Source: Candidatus Poribacteria bacterium (lineage in GTDB: Bacteria; Poribacteria; WGA-4E; JAJDTR01). From it: a stretch of DNA of 64,000 nt. The stretch spans positions 9,043 to 73,042 of the forward strand of contig JAJDTR010000088.1 of assembly GCA_022827055.1 (NCBI GenBank). Reading direction: 5' to 3'. Every line of letters starts with the position of its first letter. The stretch's first letter is position 1. The translations under genes and the position numbers were made by a program. Below, piece after piece: positions 1 through 64,000 of this stretch. The notes below the pieces were generated by a model, which was given only the letters and a program-made list of their open reading frames with translations, had not been told where the DNA came from and made no database searches.

Positions 1-470
1 CAACACTCGGTCAGTGGGAAAGATATCGTCCAACGTGAGTTCCGTGGCGATTACAGTGTTCGCGAAACTCCAAACACACAGTACGGATGCTATTTTCGAG
101 TACCATCTAACACGACTTGCTTTCATTGATTTTATCCTTAAGGTTTAGTGATTGCAGGGAACTTTGAGGGCTGAATTACTGCTGAAAATACACAGAACAA
201 TATGAAGATTAATATGGTATAATACCGCCGATTTCAGTGTAATGACACAAGCCAAAAGGGCGTCGCTGTTACAGATTGTCGGCTCTACTAATTGGCAAAA
301 TCCGAATATTGTAGATAATGATACCATAGACGTACATCATTTTTGAAGGATTAGATGATATTTCCCCTAAAATGTATGAGTTTCACGAGAAATATGAGAG
401 TTGTGAAATCTATCTCTGAATCGATTCGAATTAAGATTATTATTGGGAAAGCTTTCGCATCGGAGTAAAA

Positions 471-1358
471 ATGGTTGATAATTTCCATGTTACAGGCATC
501 GGAGAGATTTTGTGGGACATGCTTCCCGACGGGGCGCAGTTTGGCGGGGCACCGGCTAACTTTGTCTGCCATTCTCGGGCGCTTGACGCAACATCCCGTA
601 TGGTTAGCTGCGTTGGGAACGACGAACTGGGACGGCGGGCGTTGGCGTTCCTGCAGCAGCACGGCGTGGACACATCAACGGTTTCCCAATCCGCGGAACG
701 TCCGACCGGCACCGTTGAGATTGAACTCGATGCCGAGAGTGTAGCCCAGTATGAATTTGCCGCGAACGTTGCATGGGACGCGCTGACGTGGTCTGAGGCG
801 TTGGCGCACGCCGCGGATGAGGCCGATGTCGTTTGCTACGGGACACTTGGCCAGCGGAGTGAAATCTCCAATAACACGATACAGCGTTTCTTGAAGAGGA
901 CATCCGACGATTGCCTGTGTGTGTTCGACGTCAATTTACGTCAGCATTTCTACAGCGAAGCGTTGATTCGAGATTCACTAGAATTTGCGAATATTCTAAA
1001 ACTCAACGATGAGGAATTGCCTGTTTTGAGTTCGAGTTGTGGCTTAACTGGATCGGACACTAGAATCATGGAGGAGCTGAGACAGCGATACAGTCTTCGC
1101 CTTGTCGCTCTAACACGCGGTGCGAACGGCGCTATCCTGCTCACCGAGGATAGCTTGAGCGAATGCGATGGTTTTGCTGTCGAAGTGAAAGACACTGTCG
1201 GTGCGGGCGATGCTTTCACCGCGGCGATGACATTGGGGCTCCTGTTGGAGCACGAGTTGGACCGCATCAACGAGCACGCCTGCCGCGTCGCCGCGTTTGT
1301 ATGCTCGCAAGATGGCGCTGCTCCGAAGTTGCCCGACAATCTGAAATTCAGTAGATGA
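471..1358 (+). CDS. PfkB-family carbohydrate kinase (fructokinase/ribokinase-like)
   Basis: 295 aa. N-terminal GIGEILWD plus C-terminal DTVGAGDAF motif, typical of PfkB sugar kinases. Has an NDEEL and a TRGANGA segment. Confidence 0.8.
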   Translation: MVDNFHVTGIGEILWDMLPDGAQFGGAPANFVCHSRALDATSRMVSCVGNDELGRRALAFLQQHGVDTSTVSQSAERPTGTVEIELDAESVAQYEFAANVAWDALTWSEALAHAADEADVVCYGTLGQRSEISNNTIQRFLKRTSDDCLCVFDVNLRQHFYSEALIRDSLEFANILKLNDEELPVLSSSCGLTGSDTRIMEELRQRYSLRLVALTRGANGAILLTEDSLSECDGFAVEVKDTVGAGDAFTAAMTLGLLLEHELDRINEHACRVAAFVCSQDGAAPKLPDNLKFSR

Positions 1359-1578
1359 GATGGTAGGTCACATGCACGTCATGAGGACGATTGTTTTTTC
1401 TCCGAACTTCATCAACGGTTAAACGAGATGAAACATCCTATGACATGAGGTGATAACGCTCTTGACCGATGATGGAGAAACAGTTAGACTACGCATTCAT
1501 GTCATCTTTGGATAGTTGGATATCGAATCGCTAAACGTGAAACAGGTCTACGGACAAAACACGGAGGAAATCCATCTA

Positions 1579-2691
1579 ATGCAAACAGTGTCCCCAGTAA
1601 ATTACAGCATGTTTTTGATGCCGGTTCACAATCCGGCGAAACCGTTAGCCCAATGTTTCGATGAGGATCTGGAATTTGCCGTCCAATGCAACGACCTCGG
1701 TTTCACCGATTTCTGGGTCGGCGAACATCATACTTCAACCATCGAGAACATCGTGATGCCGGAGATTTTCCTCGGGAAAGTGCTTGGCTTAACCGACAAG
1801 ATGCGAATTGGCGCCGCTCCTGTCTGTTTGCAGTATCATCACCCTATGCATGTTGCCAACCGGCTTGCGTTTCTCGATCACTTCTCGCACGGACGTTTGA
1901 ATGTCTGCTTGGGTCCGGGCGCGATTCCAACCGACAACGAACTCTACGGTATAGATCCAAGCGAGGTAGGCGCTCGCATCTCCGAATCCATCAACATGAT
2001 CATGGACATCTGGTCCGGCGACCCGCCCTACGATATTCAAGGGAATTTCTGGTCAATCTCTCAAAAGACCGTCGATCCTGAATTCGGTATGGGAGTTTTG
2101 CATAAACCCCTTCAACAGCCGCACCCGCCAATTTTTGTGCCGTGCATGTCTCCCAACTCGCGGGGTCTTCAGGCTGCCGCAAAGCGCGGATTTCGTCCGA
2201 TAAGTCATCACATGAATCATCCCGATGTTCTCGCGAACCAATGGCAGGGATATGCCGAGGGTGCGGCGATGGGGGGACGCGAAGCGGATCCGAGTGACTG
2301 GTGTGTGGCGCGAAACATCTTCGTGGCAGATTCAACGGAAGAGGCGCGTCAAATTGCCCGGGAGAACTCGCTCGGAAGGTGCATTCAGTACATACGTGAC
2401 TTTACGCTCCGCTACGCGCCGACAGGTCTCCTCATCTGGAAACGCAACGAGGAGCAGACCGACGACGAGTGCAATTTGGATTACTTCATGAATGAGGTAA
2501 TTATCGCCGGGGATCCGGAATCGGTGACACAGCAACTATTGGATCTTCGCGAGCAGATTGGCGCTTTCGGGACGCTGGTCGCGGTCGCCCATGATTGGGA
2601 CAATCAAGAGCTTTGGGATAGGAGTTTCGAGCTGTTTGCCAACGAGGTTATGCCTGCATTTAATCGCGCTATCGGCGCAGAAGCCAAGTGA
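1579..2691 (+). CDS. Luciferase-like (LLM class) flavin-dependent oxidoreductase
   Basis: GFTDFWVGEHH motif and LLM-like architecture. GGAGGA ribosome-binding site 10 nt upstream of the ATG at 1579, so I prefer this start. The six-frame ORF begins at 1516. Confidence 0.7.
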   Translation: MQTVSPVNYSMFLMPVHNPAKPLAQCFDEDLEFAVQCNDLGFTDFWVGEHHTSTIENIVMPEIFLGKVLGLTDKMRIGAAPVCLQYHHPMHVANRLAFLDHFSHGRLNVCLGPGAIPTDNELYGIDPSEVGARISESINMIMDIWSGDPPYDIQGNFWSISQKTVDPEFGMGVLHKPLQQPHPPIFVPCMSPNSRGLQAAAKRGFRPISHHMNHPDVLANQWQGYAEGAAMGGREADPSDWCVARNIFVADSTEEARQIARENSLGRCIQYIRDFTLRYAPTGLLIWKRNEEQTDDECNLDYFMNEVIIAGDPESVTQQLLDLREQIGAFGTLVAVAHDWDNQELWDRSFELFANEVMPAFNRAIGAEAK

Positions 2692-2775
2692 AATGCGACG
2701 GCCTGCAGGAGCGACTTCCCGGTCGCGAGTGCAACTCGCTCCTACGAAAGGCGATCGGTCAATACATAACTCGCC

Positions 2776-3675
2776 TTAGGTATTGCTAGAGACAAACTCC
2801 CTGGCTTCGGCAACCTCTTCCTCAGTGCCGTGCCGAACTTCCAACACTTTCAATACATCGGCGGGGAGTTCCGTGAACACGTCATCAAAGTCTACGTCGC
2901 CGAAACTGGGCGGGTGATATTCCTCAAGGTCTTTGAGGTCGTGGACGTTGACACCGATGAGATGGTCTTTGTACGCTTCTAGCCAGCGGTTGGACCAGCA
3001 AAGCCCGATACGTTCTTGCAAGATGGCGTGACCGACATCATGCCAGTACCGCATGTTGCTGCCGGCAAAGGCGTCGAAGAACATCTCGACCTCATCAAAA
3101 TTTGGGATTTGATAGTAGCGCGGTCGATTCTCAATGGCGAGGTAGAGATCCATCCGTAAAGCGAGTTCATTGAGTTCATCCAAGCTGAATAGAACCGCGT
3201 CCTGATGTTTCGCCTGCTTTCGTTCCCTCCAATCCATCGCCTCCGACACTTTGTCACTGAACGCCTCGAACTCGCGCTCTCCGTATTCGTAGAAATCATA
3301 CATCAGATAGGAGCGGTCATACGTATCCACCTCGCCGAGGTGGAGCACCACGATTGGGATTTCAAGGTCGGCAGCCATCTCCATCGTCCGCACCGTCCAG
3401 CGTACCGCCTGTTTTCGTTCGGATATGTCGAGGCTGGAAAGGTGAATCGGGTCGCTTTCGGAATCGGATTGTGGATGGTCGGGCAAAATGGGGCAAAAAT
3501 TGTGAATGGAGCAGGGCTTGGTTCGTCCCAAATAGGGCTTAAGCTGCTCAATCTGATCGCGCGTCAGATGCCGACTCAGTTCGACCGCATTGAAGCCCAA
3601 ATCGTTAAGCTCATCAATCAGTGCCGCACCGTCAGGTTGCTTCAGCGCGTTCCACATCGTCGAGATGGCAATCAT
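2776..3675 (-). CDS. Sugar phosphate isomerase/epimerase (xylose-isomerase-like TIM barrel)
   Basis: 299 aa. FNAVEL..., HLGE and ENRP...YWHDVGHA motifs typical of the AP-endonuclease-2 / xylose-isomerase-like TIM-barrel family. Confidence 0.65.
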   Translation of the reverse strand: MIAISTMWNALKQPDGAALIDELNDLGFNAVELSRHLTRDQIEQLKPYLGRTKPCSIHNFCPILPDHPQSDSESDPIHLSSLDISERKQAVRWTVRTMEMAADLEIPIVVLHLGEVDTYDRSYLMYDFYEYGEREFEAFSDKVSEAMDWRERKQAKHQDAVLFSLDELNELALRMDLYLAIENRPRYYQIPNFDEVEMFFDAFAGSNMRYWHDVGHAILQERIGLCWSNRWLEAYKDHLIGVNVHDLKDLEEYHPPSFGDVDFDDVFTELPADVLKVLEVRHGTEEEVAEAREFVSSNT

Positions 3676-3676
3676 C

Positions 3677-4306
3677 CTATTCCGACCCCTTCACAATCAC
3701 TTTCCTGCCCGCGAAGCTGATTCGATTTTCCGCATACCATTTAATGACGGTCAGATACAATTTGTGCTCCTCGACTTGGAGACGCGCATGAAGGCTATCC
3801 TCGTCGTCGTTATCGAACACCGGCACCGACTTTTGCGCGATGATTGGTCCGGTGTCCATTCCCTCATCTACGAAATGGACGGTTACTCCGCTCACTTTTG
3901 CGCCGTAGGCGAGGGTGTCCGCCACCGGATGCGCGCCGGGAAAAGCCGGAAGAAGCGCCGGATGAATATTGAGGATTCGATTCCTGTATTTCTGAACAAA
4001 CGCCGGTTGCAAAAGCTTCATGAAACCTGCTAAGACGATGAGTTCCACGGCGTGTGTGTCAAGCAGTTCGGAGATTCGCTCGTCAAAAGCGTGACGGTCG
4101 GGGAAATCTCGGGCTTTTACAACATAGGAGGGGATTCCGGCTTTCTTTGCGCGGGTGAGTGCGTAGGCTTTCTTTCGATCGCTGATGACGACCGAGATTT
4201 CAATTTCACAGGATTCGTCGTAGTGGAGTTGATCGATTAAGGTCTGGAGATTGCTTCCGCTGCCGGAAGCCAGCACTCCGATTTTCATGATTACCGCCAG
4301 GATCAC
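3677..4306 (-). CDS. purN: Phosphoribosylglycinamide formyltransferase
   Basis: KIGVLASGSGSNLQ N-terminus, NIHPALLP and HFVDEGMDTGPII motifs. Length 209 aa. Confidence 0.9.
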   Translation of the reverse strand: MILAVIMKIGVLASGSGSNLQTLIDQLHYDESCEIEISVVISDRKKAYALTRAKKAGIPSYVVKARDFPDRHAFDERISELLDTHAVELIVLAGFMKLLQPAFVQKYRNRILNIHPALLPAFPGAHPVADTLAYGAKVSGVTVHFVDEGMDTGPIIAQKSVPVFDNDDEDSLHARLQVEEHKLYLTVIKWYAENRISFAGRKVIVKGSE

Positions 4307-4375
4307 ATGCGATGTAATAGGGTTGAAACCGACTGACTGTGTCGTTTATGTTTGTTTGGGACGTTCGTGAAGAAT

Positions 4376-5734
4376 TCAGATAGAAGGCTGTGGAGCGTTG
4401 GCGACTGTCCGTCTCAACGCAGCATGGACTGTCTTTCCCTGAATCATCTCGTTTTCTAGTCCTACCAACTTGACGGAGGCGACTTGATTAATTTCTGACG
4501 CGGGAACGTCCAACAGAACCCGTAGATAATTTGGCGTAAATCCTGCGAGTTGCCCCGTCTTTCCCTCGCGACTGTCTTCAACCAGAACATCCACCTTCTT
4601 TCCCAGCATACGCCGTTTGAAGGCGCTGCCAAGGCGATTCCCCAAGTCGATCATCCTCCCGCTGCGCGCTGCGGAAACGCCCGGAGGCACCTGGTTCGGA
4701 TAGTCTGCGGCTGGCGTGCCGCGCCGCGGAGAATAACGGAAGACGTGCAGTTGGCTGAATCCGATTTCCCGGACAAACTGGAGTGATTCCTCAAAGTCGT
4801 TATCGGTTTCCCCTGGAAAACCGACCATGACATCGGTTGTTATTCCAACATCCGGAAAGGCGCCGCGCAGTTTCTCCACAAGCCGGGCGTATTCTGACGT
4901 GGTGTAGCGCCGCCGCATGCTACGCAGAATCTTATCGTTACCCGCTTGGAGTGGGAGGTGAAAGTGGGGCATACACTTCGGCAGGGCAGCCATCCGGTCT
5001 ACGAGGTCGTCGGGAAAATTCATCGGTTCGATTGAGCTGAATCGTATGCGTTCTATGTCTTCAATCGGATGAATCTGCTCCAGAATGTCGCCGACATCCA
5101 CCCTCCTCTCAATGTCCAGTCCATACGCGCCCAAGTGGACGCCGGTTATCACGATCTCCTTGTACCCGCTCGCGGCGATGCGCTCCGCCTCGCTTACAAT
5201 GTCCGTCAGGCTACGGCTTGTCATCCGACCGCGCACATAAGGAATAATGCAGTAGGTGCAGAATGCGCTGCACCCGTCCTGAACCTTAATCAGCGCGCGC
5301 GTACGCTGGCTCGTATGGCTAATCCCCGCACTGAATCTTGCATGTTCGCGCACCGGATCATGCTGGATGGGCTCAATCTGCAAGGGTTCGAATTCGCGGA
5401 GTTTATCCAAATAGCCTTGGAAGTCCGCTTTCTCGCGATTCCCGAAAACGAGTGTTACTCCCGGTATTTTCGCGACGGCTTCGCGGTCACTCTCGGCATA
5501 GCAACCCGTAACCAGCACTTTGGCTTTCGGGTTTTGCCGGACGATTCGGCGAATTGATTTACGGGCTTTCTGATCGGCGACGTTTGTCACCGTGCAGGTG
5601 TTCACCACATAAACATCAGCGATTTCGTTTGCATCGACGATGGTGTAACCGTTCCGATCCATCGTCTCGTGCATTGCGTCGGTGTCGTACTGATTCACCT
5701 TGCAACCCATGGTGAGGAATGCTGCTGTCGGCAT
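4376..5734 (-). CDS. MiaB-family tRNA methylthiotransferase (MtaB-like; radical SAM + TRAM)
   Basis: MTTase N-domain (LTMGCKVNQYDTD). Radical-SAM CxxxCxxC (CSAFCTYC). C-terminal TRAM domain. Lies immediately downstream of rsmE, as in Bacillus yqeU-yqeV. Confidence 0.85.
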   Translation of the reverse strand: MPTAAFLTMGCKVNQYDTDAMHETMDRNGYTIVDANEIADVYVVNTCTVTNVADQKARKSIRRIVRQNPKAKVLVTGCYAESDREAVAKIPGVTLVFGNREKADFQGYLDKLREFEPLQIEPIQHDPVREHARFSAGISHTSQRTRALIKVQDGCSAFCTYCIIPYVRGRMTSRSLTDIVSEAERIAASGYKEIVITGVHLGAYGLDIERRVDVGDILEQIHPIEDIERIRFSSIEPMNFPDDLVDRMAALPKCMPHFHLPLQAGNDKILRSMRRRYTTSEYARLVEKLRGAFPDVGITTDVMVGFPGETDNDFEESLQFVREIGFSQLHVFRYSPRRGTPAADYPNQVPPGVSAARSGRMIDLGNRLGSAFKRRMLGKKVDVLVEDSREGKTGQLAGFTPNYLRVLLDVPASEINQVASVKLVGLENEMIQGKTVHAALRRTVANAPQPSI

Positions 5735-6127
5735 GTCGATAGTCTATCTAGTTCTGGTTGAGTAGTCTTTGTGTCGCAATCTGTGCGTCGATTAGGATGA
5801 TTCGATGACCGCGCGTTTGTCCGAGTTTGGATGATATAGTATGACCACCCCATTGTCAAGGCGCATTAGGAACGGCGCAATCGCATCTGATTGTAGGGAC
5901 GGCCCCCGTGCCGTCCCATGTTGTGGCAGGCTTTCATGGCTGACCCGACTGGATGGCGTGCAATTTTCATAAGCAATCTAGAGGCGTGTCTGTTGAAAAA
6001 AGACGAACACAGGGGTCCGCCCCTACAAGTATGCGTGCGTTGTTGTCCCTTGGGCATAGCGAGGGGAAAGGATCGGGACGAAAATATCGTAACACAGCCA
6101 ATTTAATTCAGATGCGATTAGCTAAAA

Positions 6128-6862
6128 TCAGAAGCGGCGCAGCTCATAGACTGCGATAGCGACGGCTACAATAGCGGCTGTTTCCGTACGCAGTGTATTG
6201 CCTCCAAATGTGACGGGAATACACGCGTTATCAATCGCCTCCCTAACCTCGGCGTCCGAAAACCCGCCCTCGGGTCCGATAATCAGCCCGACTGATTTCA
6301 CGTCGTAATGGTCGCGCAAGACACTCTTGATTTCGCGTTCTACTTCATTTTCCCAGAGGAGCAATGACAGATCGCAATTCTTCGCCTGTTCAAGACATTC
6401 GCCGATTGTTCGCTGCGGGAGCAGTTTCGGAAACCTCGGACGTCCACACTGCTTGGATGCTTCAATCGCGATTCGTACCCATCGATCCTGCCGTTTTTGT
6501 TGAGCATTTCCCCCGCGCTTTGGGATTGATCTCTGGCATGTCATCGGGACGATTTCGTCTACACCGATTTCCGTGGTTTTCTGAACGATCAGATCCATCT
6601 TGTCCGATTTGGGAATCGCTTGAAAGAGCGTGATGTGCGGAGGAATTGGCGGGTGAAATTGGTGGTCATGGATTGATGCTATCGCGGGGAGAGATTCCGT
6701 GTCCTCTAGGCGAGCGACGTAACTGTTGCCACCCCCGTCAAAGATTTGCACGTCGTCACCGGATGTTAACCGGAGCACATTCAAAAGGTGATGACGTTCG
6801 GGGTCGCGGATGCGGATGGTGTCGGATGAGATGTCGCTTGGAGGAACATGGAATCGATGCAT
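6128..6862 (-). CDS. rsmE: 16S rRNA (uracil1498-N3)-methyltransferase
   Basis: 244 aa. IGPEGGFS motif and N-terminal PUA-like region. Typical RsmE length. Confidence 0.85.
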   Translation of the reverse strand: MHRFHVPPSDISSDTIRIRDPERHHLLNVLRLTSGDDVQIFDGGGNSYVARLEDTESLPAIASIHDHQFHPPIPPHITLFQAIPKSDKMDLIVQKTTEIGVDEIVPMTCQRSIPKRGGNAQQKRQDRWVRIAIEASKQCGRPRFPKLLPQRTIGECLEQAKNCDLSLLLWENEVEREIKSVLRDHYDVKSVGLIIGPEGGFSDAEVREAIDNACIPVTFGGNTLRTETAAIVAVAIAVYELRRF

Positions 6863-7036
6863 CGGCGAAGATAAATAAGTTCAGCGCGGGTTAGGGAAGT
6901 TTTGGTATGACGATTTTTTCTCAAGCAACATGGCGTAACTGGAAGGAGGGAAGAGTGGAAGATTGGGGGGATTTTCTTCCCAGTCTCCGTTCTTATTCCC
7001 GATATTGTGACAACTAGGGAAAACAAATCTCAGCGT

Positions 7037-7882
7037 TTACGATTGGCGCAGTTTTTCGATATCCACTTCAGACATTCCCGTTGTTCTCGCAATGAATTCG
7101 GTGTCTAGCCCTTCGCTGATCAGTGAAAGGGCAATCTTCTCCGTCGTCTGCTGGTTTCCCTCTTCAAGTCCCTTTTCATGTCCTTCTTCAAGCCCTCGTT
7201 TATGTTCATAAACCAGGGAATCTTCCCAATCCTCTTCGTCCTTAAGCACTCGAAGTTCACCGGGCGAGATGTTGTCGCGTGTAACCGAATGAATCACTTT
7301 TTCGAAAGCTGGAGTGGTGAAACGGCTTTCATCAATCTCACCATCAAGAGAATCCAAAACGAGTTCCAACCAAGTTTTGATGCCCGGCGGAGTTTTTTCA
7401 TTGACCATGCGGGGTACCAAGAACACGATTTTCTCGGGATAAGGATGGACTTTGCGACCGATCCCGTTGATAGGGGGGTTGAAGTCCGTGGTATCAGCAG
7501 TGAACTCAATTTCATTCTCGCGAGGAGGACTGGTTATGACGACAATGGTGTACACGGTCCGTCCGATCTCATAGGCTTTGCTGCTTATCACTTGTTCGGC
7601 GGTGTAGAGAAGATAGTAGTACATGAAACTCTCACGGAAGAGGTATTCTTTGACATGATGCACTTCAACTATAATTCGAGATTCCAGGTCCTCGGCGAAC
7701 AGGTCGTACTCAATATCAACCTGACCGACAGGCTTGAGGAATTTGTAGCCTTGATGCACCTCGTCCGTATGAAACTCAATGCCTAAAACATCTTTGGCGA
7801 ACTGACAGAAGATGTCGGGCTGGCTGAAAGCTTTCTTGAAAGTGGTGTCGTATCGTAAGGGGACAACTCGTACCATGTCCAC
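7037..7882 (-). CDS. Rpn-family (TIGR01784/PDDEXK_7-like) PD-(D/E)XK nuclease / putative transposase
   Basis: 281 aa. N-terminal PD-(D/E)XK-like core (DIEYD...IVEVHH). Characteristic C-terminal DUF4351-like helix-turn-helix tail (ALSLISEGLDTEFIARTTGMSEVDIEKL). Confidence 0.6.
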   Translation of the reverse strand: MDMVRVVPLRYDTTFKKAFSQPDIFCQFAKDVLGIEFHTDEVHQGYKFLKPVGQVDIEYDLFAEDLESRIIVEVHHVKEYLFRESFMYYYLLYTAEQVISSKAYEIGRTVYTIVVITSPPRENEIEFTADTTDFNPPINGIGRKVHPYPEKIVFLVPRMVNEKTPPGIKTWLELVLDSLDGEIDESRFTTPAFEKVIHSVTRDNISPGELRVLKDEEDWEDSLVYEHKRGLEEGHEKGLEEGNQQTTEKIALSLISEGLDTEFIARTTGMSEVDIEKLRQS

Positions 7883-8030
7883 ACCCTACTTTGATATTTG
7901 AGTTGTTGAAATAAAGGAGATTGGAGAACCATTTTCCAACGCTCCCTACCCTGCAGTCTTCCAACTATTCGCTGGTGCTCCATCCTCTCGCCGTGTCCAT
8001 GGCCACAGACCTCCCACACTAGATTAATTG

Positions 8031-8762
8031 TCAATCAAGCGTGGCCGGCACACCTTCCAACAACCCGTTCTCGTGCATATCAACCCACTCGTCCATGAAT
8101 ATCTTGTTCCACTCTTCGGTAAGCGGGTGATCCATCATATCGCGGTAGACTGTCCACATGGTGACGAGTTCGTCGGCGCCGTCACGGAATGCGGCATGAG
8201 CGGTTTCTACCGAACGCACGAGCGCCGCCATGATATAGGGCCGCTGTCCCCAGCCGCTGAACATCTGGGCACACTCGCGTATTAGTTGCGTCGGATCACC
8301 GCCAACCGCCTTCACGGGGTCGCAGAACGGCAGAATATGATCAACGCCAGCTTGAGCGACCGCTGCAGCTTGGGTCAACGAAAATACCGTCGTGCAGAAG
8401 GTCTCAACCCCCTCCCCCTTGAGAATGCTGAAAGCCTTTAGTCCATTTACGGTACAAGGAATCTTCAGAATAATCTGGTCTGACAAGTCGGTAAAAACCT
8501 TCCCCACCGCGAGCAGTTCGTCAACCGTGTGACCGTCGATTTCCATGACCACCGGTTTATCGGTGATGTCGAGGTATGCCTTTATCAGGTCGATAACCGA
8601 TCCGTAAGGTTTGGCGTACTGGTTGAGTACGACCGTATTAGTGACAATCCCGGCAATCCCCAACGGCATCCACTCCTTTAGCTCGTCGGGGCTGCCCGCG
8701 AGCCAGATTGTGGGTCCACGTCCTTCTGATCGGGTCGTCGGTACGGCGCCGTTCGCTGTCAT
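8031..8762 (-). CDS. Transaldolase / fructose-6-phosphate aldolase family
   Basis: 243 aa. TIM-barrel transaldolase motifs (GIVTNTVVL, KIPCT.NGL, TTVFS..QA..A..AG). Short-form Tal/FSA length. Confidence 0.8.
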   Translation of the reverse strand: MTANGAVPTTRSEGRGPTIWLAGSPDELKEWMPLGIAGIVTNTVVLNQYAKPYGSVIDLIKAYLDITDKPVVMEIDGHTVDELLAVGKVFTDLSDQIILKIPCTVNGLKAFSILKGEGVETFCTTVFSLTQAAAVAQAGVDHILPFCDPVKAVGGDPTQLIRECAQMFSGWGQRPYIMAALVRSVETAHAAFRDGADELVTMWTVYRDMMDHPLTEEWNKIFMDEWVDMHENGLLEGVPATLD

Positions 8763-8850
8763 TATTTAGTTTCCTCCTCTGTTTTAGATGTAATATTGAT
8801 TGTGTAATCGACGATTGGTTGGATACTCCACATCCGCACACACTCTGTTA

Positions 8851-10743
8851 TCAAACGGGATGAGTCCGCAGCGGGTTTTCCCGGGAAAACTCGCGGGTTT
8901 CGGGACAACCCTTAACGGGCAACCACGAACAATACGGCGTTCCAGCCTCACCGGCGCTCCCGAAGTCGCAAAGACGCACCGACTCTCCGTTCGCCGCCTC
9001 GAATTCCAGCAGAAGTTGAGGCGGCAGCCAATCCGTCCACTGAACACGCTTCGATTGCAGCTTCTGTGCGTCAATCGGCGGAATATCCAACATACAGCTT
9101 ACCGGATCCCATTCCTTAACATCGCGTATCTGCGGTGTGTCCGCCTTCGCGTTCTTGAGATTGTACCGGTGGTCGTACGCCAGCAAAATAGGTCCACGGT
9201 AAATAGATGTCAGCCCTTCACACTCCTGTTCACCGCTCCATAGGCGCAGGGACATATCCAGCGTGAGGTGAACCTTATCACCTGCTTTCCATTTGCGATC
9301 GATCTGAAGATAGCTGCCGGCTTTCGCGTTGAGGGGCGGTTCGTCGTTAATTCTGACGTGCGTCTCCGATGACCAGTGCGGTATGCGCAACTTCAAAGCG
9401 AAAACGGCAGATTCAGATGGTTTTACAGATAACGCAATTGTTCCATCAAGCGGATACTCGGTTTCCTGCGTCAGGGTCACGGTCAATCCCGACTTAAACC
9501 GTGCGGTTAGCGTTGACGGCCCATAGTAGTTCAACACGAGACCTTCACGGTCTTTCATGAGCGACCAGTCGCTCAGCATTCCGAATCCGCGGGGAGTGTT
9601 CACACTACAGCAGTTCAGTTCGGGGGTGCCTTCGCGCGATTGGAAGACGATGGTGTGCGCGCTGGAGCGGCGTATTCCGTTCATCGGCGTATCGTAGGTG
9701 GACCAGTGCCCGGTGGAAGAGTGCATACCGACGATGGAGTTGAACAGCGTGAGTTCGAGTTCGTCGGCGACGATGGGGTTGCCCGTCAGTTTCAGCATCT
9801 CGACGCTCATCGCCGTCCACGCGATCGTGCAGCAGGATTCGATTGCGGCGAGGTGGTACGGATTGCCGGTCGCCTGCTCTCCCGACGAGAAACCGCCGTT
9901 GTTGTGTCGATCAAGCATGACGATGCTCCACCAGATTCGCTCAAAGGCTACCCGGTAGCGGTCTTCACCGGTAATCCAGTAAAGTTCCGCCAGTGCCATG
10001 ATTGGGTGCAGACTCTCCCATCGCGGCTTGGGTGTCTGGAAAAACTCTTTGCCATCAAGTGCGCTCTGTAGATAGTCGCCCGCCAACGGTTCCCCGTTCT
10101 CCGTGGCCGCGAATTCATCAACAATCTGGAGCACCAACTTTAGGTAGCGTTCGTTTTTCGTTTTGCGATAGAGTATGCAAAGCGAGTGGGCTGGCGCCAG
10201 ATTCATCTCGGTCGAACCCGTGTCGACCAAGCGCGTACTTTTCGCTCCCAAATACGTCTCGCACAGAAGGTCGGCTATGCGCGCCGCGCAGGTCAGCGCG
10301 TCTTTGTCCCGCGTTTCTTCGTACCAAAGCAGCAATCCCGTCATGTTGTGGTAATGCCCCCAAGTGTCCCACGTGTGCTGTCCCGCAGAATTGGAGTTCG
10401 TTAGACGGTGCGGCTTTGGCCACGGACCGAGATAGCCATCGGTATCTTGAAAGCTGACGAGGATGCGGACGAAATCCTTCAACCATCCTTTCAGCGCCGG
10501 GTCCGCCGTGGTTCGGAGAACCTGGACTGCACCTGTCAGGTATTTCCCCGAAAACTCCCCAGCCCAAGGCACCATCTCCCGCAGCGGGGAGCGGTCACGG
10601 TCGCGGAACATCTCAAGCATGCCGGGATTGGCTTTTGGCGCTACGAGCAACCATTGTTGAGTGATTCCTGTCAGGTAATCTCCCACGAAACCGCCAATCT
10701 GCATCCGTGTTTTTGGGACTCTTCTACAAACGGGTTCTTTCAT
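8851..10743 (-). CDS. Glycoside hydrolase, GH127/DUF1680-like (beta-L-arabinofuranosidase family)
   Basis: 630 aa. W.GEFSGKYL motif, (alpha/alpha)6-barrel-like N-half, ExC...CC-like cysteine cluster. The assignment rests on remembered family motifs only. Confidence 0.5.
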   Translation of the reverse strand: MKEPVCRRVPKTRMQIGGFVGDYLTGITQQWLLVAPKANPGMLEMFRDRDRSPLREMVPWAGEFSGKYLTGAVQVLRTTADPALKGWLKDFVRILVSFQDTDGYLGPWPKPHRLTNSNSAGQHTWDTWGHYHNMTGLLLWYEETRDKDALTCAARIADLLCETYLGAKSTRLVDTGSTEMNLAPAHSLCILYRKTKNERYLKLVLQIVDEFAATENGEPLAGDYLQSALDGKEFFQTPKPRWESLHPIMALAELYWITGEDRYRVAFERIWWSIVMLDRHNNGGFSSGEQATGNPYHLAAIESCCTIAWTAMSVEMLKLTGNPIVADELELTLFNSIVGMHSSTGHWSTYDTPMNGIRRSSAHTIVFQSREGTPELNCCSVNTPRGFGMLSDWSLMKDREGLVLNYYGPSTLTARFKSGLTVTLTQETEYPLDGTIALSVKPSESAVFALKLRIPHWSSETHVRINDEPPLNAKAGSYLQIDRKWKAGDKVHLTLDMSLRLWSGEQECEGLTSIYRGPILLAYDHRYNLKNAKADTPQIRDVKEWDPVSCMLDIPPIDAQKLQSKRVQWTDWLPPQLLLEFEAANGESVRLCDFGSAGEAGTPYCSWLPVKGCPETREFSRENPLRTHPV

Positions 10744-11287
10744 CTATCGCACACATTCCGTGTCTCGTGAGGTGGGATTTATGGGAGACCTGTCGCCGGG
10801 TTTTGTGTTGAATCCGTCATGTAAACCTGATAGAATTGAACTCAGAATAATGCGCTGAATTATACTCCGCTTGTAGGAATCCGTCAAGCCTAAAGAAACC
10901 GAAGAGTCAAGTCAATCGACTCTGATTCTTTGAGGGAGCAGTTGGACGTACACGACCCGTTCTGTGATTGTGAGGACCCTCTACGCCTGTCACATGCTTA
11001 CAATTCCGCGCATGTCAATTAGATAGTATTAGTTCTCTTGAAATGCGAAGTTACGCTCTTCTGGAGCGTTAGACGGCCATACTCCTTCTACATACATAGC
11101 ACTCCGCTGAAGCGCCATGCATGTCTATGTGGACAAATCACTTTTCCGCCTTAGATGACGGAGATCTATAGGCGACATCCGAAAACCTGCGCTATATATC
11201 AATGGATTTGAAAACGGTGGGCGATGCCCACTCTACAGCTTGGAAAAGCAGGCGTGAACTAGAAAAAGAGCAACCATTTTTCATCCA

Positions 11288-12583
11288 ATGAAAATCGCCT
11301 ACATCGCTGCGGGTGCCGCGGGCATGTATTGCGGCACCTGCATTCACGACAACACCCTTGCCGCCGCGCTCCTGAAGAAGGGGCACGATGTCGCACTCAT
11401 CCCAACCTACACCCCCATCCGCACGGACGAAACCGATGTCAGCATCCACCGCATCTTTTACGGCGGGATTAACGTCTATCTGGAGCAGAAATTGGCGTTG
11501 TTCCGTCATACACCGTGGATTTTCGACGAATTGTTCAACAGCCCCGCGCTCCTGAGTAAGTTATCTAGATTCGCCGGTTCAACAAACGCGAAAGATCTCG
11601 GCGCGCTCACGCTATCCGTGCTTCAAGGCGAAAACGGGCGCCAGAGGAAGGAACTGGAAAAGCTCATTAAATGGTTGAAAGATGCCTACCGCCCGAATCT
11701 GGTACAGCTCACCAACTCCATGTTCGTAGGGTTTGCCAAGGAGATGAAAAAGGCGTTGGGCGTTCCGATTCTCTGCGCGCTTCAGGGAGAGGACATCTTT
11801 CTCGAAGGTCTCGTAGAACCTTACAAGTCGCAAGCGCTGGAGGTTTTGCGCGCGCGGGTTTCGGATGTGGACGGTTTCATCGCGCCCTGCCGATACTATG
11901 CCGAGTTCATGGCGTCGTATCTCAAGATTCCCACGGACAAAGTCAACGTGGTGAAACTCGGTTTGAATTTGGAGGGACACGGAGGGGCAAGAAATACTGC
12001 TAGCCCGGATTCTCCCTTCGTGATTGGGTATCTGGCACGGATCTGTCCTGAGAAGGGGCTGCATCTGCTCGTTGATGCCTTTTACCGGTTGACGCAAAAG
12101 GTCCCATCTGATAAGATTCGGCTCAAAGTGGCGGGGTATCTCGGCAAGGGAGACACGCTCTACTTCGAGGAGATTGTGAATCAGATTGAAGCGTGGGGAT
12201 TGGGGAACTCATTTGAGTATTTAGGGGAGGTTGACCGCGAGCAGAAGGTGAATTTCCTCAAGGAACTCCACGTCCTATCCGTGCCAACTACCTACAAAGA
12301 ACCCAAGGGGCTGTTTGTCTTGGAAGCGCTCGCCAATGGCGTGCCGGTCGTCCTCCCAAGGCACGGGGGATTCCCGGAGTTGATCGATGCGACGGGCGGC
12401 GGCTTACTCGTAGACGCAGAGTCGCCGACCGCAACCGTGGAGGGCATACTTGAACTGATGAATGATCCGAAACGCCGAGAGGAACTGGGGCGGCGAGGAA
12501 AGGAAGCGGTGCACCGACGGTTTAGCGACGATATCATGGCGGAGGAGACATTGGCGGTATATCGAAAATACCTTTCGACTTAG
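11288..12583 (+). CDS. Glycosyltransferase family 1 (GT4-like)
   Basis: 431 aa. C-terminal EPKGLFVLEALANGVPVV...GGFPEL motif of GT-B group-1 glycosyltransferases. Confidence 0.8.
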   Translation: MKIAYIAAGAAGMYCGTCIHDNTLAAALLKKGHDVALIPTYTPIRTDETDVSIHRIFYGGINVYLEQKLALFRHTPWIFDELFNSPALLSKLSRFAGSTNAKDLGALTLSVLQGENGRQRKELEKLIKWLKDAYRPNLVQLTNSMFVGFAKEMKKALGVPILCALQGEDIFLEGLVEPYKSQALEVLRARVSDVDGFIAPCRYYAEFMASYLKIPTDKVNVVKLGLNLEGHGGARNTASPDSPFVIGYLARICPEKGLHLLVDAFYRLTQKVPSDKIRLKVAGYLGKGDTLYFEEIVNQIEAWGLGNSFEYLGEVDREQKVNFLKELHVLSVPTTYKEPKGLFVLEALANGVPVVLPRHGGFPELIDATGGGLLVDAESPTATVEGILELMNDPKRREELGRRGKEAVHRRFSDDIMAEETLAVYRKYLST

Positions 12584-12593
12584 GGAGAAAAAT

Positions 12594-13070
12594 ATGCGTA
12601 TGACTTGGCTAATCTTTGTCTTCATAACGGTTGCGGCATGGGGTTCTTACGGCGTTTTACTTCATACCGGGCATTTGTCAATGGCGGACGCCGCGCATGG
12701 GCGCTACAAAGCGTTCTTTTTCGTGGGCACGGCCTATCTGCTGATAGCAGTTATCGGATCCGCAGCCATGCTGGTAGCAAGCGGTGCAACGTGGAGTTTT
12801 CCGGCGAAGGGCATAGCTTGGTCAACTATCGCCGGGACAGCAGGCGCCATCGGAGCCTTCGGTGTCGTGTTGGCATTTGGAGCGGGAGGAAGGCCCGCCG
12901 TGGTGATGTCGATAGTCTTTGCCGGCGCTCCGATCGTTAATGCGGTGATTGCGACGGCGGTGCACCCACCAGCGGGGGGTTGGAGTAGTTTGAACTGGCA
13001 ATTCATCCTTGGAATCCTGCTTGCCGCGACCGGCGGTTTCCTCGTGACGCTTTTTCGACCGGGGACGTAG
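12594..13070 (+). CDS. Small polytopic membrane protein (hypothetical)
   Basis: About 158 aa with 4-5 hydrophobic helices. GGGAGAAAAAT ribosome-binding site before the ATG at 12594. The upstream part of the six-frame ORF overlaps the glycosyltransferase gene. Confidence 0.5.
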   Translation: MRMTWLIFVFITVAAWGSYGVLLHTGHLSMADAAHGRYKAFFFVGTAYLLIAVIGSAAMLVASGATWSFPAKGIAWSTIAGTAGAIGAFGVVLAFGAGGRPAVVMSIVFAGAPIVNAVIATAVHPPAGGWSSLNWQFILGILLAATGGFLVTLFRPGT

Positions 13071-13087
13071 TTTTCTGCCGGATAGGA

Positions 13088-13525
13088 TTGCATGTCATGC
13101 CCTATGAATTTCGGACAAAACGGCAGATAGAATTCTCCGACACCGACATGGCCGGCATTGCGCATTTTTCTCGATTCTTTGTTTTCATGGAATCCGCAGA
13201 GCACGAGTTTCTACGTTCATTGGGAACTAGTGTCGCGACAGAATGGGAAGGAAACAAGATTGGTTGGCCAAGGCTCTCGGCATCGTGCGAGTACTTAAAT
13301 CCCGTCAAATTCGAGGACACCTTGGATATTCATCTGACAGTTTCGAGAAAAGGGCGAAAATCCATGACCTACGAATTTGTGTTTACCAAAGACGATCTCG
13401 AAATAGCGCGCGGTCAGATGAGAACGGTGTATTGTACCTGTAACCCGGGCGAAAAGATGAAAGCCATCCCAATCCCCGATTACATCGCGAACCAGATTGA
13501 AGAAGTAGGGGCAAATGATCGCTAG
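13088..13525 (+). CDS. Acyl-CoA thioesterase, 4HBT/YbgC-FadM family
   Basis: 145 aa. FSDTDMAGIAH...F hot-dog fold signature. Confidence 0.75.
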   Translation: MHVMPYEFRTKRQIEFSDTDMAGIAHFSRFFVFMESAEHEFLRSLGTSVATEWEGNKIGWPRLSASCEYLNPVKFEDTLDIHLTVSRKGRKSMTYEFVFTKDDLEIARGQMRTVYCTCNPGEKMKAIPIPDYIANQIEEVGANDR

Positions 13526-13617
13526 TCCCAACGATTCACGAATGATGAATTACCATTGCGATTCATTTAAGTGTCCAACAGCGTAAGCCCTAATTATACT
13601 ATTTCTCCGCGTGAAAG

Positions 13618-14319
13618 ATGGCAACGTCACATCATACGTCCCTCAAAGTGTCGGAGGTGCACAAGAGTTTTGGTAGCGAGACGCGCTCCGTTGAAGTTCT
13701 CCGCGGCGTCTCGTTCGAGATGACTCAAGGACAGCAACTTGCCCTAACCGGCCCCTCCGGCTCAGGAAAAAGCACACTGTTACACCTGATTGGTACGCTG
13801 GACACACCTTCCGTCGGCACAATTGAAATTAACGGCGAAAACCCGTCTGAGTTCCCGGAGCCACGGCTGGCGAGGTTTCGCAATCAGGTGATTGGGTTCG
13901 TTTTTCAGGACCATCACCTTCTGCCCCAATATTCGGTTCTGGAGAATGTCCTGATACCCACCCTGGCATTTAAGCGCCGCGACGCGGAGATCGAGGTGCG
14001 AGCTAGAGCCTTACTCGAAGGCGTCGGTCTCTCTCACCGCTTGAGCCATCGTCCGGCTGCGCTTTCCGGGGGCGAATGCCAGCGTGTCGCTGTGGCTCGC
14101 GCACTTATTAATCGGCCGAGCCTTCTCCTGTGCGACGAACCAACGGGAAATCTCGACCGTTCCACGGCAGATACAGTTGCCTCCCTCCTCTTCGAACTTC
14201 ACCAAGCCGAGCAAAATATCTTGATTGTGGTGACGCACAACCTAGAACTTGCCGCGCGGTTTGAACGCCGATTCGAGTTGGTAAACGGAAGAGTTGAAGG
14301 TCAGGCGGGGCAGGTTTGA
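13618..14319 (+). CDS. ABC transporter ATP-binding protein (LolD/MacB-type)
   Basis: Walker [10 protein letters not shown], signature [10 protein letters not shown], Walker [12 protein letters not shown]. Confidence 0.9.
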
Positions 14320-14364
14320 GATGAATACATTAGTCCTGTAAGATTATCAGACCATTGTAAAACC

Positions 14365-15984
14365 GTGCTATCCATGCATACACCAAACCGTACCTTTGAG
14401 ACTCGCGGTCCTGTTTCGCCGGACCGCAACTACGTTGTCCCGCGCACGGAGGAGATTGTCGATCTGGTTGGACGGATGAAGGAGGGGCGGTATATCTCCA
14501 TCTTCGCTCCGCGCCAGACGGGCAAGACCACCTTTTTCCGATGGGCTCTGGATGCGCTCACGGCTGGAGATAGCGCCTATTTCCCGATCCAACTCGACTT
14601 TGAGACCTATAGGAACGTGAGCGTCGAAAGTTTTTATGCCAACTTACGGCGCGACATACGTGATGAGGTCGTCCGCGAACCTCGGCGGTTTGGGATTAAT
14701 CTCACGCCAAACTTCCAACAGTTCCTTGACAACTATCCGTTGAGAGATCACAATTCCTTCCAAATCTTTCTGCGCGAACTCGCATCACACCTCGGAAATC
14801 GAAGGGTCGCAATTATCATTGATGAATTTGACGGTATCCCGCGAGCGGCATTGAGCGATTTTCTTTACACACTTCGCAGAATCTATCTCTCAAGGGATGC
14901 GAATCGATGTCCTTACAGCGTAGGAATTGTCGGGGTCAAAAACATTCGCCAACTGAATTATGATTGGAGCATCTCTCCGTTCAATATCCAAGACGAGTTT
15001 GCGCTCTCCAATTTTACGTTGGATCAGGTGGATACCCTTTTGGGACAGTACACCGAAGAGGTAGGGCAAGCTTTTGATCGAAAGGTGGTTGAGAGTATCC
15101 ACACGCAGACAGCGGGCCAACCCTTTTTGGTCAACCGAATGGCGCAAATTCTAGCGGAAGAGATGAGCATTCCTATGGCAGAAACGATTCGCTGCGAGCA
15201 CTTTGAGATAGCCTACAAAAAGATTCTGAATGAATCGAATGTGCACATCTCACACTTGACAACCAATATACGCCGGGAAGCGCGATTTGAACATGTTCTG
15301 ATGCGTGTCATTCTCAATGAACAGAAACTTCCATTCAGCATAGATGACCCGACCATGAGTGAGTTGTTCACCTACGGTGCCATGCTCCCGGACGCAGACG
15401 GAAATTGCAAGATTCAAAACCCGATATACCAATATCGGATAGTTCGAGCATTTCAACCGCTGTTCAACGGTTTGGAAATGCAGTATCTCCCAGAGGATAC
15501 CGATGCGGGTTTTCTTGATTATATGACCTCCCAAGGTAAGGTAGATATGCGGCGTCTGTTGTCAAATTTCCGCGATTTCATCGCTCGCGCGGGATATCGC
15601 ATTCTCGAGGTTCCGGACACTCCCAAGGAATTCGTCGGTCAATATCTGTTGTTTGCTTATCTCGATTCCTTCGTACAACAGATTCGAGGGTTTATGTATC
15701 TTGAGGTTAGGACCGGGCGAGGACAGATGGATCTGATTATCCTGCACGCCGGCGAGAAATACATCGTCGAAACGAAGATTTGGGGCGGCGAAAGCCTCTA
15801 TCAAGCGGGCAAGGCGCAACTAGTGGCATATCTCAAATCCGAAGGTGTGCACGAAGGATACTACATTGTGTTTGATCATCGCCGAAACCCTCAGGCGCGG
15901 GTTGATGAGGAATCGATTGATGGCAACATAATTGTCAGCTATTGCATTCCCGCGTTGCAAAACCGACCGTCTGACGAAATCTGA
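14365..15984 (+). CDS. AAA-ATPase-like protein with C-terminal PD-(D/E)XK nuclease domain (PF09820 + PDDEXK_9-like architecture)
   Basis: 539 aa. Walker A APRQTGKTT. Walker B IIIDEFD. C-terminal D...E.K core (MDLIILHAGEKYIVETKIW). Confidence 0.65.
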   Translation: MLSMHTPNRTFETRGPVSPDRNYVVPRTEEIVDLVGRMKEGRYISIFAPRQTGKTTFFRWALDALTAGDSAYFPIQLDFETYRNVSVESFYANLRRDIRDEVVREPRRFGINLTPNFQQFLDNYPLRDHNSFQIFLRELASHLGNRRVAIIIDEFDGIPRAALSDFLYTLRRIYLSRDANRCPYSVGIVGVKNIRQLNYDWSISPFNIQDEFALSNFTLDQVDTLLGQYTEEVGQAFDRKVVESIHTQTAGQPFLVNRMAQILAEEMSIPMAETIRCEHFEIAYKKILNESNVHISHLTTNIRREARFEHVLMRVILNEQKLPFSIDDPTMSELFTYGAMLPDADGNCKIQNPIYQYRIVRAFQPLFNGLEMQYLPEDTDAGFLDYMTSQGKVDMRRLLSNFRDFIARAGYRILEVPDTPKEFVGQYLLFAYLDSFVQQIRGFMYLEVRTGRGQMDLIILHAGEKYIVETKIWGGESLYQAGKAQLVAYLKSEGVHEGYYIVFDHRRNPQARVDEESIDGNIIVSYCIPALQNRPSDEI

Positions 15985-16009
15985 TACGCCATCCTCAGAA
16001 ATTCTTTTC

Positions 16010-19000
16010 ATGCGTCAAAGTCTGATCCATTTCTGGCAAATCCATCTCGCCGTGTTGCTCGGCGCCGCCGTGGCAACGGCAGTCCTCACCGGGGCGCTTC
16101 TGGTAGGAGATTCCGTTCGCGGCAGCTTACGAGATTTAACGCTGGATCGCCTCGGTCAAATTGACCATGTGGTGCTTTCGGAGCGTTTCTTTAGAGAAAC
16201 CCTCGCGGCAGATCTGGCGACCTCTCCGGAGACGGATGACGGATACGACCGTGTTGTTCCCGCAATGCTGCTGAGCGGTGCAGCAGTTAACGCGACTACC
16301 AAGACTAGGGCATCACGCGTCCAAATTCAAGGGATTGACGAGCGCTTTCTCGCTTTCTGGCCATCCGCTGAAACAGGCGAGTCGAGCGCGTTCCTGAAAA
16401 AGGGTCCGGGTCAACTCTTCCCATCGGTCGTTATTAACCAATCTCTCCAGAAGGAACTCAACGTCAAGGTTGGGGGCACGCTTCTCATCTCTTTTCAGAA
16501 GCAAAACGAGATTCATCCCGAATTTCTGCTTGGACGCCGCGACACCTTGGATGTCCTGCAAACCCTCCGACTATCCGTATCGGATATTGTCCCAGATTCT
16601 GGCGTTGGACGATTCGGTTTGCGCCCTCGTCAAAGTCTTCCTTTCAACGCCTATGTTTCTCTCCCCGTTTTGCAAAAAGCCTTAGATCTGGAGGCGAAAG
16701 TCAACGCAATTCTAATTTCGTCACCTGCAATTCCCGCAGTTGACGCAACGGAGCGTTTGAGGAAAGAACTCCCGCAGGTTTTAACGTTGGATGACTTCGG
16801 ATTAACGCTCCGGCGAGCTGACGACCATTTCTCCCTTGAAACCTCTCAGTTTATTCTCAAACCGAATATCATTAAACTGGCGAAGTCTCTCGCTGCCGAG
16901 AACGAGATTCCCGTGAATACCGTCATGACCTACTTGGCGAATGAGATTTCGGCGAACGGGAAGTCGGTGCCCTACTCCACTATTACGGCGCTCGACGTGA
17001 GTGAGGGGATGCGGGAGAGTACAGGCGAGCAACCGGACAATCAGTTCCTGTTTCGTGCCGCGCTACTCGGCGATCATGAAATCCTGCTCAACGAATGGGT
17101 GGCGGGCGAATTGAAGGCACAGCCCGGGGATAGGATTGACATAAGTTATTACGTCATTGGGCACCAAGAACAGTATTTGACAAGGTACGCCCAATTTCGA
17201 CTAGCGGGTGTTGTCCCTCTGAGCGGGTTAGCCGCAGACAGGGAGTTGACGCCCAAATTTCCGGGAGTTCACGACGCCGATGACATGTCCGAATGGGACG
17301 CACCATTTCCGGTCGATTTCAGCCGGATTCGCCTAGAAGATGAAGCCTACTGGGATGAATTCGGCGCGACTCCCAAGGCCTTTGTTTCTGCCGCGACGGG
17401 CGATCGATTGTGGAGCAGCCGGTTTGGCAGCCTGACGGCAATTCGCTTCGGAGCGACACAGGGCAAAGGTCTTGATACGACCCAAAAGATTTTCCTAGAA
17501 CAGTTGCTGAAAATGATTAACCCCGAGCAGATCGGGTTTGAATTCCAACCGGTGAAGGCGCAGGGCTTGGAAGCCTCCACAGGCGCCACCGACTTCAGCA
17601 TGTTGTTCCTCGGATTCAGTCTTTTTCTCATCGTATCTGCGTCACTTCTCGTAGGGTTACTCTTCCGACTTGGCGTCGAGGGACGAGCAGGCGAGATCGG
17701 GGTTCTATTGACTTCTGGCTATCCACTCTCCAAAGTGCGTTGGCATTTCATGAGGGAGGGAGGTATTATTGCCACAATTGGCGGTGCGATAGGCGTGGTT
17801 GGGGCAATCGGCTATGCTTGGTTGATGATGGCGGGTTTGCGGACGTGGTGGGTGGCGGCAGTGGGAACGCAGTTCCTGTCATTTCATGTTGGCCGTTTGA
17901 GCCTATTATTCGGCTACGTGATTTCCGTGATTGTCGTGCTGGCTTCAATCGGATGGACAGTCCGGCGGCTGGGTAAAGTTTCAATTCGCTCGTTAGTTTC
18001 CGGGGCAACTGAGCTTGAAGAGAGTGCACCGGGACGTGTGGTGCGTATCTTCGCTTTCGCAGCGATTGGGATTGCTCTGGTACTCTTTCTGTTTGCACTG
18101 AATACCGATGCATCCTCGGCACCCGTGCTCTTCTTCACTATTGGGGCGTTTCTACTGATTGCAGGATTCTCCTTTCTTAATTTATGGTTAAAATTGGATA
18201 GCCCGTCCGAAGCATCGAGTTCAAAGCGAGGCATAGCGCGGATAGGGGTCCGGAATTGCGGGCGTCGCCCCGGTCGGAGTATACTTTGCGCGGCATTGGT
18301 TGGTTGCGCCTGTTTCGTCATCGTTGCGGTCGGCGCAAATCGGCATGTTAATAGCGATCACGGCGCGTCTCTGGAGAGAACCTCCGGTACAGGCGGGTTT
18401 ACGCTGGTTGCGGAGGCGGACATCCCTTTACACCATGACCTGAACTCTGAAGCCGGTAGATTTGAATTGGGATTCTCGGACAGGGATGAGGCTGTGGTGG
18501 CTCAATCCCAAATTATCCCACTTCGCCTACTCCCTGGTGAGGACGCAAGTTGTCTGAACCTCTATCAACCCCAGAATCCTCGGATAATGGGTGTTCCCGA
18601 AAATCTCATTTCGCGAGGCGGTTTCCAATTCCAGTCAAGAGTGAACGGAGAGGGGTCGCCGTGGCAGCTTCTACACGAGGAACTCGGAGAAGGGGTAATT
18701 CCGGCTATCGGGGATTATAATTCGGTGATGTGGATTTTGCACCTTGGACTTGGCGAAGATCTCGTTATGCCGGACGAATTAGGCGAACCGTTAAAGCTCC
18801 GGCTCGTAGGCCTTTTGCAAGGTAGCATTTTCCAGAGCGAACTGTTAATCTCCGAAGATAATTTTACCAAATACTTTCCAAGTCAAAGCGGGTACAAGTA
18901 TTTCCTAATTCAAACGCCTCCCGACGAATCGGAAGAGGTGACGCAGGCGCTTGAAAGCGTGCTTCGCGATCACGGATTCGATGTGACCTCGACCGCCGAA

Positions 19001-19411
19001 AAATTAGCTAACTACCGAATCGTCGAAAACACCTACCTCTCCACGTTTCAGACGCTTGGCGGTTTCGGACTGCTGCTCGGGACACTAGGTCTTGGCTTGA
19101 TTCTTTTGAGGAACGCGATTGAGCGGCGCGGCGAATTGGCGACCCTACGGGCATTTGGTTTTCGCCGATTAACGCTTTCCGTGATGCTCTTGATAGAGAA
19201 CGCATTTCTTCTGTTGACCGGTATGGCAATCGGTACTATTTCCGCGTTGATTGCCGTTGGGCCGCACATACTTGCTCCCGGAAGTCATGTTCCGTGGACC
19301 TCCCTTGCGGCGACCTTGGGCGTCGTGTTTCTAATAGCCATGATAGCTAGCGCCGCCGCGGAGTTTTTTGTGCTGCGTGCTCCGCTACTTCCTGCGTTAA
19401 AAACCGAGTGA
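16010..19411 (+). CDS. ABC transporter permease, FtsX/MacB-like, with two large periplasmic domains
   Basis: About 1133 aa. Two FtsX 4-TM modules. Start MRQSLIHFWQI at 16010. The six-frame ORF extends to 15932 and overlaps the previous gene. Confidence 0.8.
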   Translation: MRQSLIHFWQIHLAVLLGAAVATAVLTGALLVGDSVRGSLRDLTLDRLGQIDHVVLSERFFRETLAADLATSPETDDGYDRVVPAMLLSGAAVNATTKTRASRVQIQGIDERFLAFWPSAETGESSAFLKKGPGQLFPSVVINQSLQKELNVKVGGTLLISFQKQNEIHPEFLLGRRDTLDVLQTLRLSVSDIVPDSGVGRFGLRPRQSLPFNAYVSLPVLQKALDLEAKVNAILISSPAIPAVDATERLRKELPQVLTLDDFGLTLRRADDHFSLETSQFILKPNIIKLAKSLAAENEIPVNTVMTYLANEISANGKSVPYSTITALDVSEGMRESTGEQPDNQFLFRAALLGDHEILLNEWVAGELKAQPGDRIDISYYVIGHQEQYLTRYAQFRLAGVVPLSGLAADRELTPKFPGVHDADDMSEWDAPFPVDFSRIRLEDEAYWDEFGATPKAFVSAATGDRLWSSRFGSLTAIRFGATQGKGLDTTQKIFLEQLLKMINPEQIGFEFQPVKAQGLEASTGATDFSMLFLGFSLFLIVSASLLVGLLFRLGVEGRAGEIGVLLTSGYPLSKVRWHFMREGGIIATIGGAIGVVGAIGYAWLMMAGLRTWWVAAVGTQFLSFHVGRLSLLFGYVISVIVVLASIGWTVRRLGKVSIRSLVSGATELEESAPGRVVRIFAFAAIGIALVLFLFALNTDASSAPVLFFTIGAFLLIAGFSFLNLWLKLDSPSEASSSKRGIARIGVRNCGRRPGRSILCAALVGCACFVIVAVGANRHVNSDHGASLERTSGTGGFTLVAEADIPLHHDLNSEAGRFELGFSDRDEAVVAQSQIIPLRLLPGEDASCLNLYQPQNPRIMGVPENLISRGGFQFQSRVNGEGSPWQLLHEELGEGVIPAIGDYNSVMWILHLGLGEDLVMPDELGEPLKLRLVGLLQGSIFQSELLISEDNFTKYFPSQSGYKYFLIQTPPDESEEVTQALESVLRDHGFDVTSTAEKLANYRIVENTYLSTFQTLGGFGLLLGTLGLGLILLRNAIERRGELATLRAFGFRRLTLSVMLLIENAFLLLTGMAIGTISALIAVGPHILAPGSHVPWTSLAATLGVVFLIAMIASAAAEFFVLRAPLLPALKTE

Positions 19412-19426
19412 ACAAAGGATGGAAGG

Positions 19427-20137
19427 ATGGGAAGTAGCGATTCAGCCCGCAAACCGCTTATACGTATCAATGGTTTGAGAAAAACATACAGGGAAGGCGA
19501 TCAACATCATATCGTGCTGGACGGAATCAGCGAGGAGTTTTATGAGGGCGAATTTGTCTGCCTGCACGGGAAATCCGGCAGCGGCAAGAGTACGCTGCTC
19601 AACCTCATTGCCGGCATTGACGCGCCTAGCAACGGCGACATCCTTATTCAAACATCCGAGGGAGGAATCACTCTCAATCGCCTAACGGAGCGCGACCGTA
19701 CCCTATTCCGACGAGATCATATCGGTTTCGTATTCCAATTCTTTAATCTCATACCGACGCTAACTGTACTTGAAAACGTCACGCTGCCCTTAAACCTGAT
19801 GGGAGAGAGGGATGCTTACGAACCTGCGGCTTCGCTGCTGAATGCCGTTGGTCTCGGTACGCGTATGAACGCCTATCCCGACAGGTTAAGCGGCGGTGAA
19901 CAGCAGCGTGTGGCGATCGCTCGCGCCCTAGTGCATAATCCGAGGTTTCTACTCGCCGATGAACCGACCGGAAACTTGGACGCCGAAACAGGTGAGTCCG
20001 TTCTCTCGCTGCTGTTGCATTTGAGTCGATCTGCCGGGAAAACCTTAGTGATGGCAACGCATGCAACCGAAATTGCGGAGCGGGCAGACCGCGTGTTTCA
20101 CATCGACAGCGGAAAACTGATCCTGCATAAGGGATAA
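19427..20137 (+). CDS. ABC transporter ATP-binding protein
   Basis: [24 protein letters not shown] and [11 protein letters not shown] motifs. Confidence 0.9.
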
Positions 20138-20147
20138 TATCGGAGAC

Positions 20148-22715
20148 ATGGGAAATCTGAGAACTTTGCTTCGGTTGGCTTGGCGAGACGCATGGCGCCG
20201 TCCGCTTCAAAGCCTGTTTTTCGTCATCGGTGTGTCCATCGGCGTAGCGATGATTATTGCCATAGACCTTGCCAATTCGTCTGCAAATCGGGCGTTTACC
20301 ATCAGTACAGACGCCGTTGTCGGCAAAGCGACACATCAGATTGTCGGTGGGCCGAACGGAGTGGACGAGAGCGTCTACGTCCAGATCCGGCGTGAACTCG
20401 GTTACCGCGATAGTGCCCCTATCGTTGAGGGGTACGTCAGGGTGAAGACGCTTAACGGGCAACCGATGCGTTTGCTCGGCGTCGATAGTTTCGCTGAACG
20501 TCCGTTTCGCGAGGAACTTGGTACGGCAAAGATTGCGGGGTTAAATCAAAGGTCGTTCAGCGCGTTCATGGCAGAACCGAACACTGTCCTAATAGGAGCA
20601 AATGTCAGTGACGAATACCGGCTCCCCATTGGCGAGAGTTTGGAAATACAGGTAGGGAGTTACCACCACAAACTGCGAATTGTCGATGTGATTGCGTCCG
20701 AAAACAGGCGGATTCGACGTTCGCTGAAAGATTTGCTGGTGACCGATATTGCCACCGCGCAAGAGATATTTGCGAAAATTGGAAAACTGGACCGAATCGA
20801 CCTTATCCTACCAGACGCTCCGTTGCATACGACAGCACTCGAGCACATCGAATCAATGCTTCCACCCGGTGCCCGCATCGAAAGCTCGGATGCCCGCCAC
20901 GGCGCGGTCATCGAGATGACGAAAGCCTTCCGACTAAATTTGACTGCGCTGAGTTTGTTAGCCTTAGTGGTGGGTATGTTTTTGATTTACAACACGGTAT
21001 CGTTTAGCGTGATTCAGCGGCGCGCGGTGATTGGGCGGCTGCGCGCCATCGGGATGGCACGGGGCGAAATCTTCGCCATGATTCTTGCTCAAGCGACTGT
21101 GCTCGGCATTGCTGGCGCGTTGCTCGGCATTGGGTTGGGAATCTTCCTTAGCCGCAGTGCGATTGGAATGGTAACCACCAGCATCAATGACCTATTTTTT
21201 GTCAGCAACGTGCGGGAAATTGATGTGTCAGCACTGACGCTTCTGAAAGGTGGGTTGCTCGGTATCGCGGCTGCGATGACTGGAGCACTAATACCGGCGT
21301 ATGAAGCGACGCGAGTGTCCCCGGTCGGTACGCTTCAGAGGAGCACTATCGAAACTCGGACACGCGGATCACTTCATCGAATCAGCATTGCCGGCGTTGC
21401 CGCGCTGCTGCTTGGCGCGGGTACCCTTCTCCCCGATTGGCATCTCGGGCTCACATTTCTGGGTGTGCTTGCCGTATTGGTCGGGATGGCGCTCCTGACA
21501 CCGTCGCTCATGCGTGGATTTGCGGCGTTAGCGGCGACTCATTGGCTGCGGCGAAAGATTCCTATTCTGGGAAACATGGCGGTTCGGGACATTGACCGCA
21601 CATTAAGCCGAACCTCTACCGCTGTTGCCGCGCTCATGATCGCCGTAAGTGTGATTGTCGGGGTAAGCGTTATGGTTGGGAGTTTTCGCATGACTGTTGA
21701 ACGGTGGCTGACAGATCTATTGGGGGCAGACATCTTCGTCTCGCCGCCGGCAGTCGCCAACAGTCAGATGACGGAGAAACTCGATCCGGACGCCGTCAAG
21801 TTGTTTGAGACATTTCCGGGCATCGCCCGAGTTGCCACGGCTAGGAGCGTTGAAATTGATTCCAAGGACATAGGCCGTATTACCTTGAGCGCCATCACTC
21901 GGGACATTGCAGGGGAAAAGCGTCACTACAAATCCGCCGTCGGAAATCACGCCGAAACGTGGGATGCGTTCCGATCAGGCGGACTCATTGTCAACGAGCC
22001 GTTAGCAAACCGGTACAAACGCTCACTCGGCGATACGATAACGCTTCTCACGGATAGAGGAGAAGTCCCCTTCACAATTGTTGGTGTGGTTTACGATTTC
22101 GATGTGCGGCCGGGAGCGATGATGTATGATGCTGTCTACCGCAATTATTGGGACGATCCGCACCTTTCGTCTGCCGCACTTTTTGTCCAACCCGGCGTCG
22201 ATGTTGACGAGAAGATCGGATCGTTAAAATCCGTTTTCGGAGGCAACCTGGAGCTCGTCATCCGCTCAAATCGAGCGCTGAGGGCCGATGCACTTGCCGT
22301 GTTTGACCGCACGTTCAGCATCTTCATTGCGCTGCAGATGCTCGCGGCAGTGGTTGCATTTATCGGGGTACTTTCAGCTTTGATGAGTTTGCAACTGGAA
22401 CGGACGCGCGAGATTGGCACTTTGCGGTCTCTCGGCATCACACGCGGTCAGCTAGCAAGACTGACGCTCCTCGAAACGGGATTGATGGGCGTGATCGCCG
22501 GATTAATCGCAATGCCCACCGGTCTGGTGCTTGCTGCGATTCTGATATACATCATCAACCTCCGCTCTTTCGGATGGACACTGCAGATGCAGTTACAACC
22601 TTCACAGTTCACCCTCGCGTTCGTGGTCGCCCTCGTTTCCGCTTTATTGGCGGGCATCTATCCCGCATGGCGTATGGGACAGATGCAACCCGCCGAGGCG
22701 TTGAGAACAGAGTAA
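20148..22715 (+). CDS. ABC transporter permease, FtsX-like (two-module, 855 aa)
   Basis: N-terminal TM helix. Periplasmic domain. Two FtsX TM bundles. C-terminal YPAWRMGQMQPAEALR. Confidence 0.8.
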   Translation: MGNLRTLLRLAWRDAWRRPLQSLFFVIGVSIGVAMIIAIDLANSSANRAFTISTDAVVGKATHQIVGGPNGVDESVYVQIRRELGYRDSAPIVEGYVRVKTLNGQPMRLLGVDSFAERPFREELGTAKIAGLNQRSFSAFMAEPNTVLIGANVSDEYRLPIGESLEIQVGSYHHKLRIVDVIASENRRIRRSLKDLLVTDIATAQEIFAKIGKLDRIDLILPDAPLHTTALEHIESMLPPGARIESSDARHGAVIEMTKAFRLNLTALSLLALVVGMFLIYNTVSFSVIQRRAVIGRLRAIGMARGEIFAMILAQATVLGIAGALLGIGLGIFLSRSAIGMVTTSINDLFFVSNVREIDVSALTLLKGGLLGIAAAMTGALIPAYEATRVSPVGTLQRSTIETRTRGSLHRISIAGVAALLLGAGTLLPDWHLGLTFLGVLAVLVGMALLTPSLMRGFAALAATHWLRRKIPILGNMAVRDIDRTLSRTSTAVAALMIAVSVIVGVSVMVGSFRMTVERWLTDLLGADIFVSPPAVANSQMTEKLDPDAVKLFETFPGIARVATARSVEIDSKDIGRITLSAITRDIAGEKRHYKSAVGNHAETWDAFRSGGLIVNEPLANRYKRSLGDTITLLTDRGEVPFTIVGVVYDFDVRPGAMMYDAVYRNYWDDPHLSSAALFVQPGVDVDEKIGSLKSVFGGNLELVIRSNRALRADALAVFDRTFSIFIALQMLAAVVAFIGVLSALMSLQLERTREIGTLRSLGITRGQLARLTLLETGLMGVIAGLIAMPTGLVLAAILIYIINLRSFGWTLQMQLQPSQFTLAFVVALVSALLAGIYPAWRMGQMQPAEALRTE

Positions 22716-22830
22716 TGGCGGATGGGAAGGATGGAAGACGGGAAAACGAGAGAGCGAGAAAACGGGAGGGAAGTGGTGAGGGGAGGAAGGATGGAAGATG
22801 GGAAGCGTGGAAGAGAGGGAGTGGTTAATG
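22716..22830. repeat. Purine-rich imperfect direct repeats (GGATGGAAGAYGGGAA units)
   Basis: Two to three copies of a roughly 30-bp G/A-rich unit immediately after the permease stop. Gives a low-complexity GKDGRRE-type translation. Confidence 0.5.
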
Positions 22831-23132
22831 ACCAGAAGATCTCTATTAGGATTAGCTATCGCGCGGGATTTACTATTGGTCTTGCACTCTGGAGGAGCGA
22901 TATGTCTGTAGGAAAACGATAGCACCTTCTTCCGCTCCAGCGGAAGCGGCATATCTAAAGGTGTATTGAGTGATTCACGTAGCCCCGAAGAGCGGCAACG
23001 GGCAACTGGACAGTCCTGTATCATTTCTATAGAAATAAAGTCGCGACCTGGAGATCGCTCCTACAGTGCGTATGTCGTATTTGTGCAAATATGAATGTAA
23101 CTGACCATTATAACGAAACTCACTCGTATACG

Positions 23133-24269
23133 ATGAACAAACCACTGACACTTTTCACTACCATAATTCTCGCGTTAGGTCATTTTGCCCACGTTAGCGG
23201 GGACACAAGCCAACGGAACATCACAGAAATACTAAGCGAGGAAAGCGAGGATAAATTTGCTCGTGCCGTAGAGCCCTTGGATTTTGTGTTTCCCACGGAC
23301 CACGGACCGCATCCCGACTACAAAACCGAGTGGTGGTACTATACCGGCAACCTGAAGGCGGAGGGCGGGAGAGAGTTCGGCTATCAACTCACCTTTTTCC
23401 GAAGGGCGTTGGCGGTGGAGATACCCGTGCGAAAATCGCGTTTAGCGACAAATCAGATTTACATGGCGCATTTCGCCCTAACCGACGTTAAGGCAAAGAC
23501 GCACACCAGTTTTGAACGATATAGCCGCGGCGCGGGTGGATTGGCTGGCGCACAGGGGGAACCTACCTACGAGGTTTGGCTTGAGGATTGGTCGGTATCT
23601 CAGGGTGGTACGGGTGTTTTTCGTTTGCGAGCGGTTGACGACCAGATTGAACCGCGTATCTCAATCGATTTGAAACTGCGAGAAACACGTCTACCCCTGC
23701 TGCACGGACTCCGGGGGTTGAGCCAAAAGGGTCCCGAGCATGGGAACGCGAATCACTACTACAGTCTCGTCGGACTGGACACAGAGGGCACGATTATCAG
23801 TCGTAGAGAAACGTATAAAGTTTCGGGTAAGAGTTGGATGGATCACGAATTCGGGACAAGTGCCTTCAGCAAAGGCGTGGTTGGCTGGGATTGGTTCGGA
23901 CTGCAACTCGACGATGGCACCGCCCTGATGTTTGGTCGATTGCGTAAAAGCGAAGGAGGCGAAATCGGCATCTTTGAGGGAACGGTTTCGTACGCCGACG
24001 GGCGACGGATTCCAATCCAACCGGGGGAATTCACGGTGACGGCAACGGGGAGTTGGAGAAGTCCAGAGACCGAAATCACCTATCCTTCCGGTTGGCGGGT
24101 GGAATTTCCGTCTCTTGGTATCGAATTGCGCATTGAGCCGCTAATTTCAAATCAGGAGCTATACAGCGGTTTTACGTATTGGGAGGGCGCAGTTTCGGCG
24201 GAGGGAACAATCCGGGAGGCGCCGTCAACAGGTCGCGGCTATGTCGAGTTAACGGGCTACACCAAATGA
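23133..24269 (+). CDS. AttH/CrtC-like lipocalin-domain protein (hydroxyneurosporene-synthase-like fold)
   Basis: Signal peptide from MNKPLTLF. HPDYKTEWWYYTGNL...GYQLTFFR motif typical of AttH/CrtC family proteins. These are often encoded next to AttEFG-type ABC transporters. Confidence 0.6.
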   Translation: MNKPLTLFTTIILALGHFAHVSGDTSQRNITEILSEESEDKFARAVEPLDFVFPTDHGPHPDYKTEWWYYTGNLKAEGGREFGYQLTFFRRALAVEIPVRKSRLATNQIYMAHFALTDVKAKTHTSFERYSRGAGGLAGAQGEPTYEVWLEDWSVSQGGTGVFRLRAVDDQIEPRISIDLKLRETRLPLLHGLRGLSQKGPEHGNANHYYSLVGLDTEGTIISRRETYKVSGKSWMDHEFGTSAFSKGVVGWDWFGLQLDDGTALMFGRLRKSEGGEIGIFEGTVSYADGRRIPIQPGEFTVTATGSWRSPETEITYPSGWRVEFPSLGIELRIEPLISNQELYSGFTYWEGAVSAEGTIREAPSTGRGYVELTGYTK

Positions 24270-24308
24270 TGGTGAAATTGGGGAGTAAAAGTAACGTCTA
24301 CTGAAAAA

Positions 24309-24329
24309 GGAGGGGAATTTCTCCCCTCC
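24309..24329 (-). terminator. Rho-independent terminator hairpin (8-bp GC-rich stem, T5 run on minus strand)
   Basis: GGAGGGGA-ATTTC-TCCCCTCC. It is followed by TTTTT on the minus-strand transcript and sits just downstream of the minus-strand lipoprotein gene. An A-run precedes it on the plus strand, so it may act weakly in both directions. Confidence 0.6.
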
Positions 24330-24421
24330 TTCAACTGACTCAGGAGTGTGTTGACACGACAAGAGCACATCATGATACGGCTAGATGACATACTCGCGTG
24401 GAAAACTCGGTTCCTATGGGT

Positions 24422-25321
24422 TTAGTCTCCCCATGCCGGTCCTCGATCAGGCACCCACAGCATCATTCCCGCTCTAAGGCGCCGCGGGTTAAAGTCGGAG
24501 TCGTCTTGGTTTGCCTCGACCAATCTTTTCCAAAGGTTGGCGTCGTCGTAAACCTCGGGGCGTCCGGCAATGATCGGGAGTGTTTCGCCTTGTCGAACTC
24601 TATATTTGCGAACCTTTTCCGGATACGAGACTGAAAAGCTGGAACTGTGACTGGCTGTTTGGGCGTTGCCCTTTGCGTCTTTGAAATCGGACACGGTGAC
24701 CATATATTTGCGGCCCGCCCGCATCGGCTCATCGGAAGTGAACGTGACCATGTTTCCAGTGCCGCTCACGCTGCCGGCAACATCACCCGATTCCTTACTA
24801 ATCGATTCGGGAGTTGACTCCACCGTTACGGACACCATTCCGCTCATGCTATCCACATCTTCGCTAAACGTAAATGATATCGTGTTTCCCACGTTAAGCG
24901 AATCTTCATAATCGGAGATGAGCGTGCCGTCTGGCGGATCTACCGAGGTCACGGTCGGCGGTGTTGCATCGGTATAGGTGAACTTCTGCGCGAGCGTCGC
25001 CGGTTTCTCAACTTTTTTCTTGTTGGTCACGACGACTGCCACCGACTCGCCTGCGGTTCCGGCGGGAGTCACGGCGGTAATCTCGGTCTTGCTTGGAACG
25101 GTTACACTTTGGGCGCTATTGCCGCCGAAGGTAACGGTGACGCCGTTTTTCATGTCGAACTTCTCGCCACTAATTCGCACGGTCGTCCCGCCTGTTTCGG
25201 GGCCTTCAGTGGGACTCATGCCCGATGGCAGCGGTTCGGGGTTACATCCTCCGCACCCGGACATCCAGACAAGCGCAAAAGCCAATGCGATAGTCGTAGT
25301 AATATTTCTGAGTTGAATCAT
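24422..25321 (-). CDS. Secreted lipoprotein with Ig-like (SbsA/Big-like) domains and C-terminal LysM-like motif
   Basis: Lipobox LVWMSGCGGC after signal peptide starting MIQLRN (25321). T/S-rich beta-sandwich repeats. C-terminal YRVRQGETL...LWVP. Confidence 0.5.
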   Translation of the reverse strand: MIQLRNITTTIALAFALVWMSGCGGCNPEPLPSGMSPTEGPETGGTTVRISGEKFDMKNGVTVTFGGNSAQSVTVPSKTEITAVTPAGTAGESVAVVVTNKKKVEKPATLAQKFTYTDATPPTVTSVDPPDGTLISDYEDSLNVGNTISFTFSEDVDSMSGMVSVTVESTPESISKESGDVAGSVSGTGNMVTFTSDEPMRAGRKYMVTVSDFKDAKGNAQTASHSSSFSVSYPEKVRKYRVRQGETLPIIAGRPEVYDDANLWKRLVEANQDDSDFNPRRLRAGMMLWVPDRGPAWGD

Positions 25322-25560
25322 GGGATCTTTTCTCCTGAACAGTGTGGTTTTGAAAGGGATTCTATCTCTTGATACTAGGGGAAACTTGAGTCCACAACAC
25401 ATCCTAAGTATACAGGTTAATGAAATCTTTGTCAACAGTTTTTCTCTGAGGTGCAGGGGCAATCTCGTCTGATGCCAAACACGATCTACGCAATAAACAG
25501 AAATGATAATTATCTACGGTGATTTCATGCCGCCGGGTACTCGCAGGGAACGACGAATAA

Positions 25561-25662
25561 TCTCTGTGGGAACTCCATCGCACAGGATTCACTATCGCAG
25601 GATTAGCTATGAACTCTATGGGAATTCTATCGCGGTCATTATTCATTCGCTTGATCCTACAG
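25561..25662. repeat. Dispersed repeat family A (CTATCGC / TCGCTTGATC element), copy 1
   Basis: Shares TCTATGGGARYYCTATCGCGG...TCGCTTGATCC with the five other copies. Confidence 0.6.
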
Positions 25663-25877
25663 TCTGAGGTGACTGCCCCGTCCTTCGAGTCATGCATCCT
25701 TCCATGTCCCTCTGGCGGTGATATTGAATTTGCTTGACAGTCCTACCCCTCTTCTCTATAATGCAGATTCGGGTATAAGAGTAAAATCCGGCACGGTCAA
25801 CGATCCTATGAAACTTCATGCGTCCCGCACAGTTAACTCCTCATGCGGTGAACAAAGGCAGTTTACGGCACACGGAG

Positions 25878-26005
25878 GATCTCTATCGCGTTAAGATCTC
25901 TATCGCGCTCGCTATCCACTCGCTTGATCCTATCCGGTCACTTGATCACTCGCTATTCGCTCGCTTGATCTATTCGCTCGTTCGATCCTTATTCAGTCGC
26001 TTGAT
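25878..26005. repeat. Dispersed repeat family A, copy 2 (internally reiterated TCGCTTGATC x4)
   Basis: ctctatcgcg x2 then cactcgcttgatcc / tcgctcgcttgatc / gtcgcttgat sub-repeats. Confidence 0.6.
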
Positions 26006-26073
26006 ACTGCTGCTTTGAAACTATGTCATATACTCTTAGGAAGCAGACTGTAAACCTCGGGAGGTAATGACTC

Positions 26074-26517
26074 ATGTCGACGTTGAAACGGATTCTCGGG
26101 TTTGTCCTTTTAGCTACTGCGGTTGTCGTGGGTATAAACTGGGTAATTACCCCAATACACCACGACGGATCTCCGCAATACCCGGTCTGGAAGGTTGTGA
26201 ACTGGTTCATGGCGTTCTCCGTGGTGGTTGCGCTAATCACGAATATAGCCCGCAAACGTGCCGTTGGAAGTGAGGGAGCGGACAGCCCGATCACACGCGA
26301 ATACTTGGAAGCCAACGTGGCTTTCTACGCATCGCTTCTGTTGGCTCCTTGGTTCTTCACCAACTTTTTGACCTACGACTTTTTTATAGATAACATACCC
26401 GCTGCCGGTTTAGAGGCAAAAGATGTCTGGTGGGAATTCATTGACGGTTTATTCGTGCTAGTGACTGGATCGACAGGCTGTCATCTATGGCGAAGCGCCC
26501 CGGACTCCCAAGGTTAG
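26074..26517 (+). CDS. Small membrane protein (hypothetical)
   Basis: 147 aa with 4 predicted TM helices. No recognisable motif. Confidence 0.45.
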   Translation: MSTLKRILGFVLLATAVVVGINWVITPIHHDGSPQYPVWKVVNWFMAFSVVVALITNIARKRAVGSEGADSPITREYLEANVAFYASLLLAPWFFTNFLTYDFFIDNIPAAGLEAKDVWWEFIDGLFVLVTGSTGCHLWRSAPDSQG

Positions 26518-26633
26518 CGGAGAGCAGTGTTTTAGGCGCTCTGCCTAGGTTTTCTAACTCGACAGAATCCTCGAAAGTTGATTCACAGGACATATGACCA
26601 TGGTTTTCCCACTGATTTGAAGGAGGTTCCGAC

Positions 26634-27509
26634 ATGTTCGAAGGATCCTTCGTCGCGCTCGTAACGCCGTTCAAGGACGACGAATCGCTCGACGAAAGCA
26701 AGCTCAAAGAACTCCTTGAGTTCCAGATCGAAGGCGGCACAGACGGGATTGTTCCTTGCGGCACAACCGGCGAATCCCCCGCGCTTTCGGATGAGGAACA
26801 CAATCGCGTCGTCGACTTGACCGTCCAAACTGTAGATGGTCGTGCCCCGGTGATTGCAGGAACGGGTTCAAATTCGACAACGCACACATTGCACGCAACG
26901 GAACATGCGAAAGCCGCCGGGGCGGACGGAGTGCTCATTGTCACGCCGTATTACAATAAGCCGACGCAGAACGGTCTGTATGCGCACTACATGAAGATTG
27001 CCGACAGCGTGGACATCCCGATTATCATCTACAACGTTCCCGGTCGATGCGGTACGGACATCCTGTCGGAAACGGTTGCCCGGCTTGCCGAACACCCGAA
27101 CATCGTTGGGCTTAAAGAAGCCACGGGACAACTCAATCGCGCCAGCGAAGTCATATCCATGTGTCCCGACGATTTTGTCGTGCTCTCGGGCGATGATGTA
27201 AATACGTTGCCCATCCTCTCGGTCGGCGGAAGAGGCGTCATTTCTGTCGTGGCAAATGTAGCACCCGCGCCGATCGCCGAGATGTGCAGCGCCTTCAAAG
27301 CAGGTAACGTGGACGTCGCTCGAAAACTGCACTATGAGACCATGCCGTTGGCGGTTGACCTCTTTATCGAGACAAACCCCATCCCCGCGAAAACCGCTCT
27401 GATGTTAATGGGCAAACTCAACGGGAAGCTGCGTCTCCCTCTCGCGCCGATGACGCCCGCGAATTTGGAGCAACTGCGCCGCACCATGGAACACACGAAT
27501 CTGATATAG
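26634..27509 (+). CDS. dapA: 4-hydroxy-tetrahydrodipicolinate synthase
   Basis: GTTGE motif, active-site Lys context (VGLKEATG), 291 aa. Confidence 0.9.
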   Translation: MFEGSFVALVTPFKDDESLDESKLKELLEFQIEGGTDGIVPCGTTGESPALSDEEHNRVVDLTVQTVDGRAPVIAGTGSNSTTHTLHATEHAKAAGADGVLIVTPYYNKPTQNGLYAHYMKIADSVDIPIIIYNVPGRCGTDILSETVARLAEHPNIVGLKEATGQLNRASEVISMCPDDFVVLSGDDVNTLPILSVGGRGVISVVANVAPAPIAEMCSAFKAGNVDVARKLHYETMPLAVDLFIETNPIPAKTALMLMGKLNGKLRLPLAPMTPANLEQLRRTMEHTNLI

Positions 27510-27568
27510 GAGTTTGAACGTTGTCACAGCGTTCCGCTTAACGGAGCACAAGTCCCGGTTGGCAGCTA

Positions 27569-29179
27569 ATGAAGTTCCAACGCAAGCTACTATTGACCTT
27601 TACGGGGATGGCGCTGTTTCCCACAATTATCCTCGTTCTGGTCGCCTACCATCTGATTAGCCAAAGCATTGAACACTGGGCGGACTATAAGATCGCGGCG
27701 ACGTTGGAAAATTCGAAGAAGCTTGCCTATCAGCTTGAACTGTATGAAAATCAGCCGCTGACGTTTACGGCTGAAGAGTTGGCGCTTGACCCGGATTTGG
27801 TAGCTGCTTTGGAAACGCCAGCCGATCCCAGTCTCATCGATCAGCGAATGTCCGAACTCGCTGATGCGTATCAGGAATATATCCTCACCCTGTACGATCC
27901 ATCGGGACAGGCGATTTATCGCACACATCCCGACATTCCGCCAACGGACCTCACCGATTTTCTTTACCCTTTAGACGAGTTGCCCGAGGAGCCGACCACG
28001 TCCGAGGAATTGAAGGGCGAAGGGGTTTTAATTTCCGGGATGCCTATCTTTTCAGAAGACGGGACCTCTCGACTCGGAGCAATTGTCGTTGGCAAGCTGA
28101 TTCCGTTAACTACAGCTCAGGCGCGCGACCAATTGGCGACGATTCAGGGTCGGGTCGACGCCTTGACGACAAATATTGGAGCGTTAGCTACGGGTATCGA
28201 CGAAGATCAACTGGAATACCGGCGAACGGAAATACGATCAACTTTTATCGCGTTGTTAATCACTGCCGCCGTGGTGATTGCGCTCTCGTTTTGGTTGAGC
28301 CGCATCCTCGCCAAAGGCATTAACACGCCGATCCAGTCGATCGTAAGAGGCACGGAGGAGATAGTCGATGGAAACTTGGACTACGAGGTCAATGTTCGAA
28401 GCAAGGATGAGTTCGCGGTGTTGGCGCGCGCTTTCAATCAGATGGTCGGCGACCTGCGGCGGCGGACGGAGGAATTGAAACGCGCGGAAAAAATCGCGGC
28501 GTGGCAGGAGATTGCGCAAAAACTGGCGCATGAGATTAAGAATCCGTTGACGCCGATTCAACTCTCCGCGCAGCGCCTTCATCGCCGCTACCATAACAAC
28601 CCGGGCGAATATGCTGATGTGCTCGAACAGTGCACGCAAACAATCGTTACAGCGGTTGAAGGTCTGCGTCACCTGCTTGACGAGTTTTCGCAACTCGCTC
28701 GACTGCCGGCGCCGGAGTTATCGACTCTCAAGCTGGATGAAGTTGTCGAAGCCACGATAGACATATTCGGAGAGTTTCCGGATCATATTGATGTCCAAGT
28801 AGATGTCCCTTCTGATTTGCCGTCCGTTGTAGGAGATGTCGAGCATCTGAAGCGAGCGTTCCTGAACCTGATTAAGAACGGATTCGAAGCCATGGAGGAC
28901 ATGGAGAAAGGTACATTGACCATTCGGGTGTTTCCTTCCGCCGATAAATCCAAAGTGCAGGTACATTTCGCGGACACCGGAAGAGGAATTCCTCCCGAGG
29001 TGCGGGAGAAGATATTCACGCCGCATGTTTCGACAAAAAGGGATGGCATGGGACTCGGATTGGCAATCGTCAAGAAGATTATGACGGATCTCGGGGGCGA
29101 CATTCAGCTTGAAGACGCCCAACCCGGACAGTCGGGGACGACATTTGTGTTGTGGCTAAGGACGACCGCGAGTGATTAA
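27569..29179 (+). CDS. Sensor histidine kinase (two TM helices + HAMP + HisKA + HATPase; NtrY/AtoS-like)
   Basis: H-box LAHEIKNPLTPI, N-box LIKNGFEAM, G-boxes DTGRGI / GMGLGLAIV. Confidence 0.85.
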   Translation: MKFQRKLLLTFTGMALFPTIILVLVAYHLISQSIEHWADYKIAATLENSKKLAYQLELYENQPLTFTAEELALDPDLVAALETPADPSLIDQRMSELADAYQEYILTLYDPSGQAIYRTHPDIPPTDLTDFLYPLDELPEEPTTSEELKGEGVLISGMPIFSEDGTSRLGAIVVGKLIPLTTAQARDQLATIQGRVDALTTNIGALATGIDEDQLEYRRTEIRSTFIALLITAAVVIALSFWLSRILAKGINTPIQSIVRGTEEIVDGNLDYEVNVRSKDEFAVLARAFNQMVGDLRRRTEELKRAEKIAAWQEIAQKLAHEIKNPLTPIQLSAQRLHRRYHNNPGEYADVLEQCTQTIVTAVEGLRHLLDEFSQLARLPAPELSTLKLDEVVEATIDIFGEFPDHIDVQVDVPSDLPSVVGDVEHLKRAFLNLIKNGFEAMEDMEKGTLTIRVFPSADKSKVQVHFADTGRGIPPEVREKIFTPHVSTKRDGMGLGLAIVKKIMTDLGGDIQLEDAQPGQSGTTFVLWLRTTASD

Positions 29180-29201
29180 AAATACAATACGGAGGAAATA
29201 G

Positions 29202-30290
29202 ATGGTTGATGAAGTACGGCGGGAGATAGAAAGAATACGAGAATATATATCAAACGAACGGTTAAGCCAGTTTGATGAAGCTAACACAAAAGCAACCGCC
29301 ATCGAGCCGATTCTGCGCGCACTTGGTTGGGACGTGGCCGACCCCGATGAAGTGAGGCGCGAATTTTCTGTGCGCGCCAGACCGAATGCTCGCCCGGTAG
29401 ACTATCTGTTGTTTTGCGACGACACGCCTAACGTCATCGTTGAAGCGAAAAGGGGCAATCAGTCGTTAGAACGACATCAGGAGCAACTTCAGGATTATGT
29501 CGGTTTCGCACTTTCCGATAATGTTCAAATCGCGGTACTTACCAACGGCGCAGCGTGGTGGTATTATCTGCCCATCCGGGCTGCAAGTTGGGAGCGGAGA
29601 AGAGTCGCGACTGTAGAACTCAGTCAACAAGATAGTAGAGATGTTGCTCAAACATTGGTTAATCTCCTTGGTAAAGAAAATGTCAAATCTGGAAGAGCCA
29701 TTCAAAACGCTGAGAGACATCAGATTTCAGACACCTTACCTAAGATATGGAATCAGCTAATAGCGCAGACTGACAGTTCGATTGTGAATCTCCTTATTGA
29801 ACAAATCCATGGGTTGTGCGTGCGTGAGCCGGATAGGAACGAAGTAGAGCAGTTTCTCTCCGGGCATCTCGAACAGATACAAATAACGCCCCTACCGAGC
29901 ACTCCTGATTCGGTGCCTCCGGTAGAGCCGCATCCCTCGCCGGAACCAAGTCCTTCAGGTTCCGTGACGGGCAAAAAACCAGTTGCATTCATATTTAACG
30001 GAAGCAGATATGAGGTTACATCATGGAGGGCAATGTTAATCAGGCTATGTGAGATAGTTTATTCCGCTCACAGGAATCGCTTTGAGGATGTATTGAGTCT
30101 CAAGGGAAAAACCAAACCTCCCTTTTCAAGAAATGCTGGTGGCATGGCCTCCCCAGTACAAATTAACAGCACAGGAATCTTTGTTGAGACCCATGGCGCC
30201 GCCCAAGCCCTTGTGAAGCGTGCAACAAGGCTAATCACACGCTTTGGATACGGCGAAAACGACCTGTTATTCGAGACTCAGACACCATGA
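29202..30290 (+). CDS. HsdR-N-like (type I restriction enzyme R N-terminal, PD-(D/E)XK) domain protein, paralog A
   Basis: 362 aa. N-terminal NEANTKATAIEPILRALGW...VDYLLF...VIVEAKR (D...EXK catalytic core), characteristic of the HSDR_N-type nuclease domain. C-terminal ~200 aa has no recognised motif. Stop overlaps (ATGA) the start of a response-regulator 5' remnant. Confidence 0.65.
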   Translation: MVDEVRREIERIREYISNERLSQFDEANTKATAIEPILRALGWDVADPDEVRREFSVRARPNARPVDYLLFCDDTPNVIVEAKRGNQSLERHQEQLQDYVGFALSDNVQIAVLTNGAAWWYYLPIRAASWERRRVATVELSQQDSRDVAQTLVNLLGKENVKSGRAIQNAERHQISDTLPKIWNQLIAQTDSSIVNLLIEQIHGLCVREPDRNEVEQFLSGHLEQIQITPLPSTPDSVPPVEPHPSPEPSPSGSVTGKKPVAFIFNGSRYEVTSWRAMLIRLCEIVYSAHRNRFEDVLSLKGKTKPPFSRNAGGMASPVQINSTGIFVETHGAAQALVKRATRLITRFGYGENDLLFETQTP

Positions 30291-30545
30291 AACCAAGCAT
30301 TCTAGTAATTGACGACGAAATCAGCATCTACAAATCCCTACAAGGCGTGTTGGATGACGAGGGTTACACCGTCCAACCGCTCTAAGCAACGGAGAGGGGG
30401 TTTGCCCCTCGCTAATGAGCACATCGATCTTGTCTTCTTGGATATCCCCATGCCCGGTGGGATGGACGGGATCGAAACACCCAAGCGGATGAAACAGATG
30501 TCACCCGACACAGAAGCGCAGGTACATGGGGTTGAACATACGTAA
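30287..30545 (+). pseudogene. Remnant of the 5' ~260 bp of the NtrC-like response-regulator gene (frameshifted receiver-domain fragment)
   Basis: MKPSILVIDDEISIYKSLQGVLDDEGYTVQ then HIDLVFLDIPMPGGMDGIETPKRMKQMS in another frame. Roughly 80-85% nt identity by eye to 33133-33390. Confidence 0.75.
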
Positions 30546-30557
30546 CAGGGTTTAAGA

Positions 30558-31622
30558 ATGTGTGAACAAGTTTTGAATGTAATTGAAAGATGGCAGGCAG
30601 ATGAACGTTTGACTGCATTTAGTGAAGCTAGGATATGTTCTGCGGTTATTGTACCGATATTACGCGGGTTAGGCTGGGATGTTGAGAACCCTGAAGAAGT
30701 GTGGGAACAGTATCCTGTGGAAGAGATAGGTACGGTGGATTATGCTTTGTTGATTGGCAATGAGCCGAAGGTCTTGGTTGAAGTAAAAAGAGGCGGTGAA
30801 TCGCTGGATAGACATCAAATTCAAATTCGGAATTATGCTCGTATAGGCGGGGTTAGCTTAGCAACACTAACCAATGGCGGAACTTGGCGGTTCTATTTGC
30901 CATTGCAGGGGGGAAGTTGGGAGCGGACGAGAGTTGGGGATGTCGTATTTCATGATCAGAACGCTGCAGAAATTACCCAAAGGCTGGTAGACCTTCTCAG
31001 TAGAGAAAATGTCAGCTCTGAGAACGCAATCCGAAATGCAGAAAATCTTCAAGAGAGGAATCGTATATTGAAGGCCTTGCCGAAGGCATGGGAGCAATTG
31101 GTGAATAACAAAATCCCAAATCTCCTCGCAGCACAAGCGCAGGAATTATGCGGACATAAGCCAAGTAGGAACGAAGTGGAGAAATTTCTTTCTGCACATC
31201 TCCAACAGATAACGTCAACTCTGGTTGCCACTGAATCTGTTGCATCTGATGAGCATATTGTAGTGTCCGAATCTGCTACTCAACTAAATCCTTCAGGCCG
31301 CTCGGTACGCACGACATGCCGAGCGTTTACATTTTGCGGAAACAGATATGAGGTTTCGTCGTGGCGCCACATGTTGGTCCGATTATGCGAGATATTGCAT
31401 GCCACTCACAGCGATCGGTTTGAGGAGGTATTGGGTCTCAAAGGAAGGAAACCTTACTTTTCAAAAAAACCTGGAGCTTTGGCAGAACCAAAATTAATCG
31501 AAGGAACAGACATTTTTGTTGAAACCGATGATTCGAAAAGAAACAGAAAGATTGCAGAGCTTCTGATTAGCCTCTTTGGATATAACAAAGGAGAACTATC
31601 TTATGAACCTCGCACATTATGA
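30558..31622 (+). CDS. HsdR-N-like PD-(D/E)XK domain protein, paralog B
   Basis: 354 aa. TAFSEARICSAVIVPILRGLGW...VDYALL...VLVEVKR core. Roughly 35-40% identity to paralog A over the full length. Its stop again overlaps (ATGA) the next response-regulator remnant. Confidence 0.65.
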   Translation: MCEQVLNVIERWQADERLTAFSEARICSAVIVPILRGLGWDVENPEEVWEQYPVEEIGTVDYALLIGNEPKVLVEVKRGGESLDRHQIQIRNYARIGGVSLATLTNGGTWRFYLPLQGGSWERTRVGDVVFHDQNAAEITQRLVDLLSRENVSSENAIRNAENLQERNRILKALPKAWEQLVNNKIPNLLAAQAQELCGHKPSRNEVEKFLSAHLQQITSTLVATESVASDEHIVVSESATQLNPSGRSVRTTCRAFTFCGNRYEVSSWRHMLVRLCEILHATHSDRFEEVLGLKGRKPYFSKKPGALAEPKLIEGTDIFVETDDSKRNRKIAELLISLFGYNKGELSYEPRTL

Positions 31623-31744
31623 CGCCACAACGCAAACCCAACATCTTAATCATTGACGGGAAACCGGCATTTTCTAAATCTTTACAAGATATCTTGGAGG
31701 ATAAGCTTGACACGGTATATTCCTCCATCGGCTGTCACGGTTAG
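31619..31744 (+). pseudogene. Second, more diverged remnant of the response-regulator 5' end (~125 bp)
   Basis: MTPQRKPNILIIDGKPAFSKSLQDILEDKLDTVY then a stop. Aligns to the RR N-terminus MSAKFKPNILIIDDEISICESLQGVLEDEGYTV. Confidence 0.65.
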
Positions 31745-32168
31745 TATCAACTCACTCATCATTGAACCAATTTTGCGGCAATTGGGTTGGAATACGAGTA
31801 ACCCTGATGAAGTGCGACCAGGATATTCTGTAAAACACAGGAGGGTGGACTACGCTTTATTAATCAACAATACAGCCAAGGTATTCATTGAAGTGATAAA
31901 AGGTGGTAAAGCGTTGCAAAGACGTCAAAAGCAACTTCTGCGTGACGTTTTTCATCATGGCGTTGAAATCACAGTACTCACCAACCTCAAAACGTGGTGG
32001 ATTTATCTGCCCATCCGAACAGTAAGTGGGGATCGGAGGAAAGTCGTAACTGTGAAACTTGATCGACGCGATAATACTGAGGCTGCCGAAACGATGGTTG
32101 ATCTCCTTAGCAAAGAAAATGTCAGATCTGGGAGAGCCATCCCAAACGCCGCTTGGCGAGGAAACTAG
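31745..32168 (+). pseudogene. Truncated HsdR-N-like paralog C (lacks N-terminal ~35 aa and the entire C-terminal half)
   Basis: Translation IIEPILRQLGW...VDYALL...FIEVIKGG...WWIYLPIR...SKENVRSGRAIPNA aligns to residues ~35-175 of paralog A and then stops. The six-frame ORF 31653-32168 is a chimera that reads RR remnant 2 out of frame. Confidence 0.6.
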
Positions 32169-32219
32169 CATGAGACTTGAAACTGTTACATGTACTTCTC
32201 ACCGATGGAGGAAAACAAA

Positions 32220-32429
32220 ATGCAAGAGTGGATTGTCACTCTTGAAAAGGATGAAGATGGCTGGTACGTCATAGAATGCCCGGCAATTCCGGGTTGTGTC
32301 TCTCAGGGACGAACAGAGGAAGAAGCGATGGAAAACATCAGGGATGCTATGACCGAATGTTTAGCCGTTCGTGCGGAGGAGGGGCTTCCGTTGAGTGTTG
32401 AAGTTCCGATTGATTCTGCTGTTCGATGA
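32220..32429 (+). CDS. hicB: HicB-like (UPF0150) type II antitoxin, apparently orphan
   Basis: 69 aa. MQEWIVTLEKDEDGWYVIECPAIPGCVSQGRTEEEAMENIRDAM matches the HicB N-terminal RNase-H-like fold consensus. GGAGG ribosome-binding site 10 nt upstream. No adjacent HicA-like ORF seen. Confidence 0.65.
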   Translation: MQEWIVTLEKDEDGWYVIECPAIPGCVSQGRTEEEAMENIRDAMTECLAVRAEEGLPLSVEVPIDSAVR

Positions 32430-32464
32430 ATCGCGAAACGACAAACTAAATGGTTAATTGCCTA

Positions 32465-32737
32465 AGAGCCTGTTTGAAAAATCCGTATTCAAGCTATTTT
32501 TGGTCATTTGAAGACACGTCTTTCGTGATTTCATGCCATGTACCTGTCGCCCCGCCGGGGCTTAGGTGTGCGGGGTTTCGGCATTTCTACACACCTTCAA
32601 GATCTCTATGGGAGTTCTATCGCGGTCACTAATCGTTCCCTTGATCACTCGCTATCCGCTCGTTTAATCCCCTCCGGGGCTATTAGAGGCTGGTGCGCGG
32701 TGCGCACCCTACAAACTGCACTTTTCAAACAGGCTCT
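32465..32737. mobile_element. MITE-like element, copy 1, with 16-bp terminal inverted repeats AGAGCCTGTTTGAAAA
   Basis: Terminal inverted repeats at 32465-32480 and 32722-32737. Internal palindromes GCCCCG-C-CGGGGC and GGTGCGC-GG-TGCGCACC. About 85% identical to copy 2 (61606-61807), except for a ~70-bp nested family-A insertion. Confidence 0.75.
32601..32670. repeat. Dispersed repeat family A, copy 3, nested inside MITE copy 1
   Basis: gatctctatgggagttctatcgcggtcactaatcgttcccttgatcactcgctatccgctcgtttaatcc. Absent from the otherwise collinear MITE copy 2. Closest to the copy at 58807. Confidence 0.7.
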
Positions 32738-32764
32738 AAGTGAATATGGCATAAGACAGCCTCA

Positions 32765-32837
32765 CATGGCACTCCTCTGGAGTGCAAAGCGGTCATACAG
32801 CCGCATTCTATCAACATGGCGCTCCGCTGGAGCGAAA
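32765..32837 (+). repeat. Dispersed repeat family B (double-hairpin element), copy 1
   Basis: catggcActccTctggagTg ...spacer (tcatacagccgcattctatcaa)... catggcgctccgctggagcgaaa. Stems CGCTCC/GGAGCG. Confidence 0.65.
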
Positions 32838-33016
32838 ATGTAAGCATTAAATACTTAGGAAAAGTACCACTAAATGGTTTGCTCGCTAAATAGATAGTGC
32901 TTATGCGGCGTTTGGCTGATTGTCTGAACTGCGATTTATGGGATTCTTGTTGATTGCCTTGATTGCTTGTGATGAGTTGACTAAATCGTTCCTTGAAGCT
33001 AGTAGGATTTAGGGAA

Positions 33017-33047
33017 GAAACCAAGTTTTCAAGAAAAAACTTGGTTT
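33017..33047. promoter_or_regulatory. Perfect 13-bp-stem hairpin / palindrome (GAAACCAAGTTTT-caaga-AAAACTTGGTTTC) 70 bp upstream of the response-regulator start, nested in outer inverted arms (AGGATTTAG / CTAAATCCT)
   Basis: Read directly. No T-run follows it on either strand, so it is more likely an operator or structured 5'-UTR than an intrinsic terminator. Flanked by ACCACTAAATG direct repeats at 32868 and 33076. Confidence 0.4.
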
Positions 33048-33117
33048 CGACGTGTACTAAATCCTTAGCGAGTAAACCACTAAATGCCTAAAATCCAAGT
33101 GAAATTACGAAAACAGT

Positions 33118-34479
33118 ATGAGTGCCAAATTCAAACCCAACATTTTAATCATTGACGACGAAATCAGCATTTGCGAGTCCCTGCAAGGCGTCTTGGAGGA
33201 CGAGGGTTACACCGTCCAAACCGCTCTCAGTGGCGAGGAGGGGATTCGTATCCTTGCGGGTGAGCACATCGACCTCGTTTTCTTGGACATCCTCATGCCC
33301 GGCGGAATGGATGGGATTGAAACGCTCAAGCGGATAAAGCAGATGTCATCCGACACGGAGGTGCTCATGATTTCCGGGCACGGAACGTTTGATCTCGCCC
33401 TGGAAGCCGGACAGTTGGGCGCTTCCGACTTCTTGGGGAAACCGCTTTCGCTCGACAGCATCCTGAGAAAGGTTGAGGCAATCAGCGCGAAGATTGCCAT
33501 CAGGCATTCCGACCGCGATGGGGACACGGATTCGCACGCACACGGCATTGTTGGAGATAGCTCGCAGATTCAGGAGATTCTACTGACAATTCGGCAGGTG
33601 GCGCCGACAAACGGACGGGTGCTCATCACCGGCGAGAGTGGCACAGGCAAGGAGCTCATCGCCCACGCCATTCACGCCTTCAGCGAGCGGACCGAGGCGC
33701 CGCTCGTCAAAGTCAATTGTGCGGCAATCCCCCAAGAGTTGATTGAATCGGAGCTATTTGGACATGAAGCAGGCTCGTTTACGGGAGCGTCTAAGAAGCG
33801 AGTCGGGAAGTTTGAGCAAGCGAATGGCGGGACGATATTCCTGGATGAAATTGGAGATATGAGCTTGTCAACGCAAGCCAAGGTGCTGCGGGTGTTGGAG
33901 GAACGGGAGTATGAGCGAGTCGGCGGGAATCAGACGCTGAGAACGGATGTCCGCGTCATCTCGGCGACGAACAAGCATCTTCCCGACGAAATTGAATCGG
34001 GCAATTTCCGCGAGGATCTTTACTACCGATTGAACGTCGTCCCGGTTCATGTCGCGCCGCTGCGAGAGCGGGTTGAGGATTTGCCGCTGCTTGTGGATTA
34101 TTTCCTGTCGCGATTCTGCCGCGAAAACGGGAAACAGACGATGTCCCTAAGCGATGCCGCCATGAACAATCTTCGGAGACGCGAGTGGCTGGGAAATGTG
34201 CGCGAGTTGCGCAACCTGATGGAAAGAGCCGTTATCCTGTGTCCGAATCAGACGATTGACGAAAGCGATTTATCGAAGGAAATACGACGAGATAGCACTG
34301 ACGGGGACAGTTCGGAGGCATCGCTCAAGGATGCGCGGCAGGAGTTTGAGAGCCGTTTTATTCTTAACTGCCTCAAGGGAAACAGTTGGAACATCACCGA
34401 AACGGCAAAACAACTCGGCATTGAGCGAACGCATCTGCATCGCAAAATGCGCCAGTATGAGATTGAGCGTGAACCGTAG
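33118..34479 (+). CDS. Sigma-54-dependent response regulator (NtrC/AtoC family: receiver + AAA+ sigma54 activator + Fis-type HTH)
   Basis: Receiver motifs DLVFLD and the phospho-acceptor Asp context. GESGTGKE Walker A. GAFTGA loop. C-terminal HTH (TAKQLGIERTHLHRKMRQ). Confidence 0.9.
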   Translation: MSAKFKPNILIIDDEISICESLQGVLEDEGYTVQTALSGEEGIRILAGEHIDLVFLDILMPGGMDGIETLKRIKQMSSDTEVLMISGHGTFDLALEAGQLGASDFLGKPLSLDSILRKVEAISAKIAIRHSDRDGDTDSHAHGIVGDSSQIQEILLTIRQVAPTNGRVLITGESGTGKELIAHAIHAFSERTEAPLVKVNCAAIPQELIESELFGHEAGSFTGASKKRVGKFEQANGGTIFLDEIGDMSLSTQAKVLRVLEEREYERVGGNQTLRTDVRVISATNKHLPDEIESGNFREDLYYRLNVVPVHVAPLRERVEDLPLLVDYFLSRFCRENGKQTMSLSDAAMNNLRRREWLGNVRELRNLMERAVILCPNQTIDESDLSKEIRRDSTDGDSSEASLKDARQEFESRFILNCLKGNSWNITETAKQLGIERTHLHRKMRQYEIEREP

Positions 34480-34486
34480 CCAGCCT

Positions 34487-34957
34487 CTAATTTTCTGAAT
34501 CAGTGCGGCGGCGTTGGATGGATTTGGGAGGTCCAAGAATTTCGCGCAGTATGATACCTTGACGGAACGTCTGAGATGTTAGAGAGATGCCCGCAATTGT
34601 CTTAGGCGCCGCTTGGGAGGGCGTGGCTTCTTTTCGTTCCACTGCCCGATTTAAGGCCGTGCGCTCAATTGGTTTCTCCGCTGTGGTACTAGGCTGAGGT
34701 TCAGTCTCATCCGCTACTCTTAATGGTGGAGCGGGTTTGGGCGGCGGCGGTTCCTCCAGTTGCAGAAAGTCCGGTAACGATTCAGTGACATCCTCATCCG
34801 TCGTTTTGATATTGCCCCAGGGGGGCAGTTTGACTTCCTGTTCGTCCTCTAACACCACCTCAGGTTCCGATTCGCGCGGCTTCTTGCGGCGAAAAGCGCG
34901 ACCCAGCAACGTAAGCGCTATGATGATGAATGGAATTAGTTGAATTAGCTCGTCCAC
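34487..34957 (-). CDS. Small membrane-anchored Pro/Glu-rich protein (hypothetical; YqfB-position gene downstream of floA)
   Basis: N-terminal TM helix (LIPFIIIALTLLG), then an acidic proline-rich linker. Same strand as, and immediately downstream of, the FloA paralogs. Confidence 0.35.
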   Translation of the reverse strand: MDELIQLIPFIIIALTLLGRAFRRKKPRESEPEVVLEDEQEVKLPPWGNIKTTDEDVTESLPDFLQLEEPPPPKPAPPLRVADETEPQPSTTAEKPIERTALNRAVERKEATPSQAAPKTIAGISLTSQTFRQGIILREILGPPKSIQRRRTDSEN

Positions 34958-35044
34958 GGTTGGTTACCTTACCTGTGACGTTTTTCGGGCGGTTGAGCAG
35001 GTTCAATTGAAGATGAACTGAACCCACCGTCCCGCTTCGGTTAC

Positions 35045-36076
35045 CTACGTAAGCCCGATCGAATGTGCTGATCTAGTCGTATCGGTTTCACGCTCGCCGC
35101 CAGGAGAGGCAATGGCTTGGCGCATCTCCGTATCGGCGAGGATATTCCTGAGGTTGTAGTAATCCATAACGCTCATTCGACTGGAATCAAATGAATCGGC
35201 GATTGCGCGAGGAACTTCGGCTTCCGCTTCAACAAGGGTAACGGTCATCTCTTCAACAAGCGCTTTGTTTTCCTCTTCCTCCGCTTGCGCTCGGGCTCGC
35301 CTCTCCTCCGCTTTTGCCTGCGCGATCTTCAATTCTGCTTGCGCCTGATCGGTCTGCAGCTTGGCGCCGACGTTCTCGCCTACGTTGATGTCGGCGATAT
35401 CGATTGACAAAATCTCAAAGGCGGTTCCGGCGGATAACCCTTTTTCGAGCACAGTTTCCGAAATGCGTACCGGGCTTTCCAAAACCTCCTTGTGACTCGC
35501 CGCAGAGCCGATTGTCGTGATAATCCCTTCACCTACTCTGGCTCTAATGGTTTCTTCGGTAGCCCCGCCGACGAGACGATCAATGTCCGCCCTCACCGTC
35601 ACACGTGCCTTGACAATAAGCTGAATGCCATCACGCGCAACGGCGGTAATTCCGGATTGGGTGTCTCCCTTGGAGGGAATGTCGATGATTTCCGGCGTGA
35701 CGCTGACCTGTACGGCTTGCAACACATCGCGGCCGGCAAGGTCGATTGCGGCGGCTTGCGCGAAGTCAAGTGAGATGTTCGCTTTATCCGCGGCGATGAG
35801 CGCTGCGACGACACTGGCAACTCTTCCGCCCGCGAGATAGTGCGCCTCTAGTTCATCGAGCGAAAGGTTGAGCCCCGCCTTGGTCGCGTTGATTTGCGGC
35901 TCTATGATGCCTTTGGGAGGCACACGCCGCAAACGCATCGCGACCAGATCGCCAAAGATCCGCACCCGAACATTCGCCGCGATCGCGGTGATCCATAAAC
36001 CGATAGGGACGAACGTGGTGAGGAATATGAGAAATACAATAACAAGAACCGCGAGTATCGCAACAACTGACGGCAT
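35045..36076 (-). CDS. floA: Flotillin-like protein FloA (UPF0365/YqfA family), paralog 1
   Basis: 343 aa. N-terminal TM hairpin. Band-7/SPFH core ([11 protein letters not shown]...[17 protein letters not shown]). C-terminal EA-rich coiled coil ([24 protein letters not shown]). Confidence 0.8.
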
Positions 36077-36090
36077 CTGAAACCCTCCTT

Positions 36091-36996
36091 CTAAGATTGC
36101 GGTGTTAAGGTGCCTTCGCGGAACGCACCCGCGAGCGCGCGGGGAACGGAAGCCTCGGCTTCGACAACCGTAGCTCGCATCTTCTGGACATTGGCTGTCA
36201 TCTCCTGCTTACGCGCGACTGCCATCGCTCGTCTTTCCTCCGCCTTAGCCTGCGCAACGACCAGATCGGCTTCGGCTTGCTCGGCTTGGAGTTCGGCTCC
36301 GATGTTCTTCCCAACGTTGACATCGGCAATATCAATGGAGAGAATCTCATAGGCAGTGCCCGCGTCTAGCCCCCGATCCAACACGGTTTTGGACATAACG
36401 TCGGGATTTTCAAGGACATCTTCGTAAGTCTCCGCGGCGCCAATTGCGCTAATGATTCCCTCTCCGACCCGCGCAATAATTGTCTCTTCGCCCGCGCCAC
36501 CGACGAGTCTGTTGATGTTCGTCCTGACAGTGATTCGCACGACGGCAATCAGCTCAACGCCGTCAAGTGCGACCGTGCTGATACGCGGTGTCGTGATGAC
36601 GCGAGGGTTGACGCTAACCTGTACGGCTTCAAATACATCTCGCCCCGCTAAATCAATTGCAGCGGAACGCTGGAAATTGAGGTCGATTTTCGCTTTGTCC
36701 GCGGCAATCAATGCGTTCACGACTCTCAGCACGTTTCCGCCCGCAAGGTAGTGCGCTTCAAGATCGGTCGTTTTAACTGTCAGACCTGCCTTGGTCGCGC
36801 TAATCTGTGCGTTAACAATTACGTTCGGATTCACCCGCCGTAAACGCATCCCGACCAAATCGCCGATGATGCGGATTCGCACACCTGCCGCTTGAGCGGC
36901 AATCCACAGACCGACAGGCACAAACCAAAAGAATACTAGCAGAAAAATCAGTATCAATACGGCAATAATCGCTGTAAAACCTGTTATATCAGGCAT
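36091..36996 (-). CDS. floA: Flotillin-like protein FloA, paralog 2
   Basis: 301 aa. About 55% identical to paralog 1 along the SPFH core. Has the same EAEAD...[10 protein letters not shown] tail. Confidence 0.8.
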
Positions 36997-37021
36997 CTAG
37001 ATCTCCTTCCTGTTTAAACTT

Positions 37022-37672
37022 TTACGATTGAGATGGGGATTCTTGGTTGTCCCTGTTTCCGACTTCAGCCTGGAGCGCGTGAGAGACTATTTCAACCTTG
37101 GCAGTGAGTTTGCTTATGTCGGCGTGGGTTGCCTGAGCGTTAGCATGAATTGCCTCGGTGTTGGCATCAATCTTCTCGCCGAGTCTCACCATCTGAGACT
37201 GCATCAATCTCATATCTTCACGAATTTCATTGGTGATTGCCAGGGAAGTGGTAAATACTTTGTCAATCTGCTGTTGAAGATTAGAGGTTTCATTTTCAAT
37301 CTGCTTTTGAAGATTGGATATTTCGCTTCCAATCTGCTGTTGACGACCGGATGTTTCGTTTTCAATCTGCTTTTGAAGATTGGATGTTTCGTTTTCGATC
37401 TGCTTTTGAAGGATGGACGTTCCGCTTTCAATCTGCTTTTGAAGGATGGACGTTTCGTTTTCGATCTGCTTTTGAAGATTGGTTGTTACGCTTCCAATCT
37501 GCTCTTGACGACTTGATGCTTCTTTATCAATTTGCTTTTGGAGGTTGTCTGCTATCCTATTCATTTCTGCCCTACTGGGAATGCGCCATCCCAATAGAAA
37601 TATTGTGACCCCAAAGCCTAAAATAGTGACGATTGGCAACAGCTCTTTCATTGCACCCATCAATTCTACCAC
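37022..37672 (-). CDS. Membrane-anchored coiled-coil protein built from 11-residue tandem repeats (LQKQIENETSN)
   Basis: N-terminal TM helix. About 8.5 copies of an 11-aa heptad-like repeat. C-terminal apolipoprotein-like helices. Confidence 0.55.
   Translation of the reverse strand: MVELMGAMKELLPIVTILGFGVTIFLLGWRIPSRAEMNRIADNLQKQIDKEASSRQEQIGSVTTNLQKQIENETSILQKQIESGTSILQKQIENETSNLQKQIENETSGRQQQIGSEISNLQKQIENETSNLQQQIDKVFTTSLAITNEIREDMRLMQSQMVRLGEKIDANTEAIHANAQATHADISKLTAKVEIVSHALQAEVGNRDNQESPSQS
37262..37545 (-). repeat. 33-bp tandem repeat array (about 8.5 units) encoding the 11-aa LQKQIENETSx repeats
   Basis: Plus-strand unit TTCAATCTGCTTTTGAAGATTGGATGTTTCGTT, repeated head-to-tail with point variants. 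Confidence 0.8.
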
Positions 37673-37702
37673 GGTTCAATTTCTCCTTACTTTGCAGATT
37701 GT

Positions 37703-38020
37703 TTACAGGCTCCGAACAACAACCCGGCTTCCTTCTACTGCAACCACTTCCACCTCTGTTTCAGGCTCGATAAATTCTCCGTTAGTGATCACATCCACCC
37801 GCTGTCCATCAATCAGGGCGACACCCGCCGGTCGCAGCGGTGACAGGGATTGTCCGGATTGACCGGCTAAAGCCGCTAGTTCTTGAGGCGCAGCCTGAAA
37901 TCCATCGGCGCTATTCTCTGTAGTCTTGAGAATTAGGGTTCGCACCAATTTCACCACAATGGCTATCAGAACCGCGACAATCACCAAAGTTAGAATTGTG
38001 TCCATCCCGAAATTCCCCAT
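37703..38020 (-). CDS. NfeD-like short protein (TM helix + C-terminal OB-fold)
   Basis: 105 aa. C-terminal PAGVALIDGQRVDVITNGEFIEPETEVEVVAVEGSRVVV is the NfeD C-terminal beta-barrel consensus. Confidence 0.6.
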   Translation of the reverse strand: MGNFGMDTILTLVIVAVLIAIVVKLVRTLILKTTENSADGFQAAPQELAALAGQSGQSLSPLRPAGVALIDGQRVDVITNGEFIEPETEVEVVAVEGSRVVVRSL

Positions 38021-38031
38021 TTGACAACTGT

Positions 38032-38514
38032 TTACCGACTCCTCACGACAACTCGACGCCCCTCAACGGCAACTACTTCCACTTCCGTTTCGGGTTGTAT
38101 GAACTCCCCGTTGGTGACTACGTCTATCCGCTTGCCATCAATCAGGGCAACTCCTGCCGGTCTGAGGGGAGACACGGACTGACCGACGCGACCGACTAAA
38201 TCTGCTAACTCCTGCGGCGGGGCTTGAAAACCGTCGTCGCTATTTTGAGCGGTCCGAAGAATGACGGTTCGGCCGAGCCGTGTTCGGGGCGCGAGCCACA
38301 ATCCCAAGATGGCAAGCGGGATAATAATGACAACCGTCCTTCCGGCGTATAGCGAGGCGGTTTCCCATCCGTTTTCGAACCAAACTATCCCAATACCGAC
38401 ACATATGAGAATTATTCCCGGCACACCAGCCGCCCCGAAATCGGGAAGCAGAATAATCTCAATGAATAGCAATAGGACCCCTAAACCGAGGAGAAAGAGG
38501 GGTAGCGGCGGCAT
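38032..38514 (-). CDS. NfeD-like short protein, paralog (3 TM + OB-fold)
   Basis: 160 aa. C-terminal 60 aa is about 80% identical to the 105-aa paralog (PAGVALIDGKRIDVVTNGEFIQPETEVEVVAVEGRRVVV). Confidence 0.65.
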   Translation of the reverse strand: MPPLPLFLLGLGVLLLFIEIILLPDFGAAGVPGIILICVGIGIVWFENGWETASLYAGRTVVIIIPLAILGLWLAPRTRLGRTVILRTAQNSDDGFQAPPQELADLVGRVGQSVSPLRPAGVALIDGKRIDVVTNGEFIQPETEVEVVAVEGRRVVVRSR

Positions 38515-38608
38515 AAGCGCATCCTTTTATGGGAGGCTATCGCAGAAATTCACTCTATCCTTCAAGGACCTAGAGGAGTCAAGTGCGCTGTGTGACTTGA
38601 ATCCTGTC

Positions 38609-40147
38609 TTACGTTGTGTTGGTTTCCTCTTCCAAGGCTTCCACGAAGACCTTCGAGCCTTCTACCTCTATCACTTTCACGGCGGTTTCAGAAGGGATGA
38701 AATCGCCCGCGGTAAGTACATCAACGCGTTTGCCGGCGAGGCGTATTGTACCTGCCGGACGCAGGGGTGTAATCGCCGTCCCGGTCTGCCCGACATAACT
38801 CTGATAATCTTCATCCCCTGCAGAATGAAAGCCAATGTCCGAACTCATCTCGGTTGCTAAAGCGAAATGCTTCCATGCGCGTGTCTTGGGGAAGAAACAA
38901 AACGTGGCAATCACAAAGGCAGCGGTGAGGACGATAACAGATGAGAACGCCAGAATTGCCGTTTCAAACTGATAGGCGCTCTTGAATACATAAAATATAC
39001 CGCCGAACATAAGGATTATGCCCGAGATTCCCGCAACTCCAAATCCCGGCAGAACGAAAACCTCTACCAAAATCAACCCCAATCCCAAAACAAATGCCAA
39101 TGCCGCCCACTGGGCGTCGATTTGGCTCAACATGTGTCCGCCGAAGAAGATTCCGAGACATAGCAAACCAATCATTCCGGGCACGCCAAATCCGGGCGAT
39201 TGTATTTCTATCCACAATCCGAGCATCCCGAAGGAGAGCAGAAGCGAGCTAATGATTGGACTCGTGAGAAAAATGACAATCCGATCCGCCAATGATACGC
39301 GGGCTTCGTCAATTGCTGCGCCTTCAAGCGACTTGACAAACCATACACTTTCGGCGCCAAGTTCTTCCTGTTTCTGCGATGCGGCTTCTGCCGTTAGCAC
39401 TGTCATAACCCCATCAACCTCGACGATTCGATACATTGCCAAAAGCTCTTCAATGGTTTCCGCACGCCCATGCGCGAAACCGTACTCTAAGGCTTCGTCT
39501 GTGGTCAGAGTCAACAACTCGCCCTCGGCGGAGATGACCTCCATCTCCTCTCCTTTTTGCCTCTCATCTTCATAAATGTCAGGTCTGTACGATTCGATTG
39601 TGCCGTCTGCCAGCCTGACAAGCACCCGTTTCTTGTCAACCATTGCGACCGCGATATGAGGGTTGTACCCTTGTCGTTCCGCGGTTGATTTGATTGTCTT
39701 GCGAATATAAGAAACCGCTTTTTCTCCGGCCTCTTCTCCCTGAATCGAGACCGGCGCGGAATCGCCAATGGTTCCACCGGAGGTCATCACAATCTGGTCG
39801 CATGCAATGGAGATCATTGCGCCTGCGGAAATCGCCTGTCTATTCACATAGGCAATGGTCGGCACGTGCGTGTCTTGAATTGCTCGAATTATCTCGACTG
39901 CGGAATCGACTCGACCGCCGGGAGTGTCAACGTCAAATATAATCGCATCCGCATTAGCGTTTTCAGCACGCGCAATTCCGCTCTGGATGTAAGTGCGTAT
40001 CCCGCTGCCAATCTGATCGCGTATGTTGACAATATGCACCAAGGCTTCATCTTGAGCCGATGAGACCAGTGACATGGCTAGGAGGCTAACGCCGAGTATT
40101 ATGAATATGCAACTTGTCAAACGTGTTCTGCTAAACATGGCAATCAC
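38609..40147 (-). CDS. NfeD long form: ClpP-class membrane serine protease + TM region + OB-fold
   Basis: 512 aa. N-terminal ClpP/SppA-like fold (TPGGRVDSAVEI...GAMISIACDQIVM). Central 5-TM block. C-terminal TAITPLRPAGTIRLAGKRVDVLTAGDFIPSETAVKVIEVEGSKVFV. Confidence 0.75.
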   Translation of the reverse strand: MIAMFSRTRLTSCIFIILGVSLLAMSLVSSAQDEALVHIVNIRDQIGSGIRTYIQSGIARAENANADAIIFDVDTPGGRVDSAVEIIRAIQDTHVPTIAYVNRQAISAGAMISIACDQIVMTSGGTIGDSAPVSIQGEEAGEKAVSYIRKTIKSTAERQGYNPHIAVAMVDKKRVLVRLADGTIESYRPDIYEDERQKGEEMEVISAEGELLTLTTDEALEYGFAHGRAETIEELLAMYRIVEVDGVMTVLTAEAASQKQEELGAESVWFVKSLEGAAIDEARVSLADRIVIFLTSPIISSLLLSFGMLGLWIEIQSPGFGVPGMIGLLCLGIFFGGHMLSQIDAQWAALAFVLGLGLILVEVFVLPGFGVAGISGIILMFGGIFYVFKSAYQFETAILAFSSVIVLTAAFVIATFCFFPKTRAWKHFALATEMSSDIGFHSAGDEDYQSYVGQTGTAITPLRPAGTIRLAGKRVDVLTAGDFIPSETAVKVIEVEGSKVFVEALEEETNTT

Positions 40148-41050
40148 CTCTTCTTAAGTCCGGATGGCGAATGAGGTGGAAAAGTTTATGGATTTCTCGA
40201 GTTCGGTCTGGTCCAATCTGCAATCAAAGCGTACAGAATACACATCACTATTATATCCATCATGCCGTGACCTGTCAAGCCTTTTGAAACTCAGCATCTA
40301 CGGTGTTGACGCTTGTGATCGATTGACATTCTCGCTTACCAAATGGTGCTGCGATGGAGGGAAAACCGCTAATATTTTCCCGAAGTCTTACGCCACCGCA
40401 TTCGTGCTAACAACCCCTGATCTCTGCACGGTATTTGCCGTTTCTTTTCGATGTCGTCAACGCTGATTTGAAACGCGACGGTCCGGTAGGTGCGATTTCC
40501 GGATCGCGAGCACATTCTCCGGCTCAATCAAGATTCCGTGGAAAGGCATCTGAATGCAGGGCTTGATATGCGGGGCACCTGGAATCTGCTTGTATAGGCT
40601 CTTGCATAGGGTAAAACACATGTCTAATCCCCTGATTTCCTTGATATTGGACAGAGTTAATCGTTGATTAGAGATTAACAATTCAAATTTGAGTCATTGG
40701 CAGACCGCAGACGCAGACGAGTTGATTGTCGCACGCCCCATAAGCTTTTGATGATATTGTCATTGCTTTCTGCTGTAACCTGGGAAAGTGTTATCGCCTA
40801 GGGGACACCCGACCTGCGAGGTAACACCACGCCCGATTTTTCTCGACACAATTTATACAACGTGCTAAAATGATATCTACTTGGCGGAGGCAATTTTAAA
40901 CGTTATAAACCGAGTTTATGCTGGAATCCTCGGTTTCTGCCGCTTTATGAGAGACGAAGAAGTTCTGCCCACTGCAGTACCTAAGCAGAATCGGATGTTC
41001 TGCAAACAGTATCCCCACCCAAAAATCTCTATCACGGAGGAGCGTTGATA

Positions 41051-42691
41051 ATGAAATTCCTAAGAATACTTGCGGCTTGCTCGCTGCTCGGATTTGGGTT
41101 GTTAACCGCGGCTTTTGCGGAATCCAAGCTAATATCAAGCGATCCGAACAGGGGAGACCAGTTCGGTTGGTCGGTAGACATCAGCGGGCATACGATAATT
41201 GTTGGCGCCCCAATCAACAGCGAAAACAACCTTATCGAGCACGGATCAGCGTATATCTTTACGCTCAAGAGAGAAGGCAACAAGGACAACTGGGAAGAGA
41301 AGGCGGTGCTCGATCCGAAGGAAGACGGACGCCGAAACGACAACTTCGGTTACGCTGTGGCAATTGATGGCGACTATGCGGCAATCGGATCCCCCGGAAT
41401 TAATAGTTCCACCGGTGCCGTGTATGTCTACAAGCGCAGCGGGGGCGCTTGGAAGCAACAGCAGAAAATCGAAGCCGCCGACGGCAAAAAGAGGGACAAT
41501 TTCGGGCATTCCGTCGACATATTCGGAGAACATCTCATCGTGAGCGCTTATCTCGACGATAGCAAAGCCGGATCCGCCTATATTTTCATCCGCAACGGAG
41601 ACAGATGGCGACAGCAGGCGAAACTCACCGGTAACGACACCGCGAAAGGCGACAATTTCGGCGAGGCGGTTGCCTTCGCCGGTAACGAGAACGGCGTCGA
41701 CTTTGCCATTGTTGGAGCGCCTAACAACACACACAACGGAAAGAAGTCGGGCGCCGCATATATCTTTGTTCATGATGGAGGAAATTGGACGGAAGAAACC
41801 AAGTTGGTATCCGCTGACGCTCAAACCTCCGACTTTATTGGAGATGCCGTATCCATTAGTGGACACCGCGGCATTAAGCGTTATGCCCTCGTCGGAGCGC
41901 CGCATTTGGACTTGGCGCAGGACGTAGAGGGTAGGAGCAGCGCCGCATATATCTTCTCGAGCGATGGAGGCGCTTGGAGGGAGGAAGCCAAGCTTACGGC
42001 AAAGGATAAGGAGAAGGCAGACGGCTTCGGATCGGGGGTTTCAATCAATCGTAATATCGCGTTAGTCGGCGTCCCTCGACACGGCGAAGGCGCCATTCTG
42101 GACGGTGAACTTAATGCGGGAATCGTGTACCCATATCTGCGTGACGGCGACCAATGGATTAGGCAAGGGTCTCGGGCAACCACCGTACCCCCGGAATTTC
42201 CGGAACAGAGTTTCGGAAATGTGGTAATAGCCACGCAGGAGTTTATTGTCATCGCCGCGTACGGCTTGCAAAAGGGCAATCCTGATCGCGGTGATCCGAA
42301 CGGTGGGGCGGTTTATATCTATTACACACAAAGGGACTGGAAACTTCCCTACTCGGTCGAACCGTCATTGCTAAGAGCGGCAACGCTGGGGGGAATTAAG
42401 AGGACTGCGCTATTCCAAAACTTCCCGAACCCGTTTAATCCGGAGACCTGGCTGCCCTATCAATTGGGGAGCAAGTCAGATGTGGCATTCCATATCTTCA
42501 ACACGCGAGGACAACTGGTGCGCCGATTAGATGTTGGGACTCAGTCAGCGGGCAGTTATCAGAACAAAGAAACCGCCGCCTATTGGGATGGGCAGGATCA
42601 GCTGGGCCAGGCGGTATCCAGCGGTCTTTACTTCTACACACTGACCGCAGGCACGTCTCAAATCACGCGCCGGATGTTGATTTTGAAATAG
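41051..42691 (+). CDS. Secreted FG-GAP/integrin-alpha-like beta-propeller repeat protein with C-terminal T9SS (Por) sorting domain
   Basis: Signal peptide. Repeated DNFG..VAI.GD.A.IG.P...GA.Y.F motifs (FG-GAP). C-terminal ~80 aa NFPNPFNPETW...YFYTL....R.MLILK, typical of T9SS type-A C-terminal domains. Confidence 0.65.
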   Translation: MKFLRILAACSLLGFGLLTAAFAESKLISSDPNRGDQFGWSVDISGHTIIVGAPINSENNLIEHGSAYIFTLKREGNKDNWEEKAVLDPKEDGRRNDNFGYAVAIDGDYAAIGSPGINSSTGAVYVYKRSGGAWKQQQKIEAADGKKRDNFGHSVDIFGEHLIVSAYLDDSKAGSAYIFIRNGDRWRQQAKLTGNDTAKGDNFGEAVAFAGNENGVDFAIVGAPNNTHNGKKSGAAYIFVHDGGNWTEETKLVSADAQTSDFIGDAVSISGHRGIKRYALVGAPHLDLAQDVEGRSSAAYIFSSDGGAWREEAKLTAKDKEKADGFGSGVSINRNIALVGVPRHGEGAILDGELNAGIVYPYLRDGDQWIRQGSRATTVPPEFPEQSFGNVVIATQEFIVIAAYGLQKGNPDRGDPNGGAVYIYYTQRDWKLPYSVEPSLLRAATLGGIKRTALFQNFPNPFNPETWLPYQLGSKSDVAFHIFNTRGQLVRRLDVGTQSAGSYQNKETAAYWDGQDQLGQAVSSGLYFYTLTAGTSQITRRMLILK

Positions 42692-42850
42692 GTTGCCACA
42701 AGTTTCGGAGATTCGTATCAGTCGGGCGCCCACGCGTCCCCCGCCTTTTTTGTGATCACTAATCGAAAACGTTCTCTATGTCTGGACCGGTTCTATCAGG
42801 GATTTCGTGGTTTCCCTGTCCCGATGGTGCAAACCGTTTCTTGCTAGCGC

Positions 42851-43012
42851 GCCATTATCCCTGTCGGAATAATTCTTTCAGCAAGTAACACTCATCTTTG
42901 GATCTATGACAGGCTTTGAGAAGGTGTTCTTTCGTAAAATGCTTTTCACTCCAGCGGAGTGCTATGTCAATAGAATCGTGATGCGTCTAATCTCCGTGCT
43001 CCAGCGGAGATC
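42851..43012 (-). repeat. Extended family-B composite repeat (left flank of sialidase gene)
   Basis: gccattatccctgtcggaataattctttcagcaagtaac... then a reverse-oriented double hairpin (cactccagcggagtg ... tgtcaatagaat ... ctccagcggaga). Confidence 0.65.
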
Positions 43013-43308
43013 AAGGGAATGGATAATGACCGCGATAGAGATCCTCAATGTGGAGTGTTACTTGAGAGAGTAAATCCAATAATAATTTATACACTGCGGT
43101 AGGTTCCAAGCGGGGGAATATACCGCTACGGGACGAATGACGATCGTGAAGTGGCGTCACACAATCAGCTAGATCAAGTTGCCGCCCATTCCGGTAACTG
43201 TGGAATGTCATTACTGCGCAATGGGATTGATACTCTGTTGGAGGACGCTTTTCCGCAGATGCTATCTGCCGGTAATCCCCAACCCAAGCTGCTTGAAAAA
43301 TGGAATAG

Positions 43309-44421
43309 ATGATGATAGAACAAACGCAATTATTTAAGAACGGCGAGGGCGGATACCGCGCCTATAACGCTCCCGCACTGACACGATCCGTGAAAGGCAC
43401 GATGCTGGCGTTCTGCGAAGCCAGAAACAGTGACCCAACAGTAATGGGCGGCGACTCGGGCGATATTGACATCGGTCTCAGACGCAGTTTCGATAATGGG
43501 TGCACATGGGAACCCATGCAGATTGCCGTCCGCACCGGTCCGGACACCGATGGCAATCCCGCCCCGGTAGTGGATAGGAACACCGGAACAATCTGGCTGG
43601 TGTTTTGCCAGAACTTTGCGGATGGTCCGGAGAACCTGATTGTCGAGGGCAAAGCGCCGCGTACCGTCTGGGTCACGTCTAGCAAAGACGATGGGGCGAC
43701 GTGGGATACGCCGCGGGAGATTACAGACGAGGTAAAAGACGCTTCGTGGACATGGTACGCGACGGGTCCCGGAGGCGGAATCCAACTGTCAAGCGGTAGG
43801 CTTGTCATCCCGTGCGATCATGTGCAAGGCGTAGCCGGCGGTTATCAAGACGTGGCATCCTCCGTGGCAACGCTGGCGGGGTTCGGACATTCGCACATAA
43901 TTTACAGCGACGACCACGGCGAACATTGGCACATCGGCGGCGTGGCGCAAGCGGGCACGAACGAATCGAAGGTCGTTCAAACGATTGACGGCGCCTTATA
44001 CTTGAACTGCAGGAACTACGTGGGCGACCATCGACGCGCTTACGCTTGGAGTTATGATGACGGCACCTCCTTCACGGAGTCGGGTTGGGATGAAACACTG
44101 CCGGAACCCATCTGCAACGCGGGATTGACTCGCTTCACGGACGAAAATTCGCACGACAGGAACCGTGTTCTCTTTTCAAATCCTGCGAGCAAAAGCCGAA
44201 GAGAACGCCTGACCGTTCGAATTAGCTATGATGAGTGCCGCACTTGGAACACGGGCAAAGTCCTTCACGAAGACCATTCGTCCTACTCGGATATCTGTGC
44301 CGCCCCCGATATGAGCATCTGCTGCCTCTATGATTGGGGCTATGGAAGCGGTTACGATGGGCTTACCCTCGCGCGGTTCGATCTCGAGTGGCTCACCGAT
44401 GGGGCTGACAGCCTCGCATAG
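43309..44421 (+). CDS. BNR/Asp-box exo-alpha-sialidase-like glycosidase (GH33-like), paralog 1
   Basis: 370 aa. Five Asp-box-like motifs (SFDNGCTW, SKDDGATW, SDDHGEHW, SYDDGTSF, SYDECRTW). N-terminal YRAYNAPAL resembles the sialidase RIP motif. Confidence 0.7.
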   Translation: MMIEQTQLFKNGEGGYRAYNAPALTRSVKGTMLAFCEARNSDPTVMGGDSGDIDIGLRRSFDNGCTWEPMQIAVRTGPDTDGNPAPVVDRNTGTIWLVFCQNFADGPENLIVEGKAPRTVWVTSSKDDGATWDTPREITDEVKDASWTWYATGPGGGIQLSSGRLVIPCDHVQGVAGGYQDVASSVATLAGFGHSHIIYSDDHGEHWHIGGVAQAGTNESKVVQTIDGALYLNCRNYVGDHRRAYAWSYDDGTSFTESGWDETLPEPICNAGLTRFTDENSHDRNRVLFSNPASKSRRERLTVRISYDECRTWNTGKVLHEDHSSYSDICAAPDMSICCLYDWGYGSGYDGLTLARFDLEWLTDGADSLA

Positions 44422-44570
44422 TATGGACTGGAGGTTCAGACATCCCATGCCAAAATGCGCAAAATATAGATTTTGCGTCTTTGTAAAGCATTTCTCTTAT
44501 CTTCCGCATTATTGAGCACCTAAAAGTTTAATTTCTCAGTTGGCAGTATCCCGCATCATAATTGACAGCA

Positions 44571-44705
44571 TGCCATTATTCCTGTCGGAATAATTCTTTC
44601 AACAAGTAATACTTTCTAGTCAGAGTCCCATTCCTCGATCCAGCGGATCGAAATGTCAATAGAATGCGACATGTCAAGAGTCCCGCGCTCCCGAGGAGCG
44701 CCATG
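44571..44705 (-). repeat. Extended family-B composite repeat (right flank of sialidase gene, direct repeat of 42851-43012)
   Basis: gccattattcctgtcggaataattctttcaacaagtaat... then cgatccagcggatcg ... tgtcaatagaat ... gcgctcccgaggagcgccatg. Confidence 0.65.
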
Positions 44706-45070
44706 TGGTGGGTTTCTTGGTAAAATGTAGTTGATTTTTGAAGGGCAAAAACGGGCAATCAATCGGACTCACGGTAGTACCTCGGTGATTTTTGCTCGTT
44801 TGTGGATATATACCCCAAGATTTGGTATGTGAAAATTTGAGATTGCACAAGTCTATTATGCGGAAGATAAGTTTCTATTTTCCATAGGTCCGCAAAGTCC
44901 CACGGATCGGGCACACTCAAGGGACGCCTGTTCAAAGACAGGACGATTACGGAGAAATCTGGATTATCCCCGTGTACAGGATGTAACCCTTCCAGTGCAC
45001 TCTAGCACATTGCGTCCAGCCGCTGCCCTTAATTGCTGTTAAGAAAGTCGTTATTGCTACGAAAGCCTAA

Positions 45071-45143
45071 CATGGCGCTCCGCTGGAGCGCAGAACGGTT
45101 ATGTATCTGCTTGCTATTGACAGGTCGCTCCGCTGGAGCGAAA
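45071..45143 (+). repeat. Dispersed repeat family B, copy 4
   Basis: catggcgctccgctggagcg-cagaacggttatgtatctgcttgctattgacag-gtcgctccgctggagcgaaa. Near-identical hairpins to copy 1 at 32765. Confidence 0.7.
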
Positions 45144-45331
45144 CCCGTATTGTTACGTTATGACTCGGTAACTAAGCATTAGTTCCAGCGAGAATATTCG
45201 ATTGACAACTCACAGCTTTCCTCCCTTGTCTTTATAAGTAGATAGCAACTCGGATAGCCAAAATAGCTTTACCACCATTATTGAAACAACCGTTTAGATG
45301 AGTACGAGGGACCGAAAGGAATCTTGCAACT

Positions 45332-46840
45332 ATGGAACATCTGAACATCGTTGTCATTTGTCTCGACACATTTCGTGCCGACATTGTGGGGCCAAACAAG
45401 CGGTTCAGCGACATCGCCACGCCGGCGCTTGATGCGCTCGCCGCAGAATCGGCGCGATTCAATCGCTGTTTCACCGAACCCGGCCAGACGGTCCAGGTGC
45501 GAAACGGTTGTTTCACCGGCATGCGTGGATTCCCGTACACCCACGGCTACTACGGCTGGCACGAGATTCCGGACGAGTACCCCACCATAGCCGAGATTCT
45601 GCTGGATCACGGCTACGCCACAGGCTTGATAGCCGACACGCCCCATCTGTTCAAGCCCAACATGAATCACCTCCGAGGTTTCATGTCGTGGGATCACATT
45701 CGAGGCGCCGGAGGCGACGGCTGGCGCACCGGTTCTTGGGATCTCATCAGCGAACTGTACAAGGACTATTTCGGGGCATACGAATCTGCAGAGCCCGATG
45801 CTTCGCACTTGGGAGGCAGGGGTCATTTTCTTCAGCATTTACATAATGTTCGGGGCAGGAAAGTGGAAGCGGACTGGTTCGGTGCAAAGGTCTTCGCCAG
45901 CGCGAGTCGATGGCTGCGCGACAATTCGGCGAATGCGCCGTTTTTCCTTTGGATCGACTGCTTCGAGCCGCACGAGGTGTTCGACCCTCCGCTAAATTAC
46001 GTGCACCGCTACAACGACTCGTGGCAAGGTCCGAAATACCAGCAGCCTCGTCATATTCTTCATCGGTCATTCTTTTCGGATATGAGAGGCGCGGATCTCG
46101 ATGTCAAAACGCGGGATTATATTGATTACTATACCGCCTGTTACAAAGGCGAGATTACGTTTACCGATACGCATGTGGGAGTGTTTCTCGACCAACTGGA
46201 TGCCTTGGGATTGAAGGATAATACCGCGATCATCTTCTTCACCGACCACGGCACCGAGTTGGCCGATCACAAGGGTTGGGGCAAGCGCAACACCGAGCTA
46301 CATCCTTTCAACACGCAGCAGAATTTGACGATACGACACCCTAATGAGCAGTGGCAGGACCGCGACATTGAAGCCTGGGTACAAAACTACGACCTTGGCC
46401 CGACTATCCTTGATCTGGCGGGGGTGGAAGATGGGGTGGAAGGGATGAATGGCCAAAGTGTCTGGTCGTTGGTAATCGGCGAGAGTGAAGCGTTGCGTCC
46501 GTACATCACAACGGCGTGGGGAGGACGCGTTTCGATTCGCGACGAGCAGTGGGTCTACGCAACAGGCTGGGATTTCGAAGACTCGAACCCCGAGTTGTAC
46601 AACTTGGCATCAGACCCCGAAGAAGTAGAGAACGTGCATGATCAGCATCCGGAGGTGGTGAGTGACTACCGCTCACGGATTGAAACGTTGCTCGGTACGC
46701 CGATCCCGCAGCCGTATTCACAGGACCGCTTTGGTCCTATCGTAGGTTCCTTGAGCAAGCCGCTATATGCCGAATCGTACGCGCCGGTGTTCTACAAAGC
46801 CCGGCGGGAGTGGGATGAACCCCGCGCGCTTCCGAAATAG
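45332..46840 (+). CDS. Sulfatase-like hydrolase (alkaline-phosphatase superfamily)
   Basis: 502 aa. N-terminal NIVVICLDTFRAD. Central FFTDHGTELADHKGW. Overall sulfatase/phosphoglycerol-transferase architecture. I could not confirm the canonical C/S-x-P-x-R FGly motif by eye. Confidence 0.6.
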   Translation: MEHLNIVVICLDTFRADIVGPNKRFSDIATPALDALAAESARFNRCFTEPGQTVQVRNGCFTGMRGFPYTHGYYGWHEIPDEYPTIAEILLDHGYATGLIADTPHLFKPNMNHLRGFMSWDHIRGAGGDGWRTGSWDLISELYKDYFGAYESAEPDASHLGGRGHFLQHLHNVRGRKVEADWFGAKVFASASRWLRDNSANAPFFLWIDCFEPHEVFDPPLNYVHRYNDSWQGPKYQQPRHILHRSFFSDMRGADLDVKTRDYIDYYTACYKGEITFTDTHVGVFLDQLDALGLKDNTAIIFFTDHGTELADHKGWGKRNTELHPFNTQQNLTIRHPNEQWQDRDIEAWVQNYDLGPTILDLAGVEDGVEGMNGQSVWSLVIGESEALRPYITTAWGGRVSIRDEQWVYATGWDFEDSNPELYNLASDPEEVENVHDQHPEVVSDYRSRIETLLGTPIPQPYSQDRFGPIVGSLSKPLYAESYAPVFYKARREWDEPRALPK

Positions 46841-46925
46841 CCAGGGTGCATCGCAGGTATGCGGTCAACCGGCCAACAGATCTGCAACCAGAACTATCGC
46901 TCGCATTCAGTGAAGCGTACATGAT

Positions 46926-48971
46926 TTAGTCGGCTTCCATGCGGTGCAAATGGAACCCGCTCCACACCCAGTGCGCGCGGCGTTCATTGCCGGAAGCATG
47001 GATAACCAAGATCAGCGTTCCATCACCCACTTCAACGGTAAATCTTCCCTTGACTATCTCATTGCTATCGGGTGCCACAGTCCGAATCTCGCGCCTTCCA
47101 TTTGCGTAAAGTTCGATGCGATGCGCTTTCCCGTCATTCGATTGAAAGCGGCACGTTACTTCATACTCTCCGTTCGGCAGGTCAATCCTGAAAGCCGCGT
47201 CCTCCGTGTCCCAAACGCCAGTGCCTATGATCTCGCCAGTATTTAGGAAAGAGTGTCTGGGATAAACCGTGTCCCAACCGAAACCACCGGGTTGATACCG
47301 TGTGTCGACAAAGACTGGTATAGACATACCATCAAAAGCGGCTGGACTGGAGGCATCTTTGGCTTGCATCTGAAAGTTTACTTGCTCGGAGTTCGAGTAC
47401 TTTCGCCACGCTTGAATGTTTTCGTTATGATTCCTGTGACGAAAAATTCGATACGGTTTCGAATATTTTCGAGATTCGGGTGTGGAGTGGACAATAGCGT
47501 AGTCACCCCGATATTTTTCCATTTGAGGGCTGTCTTCCTCAACGTTCCATCCCAACCGGTAATCAATGAACCCGCCCGGGTAGTGATGCCGCTTTTTTTC
47601 ATCCTTAAAATTAACCGGGAAATAGTTGAACTGCGCTTCGTAATTGCCGATGAATACCCTGTCTCCCGGTATCATGTGGTACAGGTAGAGGTTGCAATGC
47701 GGATGCGGAATTTCGGACTGCCACATGTCATCCCAGTCGTCGTTGTCGGGTCCCATATTTTCAAAGACAATGTGGTCCGGGAATGAGTCCAGCGCGGCAG
47801 CGTAGTCGTCCATGGAGCGATTAAAGCCGTAGTAATCCCGGCAGGTATATCCCAAATGAACGAGTGAGAGAAAAACCATCAATCCAACGGCGCACCACCG
47901 CACCGTCTTGTGGAAATCGAGGTTGAGCCATGGCAACAAGATGGGTATCCAGAACATGTGAATTCGTTCACTGATATAGCCGCCATCGCCTATCCACCGC
48001 GGCGCTTTGAAATACGCAATCACGAAAACGATTGATAGGATAAGAAATAGGTCCCGGTTCGCCAGCCACTGCCTCGGTTGGATTTTGTCCTTCCATAGGG
48101 TCCACAAAATCAGTAGCGCGATGAATCCGAGAAGTAGGTAATTTGCCCAGACATGACTCTCGTTGAAGTACACGAGTGCGTTCGTCTGAAGAAAATATTC
48201 CCATAACTGCTCGGAACTCCAGTACCGATACAGCTTGTCCGTGGCGTCGTTGAGCAGGTAGTTTACCATAATGAATCCCGCCGGGAGCATATATCCAGCG
48301 AAGATGAGTAGTTTCCTCGGTGCAACAATCAGCCGTAAAGCGCAAATGGAGAGCGTCACCAGCATCAGCCCATACGATGAAATATGGCAGAAATACAGTA
48401 AAATCATGAGAGCGTAAAGCGTGCCGATGTTCGCGAGCGACATGGACTCGTGGTGCCGCCACCAGTAGCCGAGGAGAATGAAGAAAACCGGGAAACTTAT
48501 TGCGAAGTTGTAGAAGCCCATGTGCAGCAAATAGTTATATCCGAAAAGGAATCCGAGCAGACCGAGAATTTGGTTGCCCGATCCGAATGGCGTCTTCGCA
48601 CTGCTTTCGTCAATCGCGCGCAAGCAGTAAAAAAGCGATAGCGGCGCCAATGCGATGCAAAGGGTCAACAGGATCTTCTCCGCGATAATCGGGGACACGA
48701 GGAACATCAAGCCAGCCATAAGGGCATGGGAAAACCAGTTCGGAAAGAGGGTTAGGTTGAGTTCAAAACACTCTCGAACCTTATACATGGCGGGGTTGTT
48801 GTATTCTTTTAGCAGATAGGCGTTGTAGATATGGGAGGCGCCGTCTTGCGACGGGAAGTATTTGAATACCCAGAGAGGCAGGAGGTGAGCGACAAGCAGC
48901 GTAATGACGATGTATGTGAAGGTTGACCTCTGGCGAAGGAGGTGAAGATATCTGTTCATATCAACCTGCAT
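46926..48971 (-). CDS. Large polytopic membrane protein (~11 TM) with C-terminal extracytoplasmic beta-sandwich domain (hypothetical; GT-C-like topology)
   Basis: 681 aa. Hydrophobic N-terminal 400 aa. Soluble C-terminal 250 aa. No motif I can assign. Confidence 0.4.
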   Translation of the reverse strand: MQVDMNRYLHLLRQRSTFTYIVITLLVAHLLPLWVFKYFPSQDGASHIYNAYLLKEYNNPAMYKVRECFELNLTLFPNWFSHALMAGLMFLVSPIIAEKILLTLCIALAPLSLFYCLRAIDESSAKTPFGSGNQILGLLGFLFGYNYLLHMGFYNFAISFPVFFILLGYWWRHHESMSLANIGTLYALMILLYFCHISSYGLMLVTLSICALRLIVAPRKLLIFAGYMLPAGFIMVNYLLNDATDKLYRYWSSEQLWEYFLQTNALVYFNESHVWANYLLLGFIALLILWTLWKDKIQPRQWLANRDLFLILSIVFVIAYFKAPRWIGDGGYISERIHMFWIPILLPWLNLDFHKTVRWCAVGLMVFLSLVHLGYTCRDYYGFNRSMDDYAAALDSFPDHIVFENMGPDNDDWDDMWQSEIPHPHCNLYLYHMIPGDRVFIGNYEAQFNYFPVNFKDEKKRHHYPGGFIDYRLGWNVEEDSPQMEKYRGDYAIVHSTPESRKYSKPYRIFRHRNHNENIQAWRKYSNSEQVNFQMQAKDASSPAAFDGMSIPVFVDTRYQPGGFGWDTVYPRHSFLNTGEIIGTGVWDTEDAAFRIDLPNGEYEVTCRFQSNDGKAHRIELYANGRREIRTVAPDSNEIVKGRFTVEVGDGTLILVIHASGNERRAHWVWSGFHLHRMEAD

Positions 48972-49149
48972 GTGAGGTGCCGTCTTAACGTCGTCGGATG
49001 ATTTTTTTCAACGTGGGTGAAAACAGGTCAACCACAATTTAAGTGGAAGCAAAAAGTAAGGGGTAGATAGATGTTTTTGAAATCATAACACCACTATCTA
49101 CCCCTTACGCGATTCTGTAAAGCCGAAGATTCCAGATAAAGGTTGGCGA

Positions 49150-50391
49150 TTAAATTGACGCGGAGCCGGACTGATCGAGCTCCAACCAAGCGAGGTTGAA
49201 ACGGCAGACATACGCGTCATACGCACATAAGATGGTGCCGTCCGGCAATACCGCTAGGGATGAATACCCCGCATTTTCGCTAATGCGCCGCGATATCGGC
49301 CACGTTTTGCAATCGTCGAAACTCACGCGCACTGTCTGGTCGCGACGTTCACCAGCCTTTCCTCCCCGTGGGTGCAATTGGCTCTTTCCCTCGTGCACTG
49401 CCGGATTGGAAAACAGGACGCAACCCGGTTCATTGTCGTTCGGGAATGAATAGCGCATCAGTGCCGCATGACAGCGGTTTTCAATAAGCGTCCGGTCTAC
49501 TCCAAACTCGGTGAAACTTTCGCCGCCATCCCGGCTAATGCACCAGGATCGGTAACCCATCGATCTCGGATCGTGGTTGCGGTTGTTCATATAAATCGAG
49601 CCGTCGGATAATTCAACGATACACGCTTCGCCGCAATAGCCCTGCGAACTCCCGCCCCAATGCCAGGTTTCGCCGTGGTCGTCACTGTAAATGACCATGT
49701 TGTGCGCCTCATGGTCGAGGACTTGCGCAATCTCACCCTCGCCATCGTCATAAACATCCCCCAGTGCGGGATGATAGTAGATGATGTTGTGCTTGGCGGG
49801 GTCTACCTGTTTCCAATCTCCGGTAAAGTATCTACCCGGCACAACCAACCGCCCCCGGTGCGAGCCGCGTTGGAGTTGGATGCCGGAACCGATAAACCAT
49901 GCCAATCCAGCTCCCGGATAGGTGTAAAACTGCTCCGAGATGTCGGTTGAAGTCCACGTGCGGCCATCGTCCACACTGCGTTCCAGCGTCAAGCAGGCGC
50001 CCATCTGACGCCCTTTTTCATAATTGGCGATGAGCCAGCTCTCAGAGAGCGGCTTGCCGTGATCGTCCTGAAGGGGCCAAGTGCCCTGCGTAAACATAAA
50101 AATTTCGCCCGTGCTGCGGTCGACAACACTGGCTAGCAAACCTCTTTTCTCGGGCTCCCACCAGTTCATCTCGTCAAGCGTCCAACTACGACCGCTGTCG
50201 ACGCTGCGTGCTCGAAGATGCATCCAAGGGAATCCGTGGTCGGCGCCGCCGGGCAAGCGAGCCGTCGGCAACGTGGTGCCGAAGGCGATAACCGCACCGG
50301 AGTTGGTCGCCTCCAAATAGATGTTGCCCTTCTTTGTTTGCCCCGGCACCGGGCCGAATACGCGAATCTGTTCGTAGAATGGTTGGTTCAT
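49150..50391 (-). CDS. BNR/Asp-box sialidase-like glycosidase, paralog 2
   Basis: 413 aa. Asp-boxes SVDSGRSW, SVDDGRTW, SDDHGETW, SRDGGESF, SFDDCKTW. C-terminus aligns with paralog 1 (…CRFNLAWL vs …ARFDLEWL). Confidence 0.7.
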   Translation of the reverse strand: MNQPFYEQIRVFGPVPGQTKKGNIYLEATNSGAVIAFGTTLPTARLPGGADHGFPWMHLRARSVDSGRSWTLDEMNWWEPEKRGLLASVVDRSTGEIFMFTQGTWPLQDDHGKPLSESWLIANYEKGRQMGACLTLERSVDDGRTWTSTDISEQFYTYPGAGLAWFIGSGIQLQRGSHRGRLVVPGRYFTGDWKQVDPAKHNIIYYHPALGDVYDDGEGEIAQVLDHEAHNMVIYSDDHGETWHWGGSSQGYCGEACIVELSDGSIYMNNRNHDPRSMGYRSWCISRDGGESFTEFGVDRTLIENRCHAALMRYSFPNDNEPGCVLFSNPAVHEGKSQLHPRGGKAGERRDQTVRVSFDDCKTWPISRRISENAGYSSLAVLPDGTILCAYDAYVCRFNLAWLELDQSGSASI

Positions 50392-50535
50392 ATCGAAAGG
50401 TATTCCTTAAGAGTTAGGATGTCACCCGGGCATCACCGGATCTTCTTGATGCTGCCCCAGGTTGCGGCGAGTTTTGCCCCCGGCTCTACGGATAAGGTCA
50501 TCAAATCGGGAATAGCGCGGGCGGGCAACTGTTCG

Positions 50536-51201
50536 TCATGGATTTATAACTCGTCGACGATTGAGTATGTGGGGAACTTCGCGGGGATCCGTCTCGTTGT
50601 TGTTGATTGACAGCCGTTCGATGATATTGGCGGGACCGCCTTGGTACCGGTTTTGGGCAGCCAATTCACCGTCAAGATACAAATGGAGTCCGGCTGCTCC
50701 CCATGTTCCAGCCATATGATGGGTTTCACCCTCTTTCCAGTTTAGTTTTGCGCTCACGGCGTTGTGCCACTCGTTACGCACTTCCCGCACTCGAAACTGT
50801 GCAACCGGATGGTTTCTTCGTCCGCCAATCATTAAACCGATGGCATCTGTATAGGCTCTGTTATACGCCCAGAACATAAAGGCTTCTTCCTTGCCGGTTG
50901 TGTTGGTGAACTTATCTATGTCCCAACCCAAAATCAACCAGCATTCCAACGTGCCTTCATCCAGATAATGTTTGCCCAACATCTCGTGCATGGGAAAGTG
51001 TACTACGGCGGTTCTCTCGTCACTGATGAATCCGTTCCCTCGAACCCCCGGCACGAATTTGCCGCCGCCCACGACCGAGCCGCCTTCTCTCTTGACAGAG
51101 GCAGCATTTTCCAATGTTGTGTGGAAGGTTATCTTGGCGGCCGCAGATAGTAGAGGCACAAAAAATAGAGCGGCGGTGATACTATAGCATACCTTTTTCA
51201 T
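50536..51201 (-). CDS. Secreted concanavalin-A-like lectin/glucanase (LamG-like) domain protein, paralog 1
   Basis: Signal peptide. GGSVVGGGKFVPGV.GNGFISDE...GTLECW..LGWD.DKF...HHM.GTWG...LYLDGE motifs shared with 51479-52264. Confidence 0.5.
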   Translation of the reverse strand: MKKVCYSITAALFFVPLLSAAAKITFHTTLENAASVKREGGSVVGGGKFVPGVRGNGFISDERTAVVHFPMHEMLGKHYLDEGTLECWLILGWDIDKFTNTTGKEEAFMFWAYNRAYTDAIGLMIGGRRNHPVAQFRVREVRNEWHNAVSAKLNWKEGETHHMAGTWGAAGLHLYLDGELAAQNRYQGGPANIIERLSINNNETDPREVPHILNRRRVINP

Positions 51202-51478
51202 AACTCGACATTCCGCCTTTCACAAAGGATATTCAGGACTTACGTCGTAGCTTTGTAATTGAATAACGTATCGCACGCCCCGGAATTATTATCCCCCGAG
51301 GATGTCGCCGAACTTCGGTGCTTTTCGGGCGACCAATCCGGCGTGTGGCGCAGGTACAAAAAAGAATGGCTCATGCCAACAGGTCGTGCAGAACTCGTGC
51401 ACTTCGTGTTTACATGAGCCAATGTCAACCAATGCTCTGAAATCCAATCGATTTCAACTCACCATTGTTCGAGGTTAT

Positions 51479-52264
51479 CTACTGTCTCTTCACCGCTGCC
51501 CACGTCGTGGCGAGCTTGGCAGTTGGATCGACAGAAGTTGCAGCTTCCGCCACTCTTTGTTCATACAGAGCGGCTACCTCGTCGTCGTCGAGTTGAACGT
51601 CATGAATCCGCAGCTCGTCCACGATTGAGAACGTAGCGAAATTAGCCGGATCGGACTCATTGTTGTTGATGGACAGCCTTTCGATAGGATTCTTGGGTCC
51701 GCCAACGTAGGGATCGTCCGCCGCCCATTCACCGTCCAAGTACAGATTGACTGCGTTCGGTCCCCATGTTCCGAGCATGTGGTGGGCTTCGCCCTCTTTC
51801 CAGTCCAATTCCTCGCTAGCCGCACTATGCCATTCTTCGTCGACTTCCCTAACGCGGAACCAAGCAATCGGCGTATTATGACCGCCGCCGACCATCAGGC
51901 CGATGGCGTCGGTGCCGGCCTTATTATAGGACCAGAACATAAAGGCTTCGGCTCTATCGGTGACATCGGAGAACTTGTCGAGGTCCCAACCTAGCACCAA
52001 CCAGCACTCTAACGTCCCTTGTTCTTGATAACCCGGGATGTGACCCTCAAAGGGATAGTGCACCACAGCTTCTTTCTCGTCACTGATGAATCCGTTCCCG
52101 ATAACCCCGGGAACGAAACTACCGCCGCCGACGACCGATCCGCCGGTCGCTTCCACCTGTTCCTTGCTTTCCAAAGCCGCATGGAAGGTTACTTTGGCGG
52201 ATGCTGACAGAATCGGCATTGCCACCAATGCGACACAGGTGAGGATTAAAAACGTTTTATTCAT
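51479..52264 (-). CDS. Secreted LamG-like domain protein, paralog 2 (with C-terminal extension)
   Basis: About 60% identical to paralog 1 over 200 aa, plus an extra C-terminal ~45 aa. Confidence 0.5.
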   Translation of the reverse strand: MNKTFLILTCVALVAMPILSASAKVTFHAALESKEQVEATGGSVVGGGSFVPGVIGNGFISDEKEAVVHYPFEGHIPGYQEQGTLECWLVLGWDLDKFSDVTDRAEAFMFWSYNKAGTDAIGLMVGGGHNTPIAWFRVREVDEEWHSAASEELDWKEGEAHHMLGTWGPNAVNLYLDGEWAADDPYVGGPKNPIERLSINNNESDPANFATFSIVDELRIHDVQLDDDEVAALYEQRVAEAATSVDPTAKLATTWAAVKRQ

Positions 52265-52504
52265 GGTTCCATCTCCAATTTATTGAATTTTGACTGAATC
52301 GGTGTCTTTCCCGGTTTCAATCTATCCGTGTTTCGTTGTATGCGGGGACTACACTAGGACGAATTTCCCAATGCAGCCCCGCTATAAACATAAGATTGTA
52401 TCCATCCGGTTTGCTGATGTCAAGGGAAATCGAATAATGGACACGCGGCTAAACGACTGAATAGAATCACCCAAGCGGAGGCATCAATCGACCGAACAGG
52501 GAGC

Positions 52505-52563
52505 GGGATTTCTATCGCACTCGCTAATCGCTCGCTTGATTTATTCACTCAGTTGATCGATTC
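52505..52563. repeat. Dispersed repeat family A, copy 4
   Basis: gggatttctatcgcactcgctaatcgctcgcttgatttattcactcagttgatcgattcgg. Confidence 0.55.
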
Positions 52564-52664
52564 GGAGGTCGTTCGTACCCCACATTGCTGGTAGGAGGGA
52601 ATTCCGATTCCCGACAAGGCACTGCACATTCGAGTCGCGATTCGGAGATCGCTCCTACCGGATG

Positions 52665-53489
52665 TTACGTAGAAAGCCGCGCGTTAGCCAACGCTTCGCG
52701 CTCCTCGGTCTGCCAAGGTCGGTGTGCCGGTTTATTCCGCCGTTTTGGTGGGGCGCCGAATACGAGTATATAGGCGCGTCGCGGGGTATCCGTCAAATTC
52801 GGTCCCGCGTAATGGAGGGTTCGGCAGTGATGGAAGGTGGCTCCACCCGCCGGAATGGGGCAAGCAACCGCTTGGGAGGGGTCAACATCATCGGTGATTA
52901 GTCCGTGCACCAACGGGTCGTCGTCGATGTGTCGGTGCCAACGGACATCGGTTTTGTGGGAGGCGGGGATGACCTGCATGCAACCGCCCTCCACCGCGGC
53001 GGGGTCCAATGGCAGCCAGACGCTAAGACTGTGAGGGATGACTTCCGGGTTCCAGTAGGCTTCGTCCTGATGCCAAGGCGTTTCTCCGCCGTAGCGAGCA
53101 GGTTTCAAAATCATGTGTCCGCCGCCCGTCACGACCTCGGCTTCAGCGTCAAGCAGTCTGGCGGCGAGTTGGTGTGCGTTTCGGAAATAGGTCGTTTCCC
53201 TGAGTTCGGGAAAGGTCGCTTCCGGACCGAGCACTTGCGGCAGCACCTCAGGTCCCGCGTGTGCCCGGGGACCCGCGAGATCGAAATATCTGCCCTCATT
53301 CTCGCCGGTGCGCTGATCGAAGAGTTGGTTGTAAATATTTTTCAACCAGTCTACTTCGGCATCCGTCGTGATACGCGGAATGCTCAGGAACCCGTTTTCC
53401 CGGAAGAACGAAGTTTGGTCTTCCGTAATGTCCACATGATTGCTAGGGTGGGTGTCACCTGTGTTATCCATGAGCGATTGTGAAGTCAA
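52665..53489 (-). CDS. Phytanoyl-CoA dioxygenase (PhyH) family Fe(II)/2-oxoglutarate oxygenase
   Basis: 274 aa. WHQDEAYW (HxD) and a distal His ([11 protein letters not shown]). Double-stranded beta-helix family. Confidence 0.75.
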
Positions 53490-53935
53490 AACAACTTACT
53501 ACTATCAAGTAGAATGGTGACCGGTCCGTCGTTAACCAATTTCACATCCATCATGGCTTGAAAGATTCCCGCCTTGACAGAAATCCCCGTATTCGAAAGC
53601 GCTTGAATGAACTCTTGGTAGAGCGCTTCCGCCTCTTCCGGCGGTGCCGCATCGATAAAACTTGGTCTTCGTCCCTTGCGGCAGTCACCGTAAAGCGTGA
53701 ACTGGGATACCACAAGCGCTTCGCCTCCAATTTCCAAGAGCGAAAGATTCATCTTTCCATCATCATCTTCAAAAACACGGAGATTCGCCACCTTGTTCGT
53801 GAGATAATCCAAGTCGGCGGAAGTATCCTCATGAGCGACCCCGTGAAAGATAAGAAGTCCTTTGCCAATCTCGGAAATCAGTTTTCCATCCACCGTCACG
53901 TTGGCAGACGCAACACGCTGAACAACAGCTCTCAT
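53486..53935 (-). CDS. dtd: D-aminoacyl-tRNA deacylase
   Basis: 149 aa. MRAVVQRV N-terminus and SQFTLYGD...G.RPSF motif. Confidence 0.9.
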
Positions 53936-53944
53936 GCTTCCTTT

Positions 53945-53990
53945 CGTCGCTGCGACGCTTGGTCTATCCGCTCGCTTGATTGCTTAGACC
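53945..53990. repeat. Dispersed repeat family A, copy 5 (short)
   Basis: ggtctatccgctcgcttgattgcttagacc, in the 60-bp gap between the outer-membrane protein gene's stop and the dtd start. Confidence 0.45.
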
Positions 53991-53995
53991 TTTGG

Positions 53996-54958
53996 TCAAA
54001 ACTGGATTTCATCCTGTTTTGGGGCGGCTGGCGCAATCATACGCCCCCTTTCTCCGCCCACGACCAATGAAAATTGAAATCCCGGCTCACTGACATATCC
54101 GAAATGAAACGAGGAGCGATTGGAGATTTCATATCGTACTCCGACGCTGAGTTGATTGCTGATGGTCATTCCGGCAAGAGGCAATTCTCGTGAGAAATCA
54201 CCGACCAGCCACAGGTCGTGCGAAAGCAACACCTCGCCACCAAGCTGCCAGTTCAATAAAAATGAATCCGTTGCTCTGAAGGACTTTGAAGAGAGATACA
54301 TCCCAACGCCGGCGTGCCCTCGGGCGAACTCACCGAATCGGAGCGCACCTAGCAGGTAGGTGTTGATTCCAACAAACGGGAAGCTATCGGCAGGTGTAAG
54401 ATCGAGAAAATCCCCTGCTCCACTTAATCGGTCGTCGGCGGAATAGCCGATCTGCATGTCTCCGCCGATGGACAATTTTGGCAACCCATCGCTATCGTCG
54501 GGCTTTATGCCGTATTTTAAGCCCACGACGGTGTCGAACAGCGCTTGATCGTACACTCGCCGATCTCGTTCCGGATCGCCCGTTTCATAAAAATCGTAGA
54601 CAGTCTTGTGAACGCCGCCGGTAGAGAATGTTCCCCCTAGGACAAGGTCGAGGTTCTCGCCAATGCCGTAAGAGAATCGAATCGGCATCAAAAAAGTCTG
54701 TACATTCATCTCCACTGTGTGCAATTCTTCAAAATTTCCGATTTCAACGGCTTGGTCTTCCGCGATGACTCGTCCTTTCTGAAACTGAAAGTGTCCGACG
54801 GATGTTGTATATCCACCTTTTCCCAACGTGTCGGCGGTCTGCATCAGTGCAAGCTGAGGCGCGGGGGGAACTTGACCAAATCCGGAAGTGGCAATCAAAA
54901 ATAGCAGCGTACAGCAGGTTAATGAAGTCCAACGATGTATTGACCGAAGAGATTGCAT
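53996..54958 (-). CDS. Outer-membrane beta-barrel protein (porin-like, hypothetical)
   Basis: Signal peptide from MQSLRS... Alternating amphipathic beta-strands. C-terminal aromatic residue (…QF). Confidence 0.45.
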   Translation of the reverse strand: MQSLRSIHRWTSLTCCTLLFLIATSGFGQVPPAPQLALMQTADTLGKGGYTTSVGHFQFQKGRVIAEDQAVEIGNFEELHTVEMNVQTFLMPIRFSYGIGENLDLVLGGTFSTGGVHKTVYDFYETGDPERDRRVYDQALFDTVVGLKYGIKPDDSDGLPKLSIGGDMQIGYSADDRLSGAGDFLDLTPADSFPFVGINTYLLGALRFGEFARGHAGVGMYLSSKSFRATDSFLLNWQLGGEVLLSHDLWLVGDFSRELPLAGMTISNQLSVGVRYEISNRSSFHFGYVSEPGFQFSLVVGGERGRMIAPAAPKQDEIQF

Positions 54959-55025
54959 ATGGTTGTCCTTGTCGGTTGTATGAGTGTAATTTAAGTAGTC
55001 GGATATAGAGACGGCATGCGAGTAA

Positions 55026-56111
55026 TCATCGTGCCGCGACCAACTCGCTTTCGTCCAAGCTTCCATCGGCTCTGGGTGTGTCGTCGAACGCGGTGATGAA
55101 GTATTGACGAGCAACAAGTTCTTGACCTACCAAAATCGCTTGATCGGCGGAGAATTTGTGAGAACTGTGCTTCGCATCTACTCTCGGGCGCGAAAGCAAC
55201 TCGCCATCAGCCGATGTCGCGTAGAGTTGATAACCCGCTAGATCCGCCTCTTTATTGGGTGTCCAAGAGAAGTATACATCGTATCTGCCGCCTGCCGGAA
55301 GCGGGATTATGGCAGCGCGAAAGCCTTGCGGAGGCGCCGGAGGCAGATCCGGCGAGGCTGCTCGAATCCTTGTAACGGCTTCAACTCCAGCGCGATCAAC
55401 GGCGATGACATGGTACACTTTTGTGATTCCATCTCTACTAAAGTCTTCATCGAAAAAGAACGGTCTATCCTTTGTTGTTTCGCCAAGCAAGCGAAACTTG
55501 CCGAGACCGCCGTTATCATCTACAACCGCGGCTAACACCCTGAAAATTTCAAAGTCCTCGGGAGGCACATAATCTTGCCAGAACAGTTTTATGGTCAGGT
55601 CGGTCGGATCTCCAAGAATGATCGTTGGAGCGGGAGGCGGTTCACTCGGTGTGACGCTAACGATGGGCCAAATTTTGGGCGGATCCGCGTCCTCGCTCGG
55701 CGGAGAGTTCGGATCGGGCGTCTCGACTCCATCACTGTCCACGTACGTAATCCGATATTCGTAGACTAACGCCGCGCCAAGTTCCGAATCGAACTGGTCG
55801 TTGCTGATGTCCTTGGTGTCGAGGAATTCGGTGGTCGGCGCGTCAACTTCCGCAATCCTTTGAAACTGCGGGTTCGGGTCGCCCGAATAGCGTCGATAAA
55901 TGCGGTATTTGGCAATCCCGTCATATTCGACATGCTTCCACGAAACTCTCACTTGCTGATTACCGGGCGCCAGCGTTAAACCGGTCGGTGCTCCGGCTGT
56001 CCGCAGATTCTCCGGATCCAACGGATTGCTAAAATCTTCATCGCCTGCGCAACTCGTGCAGATGAGCGCGATAAAAAGTACGAGGAGTGGTGACAGGTTT
56101 TTGATTTTCAT
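55026..56111 (-). CDS. Lipoprotein with fibronectin-III-like domains (hypothetical)
   Basis: Lipobox ALICTSCAG. Two FN3-like beta-sandwich segments (VSWKHVEYDGIAKYRIYRR; YDVYFSWTPN). Confidence 0.45.
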   Translation of the reverse strand: MKIKNLSPLLVLFIALICTSCAGDEDFSNPLDPENLRTAGAPTGLTLAPGNQQVRVSWKHVEYDGIAKYRIYRRYSGDPNPQFQRIAEVDAPTTEFLDTKDISNDQFDSELGAALVYEYRITYVDSDGVETPDPNSPPSEDADPPKIWPIVSVTPSEPPPAPTIILGDPTDLTIKLFWQDYVPPEDFEIFRVLAAVVDDNGGLGKFRLLGETTKDRPFFFDEDFSRDGITKVYHVIAVDRAGVEAVTRIRAASPDLPPAPPQGFRAAIIPLPAGGRYDVYFSWTPNKEADLAGYQLYATSADGELLSRPRVDAKHSSHKFSADQAILVGQELVARQYFITAFDDTPRADGSLDESELVAAR

Positions 56112-56121
56112 ATGATTCACC

Positions 56122-56649
56122 TTAAAATCGGCCTTGAAGACTAAGGGTTGTTTCATGGTTTTGGAAATCGTAACTTGGGGTGAGGCGCAACGCCGCAGGT
56201 TGAGATTGCCGTGAAATCAGATCCAGTTGGTCGAAGATTGAGATGAGTGTCGCAACCCCAACCAACCCAATTCCAACCCGCGACATAACCAGGCTGGTGT
56301 CACGTCGGCTCGTATAATCGTTTCGATGTTTCGCAATGTCCGCTTGGAGTGCGGTGATTAAGTATTGATCGTACGAATCTTGAGCCGATTTGTCAACAAA
56401 CACGCTGCCAAATTTCAAACCCATTCCGGTGGTGAACAACACGACTTTCAATGCACGGGCCCCACCTCCAGCCTGCGCGGGTAGTACGGTCATGGTTAAG
56501 GTTAACGCACAACACACGCCAACCAATACGATGACTTTCATTGATAAATTTGGACGCATTGCAAACCTCGTGATTTGTAGGTGAAGGATTGGCGAATTCA
56601 TCCGGATTGCGTTTTCACAACACCGGATGTAACTCATACTCTCGCCCAA
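56122..56649 (-). CDS. Hypothetical secreted/membrane protein
   Basis: ORF with an internal signal-peptide-like segment (MKVIVLVGVCCALTLTMTVLPAQA). No motifs. Confidence 0.3.
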   Translation of the reverse strand: MGESMSYIRCCENAIRMNSPILHLQITRFAMRPNLSMKVIVLVGVCCALTLTMTVLPAQAGGGARALKVVLFTTGMGLKFGSVFVDKSAQDSYDQYLITALQADIAKHRNDYTSRRDTSLVMSRVGIGLVGVATLISIFDQLDLISRQSQPAALRLTPSYDFQNHETTLSLQGRF

Positions 56650-56666
56650 TCAAGGTTATTAGTCCG

Positions 56667-58568
56667 CTATTGCATCGGCTGCATCTGCTGCGCTCCTTGC
56701 ATCTCCATCATCTGTCGTGCACTCGCTACGATGTTAATCAGGTCCCTAAGGTCCGCAAGTGCGATGAAAATATTGGTTTGGACACCTCCATCCCTGTTCT
56801 GCCCGGCTATCCCGATACTGTGCGTGTCAGGGCTGTTCTGCAATAACATTCCAAACATGCCGGCTTCCGGTTCGGACTGCGCGACTATCTGTAAGACATC
56901 CTTTACCAGCTTGATAGGTGAGATTGTAAACATCCAGTTATTCTTTAGCGTCAGTGTATCAATCACTTTGCCGTGTCCCATGTTACTTTCGGCGGAAGTC
57001 CCTATACCGGCAATGCGATCCAAAGCGTCCTTAATAGGTTGCGCCGTAGAAGCCATGGAAATCAAGAGTTTCCCGTTGCTGACGGCGTGGTAAATATCCC
57101 ATTGTTCCGGGATTGAAAATGGCATGTCCGGCGGCATCTCGCCAAATCCTGCCGAAATATTTGGCAAGGTAATACTCGAAATTTCGACATCGTTATACAT
57201 TTCTGAAGCACCTACCGAAGCTCCGGAGTACATATTTGCGGCATCCGCTGCTCCCATGGATTCGTACAACGACGCTGTGGCTGCTATATATGTGAGATAA
57301 TCGTCCTTCATGTAGGACGCCATTTTTTTCTCATTGACGGTGTCGTTAATGAACACCATATCCGGCAGCAGGCTTCCACTGAAGCTGAATGTACCTGATG
57401 CTTCTTCTCCTATCGACTCGTAGAAATCGGATAACGCGTCGACAAAATTCTGTGTTGTTTGCTGAATTGCTTCATTGTCCGCGTTCGGATCGGCAGGAGC
57501 AAGCATCGTCATGATATCCACGGTAAAATCGATCCAAGTTTCCTTCTGAAACTGCATCATGCTGTGTGCGAGAGCCGTTGGCGGAAGATATTCGAGATGC
57601 GTCAACTCCGTAGGGGGCGCCGCAAAAAATGATTGCGCGTCGCTGCCCTCTTCGAACTTAATGAAGGGCGAAATCTGTAGATCAGTGCCGTTCAACTCCA
57701 CGGTTAGGCTCAACGTCGAAGCTTGATTCATAAACTGAATGCCCCAATCTATCATTTTTGAGACCATTGTCACGCCCTGCGCATCGGGAACGGACGCTTC
57801 CAATGCCTCAAAACCGGCTTTCATTTCGTTTGCCCGCTCAGTTAACATTTCTGCAATCGGCGCCATCGGGAAGTAAGCCAATACGTCGTTCCGTTCCAGC
57901 GACGGATCGAGATTGAGGGAGGCGTAACCTGGGTTCATGCCGATTGACGGCAACACCTTTTTGTAGGTGTCAATGGCGTTCTCGCACACATACGATATTC
58001 CTGAATAGACCAAGAAGTCTCCCAAGATTACAAAAGCGCCGCCCCCTTCCGTGGTGTTGTAGGTCGTACCGTTATACTCCACCGTGTTGCCAACATCCGA
58101 TTCGGCGTCTATTACCAGTTGAATCGCCTCCGGATCATTCACATGGACGGCGGCACAGGGGATGAGCGGCTTTGTATCGGAGAAGAACACGCAGAAATCT
58201 TTGCCCAAATCCAGTCCGAGGTCCTCCAATTCCTCCAAGCTTTCAAACCCGGCGCCAAATGTTTCAGCGAGTATCTCCGCCACAATCTCCTGCGGCGGAT
58301 CTCCCATCACTAGCTCGGCAAAGAGGGAGTTAATCTCATCATTTAGCGCGAGCGGATTACGGATGTAGATTAGTCCATTAACATCAGCGGGAATGACGCT
58401 CAAAACGCTGTCGGGATCGACGTAAACAGGAGGTTCCGAGGTCGCTGACATCTGGGAGTCAATTGGAGTTTCAGGGGTTACCTCGGATTGCTTTGCACCA
58501 CAGCCTACAACTAAAATCGCCGTGATACAAATTAGGATGTGTAAGTTGGATAACACACGCTTTCTCAT
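56667..58568 (-). CDS. Large lipoprotein (hypothetical, DUF-type)
   Basis: 633 aa. Lipobox LVVGCGA. No recognisable catalytic motif. Confidence 0.4.
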   Translation of the reverse strand: MRKRVLSNLHILICITAILVVGCGAKQSEVTPETPIDSQMSATSEPPVYVDPDSVLSVIPADVNGLIYIRNPLALNDEINSLFAELVMGDPPQEIVAEILAETFGAGFESLEELEDLGLDLGKDFCVFFSDTKPLIPCAAVHVNDPEAIQLVIDAESDVGNTVEYNGTTYNTTEGGGAFVILGDFLVYSGISYVCENAIDTYKKVLPSIGMNPGYASLNLDPSLERNDVLAYFPMAPIAEMLTERANEMKAGFEALEASVPDAQGVTMVSKMIDWGIQFMNQASTLSLTVELNGTDLQISPFIKFEEGSDAQSFFAAPPTELTHLEYLPPTALAHSMMQFQKETWIDFTVDIMTMLAPADPNADNEAIQQTTQNFVDALSDFYESIGEEASGTFSFSGSLLPDMVFINDTVNEKKMASYMKDDYLTYIAATASLYESMGAADAANMYSGASVGASEMYNDVEISSITLPNISAGFGEMPPDMPFSIPEQWDIYHAVSNGKLLISMASTAQPIKDALDRIAGIGTSAESNMGHGKVIDTLTLKNNWMFTISPIKLVKDVLQIVAQSEPEAGMFGMLLQNSPDTHSIGIAGQNRDGGVQTNIFIALADLRDLINIVASARQMMEMQGAQQMQPMQ

Positions 58569-58806
58569 TATGGATTTCTCCTTTGGAACATTCTTAAGTG
58601 ATTAGTGCAGGGGTTGGGAATAAGCCGATCCCCGCTTGCGTCTACGGTTTGACGATGCTGATGCCCCGTTTGTTGAGAATAAGGCATCGAGTTGAGTACG
58701 TTAAATTACGTTAGCGGTCACGTGTGCAGTTTTAGGAGCGATTTGAATGATCGATAGCAAATCATTTGTAGGAACTTTTTTATGTACTTATTGTTATCTT
58801 CTGTGT

Positions 58807-58895
58807 ATCTATGGGAGCCCTATCGCCTTCACTAATCGTTCAGTTGATCATTCGCTACTGGCTCACTTAATTTTTTCGCTCGTTTGATCCCACCC
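58807..58895. repeat. Dispersed repeat family A, copy 6
   Basis: atctatgggagccctatcgccttcactaatcgttcagttgatcattcgctactggctcacttaattttttcgctcgtttgatccc. Collinear with copy 3 at 32601. Confidence 0.65.
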
Positions 58896-58980
58896 AACAG
58901 ATGTACAAAGTCGAGCTAAATGTGTCGTCTGAACCGCGTGATGTATTACCCTTCAAAGTATCCTCGATCCTCGACCGGCT

Positions 58981-60069
58981 CTAACCCTTAATGGCAGCAA
59001 TCCGGTTCTCAATATTCGCAATCTCTTCGTTGGAAGTCAACACGCCAATTTCAGCTTCGTAGTGTCTGCGTCCGCCCGGCTCAATGTACTCTAACGTACC
59101 TCGAGTTTCCTCTTTTTCCTGTCCCTCAACCCAACAGTTCGCCGGCTCTAATCCGATGACATACGCTCCCTCGCTACACATCTTCCATTGGACAAACCGA
59201 GGGAATTGTGTCCTGTGATATTTCACGTATAATCCAAATCCTCGTCCTTCGTCGAATTTACGATTTACCAATGCAATATAGACGTGATTGTCCGCATCCG
59301 CTTCCATTTCGTGGTAATAGACTCGTTCTCGAAAATCGGCGGTTGGCGCCTCGCATCGCGCATGATTGTCCACGTCGACAGCGGCGTGCTCATCTCGGGG
59401 TATCACTTGCGTCGTGGGAGCAAGCAGTTCGGCGCGTTCGGCAACAATCGGAAATCCGACGTTGATATGAAAGAGGTACATGTGCGGTGTGTCGTGGTAT
59501 CCGAGATTTTCAACGATATCTTCAATGTGGAGATTTTTTGCTCCGAGTTCTGTCCAAATGCGCCGGGTGCGGCAGAGATTCTCGCCTAGTGCCGCGGTTT
59601 CCGTGACTTTTCCCTGCGCCCAGAGCATGTAACGGTTTCCCTCCCAGCGGCTGTCAACCCAAACATTCTTTGCAGGTATGTGGGAGACGCGACCGTGTAG
59701 GCCGTGCGACCCGTTCTCATCCGGTTCGCCAACGTGCGTCATCCCGCACGTCGTAAGGAGACCACCGGAAAATCCACGCAACCAACCGAAACCTTGGGGT
59801 TCGTAGTAAGCGGGAGCCACATCGCCTGTGCCTGACCGCCAGCAGAGCGGAAGACCGTTGTATTCCGCATAAGATAAATCCAATCCGCGATCCGGCAGCA
59901 CGGTGAAATTTAATCCCGAGCCTGTCCGGAAGTCAACCCCATTGACTCCGCTTTCGTTTCCTTCAATGAGTTGGTACCGTTTTATGCCGGCAATCTGAGA
60001 AATATCCCCGATATGCCGAAGTAATTGCCGTTTGTCGTATGTCGCTCCGTGTAATTTTATCACTAGCAC
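58981..60069 (-). CDS. Aldose-1-epimerase-like (galactose-mutarotase fold, DUF4432-type) protein
   Basis: 362 aa. HGLHGR, YHDTPHMYLFHINVGFP and GLEP motifs of the mutarotase-like superfamily. Confidence 0.5.
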   Translation of the reverse strand: MLVIKLHGATYDKRQLLRHIGDISQIAGIKRYQLIEGNESGVNGVDFRTGSGLNFTVLPDRGLDLSYAEYNGLPLCWRSGTGDVAPAYYEPQGFGWLRGFSGGLLTTCGMTHVGEPDENGSHGLHGRVSHIPAKNVWVDSRWEGNRYMLWAQGKVTETAALGENLCRTRRIWTELGAKNLHIEDIVENLGYHDTPHMYLFHINVGFPIVAERAELLAPTTQVIPRDEHAAVDVDNHARCEAPTADFRERVYYHEMEADADNHVYIALVNRKFDEGRGFGLYVKYHRTQFPRFVQWKMCSEGAYVIGLEPANCWVEGQEKEETRGTLEYIEPGGRRHYEAEIGVLTSNEEIANIENRIAAIKG

Positions 60070-60668
60070 ACCTCCTCAAAAGAAACCGAATCACAGAGTA
60101 GAACTGTAGTATGAAGGGCAGAATTTCTTGAACGAATTATAGCACACCCTGATAAAAACATCAATCAAACGTTAGTCATTCCAATCGCATCAGAGTATCG
60201 TAAGGTGGGACCATCAAACCGCCGGGTTGAGGATGTGTTTCATCATCCCTCACAATTTGAACGTGTGGGATACAGATATTTTACTCGCTTGAGTTGCTCA
60301 CAACGCGCGAATACTACCGCCCTGGATCATCGGAGGACATCTGATGGGATTGTTAACCTTTGGAGGCGACGACTAGATGAAAGCGCATTCAGGTGCGAGA
60401 TTCAACCCTCGTTGGATTCTCGGGAACCTATTGCCTCTGAATGGATGGTATACTAATGAATGTGCAGTCGATCGGTACATACACCTTAAAGATAGCACCT
60501 TCAATTCGATGACGATCAGGCTCTTGAATCAAATGCGATCATCCTACTGGCAAATCTCGGGGTGCTTGATGACGACTTCGATAACTGATACAATGGGCAC
60601 ACTTCGGAAGTTACTGAATTTGAACGCCGTGGGGTGCCGAGACTTTCATAAACATAAGGAGAAATCAC

Positions 60669-61415
60669 ATGGACTTGAATGGTAAGGTTGCAATCGTAAC
60701 AGGCGCGGGACAGGGTATCGGTCGGGGGATCGCCATCCAACTCGCCCGCTCAGGGGCGAGCCTCGCCGTGGTAGACGTGGACGCCGCACGAGCTGAGACA
60801 GTCACGAATGAGATTGAGGACTTGGGGCATTCGGCGCTCGCAATACATGCGGATGTAACAGATTTCGATCAAGTGAAACGCATGGTCGAAGGGACACTTG
60901 AAGCATTTCACCAAATCGACATTTTGGTGAATAACGCGGGGATTACCGGAAGAACGCTCCCGCTCACCAAATTGGAGGTTTCGGATTGGGATGAAGTGAT
61001 GGATGTCAATCTGAGAGCCGTTTTCCTTTGCTGCAAAGCGGTAATCGACCACATGATTGAGAGGGGATATGGCAGAATTGTGAGCATTGCATCCGTTGCC
61101 GGAAAGGAGGGGAATCCTACGCTGATTCCCTATTCGACATCCAAAGCGGGTGTCATCGGATTGACGAAAGCGCTCGCCAAAGAGGTTACGGAATATGACA
61201 TTCGCGTCAATTGCGTTTCGCCTGCGGTGATTGGAACTCCGCTGCTTGACGACATGGCGCCGTCAACTGTCGAATATATGATTAGCAAGATTCCGCTGGG
61301 CCGCGTCGGCAAGCCGGAGGAGGTAGCGGCAGTGGTGAACTTCCTCGCCTCGGACCTCGCCAGTTTTGTCACGGGACAGTGCTACGACATCAGTGGCGGA
61401 AGGGCAACATATTAA
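60669..61415 (+). CDS. SDR-family oxidoreductase (FabG-like 3-oxoacyl reductase)
   Basis: TGAGQGIGRG Rossmann motif, NNAG, catalytic S...YSTSKAG (YxxxK). Confidence 0.9.
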   Translation: MDLNGKVAIVTGAGQGIGRGIAIQLARSGASLAVVDVDAARAETVTNEIEDLGHSALAIHADVTDFDQVKRMVEGTLEAFHQIDILVNNAGITGRTLPLTKLEVSDWDEVMDVNLRAVFLCCKAVIDHMIERGYGRIVSIASVAGKEGNPTLIPYSTSKAGVIGLTKALAKEVTEYDIRVNCVSPAVIGTPLLDDMAPSTVEYMISKIPLGRVGKPEEVAAVVNFLASDLASFVTGQCYDISGGRATY

Positions 61416-61605
61416 GTGGTCAGTGACTAGTGAAATTCCTAACCCGTTCTATGGTGTAGTGGAGTAAGTATCTTGTGTCAGTTTCGTAAGCATCTAATGC
61501 ATATGGAGCCGACGCAGGAAACATGCTTTTCGCCGTGTAGGTCGGGCTTCTAGCCCGACGCTAGGAGACATTCCGCTTAGCCAAACCTAATCCGTGATAT
61601 CCTTT

Positions 61606-61807
61606 AGAGCCTGTTTGAAAATTCGGTAGCCAAGCCATTTTTAGTCATTTGAAGACACGTTTTTGTAATTTCCCGATATATACCTGTCGCCCCGCTGGGG
61701 CTTGGCGTACAGGGTTTCGGTATTTCTACATACCTTCCGCCCCTCCGGGGCTTTTAAGGCTGGTGCGCGGTGCGCACCTTACAAAATGTACTTTTCAAAC
61801 AGGTTCT
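61606..61807. mobile_element. MITE-like element, copy 2 (AGAGCCTGTTTGAAAA terminal inverted repeats, no nested insert)
   Basis: About 200 bp. Collinear with 32465-32737 minus the family-A insert. Lies directly upstream of the lipoprotein gene at 61908. Confidence 0.75.
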
Positions 61808-61907
61808 TAATCTTTTTAATCTACGATTCGCCCAGCTACAAAATTGCGCTTTCCTTATGCCATATTCTTTTTGTGAAAAAACCACTAATTCCCGAGGATT
61901 GTCAACC

Positions 61908-62909
61908 ATGCTTTTATTTAACCGAGATTTCCTATTGATTCCTCTTATATCGGTGCTTTTGTTTTTGACAGCCGGATGCGGCGGCGATGAGGAAGGAGGT
62001 ATCAATCTGGCGCCGCAGATTTTTGTCTTTGAAGTGGAATCCGAAATTGTCGAACCCGGCAGCCAAGTCCCAGTTACAATCGAGGTCGCCGATCTTGAAG
62101 GAGATCCAATAACCTTTGAGTGGTCGGCGACGGGCGGCGCTATCAACGGCGATTCGGCCGGCGCGCTCTGGACGGCACCCGACCAAGAGCGGAAGTACCA
62201 GATCGAGCTTTCGGTCAGTGACGGGTACAAATCGACCACAAGCACTATTGACATTCAGGTGTGGCGCACTCGGCCGGGGAATTACTATCCACTCGCCGTT
62301 GGCAACAGATGGACGTATCGTGATGATGAGGGAAATAGAATCATCTTCGCGATCATTGATAAGATACAAATACACCTATCGGAAGACGAGTTGATCGAGA
62401 GTTTTGTACTTGAGAAATCTAGCACTGACGAGAACTTGAAGAACGTGAAGAATTATTCTTACATCGGGCAGAGCTTCAATGAGGACGGAGTGGTTAATGG
62501 AATCGTTCAGCATGCACAGAATATTGCATCCGGCACAGACGGGACAATGCTGTTCCTGCCATTTCTGCCGTTGTACAACTTTCCTCTAATTCCTGGAAAC
62601 AAGTGGGCAACCCGCTTTCAAGCGGAAGTAGTGCCCGAAAGGCTTCCACTCGGCAACGGGTTGGATGAATTTGAAGTGTTATCGGAGGAAACTGTTGCGG
62701 TGCCGGCTGGTACGTTCGATAATGTCTTCCAAGTGCAGGAGACTTTCAGATGGACATTTTTTGATGTGCAAGACCTTGATATCACCGTCGTAAAGAAGTG
62801 GTTGGCGCCGGATGTCGGTATCGTGAAATTCACCCAACAGCAAACACGCTTCAACGTTTCCGTAGAGGTACTCTTCGAGCTTGAATCATTTGAGTTGGTT
62901 CCAAGTTAA
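61908..62909 (+). CDS. Lipoprotein (hypothetical; Ig-like N-domain)
   Basis: MLLFNRDFLLIPLISVLLFLTAGCGG lipobox. The six-frame ORF extends upstream to 61770 through the MITE and is spurious. Confidence 0.5.
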   Translation: MLLFNRDFLLIPLISVLLFLTAGCGGDEEGGINLAPQIFVFEVESEIVEPGSQVPVTIEVADLEGDPITFEWSATGGAINGDSAGALWTAPDQERKYQIELSVSDGYKSTTSTIDIQVWRTRPGNYYPLAVGNRWTYRDDEGNRIIFAIIDKIQIHLSEDELIESFVLEKSSTDENLKNVKNYSYIGQSFNEDGVVNGIVQHAQNIASGTDGTMLFLPFLPLYNFPLIPGNKWATRFQAEVVPERLPLGNGLDEFEVLSEETVAVPAGTFDNVFQVQETFRWTFFDVQDLDITVVKKWLAPDVGIVKFTQQQTRFNVSVEVLFELESFELVPS

Positions 62910-63099
62910 CCCCCTCAATCCAAGTTCTCGCCTCCGTTTGAGAATTTGCAGCGTGACTTCCGCCCACCGTTTCTTGTGAGTTACTTTTCTGACGAGCTCT
63001 AACATCTACATGTCCAAGTTCCCGCCTCCGATTCAGTCCCCCTAAATTTTTTCGCTAGACAAACCATGCCGTAACTGATACAATCGCTATTGAGTAAAA

Positions 63100-63378
63100 A
63101 TGTACCAGATTCACCTACCAATCAAACGATATCAAAATCTGGCCGGCATCGCCGCGATTGCCGGATTCCTGTTCGGAGCGATCCTTCCTTTGTACGGCTT
63201 CGCTACAGGATGGTGGGCGTGTCCGTTCGGTGATCGCATAACCCACAAGGCGATATTCGGATTGCTGTCCGGCGTGGCTGGGGGCCTGTTGCTCGGCAAT
63301 CTTGCCGCCGTGGCGCTGATTCTAATCGCCAAACTTCGCAAGCTGGCATTGAGGCTCGCCAGGAATTGCAAAAGGTAA
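63100..63378 (+). CDS. Small two-TM membrane protein (hypothetical)
   Basis: 92 aa, two hydrophobic helices, basic C-terminus. Confidence 0.3.
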   Translation: MYQIHLPIKRYQNLAGIAAIAGFLFGAILPLYGFATGWWACPFGDRITHKAIFGLLSGVAGGLLLGNLAAVALILIAKLRKLALRLARNCKR

Positions 63379-63381
63379 TTC

Positions 63382-64000
63382 ATGGATGAATTTTGGAAAA
63401 TTCCGTTAATACTCGTTGCCGGTGTCTTCGCGGGCTTCCTTAACACCATCGCGGGCGGCGGTTCACTGTTGACCCTCCCGGTTCTTATCTTTCTCGGGCT
63501 ATCCCCCGCAGTGGCAAACGGCACAAACAGAGTCGCCTTGTTTATGCAGAATGCCAGCGCGATTATGGGATTCCGCCGCAAAGGCGTTTCCGATTTTGGC
63601 TATAGTCTACTCTTCACCGTGCCGACGCTTTTCGGAGCTTGGGCTGGTGCGCGACGTGCCGTTACTATAGATGACGACCAGTTCCTTCGAATCCTCTCTG
63701 GTGTCATGGTTGTGGTGCTCTTTCTGACGCTTTTCAGCCCGACGAAGAAGATACAGGTCGGGTCCGATAGACTTAGTAGAACCCGACAAAGCATTGCGGT
63801 GTTGGCATTTTGGGCGCTCGGTTACTACGGCGGCTTCATTCACGCGGGAAACGGATTCCTCATTATCGCGGCATTGACGATAATTACCGGGTTCGACCTC
63901 GTCCGTGCGAATGCAATCAAGGTATTCGCCATATTCTTTTATACCATCATCGCGCTCGTTGCCTTCATCATTGGCGGAAAGGTCAATTGGTCTCTTGGAT
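63382..64000 (+). CDS. TauE/SafE (DUF81) sulfite-exporter family membrane protein, 3'-truncated by window end
   Basis: MDEFWKIPLILVAGVFAGFLNTIAGGGSLLTLPVLIFLGL...ANGTNRVA, the hallmark TauE/SafE N-terminal repeat. Open to the window edge. Confidence 0.7.
   Translation, partial: MDEFWKIPLILVAGVFAGFLNTIAGGGSLLTLPVLIFLGLSPAVANGTNRVALFMQNASAIMGFRRKGVSDFGYSLLFTVPTLFGAWAGARRAVTIDDDQFLRILSGVMVVVLFLTLFSPTKKIQVGSDRLSRTRQSIAVLAFWALGYYGGFIHAGNGFLIIAALTIITGFDLVRANAIKVFAIFFYTIIALVAFIIGGKVNWSLG

Follow-up and report, generated by a model that had tools for sequence, protein, structure and literature searches.

An old insertion of a predicted ATPase-nuclease gene into a conserved ABC export operon of Candidatus Poribacteria

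In the genome of a Candidatus Poribacteria bacterium (GCA_022827055.1, contig JAJDTR010000088.1), the ATP-binding protein and the permease of a predicted ABC exporter are separated by a gene for a putative ATPase-nuclease, and we were interested whether this gene is a component of the exporter or a foreign insertion. The bacterium is sponge-associated. All coordinates refer to the window, the stretch of 64,000 nt that was analysed, and all features given lie on its + strand. The operon in question, here module 1, begins with a GT4 glycosyltransferase gene (11288..12583; Pfam Glycos_transf_1, E 3e-31, and synteny), followed by a small conserved protein of 158 aa (12594..13070), a 4HBT/YbgC-type acyl-CoA thioesterase (13088..13525; Pfam 4HBT E 3e-11, TIGR00051 E 2e-15) that is syntenic in most orthologous loci, and ATPase1, an ABC ATP-binding protein of the LolD/YbbA/MacB type (13618..14319; ABC_tran E 5e-35). 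The inserted gene (14374..15984, 536 aa) precedes Perm1, a duplicated FtsX-type permease of 1133 aa (16010..19411) with two FtsX stretches in Pfam. Module 2 consists of the attE-like ABC ATP-binding protein ATPase2 (19427..20137; ABC_tran E 2e-32), the attF/G-like permease Perm2 of 855 aa (20148..22715; MacB_PCD and FtsX, twice each) and an AttH/CrtC-like double-lipocalin protein (23133..24269; CrtC E 4e-56, Lipocalin_9 E 4e-41) with an N-terminal signal-like segment. The six ORFs from ATPase1 to the AttH-like protein, described before in a sequence-only reading, were all recovered in place on the + strand. An Rfam scan of 10700-24600 found nothing.

Three start sites deserved attention. For the ATPase-nuclease gene the closest homologues point to ATG 14374, rather than 14365, as the most likely start. 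A supposed overlap of its 3' end with the permease turned out to be an artefact of the maximal ORF, which opens at TTG 15932; every Perm1 orthologue aligns from ATG 16010, leaving a gap of 25 nt after the stop at 15984. For the AttH-like protein the previously proposed start at 23133 is probably correct, as opposed to 23091 of the maximal ORF, because residue 15 is where the alignment with most orthologues begins. Similarly, the maximal ORF of the 158-aa protein opens at 12462, ATG 12594 is preceded by GGGAG, and the related locus L001 has a called gene of 158 aa at the equivalent place; this protein is kept across phyla within the operon and had no Pfam or NCBIfam match.

Both modules show the features of MacB/FtsX (type VII) exporters, namely a separate LolD/MacB-like ATPase and a permease that combines FtsX four-helix bundles and a large periplasmic domain. 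ATPase1 scored high on LolD, YbbA and DevA models, always under the cut-offs, and the two ATPases reached 204-257 bits on the TIGR LolD and YbbA models, again under the equivalog cut-offs. The proposal of two AttEFGH-like modules held for module 2 only, including its linkage of transporter and AttH. The pAt plasmid of Agrobacterium fabrum carries an ABC ATPase, an 802-aa FtsX permease and a lipocalin-like protein in the identical order, with 41% identity for ATPase2 (blastp E 9e-51), 25.7% over 847 aa, the full length, for Perm2 (E 5e-55) and 36.6% for AttH (blastp E 4e-57). Module 1, in contrast, has a permease of 1133 aa without any match to the Agrobacterium permease at E <= 1e-3, lacks AttH and is linked to GT4 and 4HBT genes; no AttH was found in distant module-1 loci either. 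A duplication of the ATPase-permease pair, as had been assumed, was rejected, as the match of Perm1 to Perm2 is confined to the final FtsX repeat (22% identity, E 0.005) and the ATPases are 42% identical. Module 1 is a separate conserved operon in the order GT4, 158-aa protein, thioesterase, ATPase1 and Perm1, found in Poribacteria, Planctomycetota and Acidobacteriota as a so far unstudied export unit, and module 2 adjoins it only in close relatives.

Comparison of orthologous loci supported the suspicion that the ATPase-nuclease gene is foreign to the module-1 operon. In 24 distant loci from Poribacteria, KSB1, Planctomycetota, Acidobacteriota and Lentisphaeria, ATPase1 directly adjoins Perm1, the spacer ranging from -106 to +174 nt (with an overlap of the two genes in four loci), and no remnant of the gene is present. 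The gene occupies the identical site in the window and in L001-L007, L010-L012 and L014, including the distant relative L004 (Perm1 61% identical), whose copy branches in the family tree as the sister of the window clade. The dN/dS of 0.07-0.13 is similar to that of the neighbours, and a GC3 of 55% against 56-60% for the neighbours, together with codon usage inside their range, gave no compositional sign of a recent transfer; the deviation looked for in 14365-15984 was not seen. The insertion is ancient, neighbour-like in composition and under purifying selection. One may ask whether the gene has instead become, or always was, a component with a functional or regulatory role in the module-1 exporter, since it lies inside the operon with short spacers of 54 nt upstream and 25 nt downstream, neither holding a terminator-like site, and has been kept under purifying selection at one position in at least 11 lineages. 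We regard this as highly improbable, given its absence from the 24 distant operons, its loss from two loci with an otherwise intact operon, the absence of any recurrent ABC or FtsX neighbour for family members elsewhere, and a cytoplasmic DNA-nuclease fold, for which an envelope exporter has no evident use. A weak promoter-like match was detected in the upstream spacer (14316-14344), and such matches are no commoner here than in shuffled sequence.

The loss concerns the loci L008 and L009, which are nested inside the gene-carrying clade and have retained the whole module-1 operon. Junction alignments revealed that the last 17 codons of the ATPase-nuclease gene remain in both, joined at a direct repeat of 5 bp, ATTGT. 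Its left copy lies at 14354..14358 in the window, and the right copy together with the last 17 codons (IVSYCIPALQNRPSDEI and the stop) at 15931..15984. The remnant was also detected in the two spacers by tblastn (E 5e-07 for L008, E 0.02 for L009). The 'empty' alleles are deletion derivatives, formed by secondary loss through a 5-bp microhomology deletion. That L008 and L009 are virgin sites, with the ORF tail stemming from host DNA, was rejected, as the C-terminal tail IVSYCIPVVQERPS is kept throughout the family. Likewise, the ATTGT pair was rejected as a mark of insertion; it marks the deletion in the relatives.

These results bear on the possibility of an active selfish element, for example a homing-endonuclease-like or 'naked ORF' nuclease that is copied or ligated into its own break, would have homed into the ATPase1/Perm1 junction and could still spread. 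Such an element would account for a solo ORF with almost no non-coding flanking DNA, for a multi-copy family reaching across phyla at 60-77% identity, for the presence/absence polymorphism among close relatives and for a solitary copy wedged into a sugar-utilisation cluster in Haliscomenobacter. In L014 and L011 the gene also has a lower dS than its flanks, and the gene tree, though largely in line with synteny, differs from the Perm1 tree, both a hint at local recombination or segment exchange. However, the 'empty' sites are deletions that keep the 3' end of the gene, the position of the L004 copy fits a single old insertion, the composition is neighbour-like, and the long intact maintenance is unlike the invade-decay-loss cycle of homing genes. 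The ends of the gene show none of the terminal inverted repeats, target-site duplications or conserved flanks of a transposon or IS element: the end repeats, an 11-nt match (10/11) and the 5-nt ATTGT, are at chance level, and 28 family copies share no DNA motif within 100 nt on either side. We consider an active selfish element unlikely. Also unlikely, in our view, is a variant in which the tight cross-phylum subfamily represents an autonomous 'naked-ORF' mobile gene of a novel kind, whose AAA+/STAND-powered PD-(D/E)XK nuclease would break DNA to further its own spread and which would be captured at the break. Such a gene would have neither terminal repeats nor a recombinase or intron, and operon junctions like the ATPase1/Perm1 spacer would be its landing sites.

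The ORF at 14365-15984 matched Pfam AAA_35 (E 5e-12) and AAA_22, with weak C-terminal matches to PDDEXK_3 and NERD. For AAA_35 (PF14516) the score was 45.7 bits at a cut-off of 27, covering residues 34-335 and thus the ATPase and helical region, and close homologues, 86-96% identical to the window protein, carry precomputed matches to PF14516 and to PF28130 (DUF8371). An alignment of 74 family members bore out the expected Walker motifs and C-terminal nuclease core. Within Walker A (APRQTGKTT, residues 45-53, 14506..14532) R47-T53 are invariant and A45 and P46 nearly so, and within Walker B (IIIDEFDG, residues 147-154, 14812..14835) D150-G154 are invariant and I147-I149 nearly so. With GK[ST] in Walker A, hhhhDE in Walker B and a Rossmann-like core ahead of helical and winged-helix domains, the protein has the makeup of a P-loop AAA+/STAND-ORC-like ATPase. 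Its C-terminal domain (residues 372-536, 15487..15984) shows the alpha-beta-beta-beta-alpha-beta core of the PD-(D/E)XK superfamily, with D at the start of beta2 and (D/E)xK in beta3; the putative catalytic residues D453, E466 and K468 (nt 15730-15777; D453...E466-x-K468) form an intact triad and are invariant or nearly so. The models PF09820 and PF08011, suggested before, gave no match to the window protein at E <= 0.01 and weak matches in 25/74 and 35/74 relatives, respectively, and fitted less well than AAA_35 (74/74), ATPase_2 (71/74) and NERD (55/74); PDDEXK_3 was found in 44/74. A repeat sensor domain (TPR, WD40 or LRR) was found in the 536-aa protein neither by Pfam nor by the structure model, PADLOC-DB 2.0 returned no family at E <= 0.01, and a sequence search of the PDB gave no solved structure matching the protein.

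The AAA_35/DUF8371 family comprises >3,000 distinct sequences, with tandem paralogues common, copy number variable and distant homologues on many cyanobacterial plasmids. The window protein belongs to a tight subfamily, ~60-77% identical across Poribacteria, Chloroflexota and Beggiatoa-like Gammaproteobacteria, in which only one full-length representative with >50% identity was left at the 50% clustering level. No partner gene is conserved among members: when 811 flanking ORFs were clustered, the sizeable clusters consisted only of same-family paralogues and generic signalling proteins. Among the 129 nearest flanking ORFs of members elsewhere, no Pfam family occurred more than three times, the 25 most frequent families included neither ABC nor FtsX families, and replication or partition genes did not recur. 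Neighbours included type I restriction-modification genes, DNA methyltransferases, a TnpB-like (Cas12f1-like_TNB) gene, PemK and PIN toxins, an IS110 transposase and an integrase, a defence-type signal that is modest in the immediate neighbourhood (few of the 129 ORFs). No homologues were found in 50,697 phage records, and a literature search on AAA_35, PF14516 and DUF8371 gave nothing relevant. With its solo genes, many paralogues, cross-phylum spread and neighbours that often belong to restriction-modification, toxin-antitoxin or transposase types, the family resembles a component of the flexible genome or of the defence complement. The conservation of the tight subfamily is atypical of fast-evolving defence genes and could reflect a conserved, housekeeping-like target. 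Strong conservation would also be explained by a role in chromosome or plasmid maintenance, with an ORC/Cdc6-like DNA-binding ATPase and a nuclease serving replication, repair or partition rather than conflict. We judge this unlikely for a gene that is dispensable (lost in L008 and L009, absent from most Poribacteria relatives of the operon), varies in copy number, forms tandem paralogues and has no recurring replication or partition genes among its neighbours.

From the synteny, the inheritance pattern, the domain architecture and the family context, the gene is probably a self-contained passenger, an old insertion that was vertically inherited and is not a transporter subunit, and we propose that it encodes an ATP-gated nuclease acting in conflict or defence. 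It was inserted in an ancestor of this Poribacteria clade into the short and probably translationally coupled ATPase1/Perm1 junction of the conserved GT4/thioesterase/ABC export operon, and has since passed down by vertical descent while purifying selection preserved it intact. Its expression would most likely occur by read-through from the host operon, as co-transcription is suggested by the spacing and the absence of terminator-like sites. The ATPase module may control the nuclease: by binding or hydrolysing nucleotide and by oligomerising, it would gate the binding and cleavage of DNA, along the lines of conflict nucleases of the McrBC, OLD or Avs type. The choice between a selfish insertion and a co-opted component, as posed by the sequence-only reading, was too simple: the insertion stands, it is old and under purifying selection, and a link to ABC genes elsewhere was not found. 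The locus provides a natural case of a foreign gene long kept in an operon junction that normally measures a few dozen nt or overlaps, and of its later removal in two lineages through a 5-bp microhomology deletion. In addition, it draws attention to AAA_35/DUF8371 as an abundant, uncharacterised ATPase-nuclease family with a subclade conserved across phyla; should the family turn out to act as a one-gene defence system or as a self-mobile nuclease, it would widen the range of NTPase-gated nucleases known so far.

Among known systems, the window gene is closest to the catalogued 'AAA-like domain-containing proteins' of AAA_35 (PF14516)/DUF8371 (PF28130), as AAA_35 matches the window protein and all 74 aligned relatives; it differs in belonging to the tight, unusually conserved subclade. 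To the archaeal 'Arch_ATPase' proteins (PF01637; PDB 2qen, PABY2304, and 2fna, SSO1545) the identity is only 16-18%, and unlike the archaeal PD-(D/E)XK fusions with DUF234 (PF03008) the nuclease domain resembles NERD, PDDEXK_3 and PDDEXK_9. Analogous fusions with DUF234 and DUF1703 are covered by a survey of the PD-(D/E)XK superfamily (PMC3424549). The Bacteroidota proteins with PF09820 and PDDEXK_9/DUF1703 (PF08011) share the two-domain logic, the multi-copy state and the lack of a conserved context; judged from the profile matches, the window protein belongs to another family within one broad architecture. In comparison with McrBC, Avs3/Avs4 and Can2/Cap4-type nucleases it is a single polypeptide of 536 aa without a TPR-like sensor, partner gene or PADLOC match. 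It thus departs from the tripartite architecture of Avs/NLR proteins, and its likeness to them is confined to the NTPase and nuclease folds.

The six open reading frames described in the sequence-only reading were recovered in place and all in the same orientation. Pfam assigned ABC_tran to the ORF at 13618-14319 (ATPase1), AAA_35 and AAA_22 with weak C-terminal PDDEXK_3 and NERD matches to 14365-15984 (the AAA gene), two FtsX stretches to the permease ORF at 15932/16010-19411 (Perm1), a second ABC_tran to 19427-20137 (ATPase2), MacB_PCD and FtsX, each twice, to 20148-22715 (Perm2), and CrtC and Lipocalin_9 to 23091-24269 (the AttH-like gene). Both ATPases were nearest to LolD, YbbA, DevA and MacB in NCBIfam, with scores below the equivalog cut-offs. 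As its closest homologues start likewise, the AAA gene most likely begins at ATG 14374, giving a protein of 536 aa. The AttH-like gene probably begins at 23133. The start of Perm1 was placed by alignment at ATG 16010, because 38/38 orthologues align from that point. The reported overlap of the AAA gene with the permease is therefore confined to the maximal ORF, and the assigned stop and start codons are separated by a 25-nt spacer.

The scan of species-representative genomes with Perm1 as query yielded 38 loci, the closest from Candidatus Poribacteria MAGs with 79-96% amino-acid identity across genes. The tblastn synteny table defined a core operon of GT4, small protein, 4HBT thioesterase, ATPase1 and Perm1, parts of which occur in varying combinations in Poribacteria, one KSB1 MAG, Planctomycetota and Acidobacteriota. 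In the window this operon spans 11288-19411 (GT4 glycosyltransferase, a 158-aa protein without Pfam match, 4HBT thioesterase, ABC ATPase and ~1130-aa double-FtsX permease), and it was also found, whole or in part, in the related loci L013, L019, L023, L030, L032, L034, L035 and L039. Its possible function is the export of glycolipids or other lipids, and it appears to be uncharacterised so far. In two close relatives, a gene with PDDEXK_2 and HTH_Rpn_C domains (L001:399-1199, L002:1734-2582) lies some 8 kb ahead of the operon and upstream of TAL_FSA and GH127 genes.

ATPase2, Perm2 and the AttH-like gene follow this operon only in close Poribacteria relatives; by tblastn synteny they are absent 3' of Perm1 in locus L004 and in all distant loci. 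The AttH-like protein matched 141 plasmid records, mainly from Agrobacterium and Rhizobium, and on pAt of Agrobacterium fabrum the AttH match is a lipocalin-like protein, encoded third in a unit whose first two genes specify an ABC ATPase and an 802-aa FtsX permease. In blastp, this permease aligned over its full length with Perm2 (25.7% identity, E 5e-55) and AttH with the AttH-like protein (36.6% identity), whereas Perm1 gave no match to the Agrobacterium permease. Similarity between Perm1 and Perm2 is confined to the final FtsX repeat (22% identity, E 0.005), and ATPase1 and ATPase2 are 42% identical. From these comparisons we assign the second module (ATPase2, Perm2, AttH-like gene) as att-like and the first (ATPase1, Perm1) as a different FtsX-type system. 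The pair is therefore a juxtaposition, and the reading as two Att-like modules that arose by duplication is not supported. According to a bioRxiv preprint (10.1101/2025.10.20.683597), archaeal synthesis of hydroxy-GDGT involves an AttH-family protein that acts as a lipid hydratase, which suggests that the AttH-like protein (23133-24269) may modify a lipid handled by its module.

The AAA gene is foreign to the ABC operon, in agreement with the proposal that it was inserted into the first module. The spacing between ATPase1 and Perm1 ranges from -106 to +174 nt in 24 distant orthologous loci, with overlapping stop and start codons in four, and no remnant of the AAA gene was found at any of these junctions. 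Loci with the gene at this junction are, besides the window, L001-L007, L010-L012 and L014. Among these, L004 is a distant relative (Perm1 61% identical, dS saturated), and as its copy is sister to the window clade in the neighbour-joining family tree, the phylogeny points to one insertion predating the split of the L004 and window lineages. The insertion is ancient, inherited vertically and maintained by selection; pairwise dN/dS of the AAA gene is 0.07-0.13, similar to flanking genes. A check of base composition and codon usage against the neighbours, also proposed earlier, gave a GC content of 49% vs 53-56% in the flanking ABC genes, mostly due to codon position 2, a GC3 of 55% vs 56-60%, and a codon-usage distance inside the neighbours' range. 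Neither spacer around the gene contains a terminator-like site, Rfam gave no match, and a weak promoter-like match at 14316-14344 is of a kind no commoner here than in shuffled sequence; the gene would be expressed by read-through from the host operon.

Two Acidobacteriota MAGs (L038:2892-8001, L041:3078-8001) carry ~5 kb of unrelated genes at the same junction, namely an MFS-like membrane protein and three other ORFs, which is a separate, independent break. Dispersed repeats were seen in the ATPase1-AAA spacers of two relatives. That of L007 (6032-6345) has an extra insert of ~280 bp with an internal 75-nt direct repeat and CCCCAG(A/C)GGGG palindromes; partial copies were detected by blastn in the window (32550-32737, 61604-61809, 25616-25657, 25895-25930, 42998-43052 and 52506-52540) and in other Poribacteria loci. 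The insert resembles a dispersed family of MITE- or REP-like repeats. In L001 (9781-10000) the spacer is taken up by another short dispersed repeat, with CGCCCCTCTGGGGCT hairpins, which recurs in the window at 42839-42890 and 44572-44609.

The relatives L008 and L009 (Perm1 83% identical to that of the window) lack the AAA gene and have spacers of 113-114 nt. Junction alignments revealed that these spacers run straight from ...ACCATTGT into CAGCTATTG...TGA, which encodes IVSYCIPVVQNRPSDET*, the final 17 codons of the AAA gene (tblastn E 5e-07 for the L008 remnant; that of L009 is more decayed). An origin of this tail from host DNA was ruled out by the conservation of IVSYCIPVVQERPS in family members from other phyla. 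The tail thus belongs to the AAA gene, and the 'empty' junctions are therefore deletions. The gene has been lost at least once through microhomology deletion, which the alignments place as a 1577-bp segment between two ATTGT pentamers (window 14354-14358 and 15931-15935). In the Perm1 neighbour-joining tree (like the family tree, without support values), L008 and L009 are nested inside the gene-bearing clade and are not sisters. For L014 and L011, the AAA gene shows a lower dS than the sequences on either side of it. Both findings may reflect local homologous recombination within the population. The identical ATTGT junction in the two non-sister relatives (L008:7887-8001, L009:7886-8001) reflects either a deletion allele that spread through recombination or the same deletion arising twice. 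Self-mobility of the gene at present is possible but has no positive support. The 'empty' sites arose by deletion, element ends cannot be seen, and the synteny agrees with one old event. Terminal repeats of the window copy do not exceed chance, and among 28 close copies no motif is common to the flanking DNA, whether left or right of the gene.

At E <= 1e-5, at least 3,352 relatives of the AAA protein were found (8,000 candidates scored). The 120 matches listed are 59-96% identical to the query, and the organisms named among them are Poribacteria, Anaerolineae, Caldilineaceae, other Chloroflexota, Candidatus Parabeggiatoa and other Pseudomonadota. After 50% clustering, P0142 (59%) was the one full-length representative above 50% identity, followed by full-length relatives of <=41%, and the wider family comprised 3,457 representatives at E <= 1e-3. 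Conservation extends to both termini, with Walker A, Walker B and D453...E466-x-K468 invariant or nearly so. The AlphaFold model had a mean pLDDT of 80.6, and the C-terminal 165 residues modelled alone (pLDDT 86.6) matched PD-(D/E)XK nucleases only (BamHI 9.0, Can2 9.0, McrC 8.8; also Bax1, NucS, Cas4, Shedu and HamA). Over 74 aligned family members, Pfam detected AAA_35 in all 74, ATPase_2 in 71, NERD in 55, PDDEXK_3 in 44, PDDEXK_9 in 35 and PF09820 (AAA-ATPase_like) in 25. The architecture is a recurrent fusion of an ORC/STAND-like ATPase and a PD-(D/E)XK nuclease. Searches for a PADLOC model match, a homologue in phage genomes, a sequence match among solved structures and a paper on the AAA_35/DUF8371 family were all negative.

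A metagenome scan added 80 family loci, in which clustering of flanking ORFs returned only same-family paralogues, tandem or nearby in nine loci, and generic signalling proteins. Such tandem or nearby paralogues are frequent in the family, as in L058 (6001-8895; two copies with a common 29-nt leader and a hairpin between), L064 (two copies), L047, L067, L070, L073 and L098. Among the 129 nearest neighbours, Pfam identified 160 families, each in <=3 loci, the recurrent ones including ResIII, HSDR_N, N6_Mtase, Mrr_cat, PIN and AAA_35. Individual contexts contain DNA methyltransferases with a TnpB-like (Cas12f1-like_TNB) gene; PemK and PIN toxins with an IS110 transposase; a type I restriction-modification system (Marinitoga plasmid); a Dnd-associated methyltransferase, XisH/XisI and an integrase (Pseudanabaena plasmid); and, for a solitary Haliscomenobacter copy, a sugar-utilisation cluster. 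Distant homologues (26-32% identical) reside on plasmids, chiefly of filamentous cyanobacteria, and two Pseudanabaena strains have one copy on each of four plasmids: P. galeata NZ_CP112875/77/78/79 and Pseudanabaena sp. ABRG5-3 NZ_AP017561/62/64/65, all 26-28% identical, with the homologue on plasmid ABRG53b directly 5' of a tyrosine recombinase gene.

The AAA gene encodes a stand-alone ATPase-nuclease whose catalytic motifs are intact and which lacks a conserved partner; a role in transport is very unlikely. The protein would carry out ATP-gated DNA cleavage, and a role in genome conflict, either defence or addiction-like, may be proposed because of the neighbourhoods, the copy-number variation and the spread over several phyla. 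Sequence conservation within the subclade is unusually strong, which favours a conserved target, and a function in DNA maintenance may therefore also be considered beside genome conflict. The AAA gene is an addition to a catalogued, uncharacterised family in an ordinary but neatly documented setting, and its upside rests with the whole family more than with this locus. The same type of ATPase/PD-(D/E)XK fusion is known from DUF234 and DUF1703 proteins, which are multi-copy and occur in non-conserved contexts (PMC3424549).

What the first reader, a model, noticed from the sequence alone, without database searches (positions are those of the whole stretch)
25561..26005. Dispersed family-A short repeat (CTATCGC...TCGCTTGATC), six copies, all intergenic
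- The copies are at 25561-25662, 25878-26005, 32601-32670, 52505-52563, 53945-53990 and 58807-58895.
- They share TCTATGGGAGYYCTATCGCGG, then CACTAATCGTTC..TTGATCA, then TCGCT(A/C)..GCTCG(C/T)TTGATCC blocks.
- Copy 2 reiterates the TCGCTTGATC sub-unit four times.
- They sit in a 610-bp divergent promoter region (two copies), inside a MITE, and in short gaps between convergent or tandem genes.
- They behave like REP/BIME-type or small non-autonomous elements and may shape local termination or mRNA stability.
- TCGCTTGATC-like half-sites could also be a regulator-binding motif that got amplified.
Basis: seen in the sequence. Interest (0 to 1): 0.5.

Follow-up and report, generated by a model that had tools for sequence, protein, structure and literature searches.

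The report
Tiny hairpin repeat family of Poribacteria
The flagged motif is a real repeat about 37 bases long, found so far only in sponge-symbiont Poribacteria genomes, that keeps a small base-paired hairpin, sits inside other hairpin repeats and comes and goes between strains; it looks like a very small REP-like mobile element and not a gene switch.

Summary
The repeat is real. A 30-nt degenerate core matches 6 times in the window against 0 expected. Copy 5 is only a weak fragment, and a full copy at 43009-43046 (minus strand) was missed.

The unit has sharp ends: GGGATCT-CTATCGC-NN-TC-RY-TAWYC-RY-TC-NN-TTGATC, about 37 nt. Head units and 17-23-nt tail units can be reiterated.

The exact core pattern was found only in Candidatus Poribacteria MAGs (13 assemblies). 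It gave no hits in JGI metagenome or viral contigs.

The NN/NN and RY/RY positions covary as Watson-Crick pairs (82 stem haplotypes in 225 copies), around a conserved mismatch that reads GA/GA on the reverse strand.

Copies show no orientation bias relative to genes and make no target duplication. They sit preferentially in loops or arms of other hairpin repeats, including GTAG-tagged REPs that flank a REP-associated tyrosine transposase (RAYT) gene.

Presence and unit number differ between related genomes. Among otherwise identical strain contigs, a 17-nt unit inside copy 2 is present or absent.

Best reading: a lineage-specific, REP/BIME-like, non-autonomous hairpin micro-element that probably moves as single-stranded DNA. 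The mobilising enzyme is not shown. The regulator-site and mRNA-stabiliser readings are not supported.

The parts
25561..25619 (+). Degenerate, reiterated head units (GGAT..CTATCGC / CTATGGGA type) preceding copy 1
   Evidence: Read directly and aligned. Similar reiterated heads occur in other Poribacteria loci.
25620..25657 (+). Full element, copy 1. It is followed directly by CTAC.
   Evidence: nhmmer E = 2.7e-10; exact pattern match 25627-25656.
25877..25891 (+). Extra head unit (GATCTCTATCGCGTT) in front of copy 2
   Evidence: E = 0.42, head positions 2-16 of the profile.
25894..25930 (+). Full element, copy 2
   Evidence: nhmmer E = 1.1e-11; exact pattern match 25900-25929.
25931..26006 (+). 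Array of four or five tail units (..TCRCTTGATC) behind copy 2. The 17-nt unit 25953-25969 (CTATTCGCTCGCTTGAT) is present or absent among otherwise identical strain contigs.
   Evidence: The indel is the only difference over about 640 nt among five contigs.
32610..32670 (+). Full element (32610-32647) plus one hairpin tail unit, copy 3. It is a clean insertion of about 70 nt into a MITE compared with its sister copy at 61584-61809, with no target duplication.
32443..32745 (+). Host MITE (terminal inverted repeats AGAGCCTGTTTGAAAA) that carries copy 3. Its right part holds a GTAG-type REP hairpin, GGTGCGC-GGT-GCGCACC-CTAC.
   Evidence: (D15, D17, D18, I23).
43009..43046 (-). It is inserted at the 5' foot of a GCTCC-GCT-GGAGC hairpin repeat. 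The orthologous copy in OZ244829.1 (L013 2041-2086) has an identical core.
   Evidence: (I2-I4).
52505..52563 (+). Full element (52505-52540) plus one tail unit, copy 4. It is followed by a REP-like CGGAGGTCGTTCGTACC.
   Evidence: nhmmer E = 1.8e-10 and 0.029; (1 mismatch).
53964..53980 (+). It is a relic at best.
   Evidence: nhmmer E = 0.16, profile positions 20-36 only.
58813..58889 (+). Full element (58813-58849) plus two degenerate tail units, copy 6. It is followed by the half-REP CCACCCAACA.
   Evidence: nhmmer E = 7.6e-08; (D4, D9).

Best explanation
Family A is a Poribacteria-specific family of very small, modular, non-autonomous repeat elements.

**Unit.** The unit is about 35-37 nt: GGGATCT-CTATCGC-[NN-TC-RY-TAWYC-RY-TC-NN]-TTGA(TC).

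**Structure.**
- Sequence: 5'-ATC-AA-nn-GA-ry-GRWTA-ry-GA-nn-GC-GAT.
- It has three short Watson-Crick helices separated by conserved 2x2 internal loops. One of these loops can form tandem G.A pairs.

**Behaviour.** Copies are added to and lost from intergenic DNA without target-site duplication. They go preferentially into the loop or loop-proximal arm of other hairpin repeats (GTAG-tagged REPs, xCC-GCT-GGx hairpins, a MITE). They also grow and shrink by whole units, like a minisatellite.

**Inferred mechanism.** The elements are probably handled as single-stranded DNA by a hairpin-recognising enzyme. The only candidate seen is the Poribacteria REP-associated tyrosine (HUH/Y1) transposase, whose flanking REPs themselves carry family-A inserts.

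**Shown and not shown.**
- Shown: the family, its limits, the covariation, the nesting, the lack of gene-orientation bias, and the presence/absence and unit-number polymorphisms.
- Inferred only: single-stranded DNA as the active form, and RAYT as the mobilising enzyme.
- Any effect on neighbouring genes would be incidental.
For: **The family is real and lineage-specific.**
- The window holds 6 matches against 0 expected.
- Every exact-pattern hit in the genome collection (111 blocks from 13 assemblies) is Candidatus Poribacteria.
- There are no hits in JGI metagenome or viral contigs.

**The element has sharp ends.** The information profile over 169 copies drops to background outside GGGATCT...TTGATC(CC).

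**The hairpin is maintained by covariation.**
- 112 of 177 copies have perfectly complementary outer dinucleotides, using 9 different dinucleotides.
- All four inner pairs show changes on both sides. No shuffle out of 500 reaches the observed score, and the slid controls are far lower.
- 82 stem haplotypes occur in 225 copies, and the variants coexist in every genome.
- Tail units keep the pairing.

**One strand is favoured.**
- Counting G.T as paired, 96% of cells pair on the complementary strand against 83% on the motif strand.
- RNAalifold finds a consensus hairpin only on the complementary strand.
- The wobble asymmetry persists when counted by haplotype, 35 against 12.

**Copies are gained and lost.**
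- Copy 3 is a clean insertion in a MITE.
- Filled and empty versions exist for at least eight host repeats. There is no duplication, and 0-5 nt of the target are replaced.
- Orthologous loci differ by whole elements or units.
- A 17-nt unit indel is the only difference among five strain contigs at the flagged locus.

**Copies are nested in other hairpin repeats, in a preferred orientation.**
- 33% of clusters have CTAC within 16 nt downstream, against 5.8% at random.
- 17% lie in GCT-hairpin arms, against 0.9% at random.
- CTAC lies downstream in 82 clusters and GTAG upstream in 19.

**A RAYT is present.**
- NCBIfam REP_Tyr_transpos scores 180 bits against a cut-off of 80. Pfam Y1_Tnp also matches.
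- The gene sits at a syntenic locus and is flanked by inverted GTAGGGTG[CG]GC REPs. Family-A copies lie in or next to those REPs.

**There is no orientation bias.** None is seen relative to genes (49 against 48) or to local GC skew.
Against: - The hairpin is thermodynamically marginal. It averages -5.7 kcal/mol as RNA and -1.8 as DNA, no better than shuffled sequences. The window copies have positive z-scores. The fold would therefore need a protein or non-canonical pairs that the energy model may undervalue.
- The strand asymmetry rests mainly on two pair positions (7/23 and 12/18). The other two pairs show none.
- No conserved flanking tetranucleotide or fixed target was found. Junctions are not uniform: 0-5 nt of the target are replaced.
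- No protein family is enriched next to the elements.
- The RAYT's own flanking repeats are the GTAG REPs, not family A.
- Part of the spread could be hitch-hiking inside host repeats, or tandem slippage, rather than autonomous insertion.
Confidence: 0.6

Rival explanations
1. Passive passenger. Family A does not move on its own. It arose once or a few times inside hairpin repeats (REPs, the MITE). It then spread only because those hosts are copied, and it changes locally by replication slippage and quasi-palindrome template switching.
For: - About half of the clusters sit inside recognisable host repeats.
- The same junction recurs in many copies of one host, for example GCGCAG|GGGATCT...GATC|GCACC.
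- Unit-number changes of 17 and 34-35 nt look like slippage.
- No dedicated enzyme or fixed target motif was found.
Against: - The element occurs in at least eight unrelated host contexts and in about half of cases outside any recognised host.
- Different stem haplotypes occupy the same site of one host.
- 80-nt inverted doublets are present or absent at unique, non-repeat orthologous sites whose flanks are 96-97% identical.
- Template switching would also have 'repaired' the conserved TC/TC (GA/GA) mismatch, which is invariant.
Confidence: 0.17
2. Double-stranded DNA binding module. The element is a binding-site cassette for a nucleoid-associated or regulatory protein, comparable to the IHF-binding motif inside some E. 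coli BIMEs. The repeated GATC and TCGCTTGATC motifs would be the contacts.
For: - Direct sub-repeats have an 11-12-nt period, and a GATC lies at each end of the unit.
- Divergent, promoter-containing gaps hold copies more often than convergent gaps: 31 against 13 intergenic regions.
- Copies 1 and 2 bracket a perfect TTGACA-17-TATAAT promoter.
Against: - Arbitrary dinucleotides that stay complementary across a non-palindromic core are not what a duplex-binding protein selects.
- Flanking genes share no function.
- Copies turn over between close relatives.
- Divergent gaps are simply longer, which can explain the excess.
Confidence: 0.1
3. Structured RNA. The hairpin functions in transcripts, as a UTR stabiliser, a processing site, a protein-binding motif, or a small RNA of its own.
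For: - There is compensatory covariation, with G.U-type wobbles concentrated on one strand.
- RNAalifold predicts a consensus hairpin on that strand only.
- A tandem GA/GA loop is a common RNA motif (established knowledge).
Against: - The hairpin strand is sense to flanking genes as often as antisense (49 against 48).
- No promoter or terminator is associated with the unit.
- Rfam has no match, even at E up to 1.
- The elements lie inside DNA repeats of a transposase system, and their orientation is tied to the REP tag, not to genes.
Confidence: 0.08
4. Chance similarity or low-complexity sequence around a 10-bp core.
Against: - The window holds 6 matches to a 30-nt degenerate core against 0 in 100 shuffles.
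- Hundreds of copies with sharp ends occur in 13 assemblies.
Confidence: 0.01

Closest known systems
REP elements and their RAYT transposases (GTAG-tagged repetitive extragenic palindromes; Nunvar 2010, PMC2817692; Di Nocera 2013, PMC3733652; REPINs, Bertels and Rainey 2011, PMC3116915)
   Same: - Family A is short (about 37 nt), high-copy and extragenic.
- It forms a hairpin maintained by compensatory changes.
- It is lineage-specific and occurs in either orientation relative to genes.
- A RAYT is present in the same genomes.
- In two assemblies the elements occur as 80-nt inverted doublets resembling REPINs.
   Different: - Family A has no GTAG or CGTC tag of its own.
- Its stem is three 2-3-bp helices broken by conserved mismatches, not a G+C-rich palindrome, and it is thermodynamically weak.
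- Stem sequences are combinatorially variable within one genome.
- The RAYT gene is flanked by a different repeat (GTAGGGTGCGC...), and family A sits inside that repeat.
BIMEs of enterobacteria (mosaics of REPs with conserved extra-REP motifs, some binding IHF)
   Same: - Intergenic mosaics are built from several repeat modules.
- Family A behaves like a conserved non-REP module placed between or inside REP arms.
- Module number varies.
   Different: - BIME internal motifs are not known to carry their own covarying hairpin, or to occur alone at many sites.
- Family A is also found outside REP contexts, and in tandem arrays of itself.
- This comparison rests on my own knowledge of BIMEs, not on a test here.
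Small dispersed repeats (SDR) of Nostoc and Anabaena (Elhai et al. 2008, Genome Res 18:1484; paper not held, cited from memory and via reference 43 of PMC3116915)
   Same: - Both are very small (under 40 nt) dispersed elements with a predicted hairpin.
- Both are inserted without target duplication, often nested in other repeats.
- Presence and absence can be seen between paralogous or orthologous sequences.
- The closest non-Poribacteria relatives of the Poribacteria RAYT are cyanobacterial.
   Different: - The sequences are unrelated and the host phylum is different.
- Family A is longer and modular (head, hairpin and TTGATC linker, each able to reiterate).
- Family A shows much richer stem covariation.
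BOX elements of Streptococcus pneumoniae and other modular small repeats
   Same: Both have a modular build, with a middle module present in variable number and copies in intergenic positions.
   Different: - BOX elements are 100-200 nt, with boxA and boxC forming a long stem.
- There is no sequence or structural similarity to family A.
- This is a resemblance in architecture only, recalled from my own knowledge.

Membership tests
REP (RAYT-associated repetitive extragenic palindrome) | Short (20-40 nt), extragenic and present in high copy number | tested here: met
   The core is about 37 nt. There are 447 profile hits in 0.95 Mb of Poribacteria DNA (blocks chosen for holding a match). In the window, 6 full copies lie between long ORFs.
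REP (RAYT-associated repetitive extragenic palindrome) | Imperfect palindrome able to form a stable stem-loop | tested here: inconclusive
   Pairing is strongly supported by covariation. The predicted stability is no better than that of shuffled sequences.
REP (RAYT-associated repetitive extragenic palindrome) | Conserved GTAG (or CGTC) tetranucleotide at one end of the element | tested here: not met
   Information content falls to background right after TTGATC(CC). CTAC lies within 16 nt in only 28-33% of copies, and there it belongs to a host REP.
REP (RAYT-associated repetitive extragenic palindrome) | The cognate RAYT gene is flanked by the same repeat in inverted orientation | tested here: not met
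   In L036, L097 and L112-L115, L117 and L118 the RAYT gene is flanked by GTAGGGTG[CG]GC...CACC REPs. Family A occurs only as an insert in or near some of them.
REPIN | Two copies in inverted orientation with a short spacer, forming the replicative unit | tested here: inconclusive
   Inverted doublets with a 19-nt spacer occur in OZ240245 and OZ245030 and are present or absent at orthologous sites. The window and most genomes carry singlets or direct arrays. The two arms of a doublet differ at the covarying positions.
MITE | Terminal inverted repeats of a parent IS, target-site duplication, and a length of about 100-400 nt | tested here: not met
   Only GGGATC/GATCCC (6 nt) at the ends. No duplication at any of about 18 filled/empty junctions. 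Median cluster length is 38 nt.
IS200/IS605-derived elements (PATE type) | A hairpin near each end, and insertion 3' of one fixed tetra- or pentanucleotide | tested here: not met
   The unit has a single hairpin. Flanks show no fixed short target.
BIME | Regular alternation of inverted REPs separated by conserved motifs | tested here: inconclusive
   Mosaics of REPs, GCT hairpins and family A are seen. No regular alternation was established.
CRISPR array | Identical repeats separated by unique spacers of similar length | tested here: not met
   Units abut each other directly or are dispersed singly.
Any Rfam RNA family | Match to a curated covariance model | tested here: not met
   No match at gathering score in the window. 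None at E up to 1 in 25500-26100.
Cyanobacterial SDR | Very small (21-27 nt) hairpin element, inserted without duplication and nested in other repeats | not testable with these tools
   The defining paper is not held. The behaviour is similar, but the sequence and host differ. This is an analogy, not membership.

The most novel reading that the evidence does not exclude
Family A may be a hyperparasitic micro-element, a roughly 35-nt single-stranded-DNA hairpin that specifically colonises the loops and arms of REP-type hairpins and is copied by the host's domesticated RAYT or another HUH enzyme. Recognition would depend on shape and on conserved non-canonical G.A pairs rather than on stem sequence. 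That would make it a second tier of replicator living inside the REP/RAYT system, and the smallest element with its own selected structure.
Probability: 0.25. Interest if true: 0.65.

Novelty: new variant of a known kind. Interest (0 to 1): 0.45.

Why it matters
- Poribacteria are uncultivated sponge symbionts, and their repeat content has not been described. Two literature searches found nothing relevant.
- This family, together with the GTAG REPs, GCT hairpins and MITEs it nests in, shows that their intergenic DNA is a layered, fast-changing mosaic.
- It gives a compact marker for strain typing. A unit-number difference is the only change in a 640-nt region across samples.
- It is a caution for gene callers, which place small ORFs over the arrays.
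- If the hairpin is a transposase substrate, it is a clean natural case of recognition by structure: 82 stem variants share the same conserved mismatches and loop. That would be useful for work on how HUH enzymes and REP systems choose DNA.

Tried and rejected
- **Rfam:** no family matched at gathering score over the whole window or at E up to 1 over the flagged region. There are no tRNAs.
- **Terminators:** the scan of the flagged region found none.
- **Orientation relative to flanking ORFs:** no bias.
- **Orientation relative to local GC skew or chromosome position:** no signal. Eight-kb blocks and weak skew make this test poor.
- **Co-occurring protein family next to the elements:** nothing was enriched.
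- **Motif scan for Y1 transposases:** found RAYT in L036 and L097 but none in the window.
- **Fixed target or tag:** CTAC is enriched but belongs to host REPs.
- **Clean empty site in orthologous DNA:**
  - Between the window and L006 the intergenic DNA is too diverged.
  - Between the window and L013 the array is present in L013 only, but the junctions are not clean.
- **Thermodynamic support for the hairpin:** not obtained.
- **Other collections:** the JGI metagenome and IMG/VR scans returned nothing.
- **Literature:** the Elhai 2008 paper could not be read.
- **CRISPR, integron attC, DNA-uptake sequence and operator-array readings:** considered and dropped. The spacing, the conserved boxes and the covariation pattern do not fit.
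Full report
**Observation**

I read the six claimed copies and their surroundings. Repeat finding over the whole window recovered the family (D4, D6, D9, D16).

The core is far above chance:
- A degenerate 30-nt core, CTATCGCNNTCRYTAWYCNYTCNNTTGATC, matches six times with up to two mismatches, against none in 100 shuffles.
- The 10-mer TCGCTTGATC with up to one mismatch matches 17 times, against 6.8 expected.

A profile built from related copies (nhmmer) gives these full elements:
- 25620-25657
- 25894-25930
- 32610-32647
- 43009-43044 (minus strand)
- 52505-52540
- 58813-58849

It also finds partial units at 25877-25891, 25947-25970, 32646-32665, 52542-52559 and 53964-53980.

All copies lie between long ORFs. 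Flanking genes are unrelated in function: TIG/Big_5, a sigma-54 activator, FG-GAP, BNR, PhyH, DUF4432 and others.

**Where it occurs**

An exact-pattern scan of one genome per species found at least 111 eight-kb blocks. All were from Candidatus Poribacteria MAGs, in 13 assemblies.

The same pattern has no match in the JGI metagenome contigs or in IMG/VR.

The window itself is Poribacteria DNA:
- Bases 37.6-45.9 kb align at 84-99% identity to OZ244829.1 (L013).
- Bases 2.8-9.2 kb align at about 90% to OZ242354.1 (L006).

Two literature searches found nothing on repeats in this phylum.

**Anatomy**

Over 169 copies, information content rises abruptly at GGGATCT and falls to background just after TTGATC(CC). 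The minimal element is therefore GGGATCT-CTATCGC-NN-TC-RY-TAWYC-RY-TC-NN-TTGATC, about 37 nt.

Longer versions are modular:
- The head (GGGATCT CTATCGC, or CTATGGGA variants) can be reiterated, as in window 25561-25619 and 25877-25891.
- A 23-nt tail unit (the 17-nt NN..NN module plus TTGATC) can be reiterated, as behind copies 2, 3, 4 and 6.
- In some loci, whole 35-nt units repeat head to tail.

Across 252 oriented clusters the median length is 38 nt and the maximum is 173 nt.

**Covariation**

The two NN dinucleotides are complementary in 112 of 177 copies and use nine different dinucleotides. The RY pairs covary as well.

On a 150-sequence alignment, all four inner pairs show changes on both sides. 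No shuffle out of 500 reaches the observed covariation score, and structures slid by 1-3 columns score far lower.

There are 82 stem haplotypes among 225 copies. Outer and inner stems combine freely, and all the main variants coexist within each genome. Tail units without a head keep the pairing.

The six window copies alone carry five different outer pairs. The conserved positions are the unpaired ones: TC opposite TC, the loop TAWYC, and the flanks.

**Which strand folds**

Several observations favour that strand:
- Counting wobbles, 96% of cells pair on the complementary strand (133 of 150 copies form all four pairs).
- RNAalifold predicts a consensus hairpin only for the complementary strand: ATC/GAT, then nn/nn, then ry/ry, around a five-base loop.
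- On that strand the invariant mismatch reads 5'-GA/5'-GA. Both steps lie mostly in a pyrimidine-GA-purine context. From established nucleic-acid chemistry, this favours tandem sheared G.A pairs. This last point is inference and was not tested.

Two caveats apply:
- The asymmetry comes mainly from two pair positions. It is 35 against 12 when counted by haplotype and 28 against 12 among singletons, and the other two pairs show none.
- The fold is weak. Mean energies are no better than for shuffled sequences, and the window copies have positive z-scores with DNA parameters.

The structure is therefore supported by evolution and not by thermodynamics. That points to a protein-assisted or non-canonical fold.

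**Behaviour**

Copy 3 is a clean insertion of about 70 nt into a MITE (32443-32745) compared with its sister at 61584-61809.

Across the loci I found filled and empty versions of many host repeats:
- GGTGCGC-AGT-GCGCACC-CTAC: 23 empty and 9 filled.
- GGAG-ATCG-CTCC-TAC, and GCAC-TCC-GCT-GGAGTGC.
- CG-CCCC-GCT-GGGG, GGTGCGG-TTAGAAA-CCGCACC-TAC, GGGGC-AAGAT-GCCCC and TCGATCC-GCT-GGATCGA.

At these junctions there is never a target duplication. Between 0 and 5 nt of the target are replaced. The site is the loop, or the arm next to the loop, just 5' of a C-rich arm.

Nesting is strongly non-random:
- 33% of clusters have CTAC within 16 nt downstream, against 5.8% at random.
- 17% sit in the 5' arm of GCT hairpins, against 0.9% at random.

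Orientation relative to the REP tag is biased: CTAC lies downstream in 82 clusters and GTAG upstream in 19. Many of those 19 are inverted pairs of family-A elements.

In contrast, orientation relative to flanking genes is random: 49 sense and 48 antisense intergenic regions. It is also unrelated to local GC skew.

**Turnover**

Related genomes differ in whole elements and units:
- The orthologous gap in OZ244829.1 carries a family-A array of about 200 nt and an extra MITE that the window lacks.
- Between OZ240245 and OZ245030, where flanks are 96-97% identical, 80-nt inverted doublets are present in one genome and absent in the other.
- Between OZ244829 and OZ246960, an array differs by one 34-35-nt unit.

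The flagged locus itself varies between strains. Five contigs from different samples encode the identical downstream protein. They are 100% identical over about 640 nt, except that the 17-nt unit CTATTCGCTCGCTTGAT (window 25953-25969, inside copy 2) is absent from two of them.

One orthologous copy is conserved: window 43009-43046 and L013 2041-2086 share an identical core.

**A candidate enzyme**

A motif scan of all ORFs found a 192-aa protein in L097 (OZ244829.1) and in L036. It is a REP-associated tyrosine transposase (RAYT): NCBIfam NF047646 scores 180 bits against a cut-off of 80, and Pfam Y1_Tnp also matches.

Its relatives are first Poribacteria and then cyanobacteria at 57-60% identity. 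The gene lies at a syntenic locus, between an HD-domain gene and a 166-aa gene next to a methyltransferase gene.

In most of these loci it is flanked by inverted GTAGGGTG[CG]GC...CACC REPs, which is the classical RAYT arrangement. Family-A copies lie within 30-400 nt of the gene, and several sit inside those REPs.

This shows that the genomes have a hairpin-processing, single-stranded-DNA enzyme, and that its substrates host family A. It does not show that the enzyme moves family A. No other protein family is enriched near the elements, and no RAYT lies in the window.

**Interpretation**

The best-supported reading is a lineage-specific, REP/BIME-like, non-autonomous micro-element. Its selected feature is a small irregular hairpin on one strand. 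It is inserted and lost without duplication, prefers other hairpin repeats, and expands or contracts by units. I put confidence in that general statement at about 0.6.

The specific step 'mobilised as single-stranded DNA by RAYT' is inference, at perhaps one in three.

Rival readings are weaker:
- **Passive hitch-hiking plus slippage.** This explains part of the data. It does not explain the many host contexts, the different haplotypes at one host site, or the doublets at unique sites.
- **A duplex protein-binding cassette.** This does not explain complementary covariation.
- **A cis-acting RNA.** This is contradicted by the lack of orientation bias relative to genes, and by the orientation tie to the REP tag.
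This is not supported.
This is supported as an analogy.

**Comparison and novelty**

Family A works like a REP, but it fails two defining REP features tested here. It has no GTAG or CGTC tag of its own, and it is not the repeat flanking the RAYT gene.

It also fails the MITE criteria (no real terminal inverted repeats, no duplication) and matches no Rfam family.

In behaviour it is closest to the small dispersed repeats of Nostoc. That comparison is cited from memory and through PMC3116915, because the original paper is not held. It also resembles the extra-REP motifs of BIMEs.

I therefore class it as a new variant of a known kind. It is of moderate interest overall. It would be more interesting to specialists if it proves to be a second-tier replicator inside the REP/RAYT system that is recognised by shape rather than by stem sequence.

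Noticed in passing
window 32443-32745 and 61584-61809: Two copies of a 230-300-nt MITE with terminal inverted repeats (AGAGCCTGTTTGAAAA / TTTTCAAACAGGCTCT). Each holds two GCCCC-GCT-GGGGC hairpins and a GTAG-type REP (GGTGCGC-GGT-GCGCACC-CTAC). Further copies occur in many Poribacteria loci. One is inserted in L013 relative to window position about 40981.
   Followed up: partly
window 11086-11122, 32752-32838, 42939-42976, 44635-44706, 45058-45143: A separate dispersed hairpin family (ATTGACAT..GCACTCC-GCT-GGAGTGC and relatives). It is a frequent host for family-A insertions in other genomes.
   Followed up: partly
window 25734-25762 (+): A perfect sigma-70-type promoter, TTGACA-17-TATAAT (12 of 12), lies between copies 1 and 2. 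It points at the 147-aa gene at 26074, so the copy 2 array would lie in that gene's 5' leader.
   Followed up: partly
window 52563-52583 and 52638-52660: Two REP-like units (GATTCGGAGGTCGTTCGTACC and GATTCGGAGATCGCTCCTACC) lie just downstream of copy 4. This is the GGAG-ATCG-CTCC-TAC type that hosts family-A inserts elsewhere.
   Followed up: partly
window 37230-37547: A tandem array with a 33-nt period, at least seven copies at 66-85% identity, lies inside a long ORF region (37022-37672). It is probably a coding 11-residue repeat.
   Followed up: no
window 29202-34479: A cluster of paralogous response-regulator and sigma-54-activator genes has long internal DNA similarities (repeat families D2, D8, D10, D12, D13 and D19). 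Copy 3 and its MITE lie between two of these genes.
   Followed up: no
L113 2300-2360 and 2375-2440: GTAG-type REPs next to the RAYT gene carry a different loop insert of about 38 nt (GTCGGTGATTATCAAATCACTGATTTCCGATCTTACG). REP loops in these genomes therefore host more than one family of small inserts.
   Followed up: no
L116 1057-3082: In one Poribacteria contig the RAYT gene is present as three tandem 193-aa copies at the otherwise single-copy syntenic locus.
   Followed up: no
L095 1-2400 and L097 (OZ244829.1, 4.704-4.720 Mb): This region is very dense in repeat mosaics next to the RAYT gene. It has 16 family-A copies in one orientation and 2 in the other within 16 kb. These are interleaved with small ORFs encoding coiled-coil-like proteins (for example the ORF at about L095 1553-1900).
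   Followed up: no
L119, L120 831-1073; L121 682-1109; L122 1053-1480: Gene callers place small ORFs without Pfam hits (42-80 aa) over the family-A arrays at the flagged locus. The calls differ between contigs with almost identical DNA, so they are probably spurious.
   Followed up: no

What the first reader, a model, noticed from the sequence alone, without database searches (positions are those of the whole stretch)
32465..32737. MITE-like element with 16-bp terminal inverted repeats, two copies; one carries a nested insertion of another repeat family
- The two copies are 32465-32737 and 61606-61807.
- Both start with AGAGCCTGTTTGAAAA and end with its reverse complement TTTTCAAACAGG(C/T)TCT.
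- They share the core ...TTTTTGGTCATTTGAAGACACGT...TACCTGTCGCCCCGC(C/T)GGGGCTT...GGTGCGCGGTGCGCACC..., which has two internal GC-rich palindromes.
- Copy 1 contains an extra ~70 bp that is a family-A repeat unit (32601-32670), absent from copy 2.
- A nested insertion like this shows family A transposes or is copied into new sites, and it dates the two elements relative to each other.
- The structured core could also encode a small RNA.
Basis: seen in the sequence. Interest (0 to 1): 0.6.

Follow-up and report, generated by a model that had tools for sequence, protein, structure and literature searches.

The report
IS5-type MITE in a Poribacteria genome
The two flagged stretches are copies of a small non-coding "hitch-hiker" transposon of sponge-symbiont Poribacteria that uses the end sequences of a widespread IS5-family insertion sequence. 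It is a new example of a well-known kind of element, and one copy has picked up a second, less well understood short repeat.

Summary
The window has two collinear copies, 88% identical outside a 70-nt insert. The true elements are 32466-32736 and 61607-61806.

Each copy ends in the 15-nt inverted repeat GAGCCTGTTTGAAAA and is flanked by a 3-bp direct duplication, TAA for copy 1 and TTA for copy 2.

A strain whose adjacent SDR protein is 97% identical has a clean empty site for copy 2. Sixteen of about 22 copies in Candidatus Poribacteria genomes show matching TAA, TTA or TGA flanks.

The same terminal repeat bounds 850-932-bp IS5-family insertion sequences, each with one roughly 259-aa DDE transposase (NCBIfam IS5_3; ISRl2-like). 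It also bounds many unrelated short elements in other metagenomes.

So this is a MITE of the IS5 family, moved in trans by a transposase I did not find in Poribacteria.

Its interior is a mosaic:
- two CCCC-NNN-GGGG hairpins;
- a GTAG-tagged REP palindrome. This palindrome also flanks a RAYT (TnpA_REP) gene in a poribacterial chromosome.

The 70-nt insert in copy 1 is real. It replaces a CG just 5' of a hairpin. The same two hairpin-adjacent sites are filled or empty independently of MITE lineage, at least five times. Its mechanism is unresolved.

I found no support for a small RNA.

The parts
32463..32465 (.). Left target-site duplication of copy 1 (TAA)
   Evidence: Direct repeat of 32737-32739. 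The same pattern is seen in 16 of about 22 family members.
32466..32736 (+). MITE copy 1, 271 bp including the nested 70-nt insert
   Evidence: Alignment to copy 2 and to poribacterial copies. It is 201/203 identical to the L083 copy once the insert is removed.
32466..32480 (+). Left terminal inverted repeat GAGCCTGTTTGAAAA
   Evidence: The identical sequence ends IS5-family insertion sequences.
32550..32560 (+). Hairpin H1, CCCCGCCGGGG. Site 1 for family-A units in other copies lies just 5' of it.
32599..32668 (+). Nested family-A insert: AA + GATCTCTATGG + GAGTTCTATCGC head + two units ending TTGATC / TTTAAT. It replaces the CG seen in empty copies.
32669..32679 (+). Hairpin H2, CCCCTCCGGGG, directly 3' of the nested insert
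32688..32712 (+). REP module GGCTGGTGCGCGGTGCGCACCCTAC. Its reverse strand reads GTAG followed by a palindrome.
   Evidence: The same module flanks a RAYT gene in L001.
32722..32736 (-). Right terminal inverted repeat, exact reverse complement of the left one
32737..32739 (.). Right target-site duplication of copy 1 (TAA)
61604..61606 (.). Left target-site duplication of copy 2 (TTA)
   Evidence: The empty site in L215 has a single TTA.
61607..61806 (+). MITE copy 2, 200 bp, no nested insert. H1 at 61690-61700, H2 at 61740-61750, REP at 61758-61782 with tag TTAC. The right inverted repeat has one mismatch.
   Evidence: Short-read contigs L091 and L092 end inside it.
61807..61809 (.). Right target-site duplication of copy 2 (TTA)

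Best explanation
Both stretches are copies of a non-autonomous DNA transposon (MITE) of Candidatus Poribacteria that carries the ends of an IS5-family insertion sequence of the ISRl2/IS1031-like kind.

**Proposed mechanism.** A DDE transposase encoded elsewhere binds the 15-nt inverted repeats GAGCCTGTTTGAAAA. It moves the 200-bp element into a T-W-A target and duplicates those 3 bp.

**Shown:**
- the inverted repeats;
- the 3-bp duplication;
- a clean empty site for copy 2;
- multi-copy spread across poribacterial genomes;
- identity of the ends with those of transposase-bearing IS5 elements.

**Inferred:** the trans-acting transposase in Poribacteria. I did not find it.

**Interior.** The interior is non-coding and mosaic. 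It holds two CCCC-NNN-GGGG hairpins and one GTAG-tagged REP palindrome. That palindrome belongs to a separate REP/RAYT system of the same genomes.

**Nested insert in copy 1.** After it arose, copy 1 acquired a 70-nt block of a third repeat family. The family consists of a GATCTCTATCGC head plus units ending CTTGATC. Units of this family repeatedly occupy positions in the loops of GC hairpins or just 5' of them. They replace 2-6 nt and have no inverted repeat or duplication of their own.

My preferred but unproven reading is a single-strand or hairpin-dependent copying or insertion process (HUH/RAYT-type, or template switching at hairpins). Unit number would then change by slippage.
For: **Terminal repeat and collinearity:**

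**Family in Poribacteria:** the scan returned mostly Candidatus Poribacteria MAGs. There are about 20-25 full-length copies in 655 kb.

**Target-site duplication:** 16 of about 22 genuine inverted-repeat pairs have identical 3-bp flanks: TAA 9, TTA 6, TGA 1. They are direct repeats, not palindromic extensions of the inverted repeat.

**Empty site:** L215 reads ...GATATCCT-TTA-ATCTTTTT.... The window has TTA[200 bp]TTA at the same place.

**The repeat breaks assemblies:** L091 and L092 end inside copy 2.

**Same ends on autonomous elements:**
- Twelve elements of 850-901 bp bounded by GAGCCTGTTTGAAAA (up to 2 mismatches allowed) carry a transposase homologue over most of its length; further partial homologues lie at contig ends.
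- The L107 ORF matches Pfam DUF4096 + DDE_Tnp_1 and NCBIfam transpos_IS5_3 at 3.9e-67.
- A copy annotated as ISRl2 family in Rhizobium is 932 bp: TTA|GAGCCTGACCGAAAA...|TTA.
- The IS1031 group has a single ORF and a 3-nt target (PMC2516522).

**REP identity:**
- About 88% of roughly 140 such hairpins are followed by CTAC.
- They flank a RAYT gene in L001. It matches PDB 4ER8 at 1.5e-34, NCBIfam REP_Tyr_transpos at 1.8e-53 and Pfam Y1_Tnp. Sequence.
- The GTAG-REP definition is from PMC3733652.

**Nested insert:**
- L083 is 201/203 identical to copy 1 but empty.
- Every filled copy has an empty copy as its nearest backbone relative.
- Family-A units lie in REP loops.
- Array length differs between strains whose adjacent SDR protein is 97% identical.
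Against: - No transposase with these ends was found in the window or in the 655 kb of poribacterial DNA held. The two IS5-family elements seen there (L055, L052) have different ends.
- Six of about 22 poribacterial copies, and most of the 850-900-bp insertion sequences, have T-N-A on both sides but a different middle base. This needs secondary explanations such as recombination between copies or mutation.
- There is no clean empty site for copy 1.
- The family-A insert removes 2 nt and has no transposon hallmarks. Its mobility mechanism is conjecture, and recombination between MITE copies could mimic independent gains.
Confidence: 0.85

Rival explanations
1. The element is moved by the RAYT tyrosine (HUH) transposase as a REPIN-like unit, not by a DDE transposase.
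For: It contains a GTAG-type REP. A right-end fragment of the element (REP plus inverted repeat) lies immediately upstream of the RAYT start codon in L001. Some RAYT-like genes are known to be flanked by long inverted repeats (PMC3733652).
Against: It makes a 3-bp target-site duplication on clean insertion. By established knowledge of IS200/IS605-type Y1 transposases, these insert without duplicating the target. The inverted repeat is identical to that of DDE-encoding IS5 elements. The inverted repeat beside RAYT faces away from the gene, and no partner lies on the other side.
Confidence: 0.05
2. It is a conserved small-RNA gene or cis-regulatory RNA that merely has complementary ends.
For: It folds more stably than shuffles: z = -4.6 for copy 2 and -3.6 for copy 1. 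The hairpins are conserved. Both window copies lie between same-strand genes.
Against: - No Rfam match.
- The other strand is equally stable, z = -5.1, as expected for inverted-repeat DNA.
- Only about one or two compensatory changes in 18 copies.
- No promoter-like or terminator-like site within or next to either copy.
- It occurs at unrelated loci, in both orientations, and is absent from the orthologous site of a close strain.
Confidence: 0.03
3. It is a static mosaic of intergenic repeats (BIME/NIME-like) built by recombination, and the inverted ends are incidental.
For: The interior modules (H1, H2, REP, family A) also occur alone or in other combinations without the inverted repeats. The spacer holding copy 1 is a pile-up of repeats, 688 nt against 74 nt in L220.
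Against: The whole 200-bp unit is present or absent as one block with a duplicated TTA. Its boundaries are sharp across about 20 copies. The ends match those of autonomous insertion sequences.
Confidence: 0.03
4. The 70-nt segment of copy 1 is ancestral, and copy 2 (with other 'empty' copies) lost it by deletion.
For: The same two-head, two-unit architecture sits at the same site in L022 and L036.
Against: - Most copies are empty at that site: 12 of the 18 aligned, the other six carrying a family-A unit there.
- The empty L083 copy is 99% identical to copy 1.
- Empty copies uniformly read CG at the junction. That would require repeated, identical, precise deletions.
- The unit exists independently all over the genomes.
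Confidence: 0.05

Closest known systems
MITEs derived from IS5-family insertion sequences of the ISRl2 / IS1031-like group
   Same: Ends begin with GAG. The inverted repeat of about 15 nt is identical to that of 850-901-bp elements carrying one DDE transposase of about 259 aa, and 12/15 identical to an ISRl2-family copy. Target-site duplication is 3 bp, T-W-A. Size is about 200 bp, with no ORF and multiple copies.
   Different: No autonomous partner has been located in Poribacteria. The interior is unrelated to any IS and is built from host repeat modules, including a REP. Assignment to the IS1031 rather than the IS427 subgroup rests on my memory of ISfinder plus one literature sentence.
REP / REPIN-RAYT systems (GTAG-tagged REPs; Di Nocera 2013, PMC3733652)
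   Same: The internal module is a 7-bp-stem GC palindrome with an adjacent GTAG tag. It is highly repeated and flanks a RAYT gene.
   Different: The whole flagged element is not a REP or REPIN, because it has inverted repeats and a target-site duplication. Here a REP rides inside a DDE-type MITE. REPs also form 35-bp direct tandem arrays and often carry a 34-nt unit in the loop.
Mosaic intergenic repeats: E. coli BIMEs, Neisseria NIMEs / Correia elements, pneumococcal BOX elements (from my own knowledge)
   Same: Short modules combine in variable number and order in intergenic DNA. Sub-unit copy number is variable, as with boxB. The modules are hairpin-rich.
   Different: The sequences are unrelated and the phylum is different. 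Here one mosaic is packaged between IS5-type ends and demonstrably inserts as a unit.
REP-loop-targeting insertion sequences IS1397 / ISKpn1 (from my own knowledge)
   Same: Family-A units, like those insertion sequences, are found inside the loops of REP palindromes.
   Different: Family A is 34-70 nt, non-coding, has no inverted repeat or duplication, and removes 2-6 nt at the junction.

Membership tests
MITE (non-autonomous DDE transposon) | Terminal inverted repeats | tested here: met
   15-nt GAGCCTGTTTGAAAA. Exact in copy 1; one mismatch in copy 2.
MITE (non-autonomous DDE transposon) | Target-site duplication of fixed length | tested here: met
   3 bp, TAA or TTA. Seen in 16 of about 22 copies. 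The empty site has one TTA.
MITE (non-autonomous DDE transposon) | Small, non-coding, multi-copy | tested here: met
   160-320 bp. Only spurious ORFs of 60 aa or less. About 20-25 copies in 655 kb of poribacterial loci.
MITE (non-autonomous DDE transposon) | Insertion polymorphism between related genomes | tested here: met
   Copy 2 is absent from L215, whose SDR protein is 97% identical. Inconclusive for copy 1.
IS5 family, ISRl2 / IS1031-like group | Ends shared with an insertion sequence that encodes an IS5-family DDE transposase | tested here: met
   Twelve elements of 850-901 bp with the same inverted repeat. Pfam DUF4096 + DDE_Tnp_1. NF033580 at 3.9e-67. ISRl2-family copy with GAGCCTGACCGAAAA ends.
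IS5 family, ISRl2 / IS1031-like group | 3-bp T-N-A target | tested here: met
   Literature: PMC2516522.
IS5 family, ISRl2 / IS1031-like group | Autonomous partner present in the same genome or lineage | tested here: not met
   None in the window or the 76 poribacterial loci.
GTAG-type REP (internal module only) | 20-40-bp GC-rich palindrome with an unpaired GTAG tag at one end | tested here: met
   GTAG-GGTGCGC-ACC-GCGCACC. About 88% of roughly 140 copies are tagged. Copy 2 has GTAA instead.
GTAG-type REP (internal module only) | RAYT gene flanked by the same REPs (REPtron) | tested here: met
   L001 2654-3226, with REPs on both sides.
GTAG-type REP (internal module only) | High genome-wide copy number, mainly extragenic | not testable with these tools
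   Only loci pre-selected for the motif are held. 75 of the 89 stretches returned are poribacterial, from eight MAGs.
Structured small RNA | Covariation supporting a strand-specific structure, or an Rfam match | tested here: not met

The most novel reading that the evidence does not exclude
The family-A unit is a GATCTCTATCGC head plus units ending CTTGATC, about 34 nt in its minimal form. It may be a previously undescribed kind of ultra-small mobile insert that targets GC hairpins.

It sits in REP loops and just 5' of CCCC-NNN-GGGG hairpins. The right junction is always ...TTGAT|C, and 2-6 nt are replaced. It has no inverted repeat or duplication, and it recurs at the same two MITE sites at least five times independently.

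It could be spread by the RAYT/HUH enzyme or by hairpin-induced template switching. If so, REP hairpins in Poribacteria act as landing pads for a second parasite.
Probability: 0.25. Interest if true: 0.65.

Novelty: new member of a known kind. Interest (0 to 1): 0.35.

Why it matters
- It gives a firm annotation for a repeat that breaks short-read assemblies of sponge-symbiont genomes.
- It shows recent transposition in Poribacteria: the insertion is polymorphic between strains whose adjacent SDR protein is 97% identical.
- It documents that one IS5-clade end sequence has given rise to many independent MITE families across environments.
- It exposes a REP/RAYT system and a layered repeat ecology in an uncultivated phylum: a REP inside a MITE, and a mini-repeat inside both REPs and MITEs. 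I found no paper in the held library describing this.
- The MITE itself is ordinary biology. The hairpin-seeking family-A unit is the part that might repay further work.

Tried and rejected
- **Rfam and tRNA scans.** Gathering and permissive Rfam scans and a tRNA scan found nothing relevant.
- **Promoter and terminator scans** around both copies found nothing within or next to either element. The only hit was one terminator-like site inside the upstream HicB ORF, no more than shuffles give.
- **Search for the parent insertion sequence.**
  - No inverted-repeat pair more than 450 bp apart that encloses a transposase, in any poribacterial locus.
  - Unpaired inverted-repeat hits had no transposase next to them.
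  - L052 holds an IS with an HTH_Tnp_4 transposase but ends ACATCTTTCCAAAATAG.
  - L055 holds a two-ORF IS5-family element with ends GGTTCTGTTGACATTT. Neither is the parent.
- **Empty site for copy 1.** Orthologues with 91-97% identical NtrC (L218-L220) have very different spacers, so no clean comparison was possible.
- **Covariation.** The copies are too similar to be informative.
- **DnaA-box idea.** I considered that family-A units are DnaA-box-like (TTATCCAC) or GATC-rich titration sites. I dropped it because the CAC core is not conserved among units.
- **IS1031 paper.** The original paper (PMC208303) is not held.

Full report
**Observation**

The two stretches exist as described. They align collinearly.
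- The 16-mer AGAGCCTGTTTGAAAA occurs only four times in the 64-kb window at up to 3 mismatches. The four form two inverted pairs. Shuffles give 0.55 matches on average.
- With the extra segment of copy 1 removed, the copies share 176 of 200 aligned bases.
- They share three GC hairpins: CCCCGCYGGGG, CCCCTCCGGGG and GGTGCGC-GGT-GCGCACC.
- Copy 1 has 70 extra bases at 32599-32668. They match a dispersed family with members at about 25614, 25878-26010, 43009(-), 52505 and 58808.

**Host and family**

I scanned one genome per species for the 21-mer of the third hairpin. This returned 89 stretches, nearly all from Candidatus Poribacteria MAGs (sponge symbionts). BLAST and a profile search found about 20-25 full-length relatives of the flagged element in these loci, plus many fragments.

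The multiple alignment has sharp boundaries: GAGCCTGTTTGAA...TTCAAACAGGCTC. Of about 22 genuine inverted-repeat pairs, 16 are flanked by identical trinucleotides: TAA/TAA 9, TTA/TTA 6, TGA/TGA 1. A left TAA goes with a right TAA, not with its complement TTA. The flank is therefore a direct target-site duplication and not part of the inverted repeat.

The window elements are therefore:
- copy 1 at 32466-32736, duplication TAA;
- copy 2 at 61607-61806, duplication TTA.

**Proof of insertion**

The SDR gene upstream of copy 2 has orthologues with 90-98% identical protein on long contigs.
- In L215 (97% identical protein, a 3.3-Mb contig) the site reads ...GTGATATCCT-TTA-ATCTTTTTAATC....
- The window reads ...GTGATATCCT-TTA-[200 bp]-TTA-ATCTTTTTAATC....

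This is a textbook filled and empty pair. Two short-read contigs carrying the same SDR gene end inside the element, as expected for a multi-copy repeat.

For copy 1 no clean empty site was found. An orthologous locus (L220) has 74 nt between HicB and the NtrC-type regulator, where the window has 688 nt. The window spacer is a pile-up of several repeat types.

**Which transposon family**

I scanned metagenomes for TWAGAGCCTGTTTGAAWA.
- Twelve loci hold 850-901-bp elements bounded by this inverted repeat (up to 2 mismatches allowed), with T-N-A on both sides. Each holds one ORF of about 259 aa. These ORFs are 42-52% identical to the L107 ORF.
- The L107 ORF matches Pfam DUF4096 + DDE_Tnp_1 and NCBIfam IS5 family transposase NF033580 at 3.9e-67.
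- In annotated plasmids its relatives include 'IS5-like element ISRl2 family transposase'. That copy is 932 bp and reads TTA|GAGCCTGACCGAAAA...TTTCGAGTCAGGCTC|TTA. A Nostoc relative reads TTA|GAGGGTGTTTATAAA...|TTA.
- A single ORF and a 3-nt target are features of the IS1031 group of the IS5 family (PMC2516522).
- The same scan also returned dozens of unrelated 100-290-bp elements with these ends, mostly with matching TAA or TTA flanks. This IS clade therefore spawns MITEs repeatedly.

The flagged element is one such MITE. Its transposase must act in trans. I did not find it in the window or in 655 kb of poribacterial DNA. The two IS5-family elements seen there have other ends.

**Interior**

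The third hairpin, read on the other strand, is GTAG-GGTGCGC-ACC-GCGCACC. That is a GTAG-tagged REP in the sense of Di Nocera et al. (PMC3733652).
- About 140 such hairpins lie in the held poribacterial loci, and about 88% carry the tag.
- In L001 they flank, in both orientations, a 191-aa gene. This gene matches E. coli TnpA_REP (PDB 4ER8) at 1.5e-34, with the HUH and tyrosine motifs aligned. It also matches NCBIfam REP-associated tyrosine transposase at 1.8e-53 and Pfam Y1_Tnp.

Poribacteria therefore have a REP/RAYT system, and the MITE carries one REP as cargo. A right-end fragment of the MITE lies just upstream of that RAYT gene. The 3-bp duplication and the IS5-type ends nevertheless argue that a DDE enzyme, not RAYT, moves the MITE.

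**The nested insert**

In copy 1 the sequence ACACCTTC-CG-CCCCTCC of empty copies reads ACACCTTC-[70 nt]-CCCCTCC. The CG is replaced, and the insert has no inverted repeat or duplication. An empty copy in L083 is 201/203 identical to copy 1.

Family-A units occupy two fixed sites in the MITE. Each site lies directly 5' of a CCCC-NNN-GGGG hairpin. Every filled copy has an empty copy as its nearest backbone relative:
- w1 and L083, 98%;
- L059 and L025, 97%;
- L019 and w2, 95.5%;
- L018 and L025, 96%;
- L051 and L077, 93%.

This implies at least five independent gains or precise losses.

The same unit also sits inside REP loops: GGTGCGC-RGG[GATCTCTATCGC...CTTGAT]CGCACC. There are 11 strict cases. 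Ten of them hold a single 34-nt unit, and ten are in one orientation relative to the tag. The unit also sits inside another hairpin module. In one orthologous pair a REP-like hairpin is empty in L220 and filled in the window at about 25540-25660. Array length differs by 80 nt between the window and L215 at window position 58816.

The mechanism is unknown. I favour a hairpin- or single-strand-dependent process, with slippage changing unit number.

**RNA idea**

- No Rfam match.
- Folding is more stable than shuffles on both strands: z = -4.6 and -5.1 for copy 2, -3.6 for copy 1. This is what inverted-repeat DNA gives.
- RNAalifold on 18 copies shows conserved hairpins but only one or two compensatory changes.
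- No promoter-like or terminator-like sites within or next to either copy.
- Expression cannot be tested with these tools.

**Verdict**

- It is a new member of a known kind: an IS5-family (ISRl2/IS1031-like) MITE in Poribacteria.
- It is mosaic and carries a REP.
- It was recently active.
- It holds a nested copy of a hairpin-associated mini-repeat whose way of spreading is the only puzzling part.

I found no paper in the held library that links Poribacteria with MITEs, REPs or RAYTs.

Noticed in passing
L001 2200-3960 (OZ244829.1, Candidatus Poribacteria chromosome): A REPtron. The RAYT/TnpA_REP gene (2654-3226) is flanked by GTAG-tagged REPs in both orientations. Several REPs carry a 34-nt family-A unit in the loop. 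A MITE right-end fragment lies directly upstream of the start codon.
   Followed up: yes
L061 1-590 and L078 (adjacent blocks of OZ240209.1): A long direct tandem array (more than 17 copies) of a 35-bp unit, AAAGGCTGGTGCGCGGTGCRCACCCTACAAGAACC. These are REPs arranged head to tail rather than as inverted pairs.
   Followed up: partly
window 25878-26010 (also 25560-25660): A family-A array lies in the 5' leader between a conserved TTGACA-17-TATAAT promoter (about 25727-25760) and the DHDPS gene. The leader is about 60 nt in L220 and L219 but about 300 nt in the window.
   Followed up: partly
window 58808-58890 versus L215 1041-1131: The family-A array differs by 80 nt (extra heads and units in L215) between two strains whose adjacent SDR protein is 97% identical. 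It behaves like a minisatellite.
   Followed up: partly
L215 3762-3970 (absent at window about 61417); L055 5190-6005: A second polymorphic MITE sits just after the SDR stop codon in L215. It has the ends (GGTTCTGTTGACATTT) of a two-ORF IS5-family element seen intact in L055. It also carries REP-like hairpins and a family-A unit. L091 has a 13-nt duplication at this site that may be a footprint.
   Followed up: partly
window 29202-32168 and 30290-30545: Three paralogous HSDR_N-domain genes and a fragment of the NtrC receiver domain (81-86% identical to 33133-33364) lie between the histidine kinase and its sigma-54 response regulator. Paralogue number varies among strains: one in L220, two in L218 and L219.
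   Followed up: partly
window 32752-32837 and 45058-45143: Another two-copy repeat, directly next to MITE copy 1. It holds two hairpins of the type GGCRCTCCKCTGGAGYGC. Related TCCGCTGGAG hairpins often follow family-A units in other loci.
   Followed up: no
window 33002-33067: A palindrome, GAAACCAAGTTTTCAAGAAAAAACTTGGTTTC. The same family (GAAACCGAGTTTTGAAGAAAAAAACTCGGTTTC) recurs in L028, L067, L071, L218 and L219. It gave only chance-level miRNA-like Rfam hits.
   Followed up: no
window 62939-63033: A 94-nt segment absent from L215 and L214. It is bounded by an 18-nt direct repeat, CCAAGTTCYCGCCTCCG. It is either an insertion or a deletion between repeats.
   Followed up: no
window 37227-37556: A 33-bp tandem repeat (seven or more units) inside a 227-aa ORF with no Pfam match. 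The window and the near-identical L216 differ in length by 33 nt across their alignment, possibly one repeat unit here.
   Followed up: no
L052 5050-6025 (JAPPIK010000029.1): A frameshifted insertion sequence with an HTH_Tnp_4 transposase and ends ACATCTTTCCAAAATAG. It is unrelated to the flagged MITE.
   Followed up: partly
L134, L136, L137, L139, L178, L188, L197, L199 (mostly human-gut metagenome contigs): A 160-bp MITE family with the same IS5-type left end (GAGCCTGTTTGAAAAATCATTCCC...) but a different interior. It occurs in several copies per contig.
   Followed up: no
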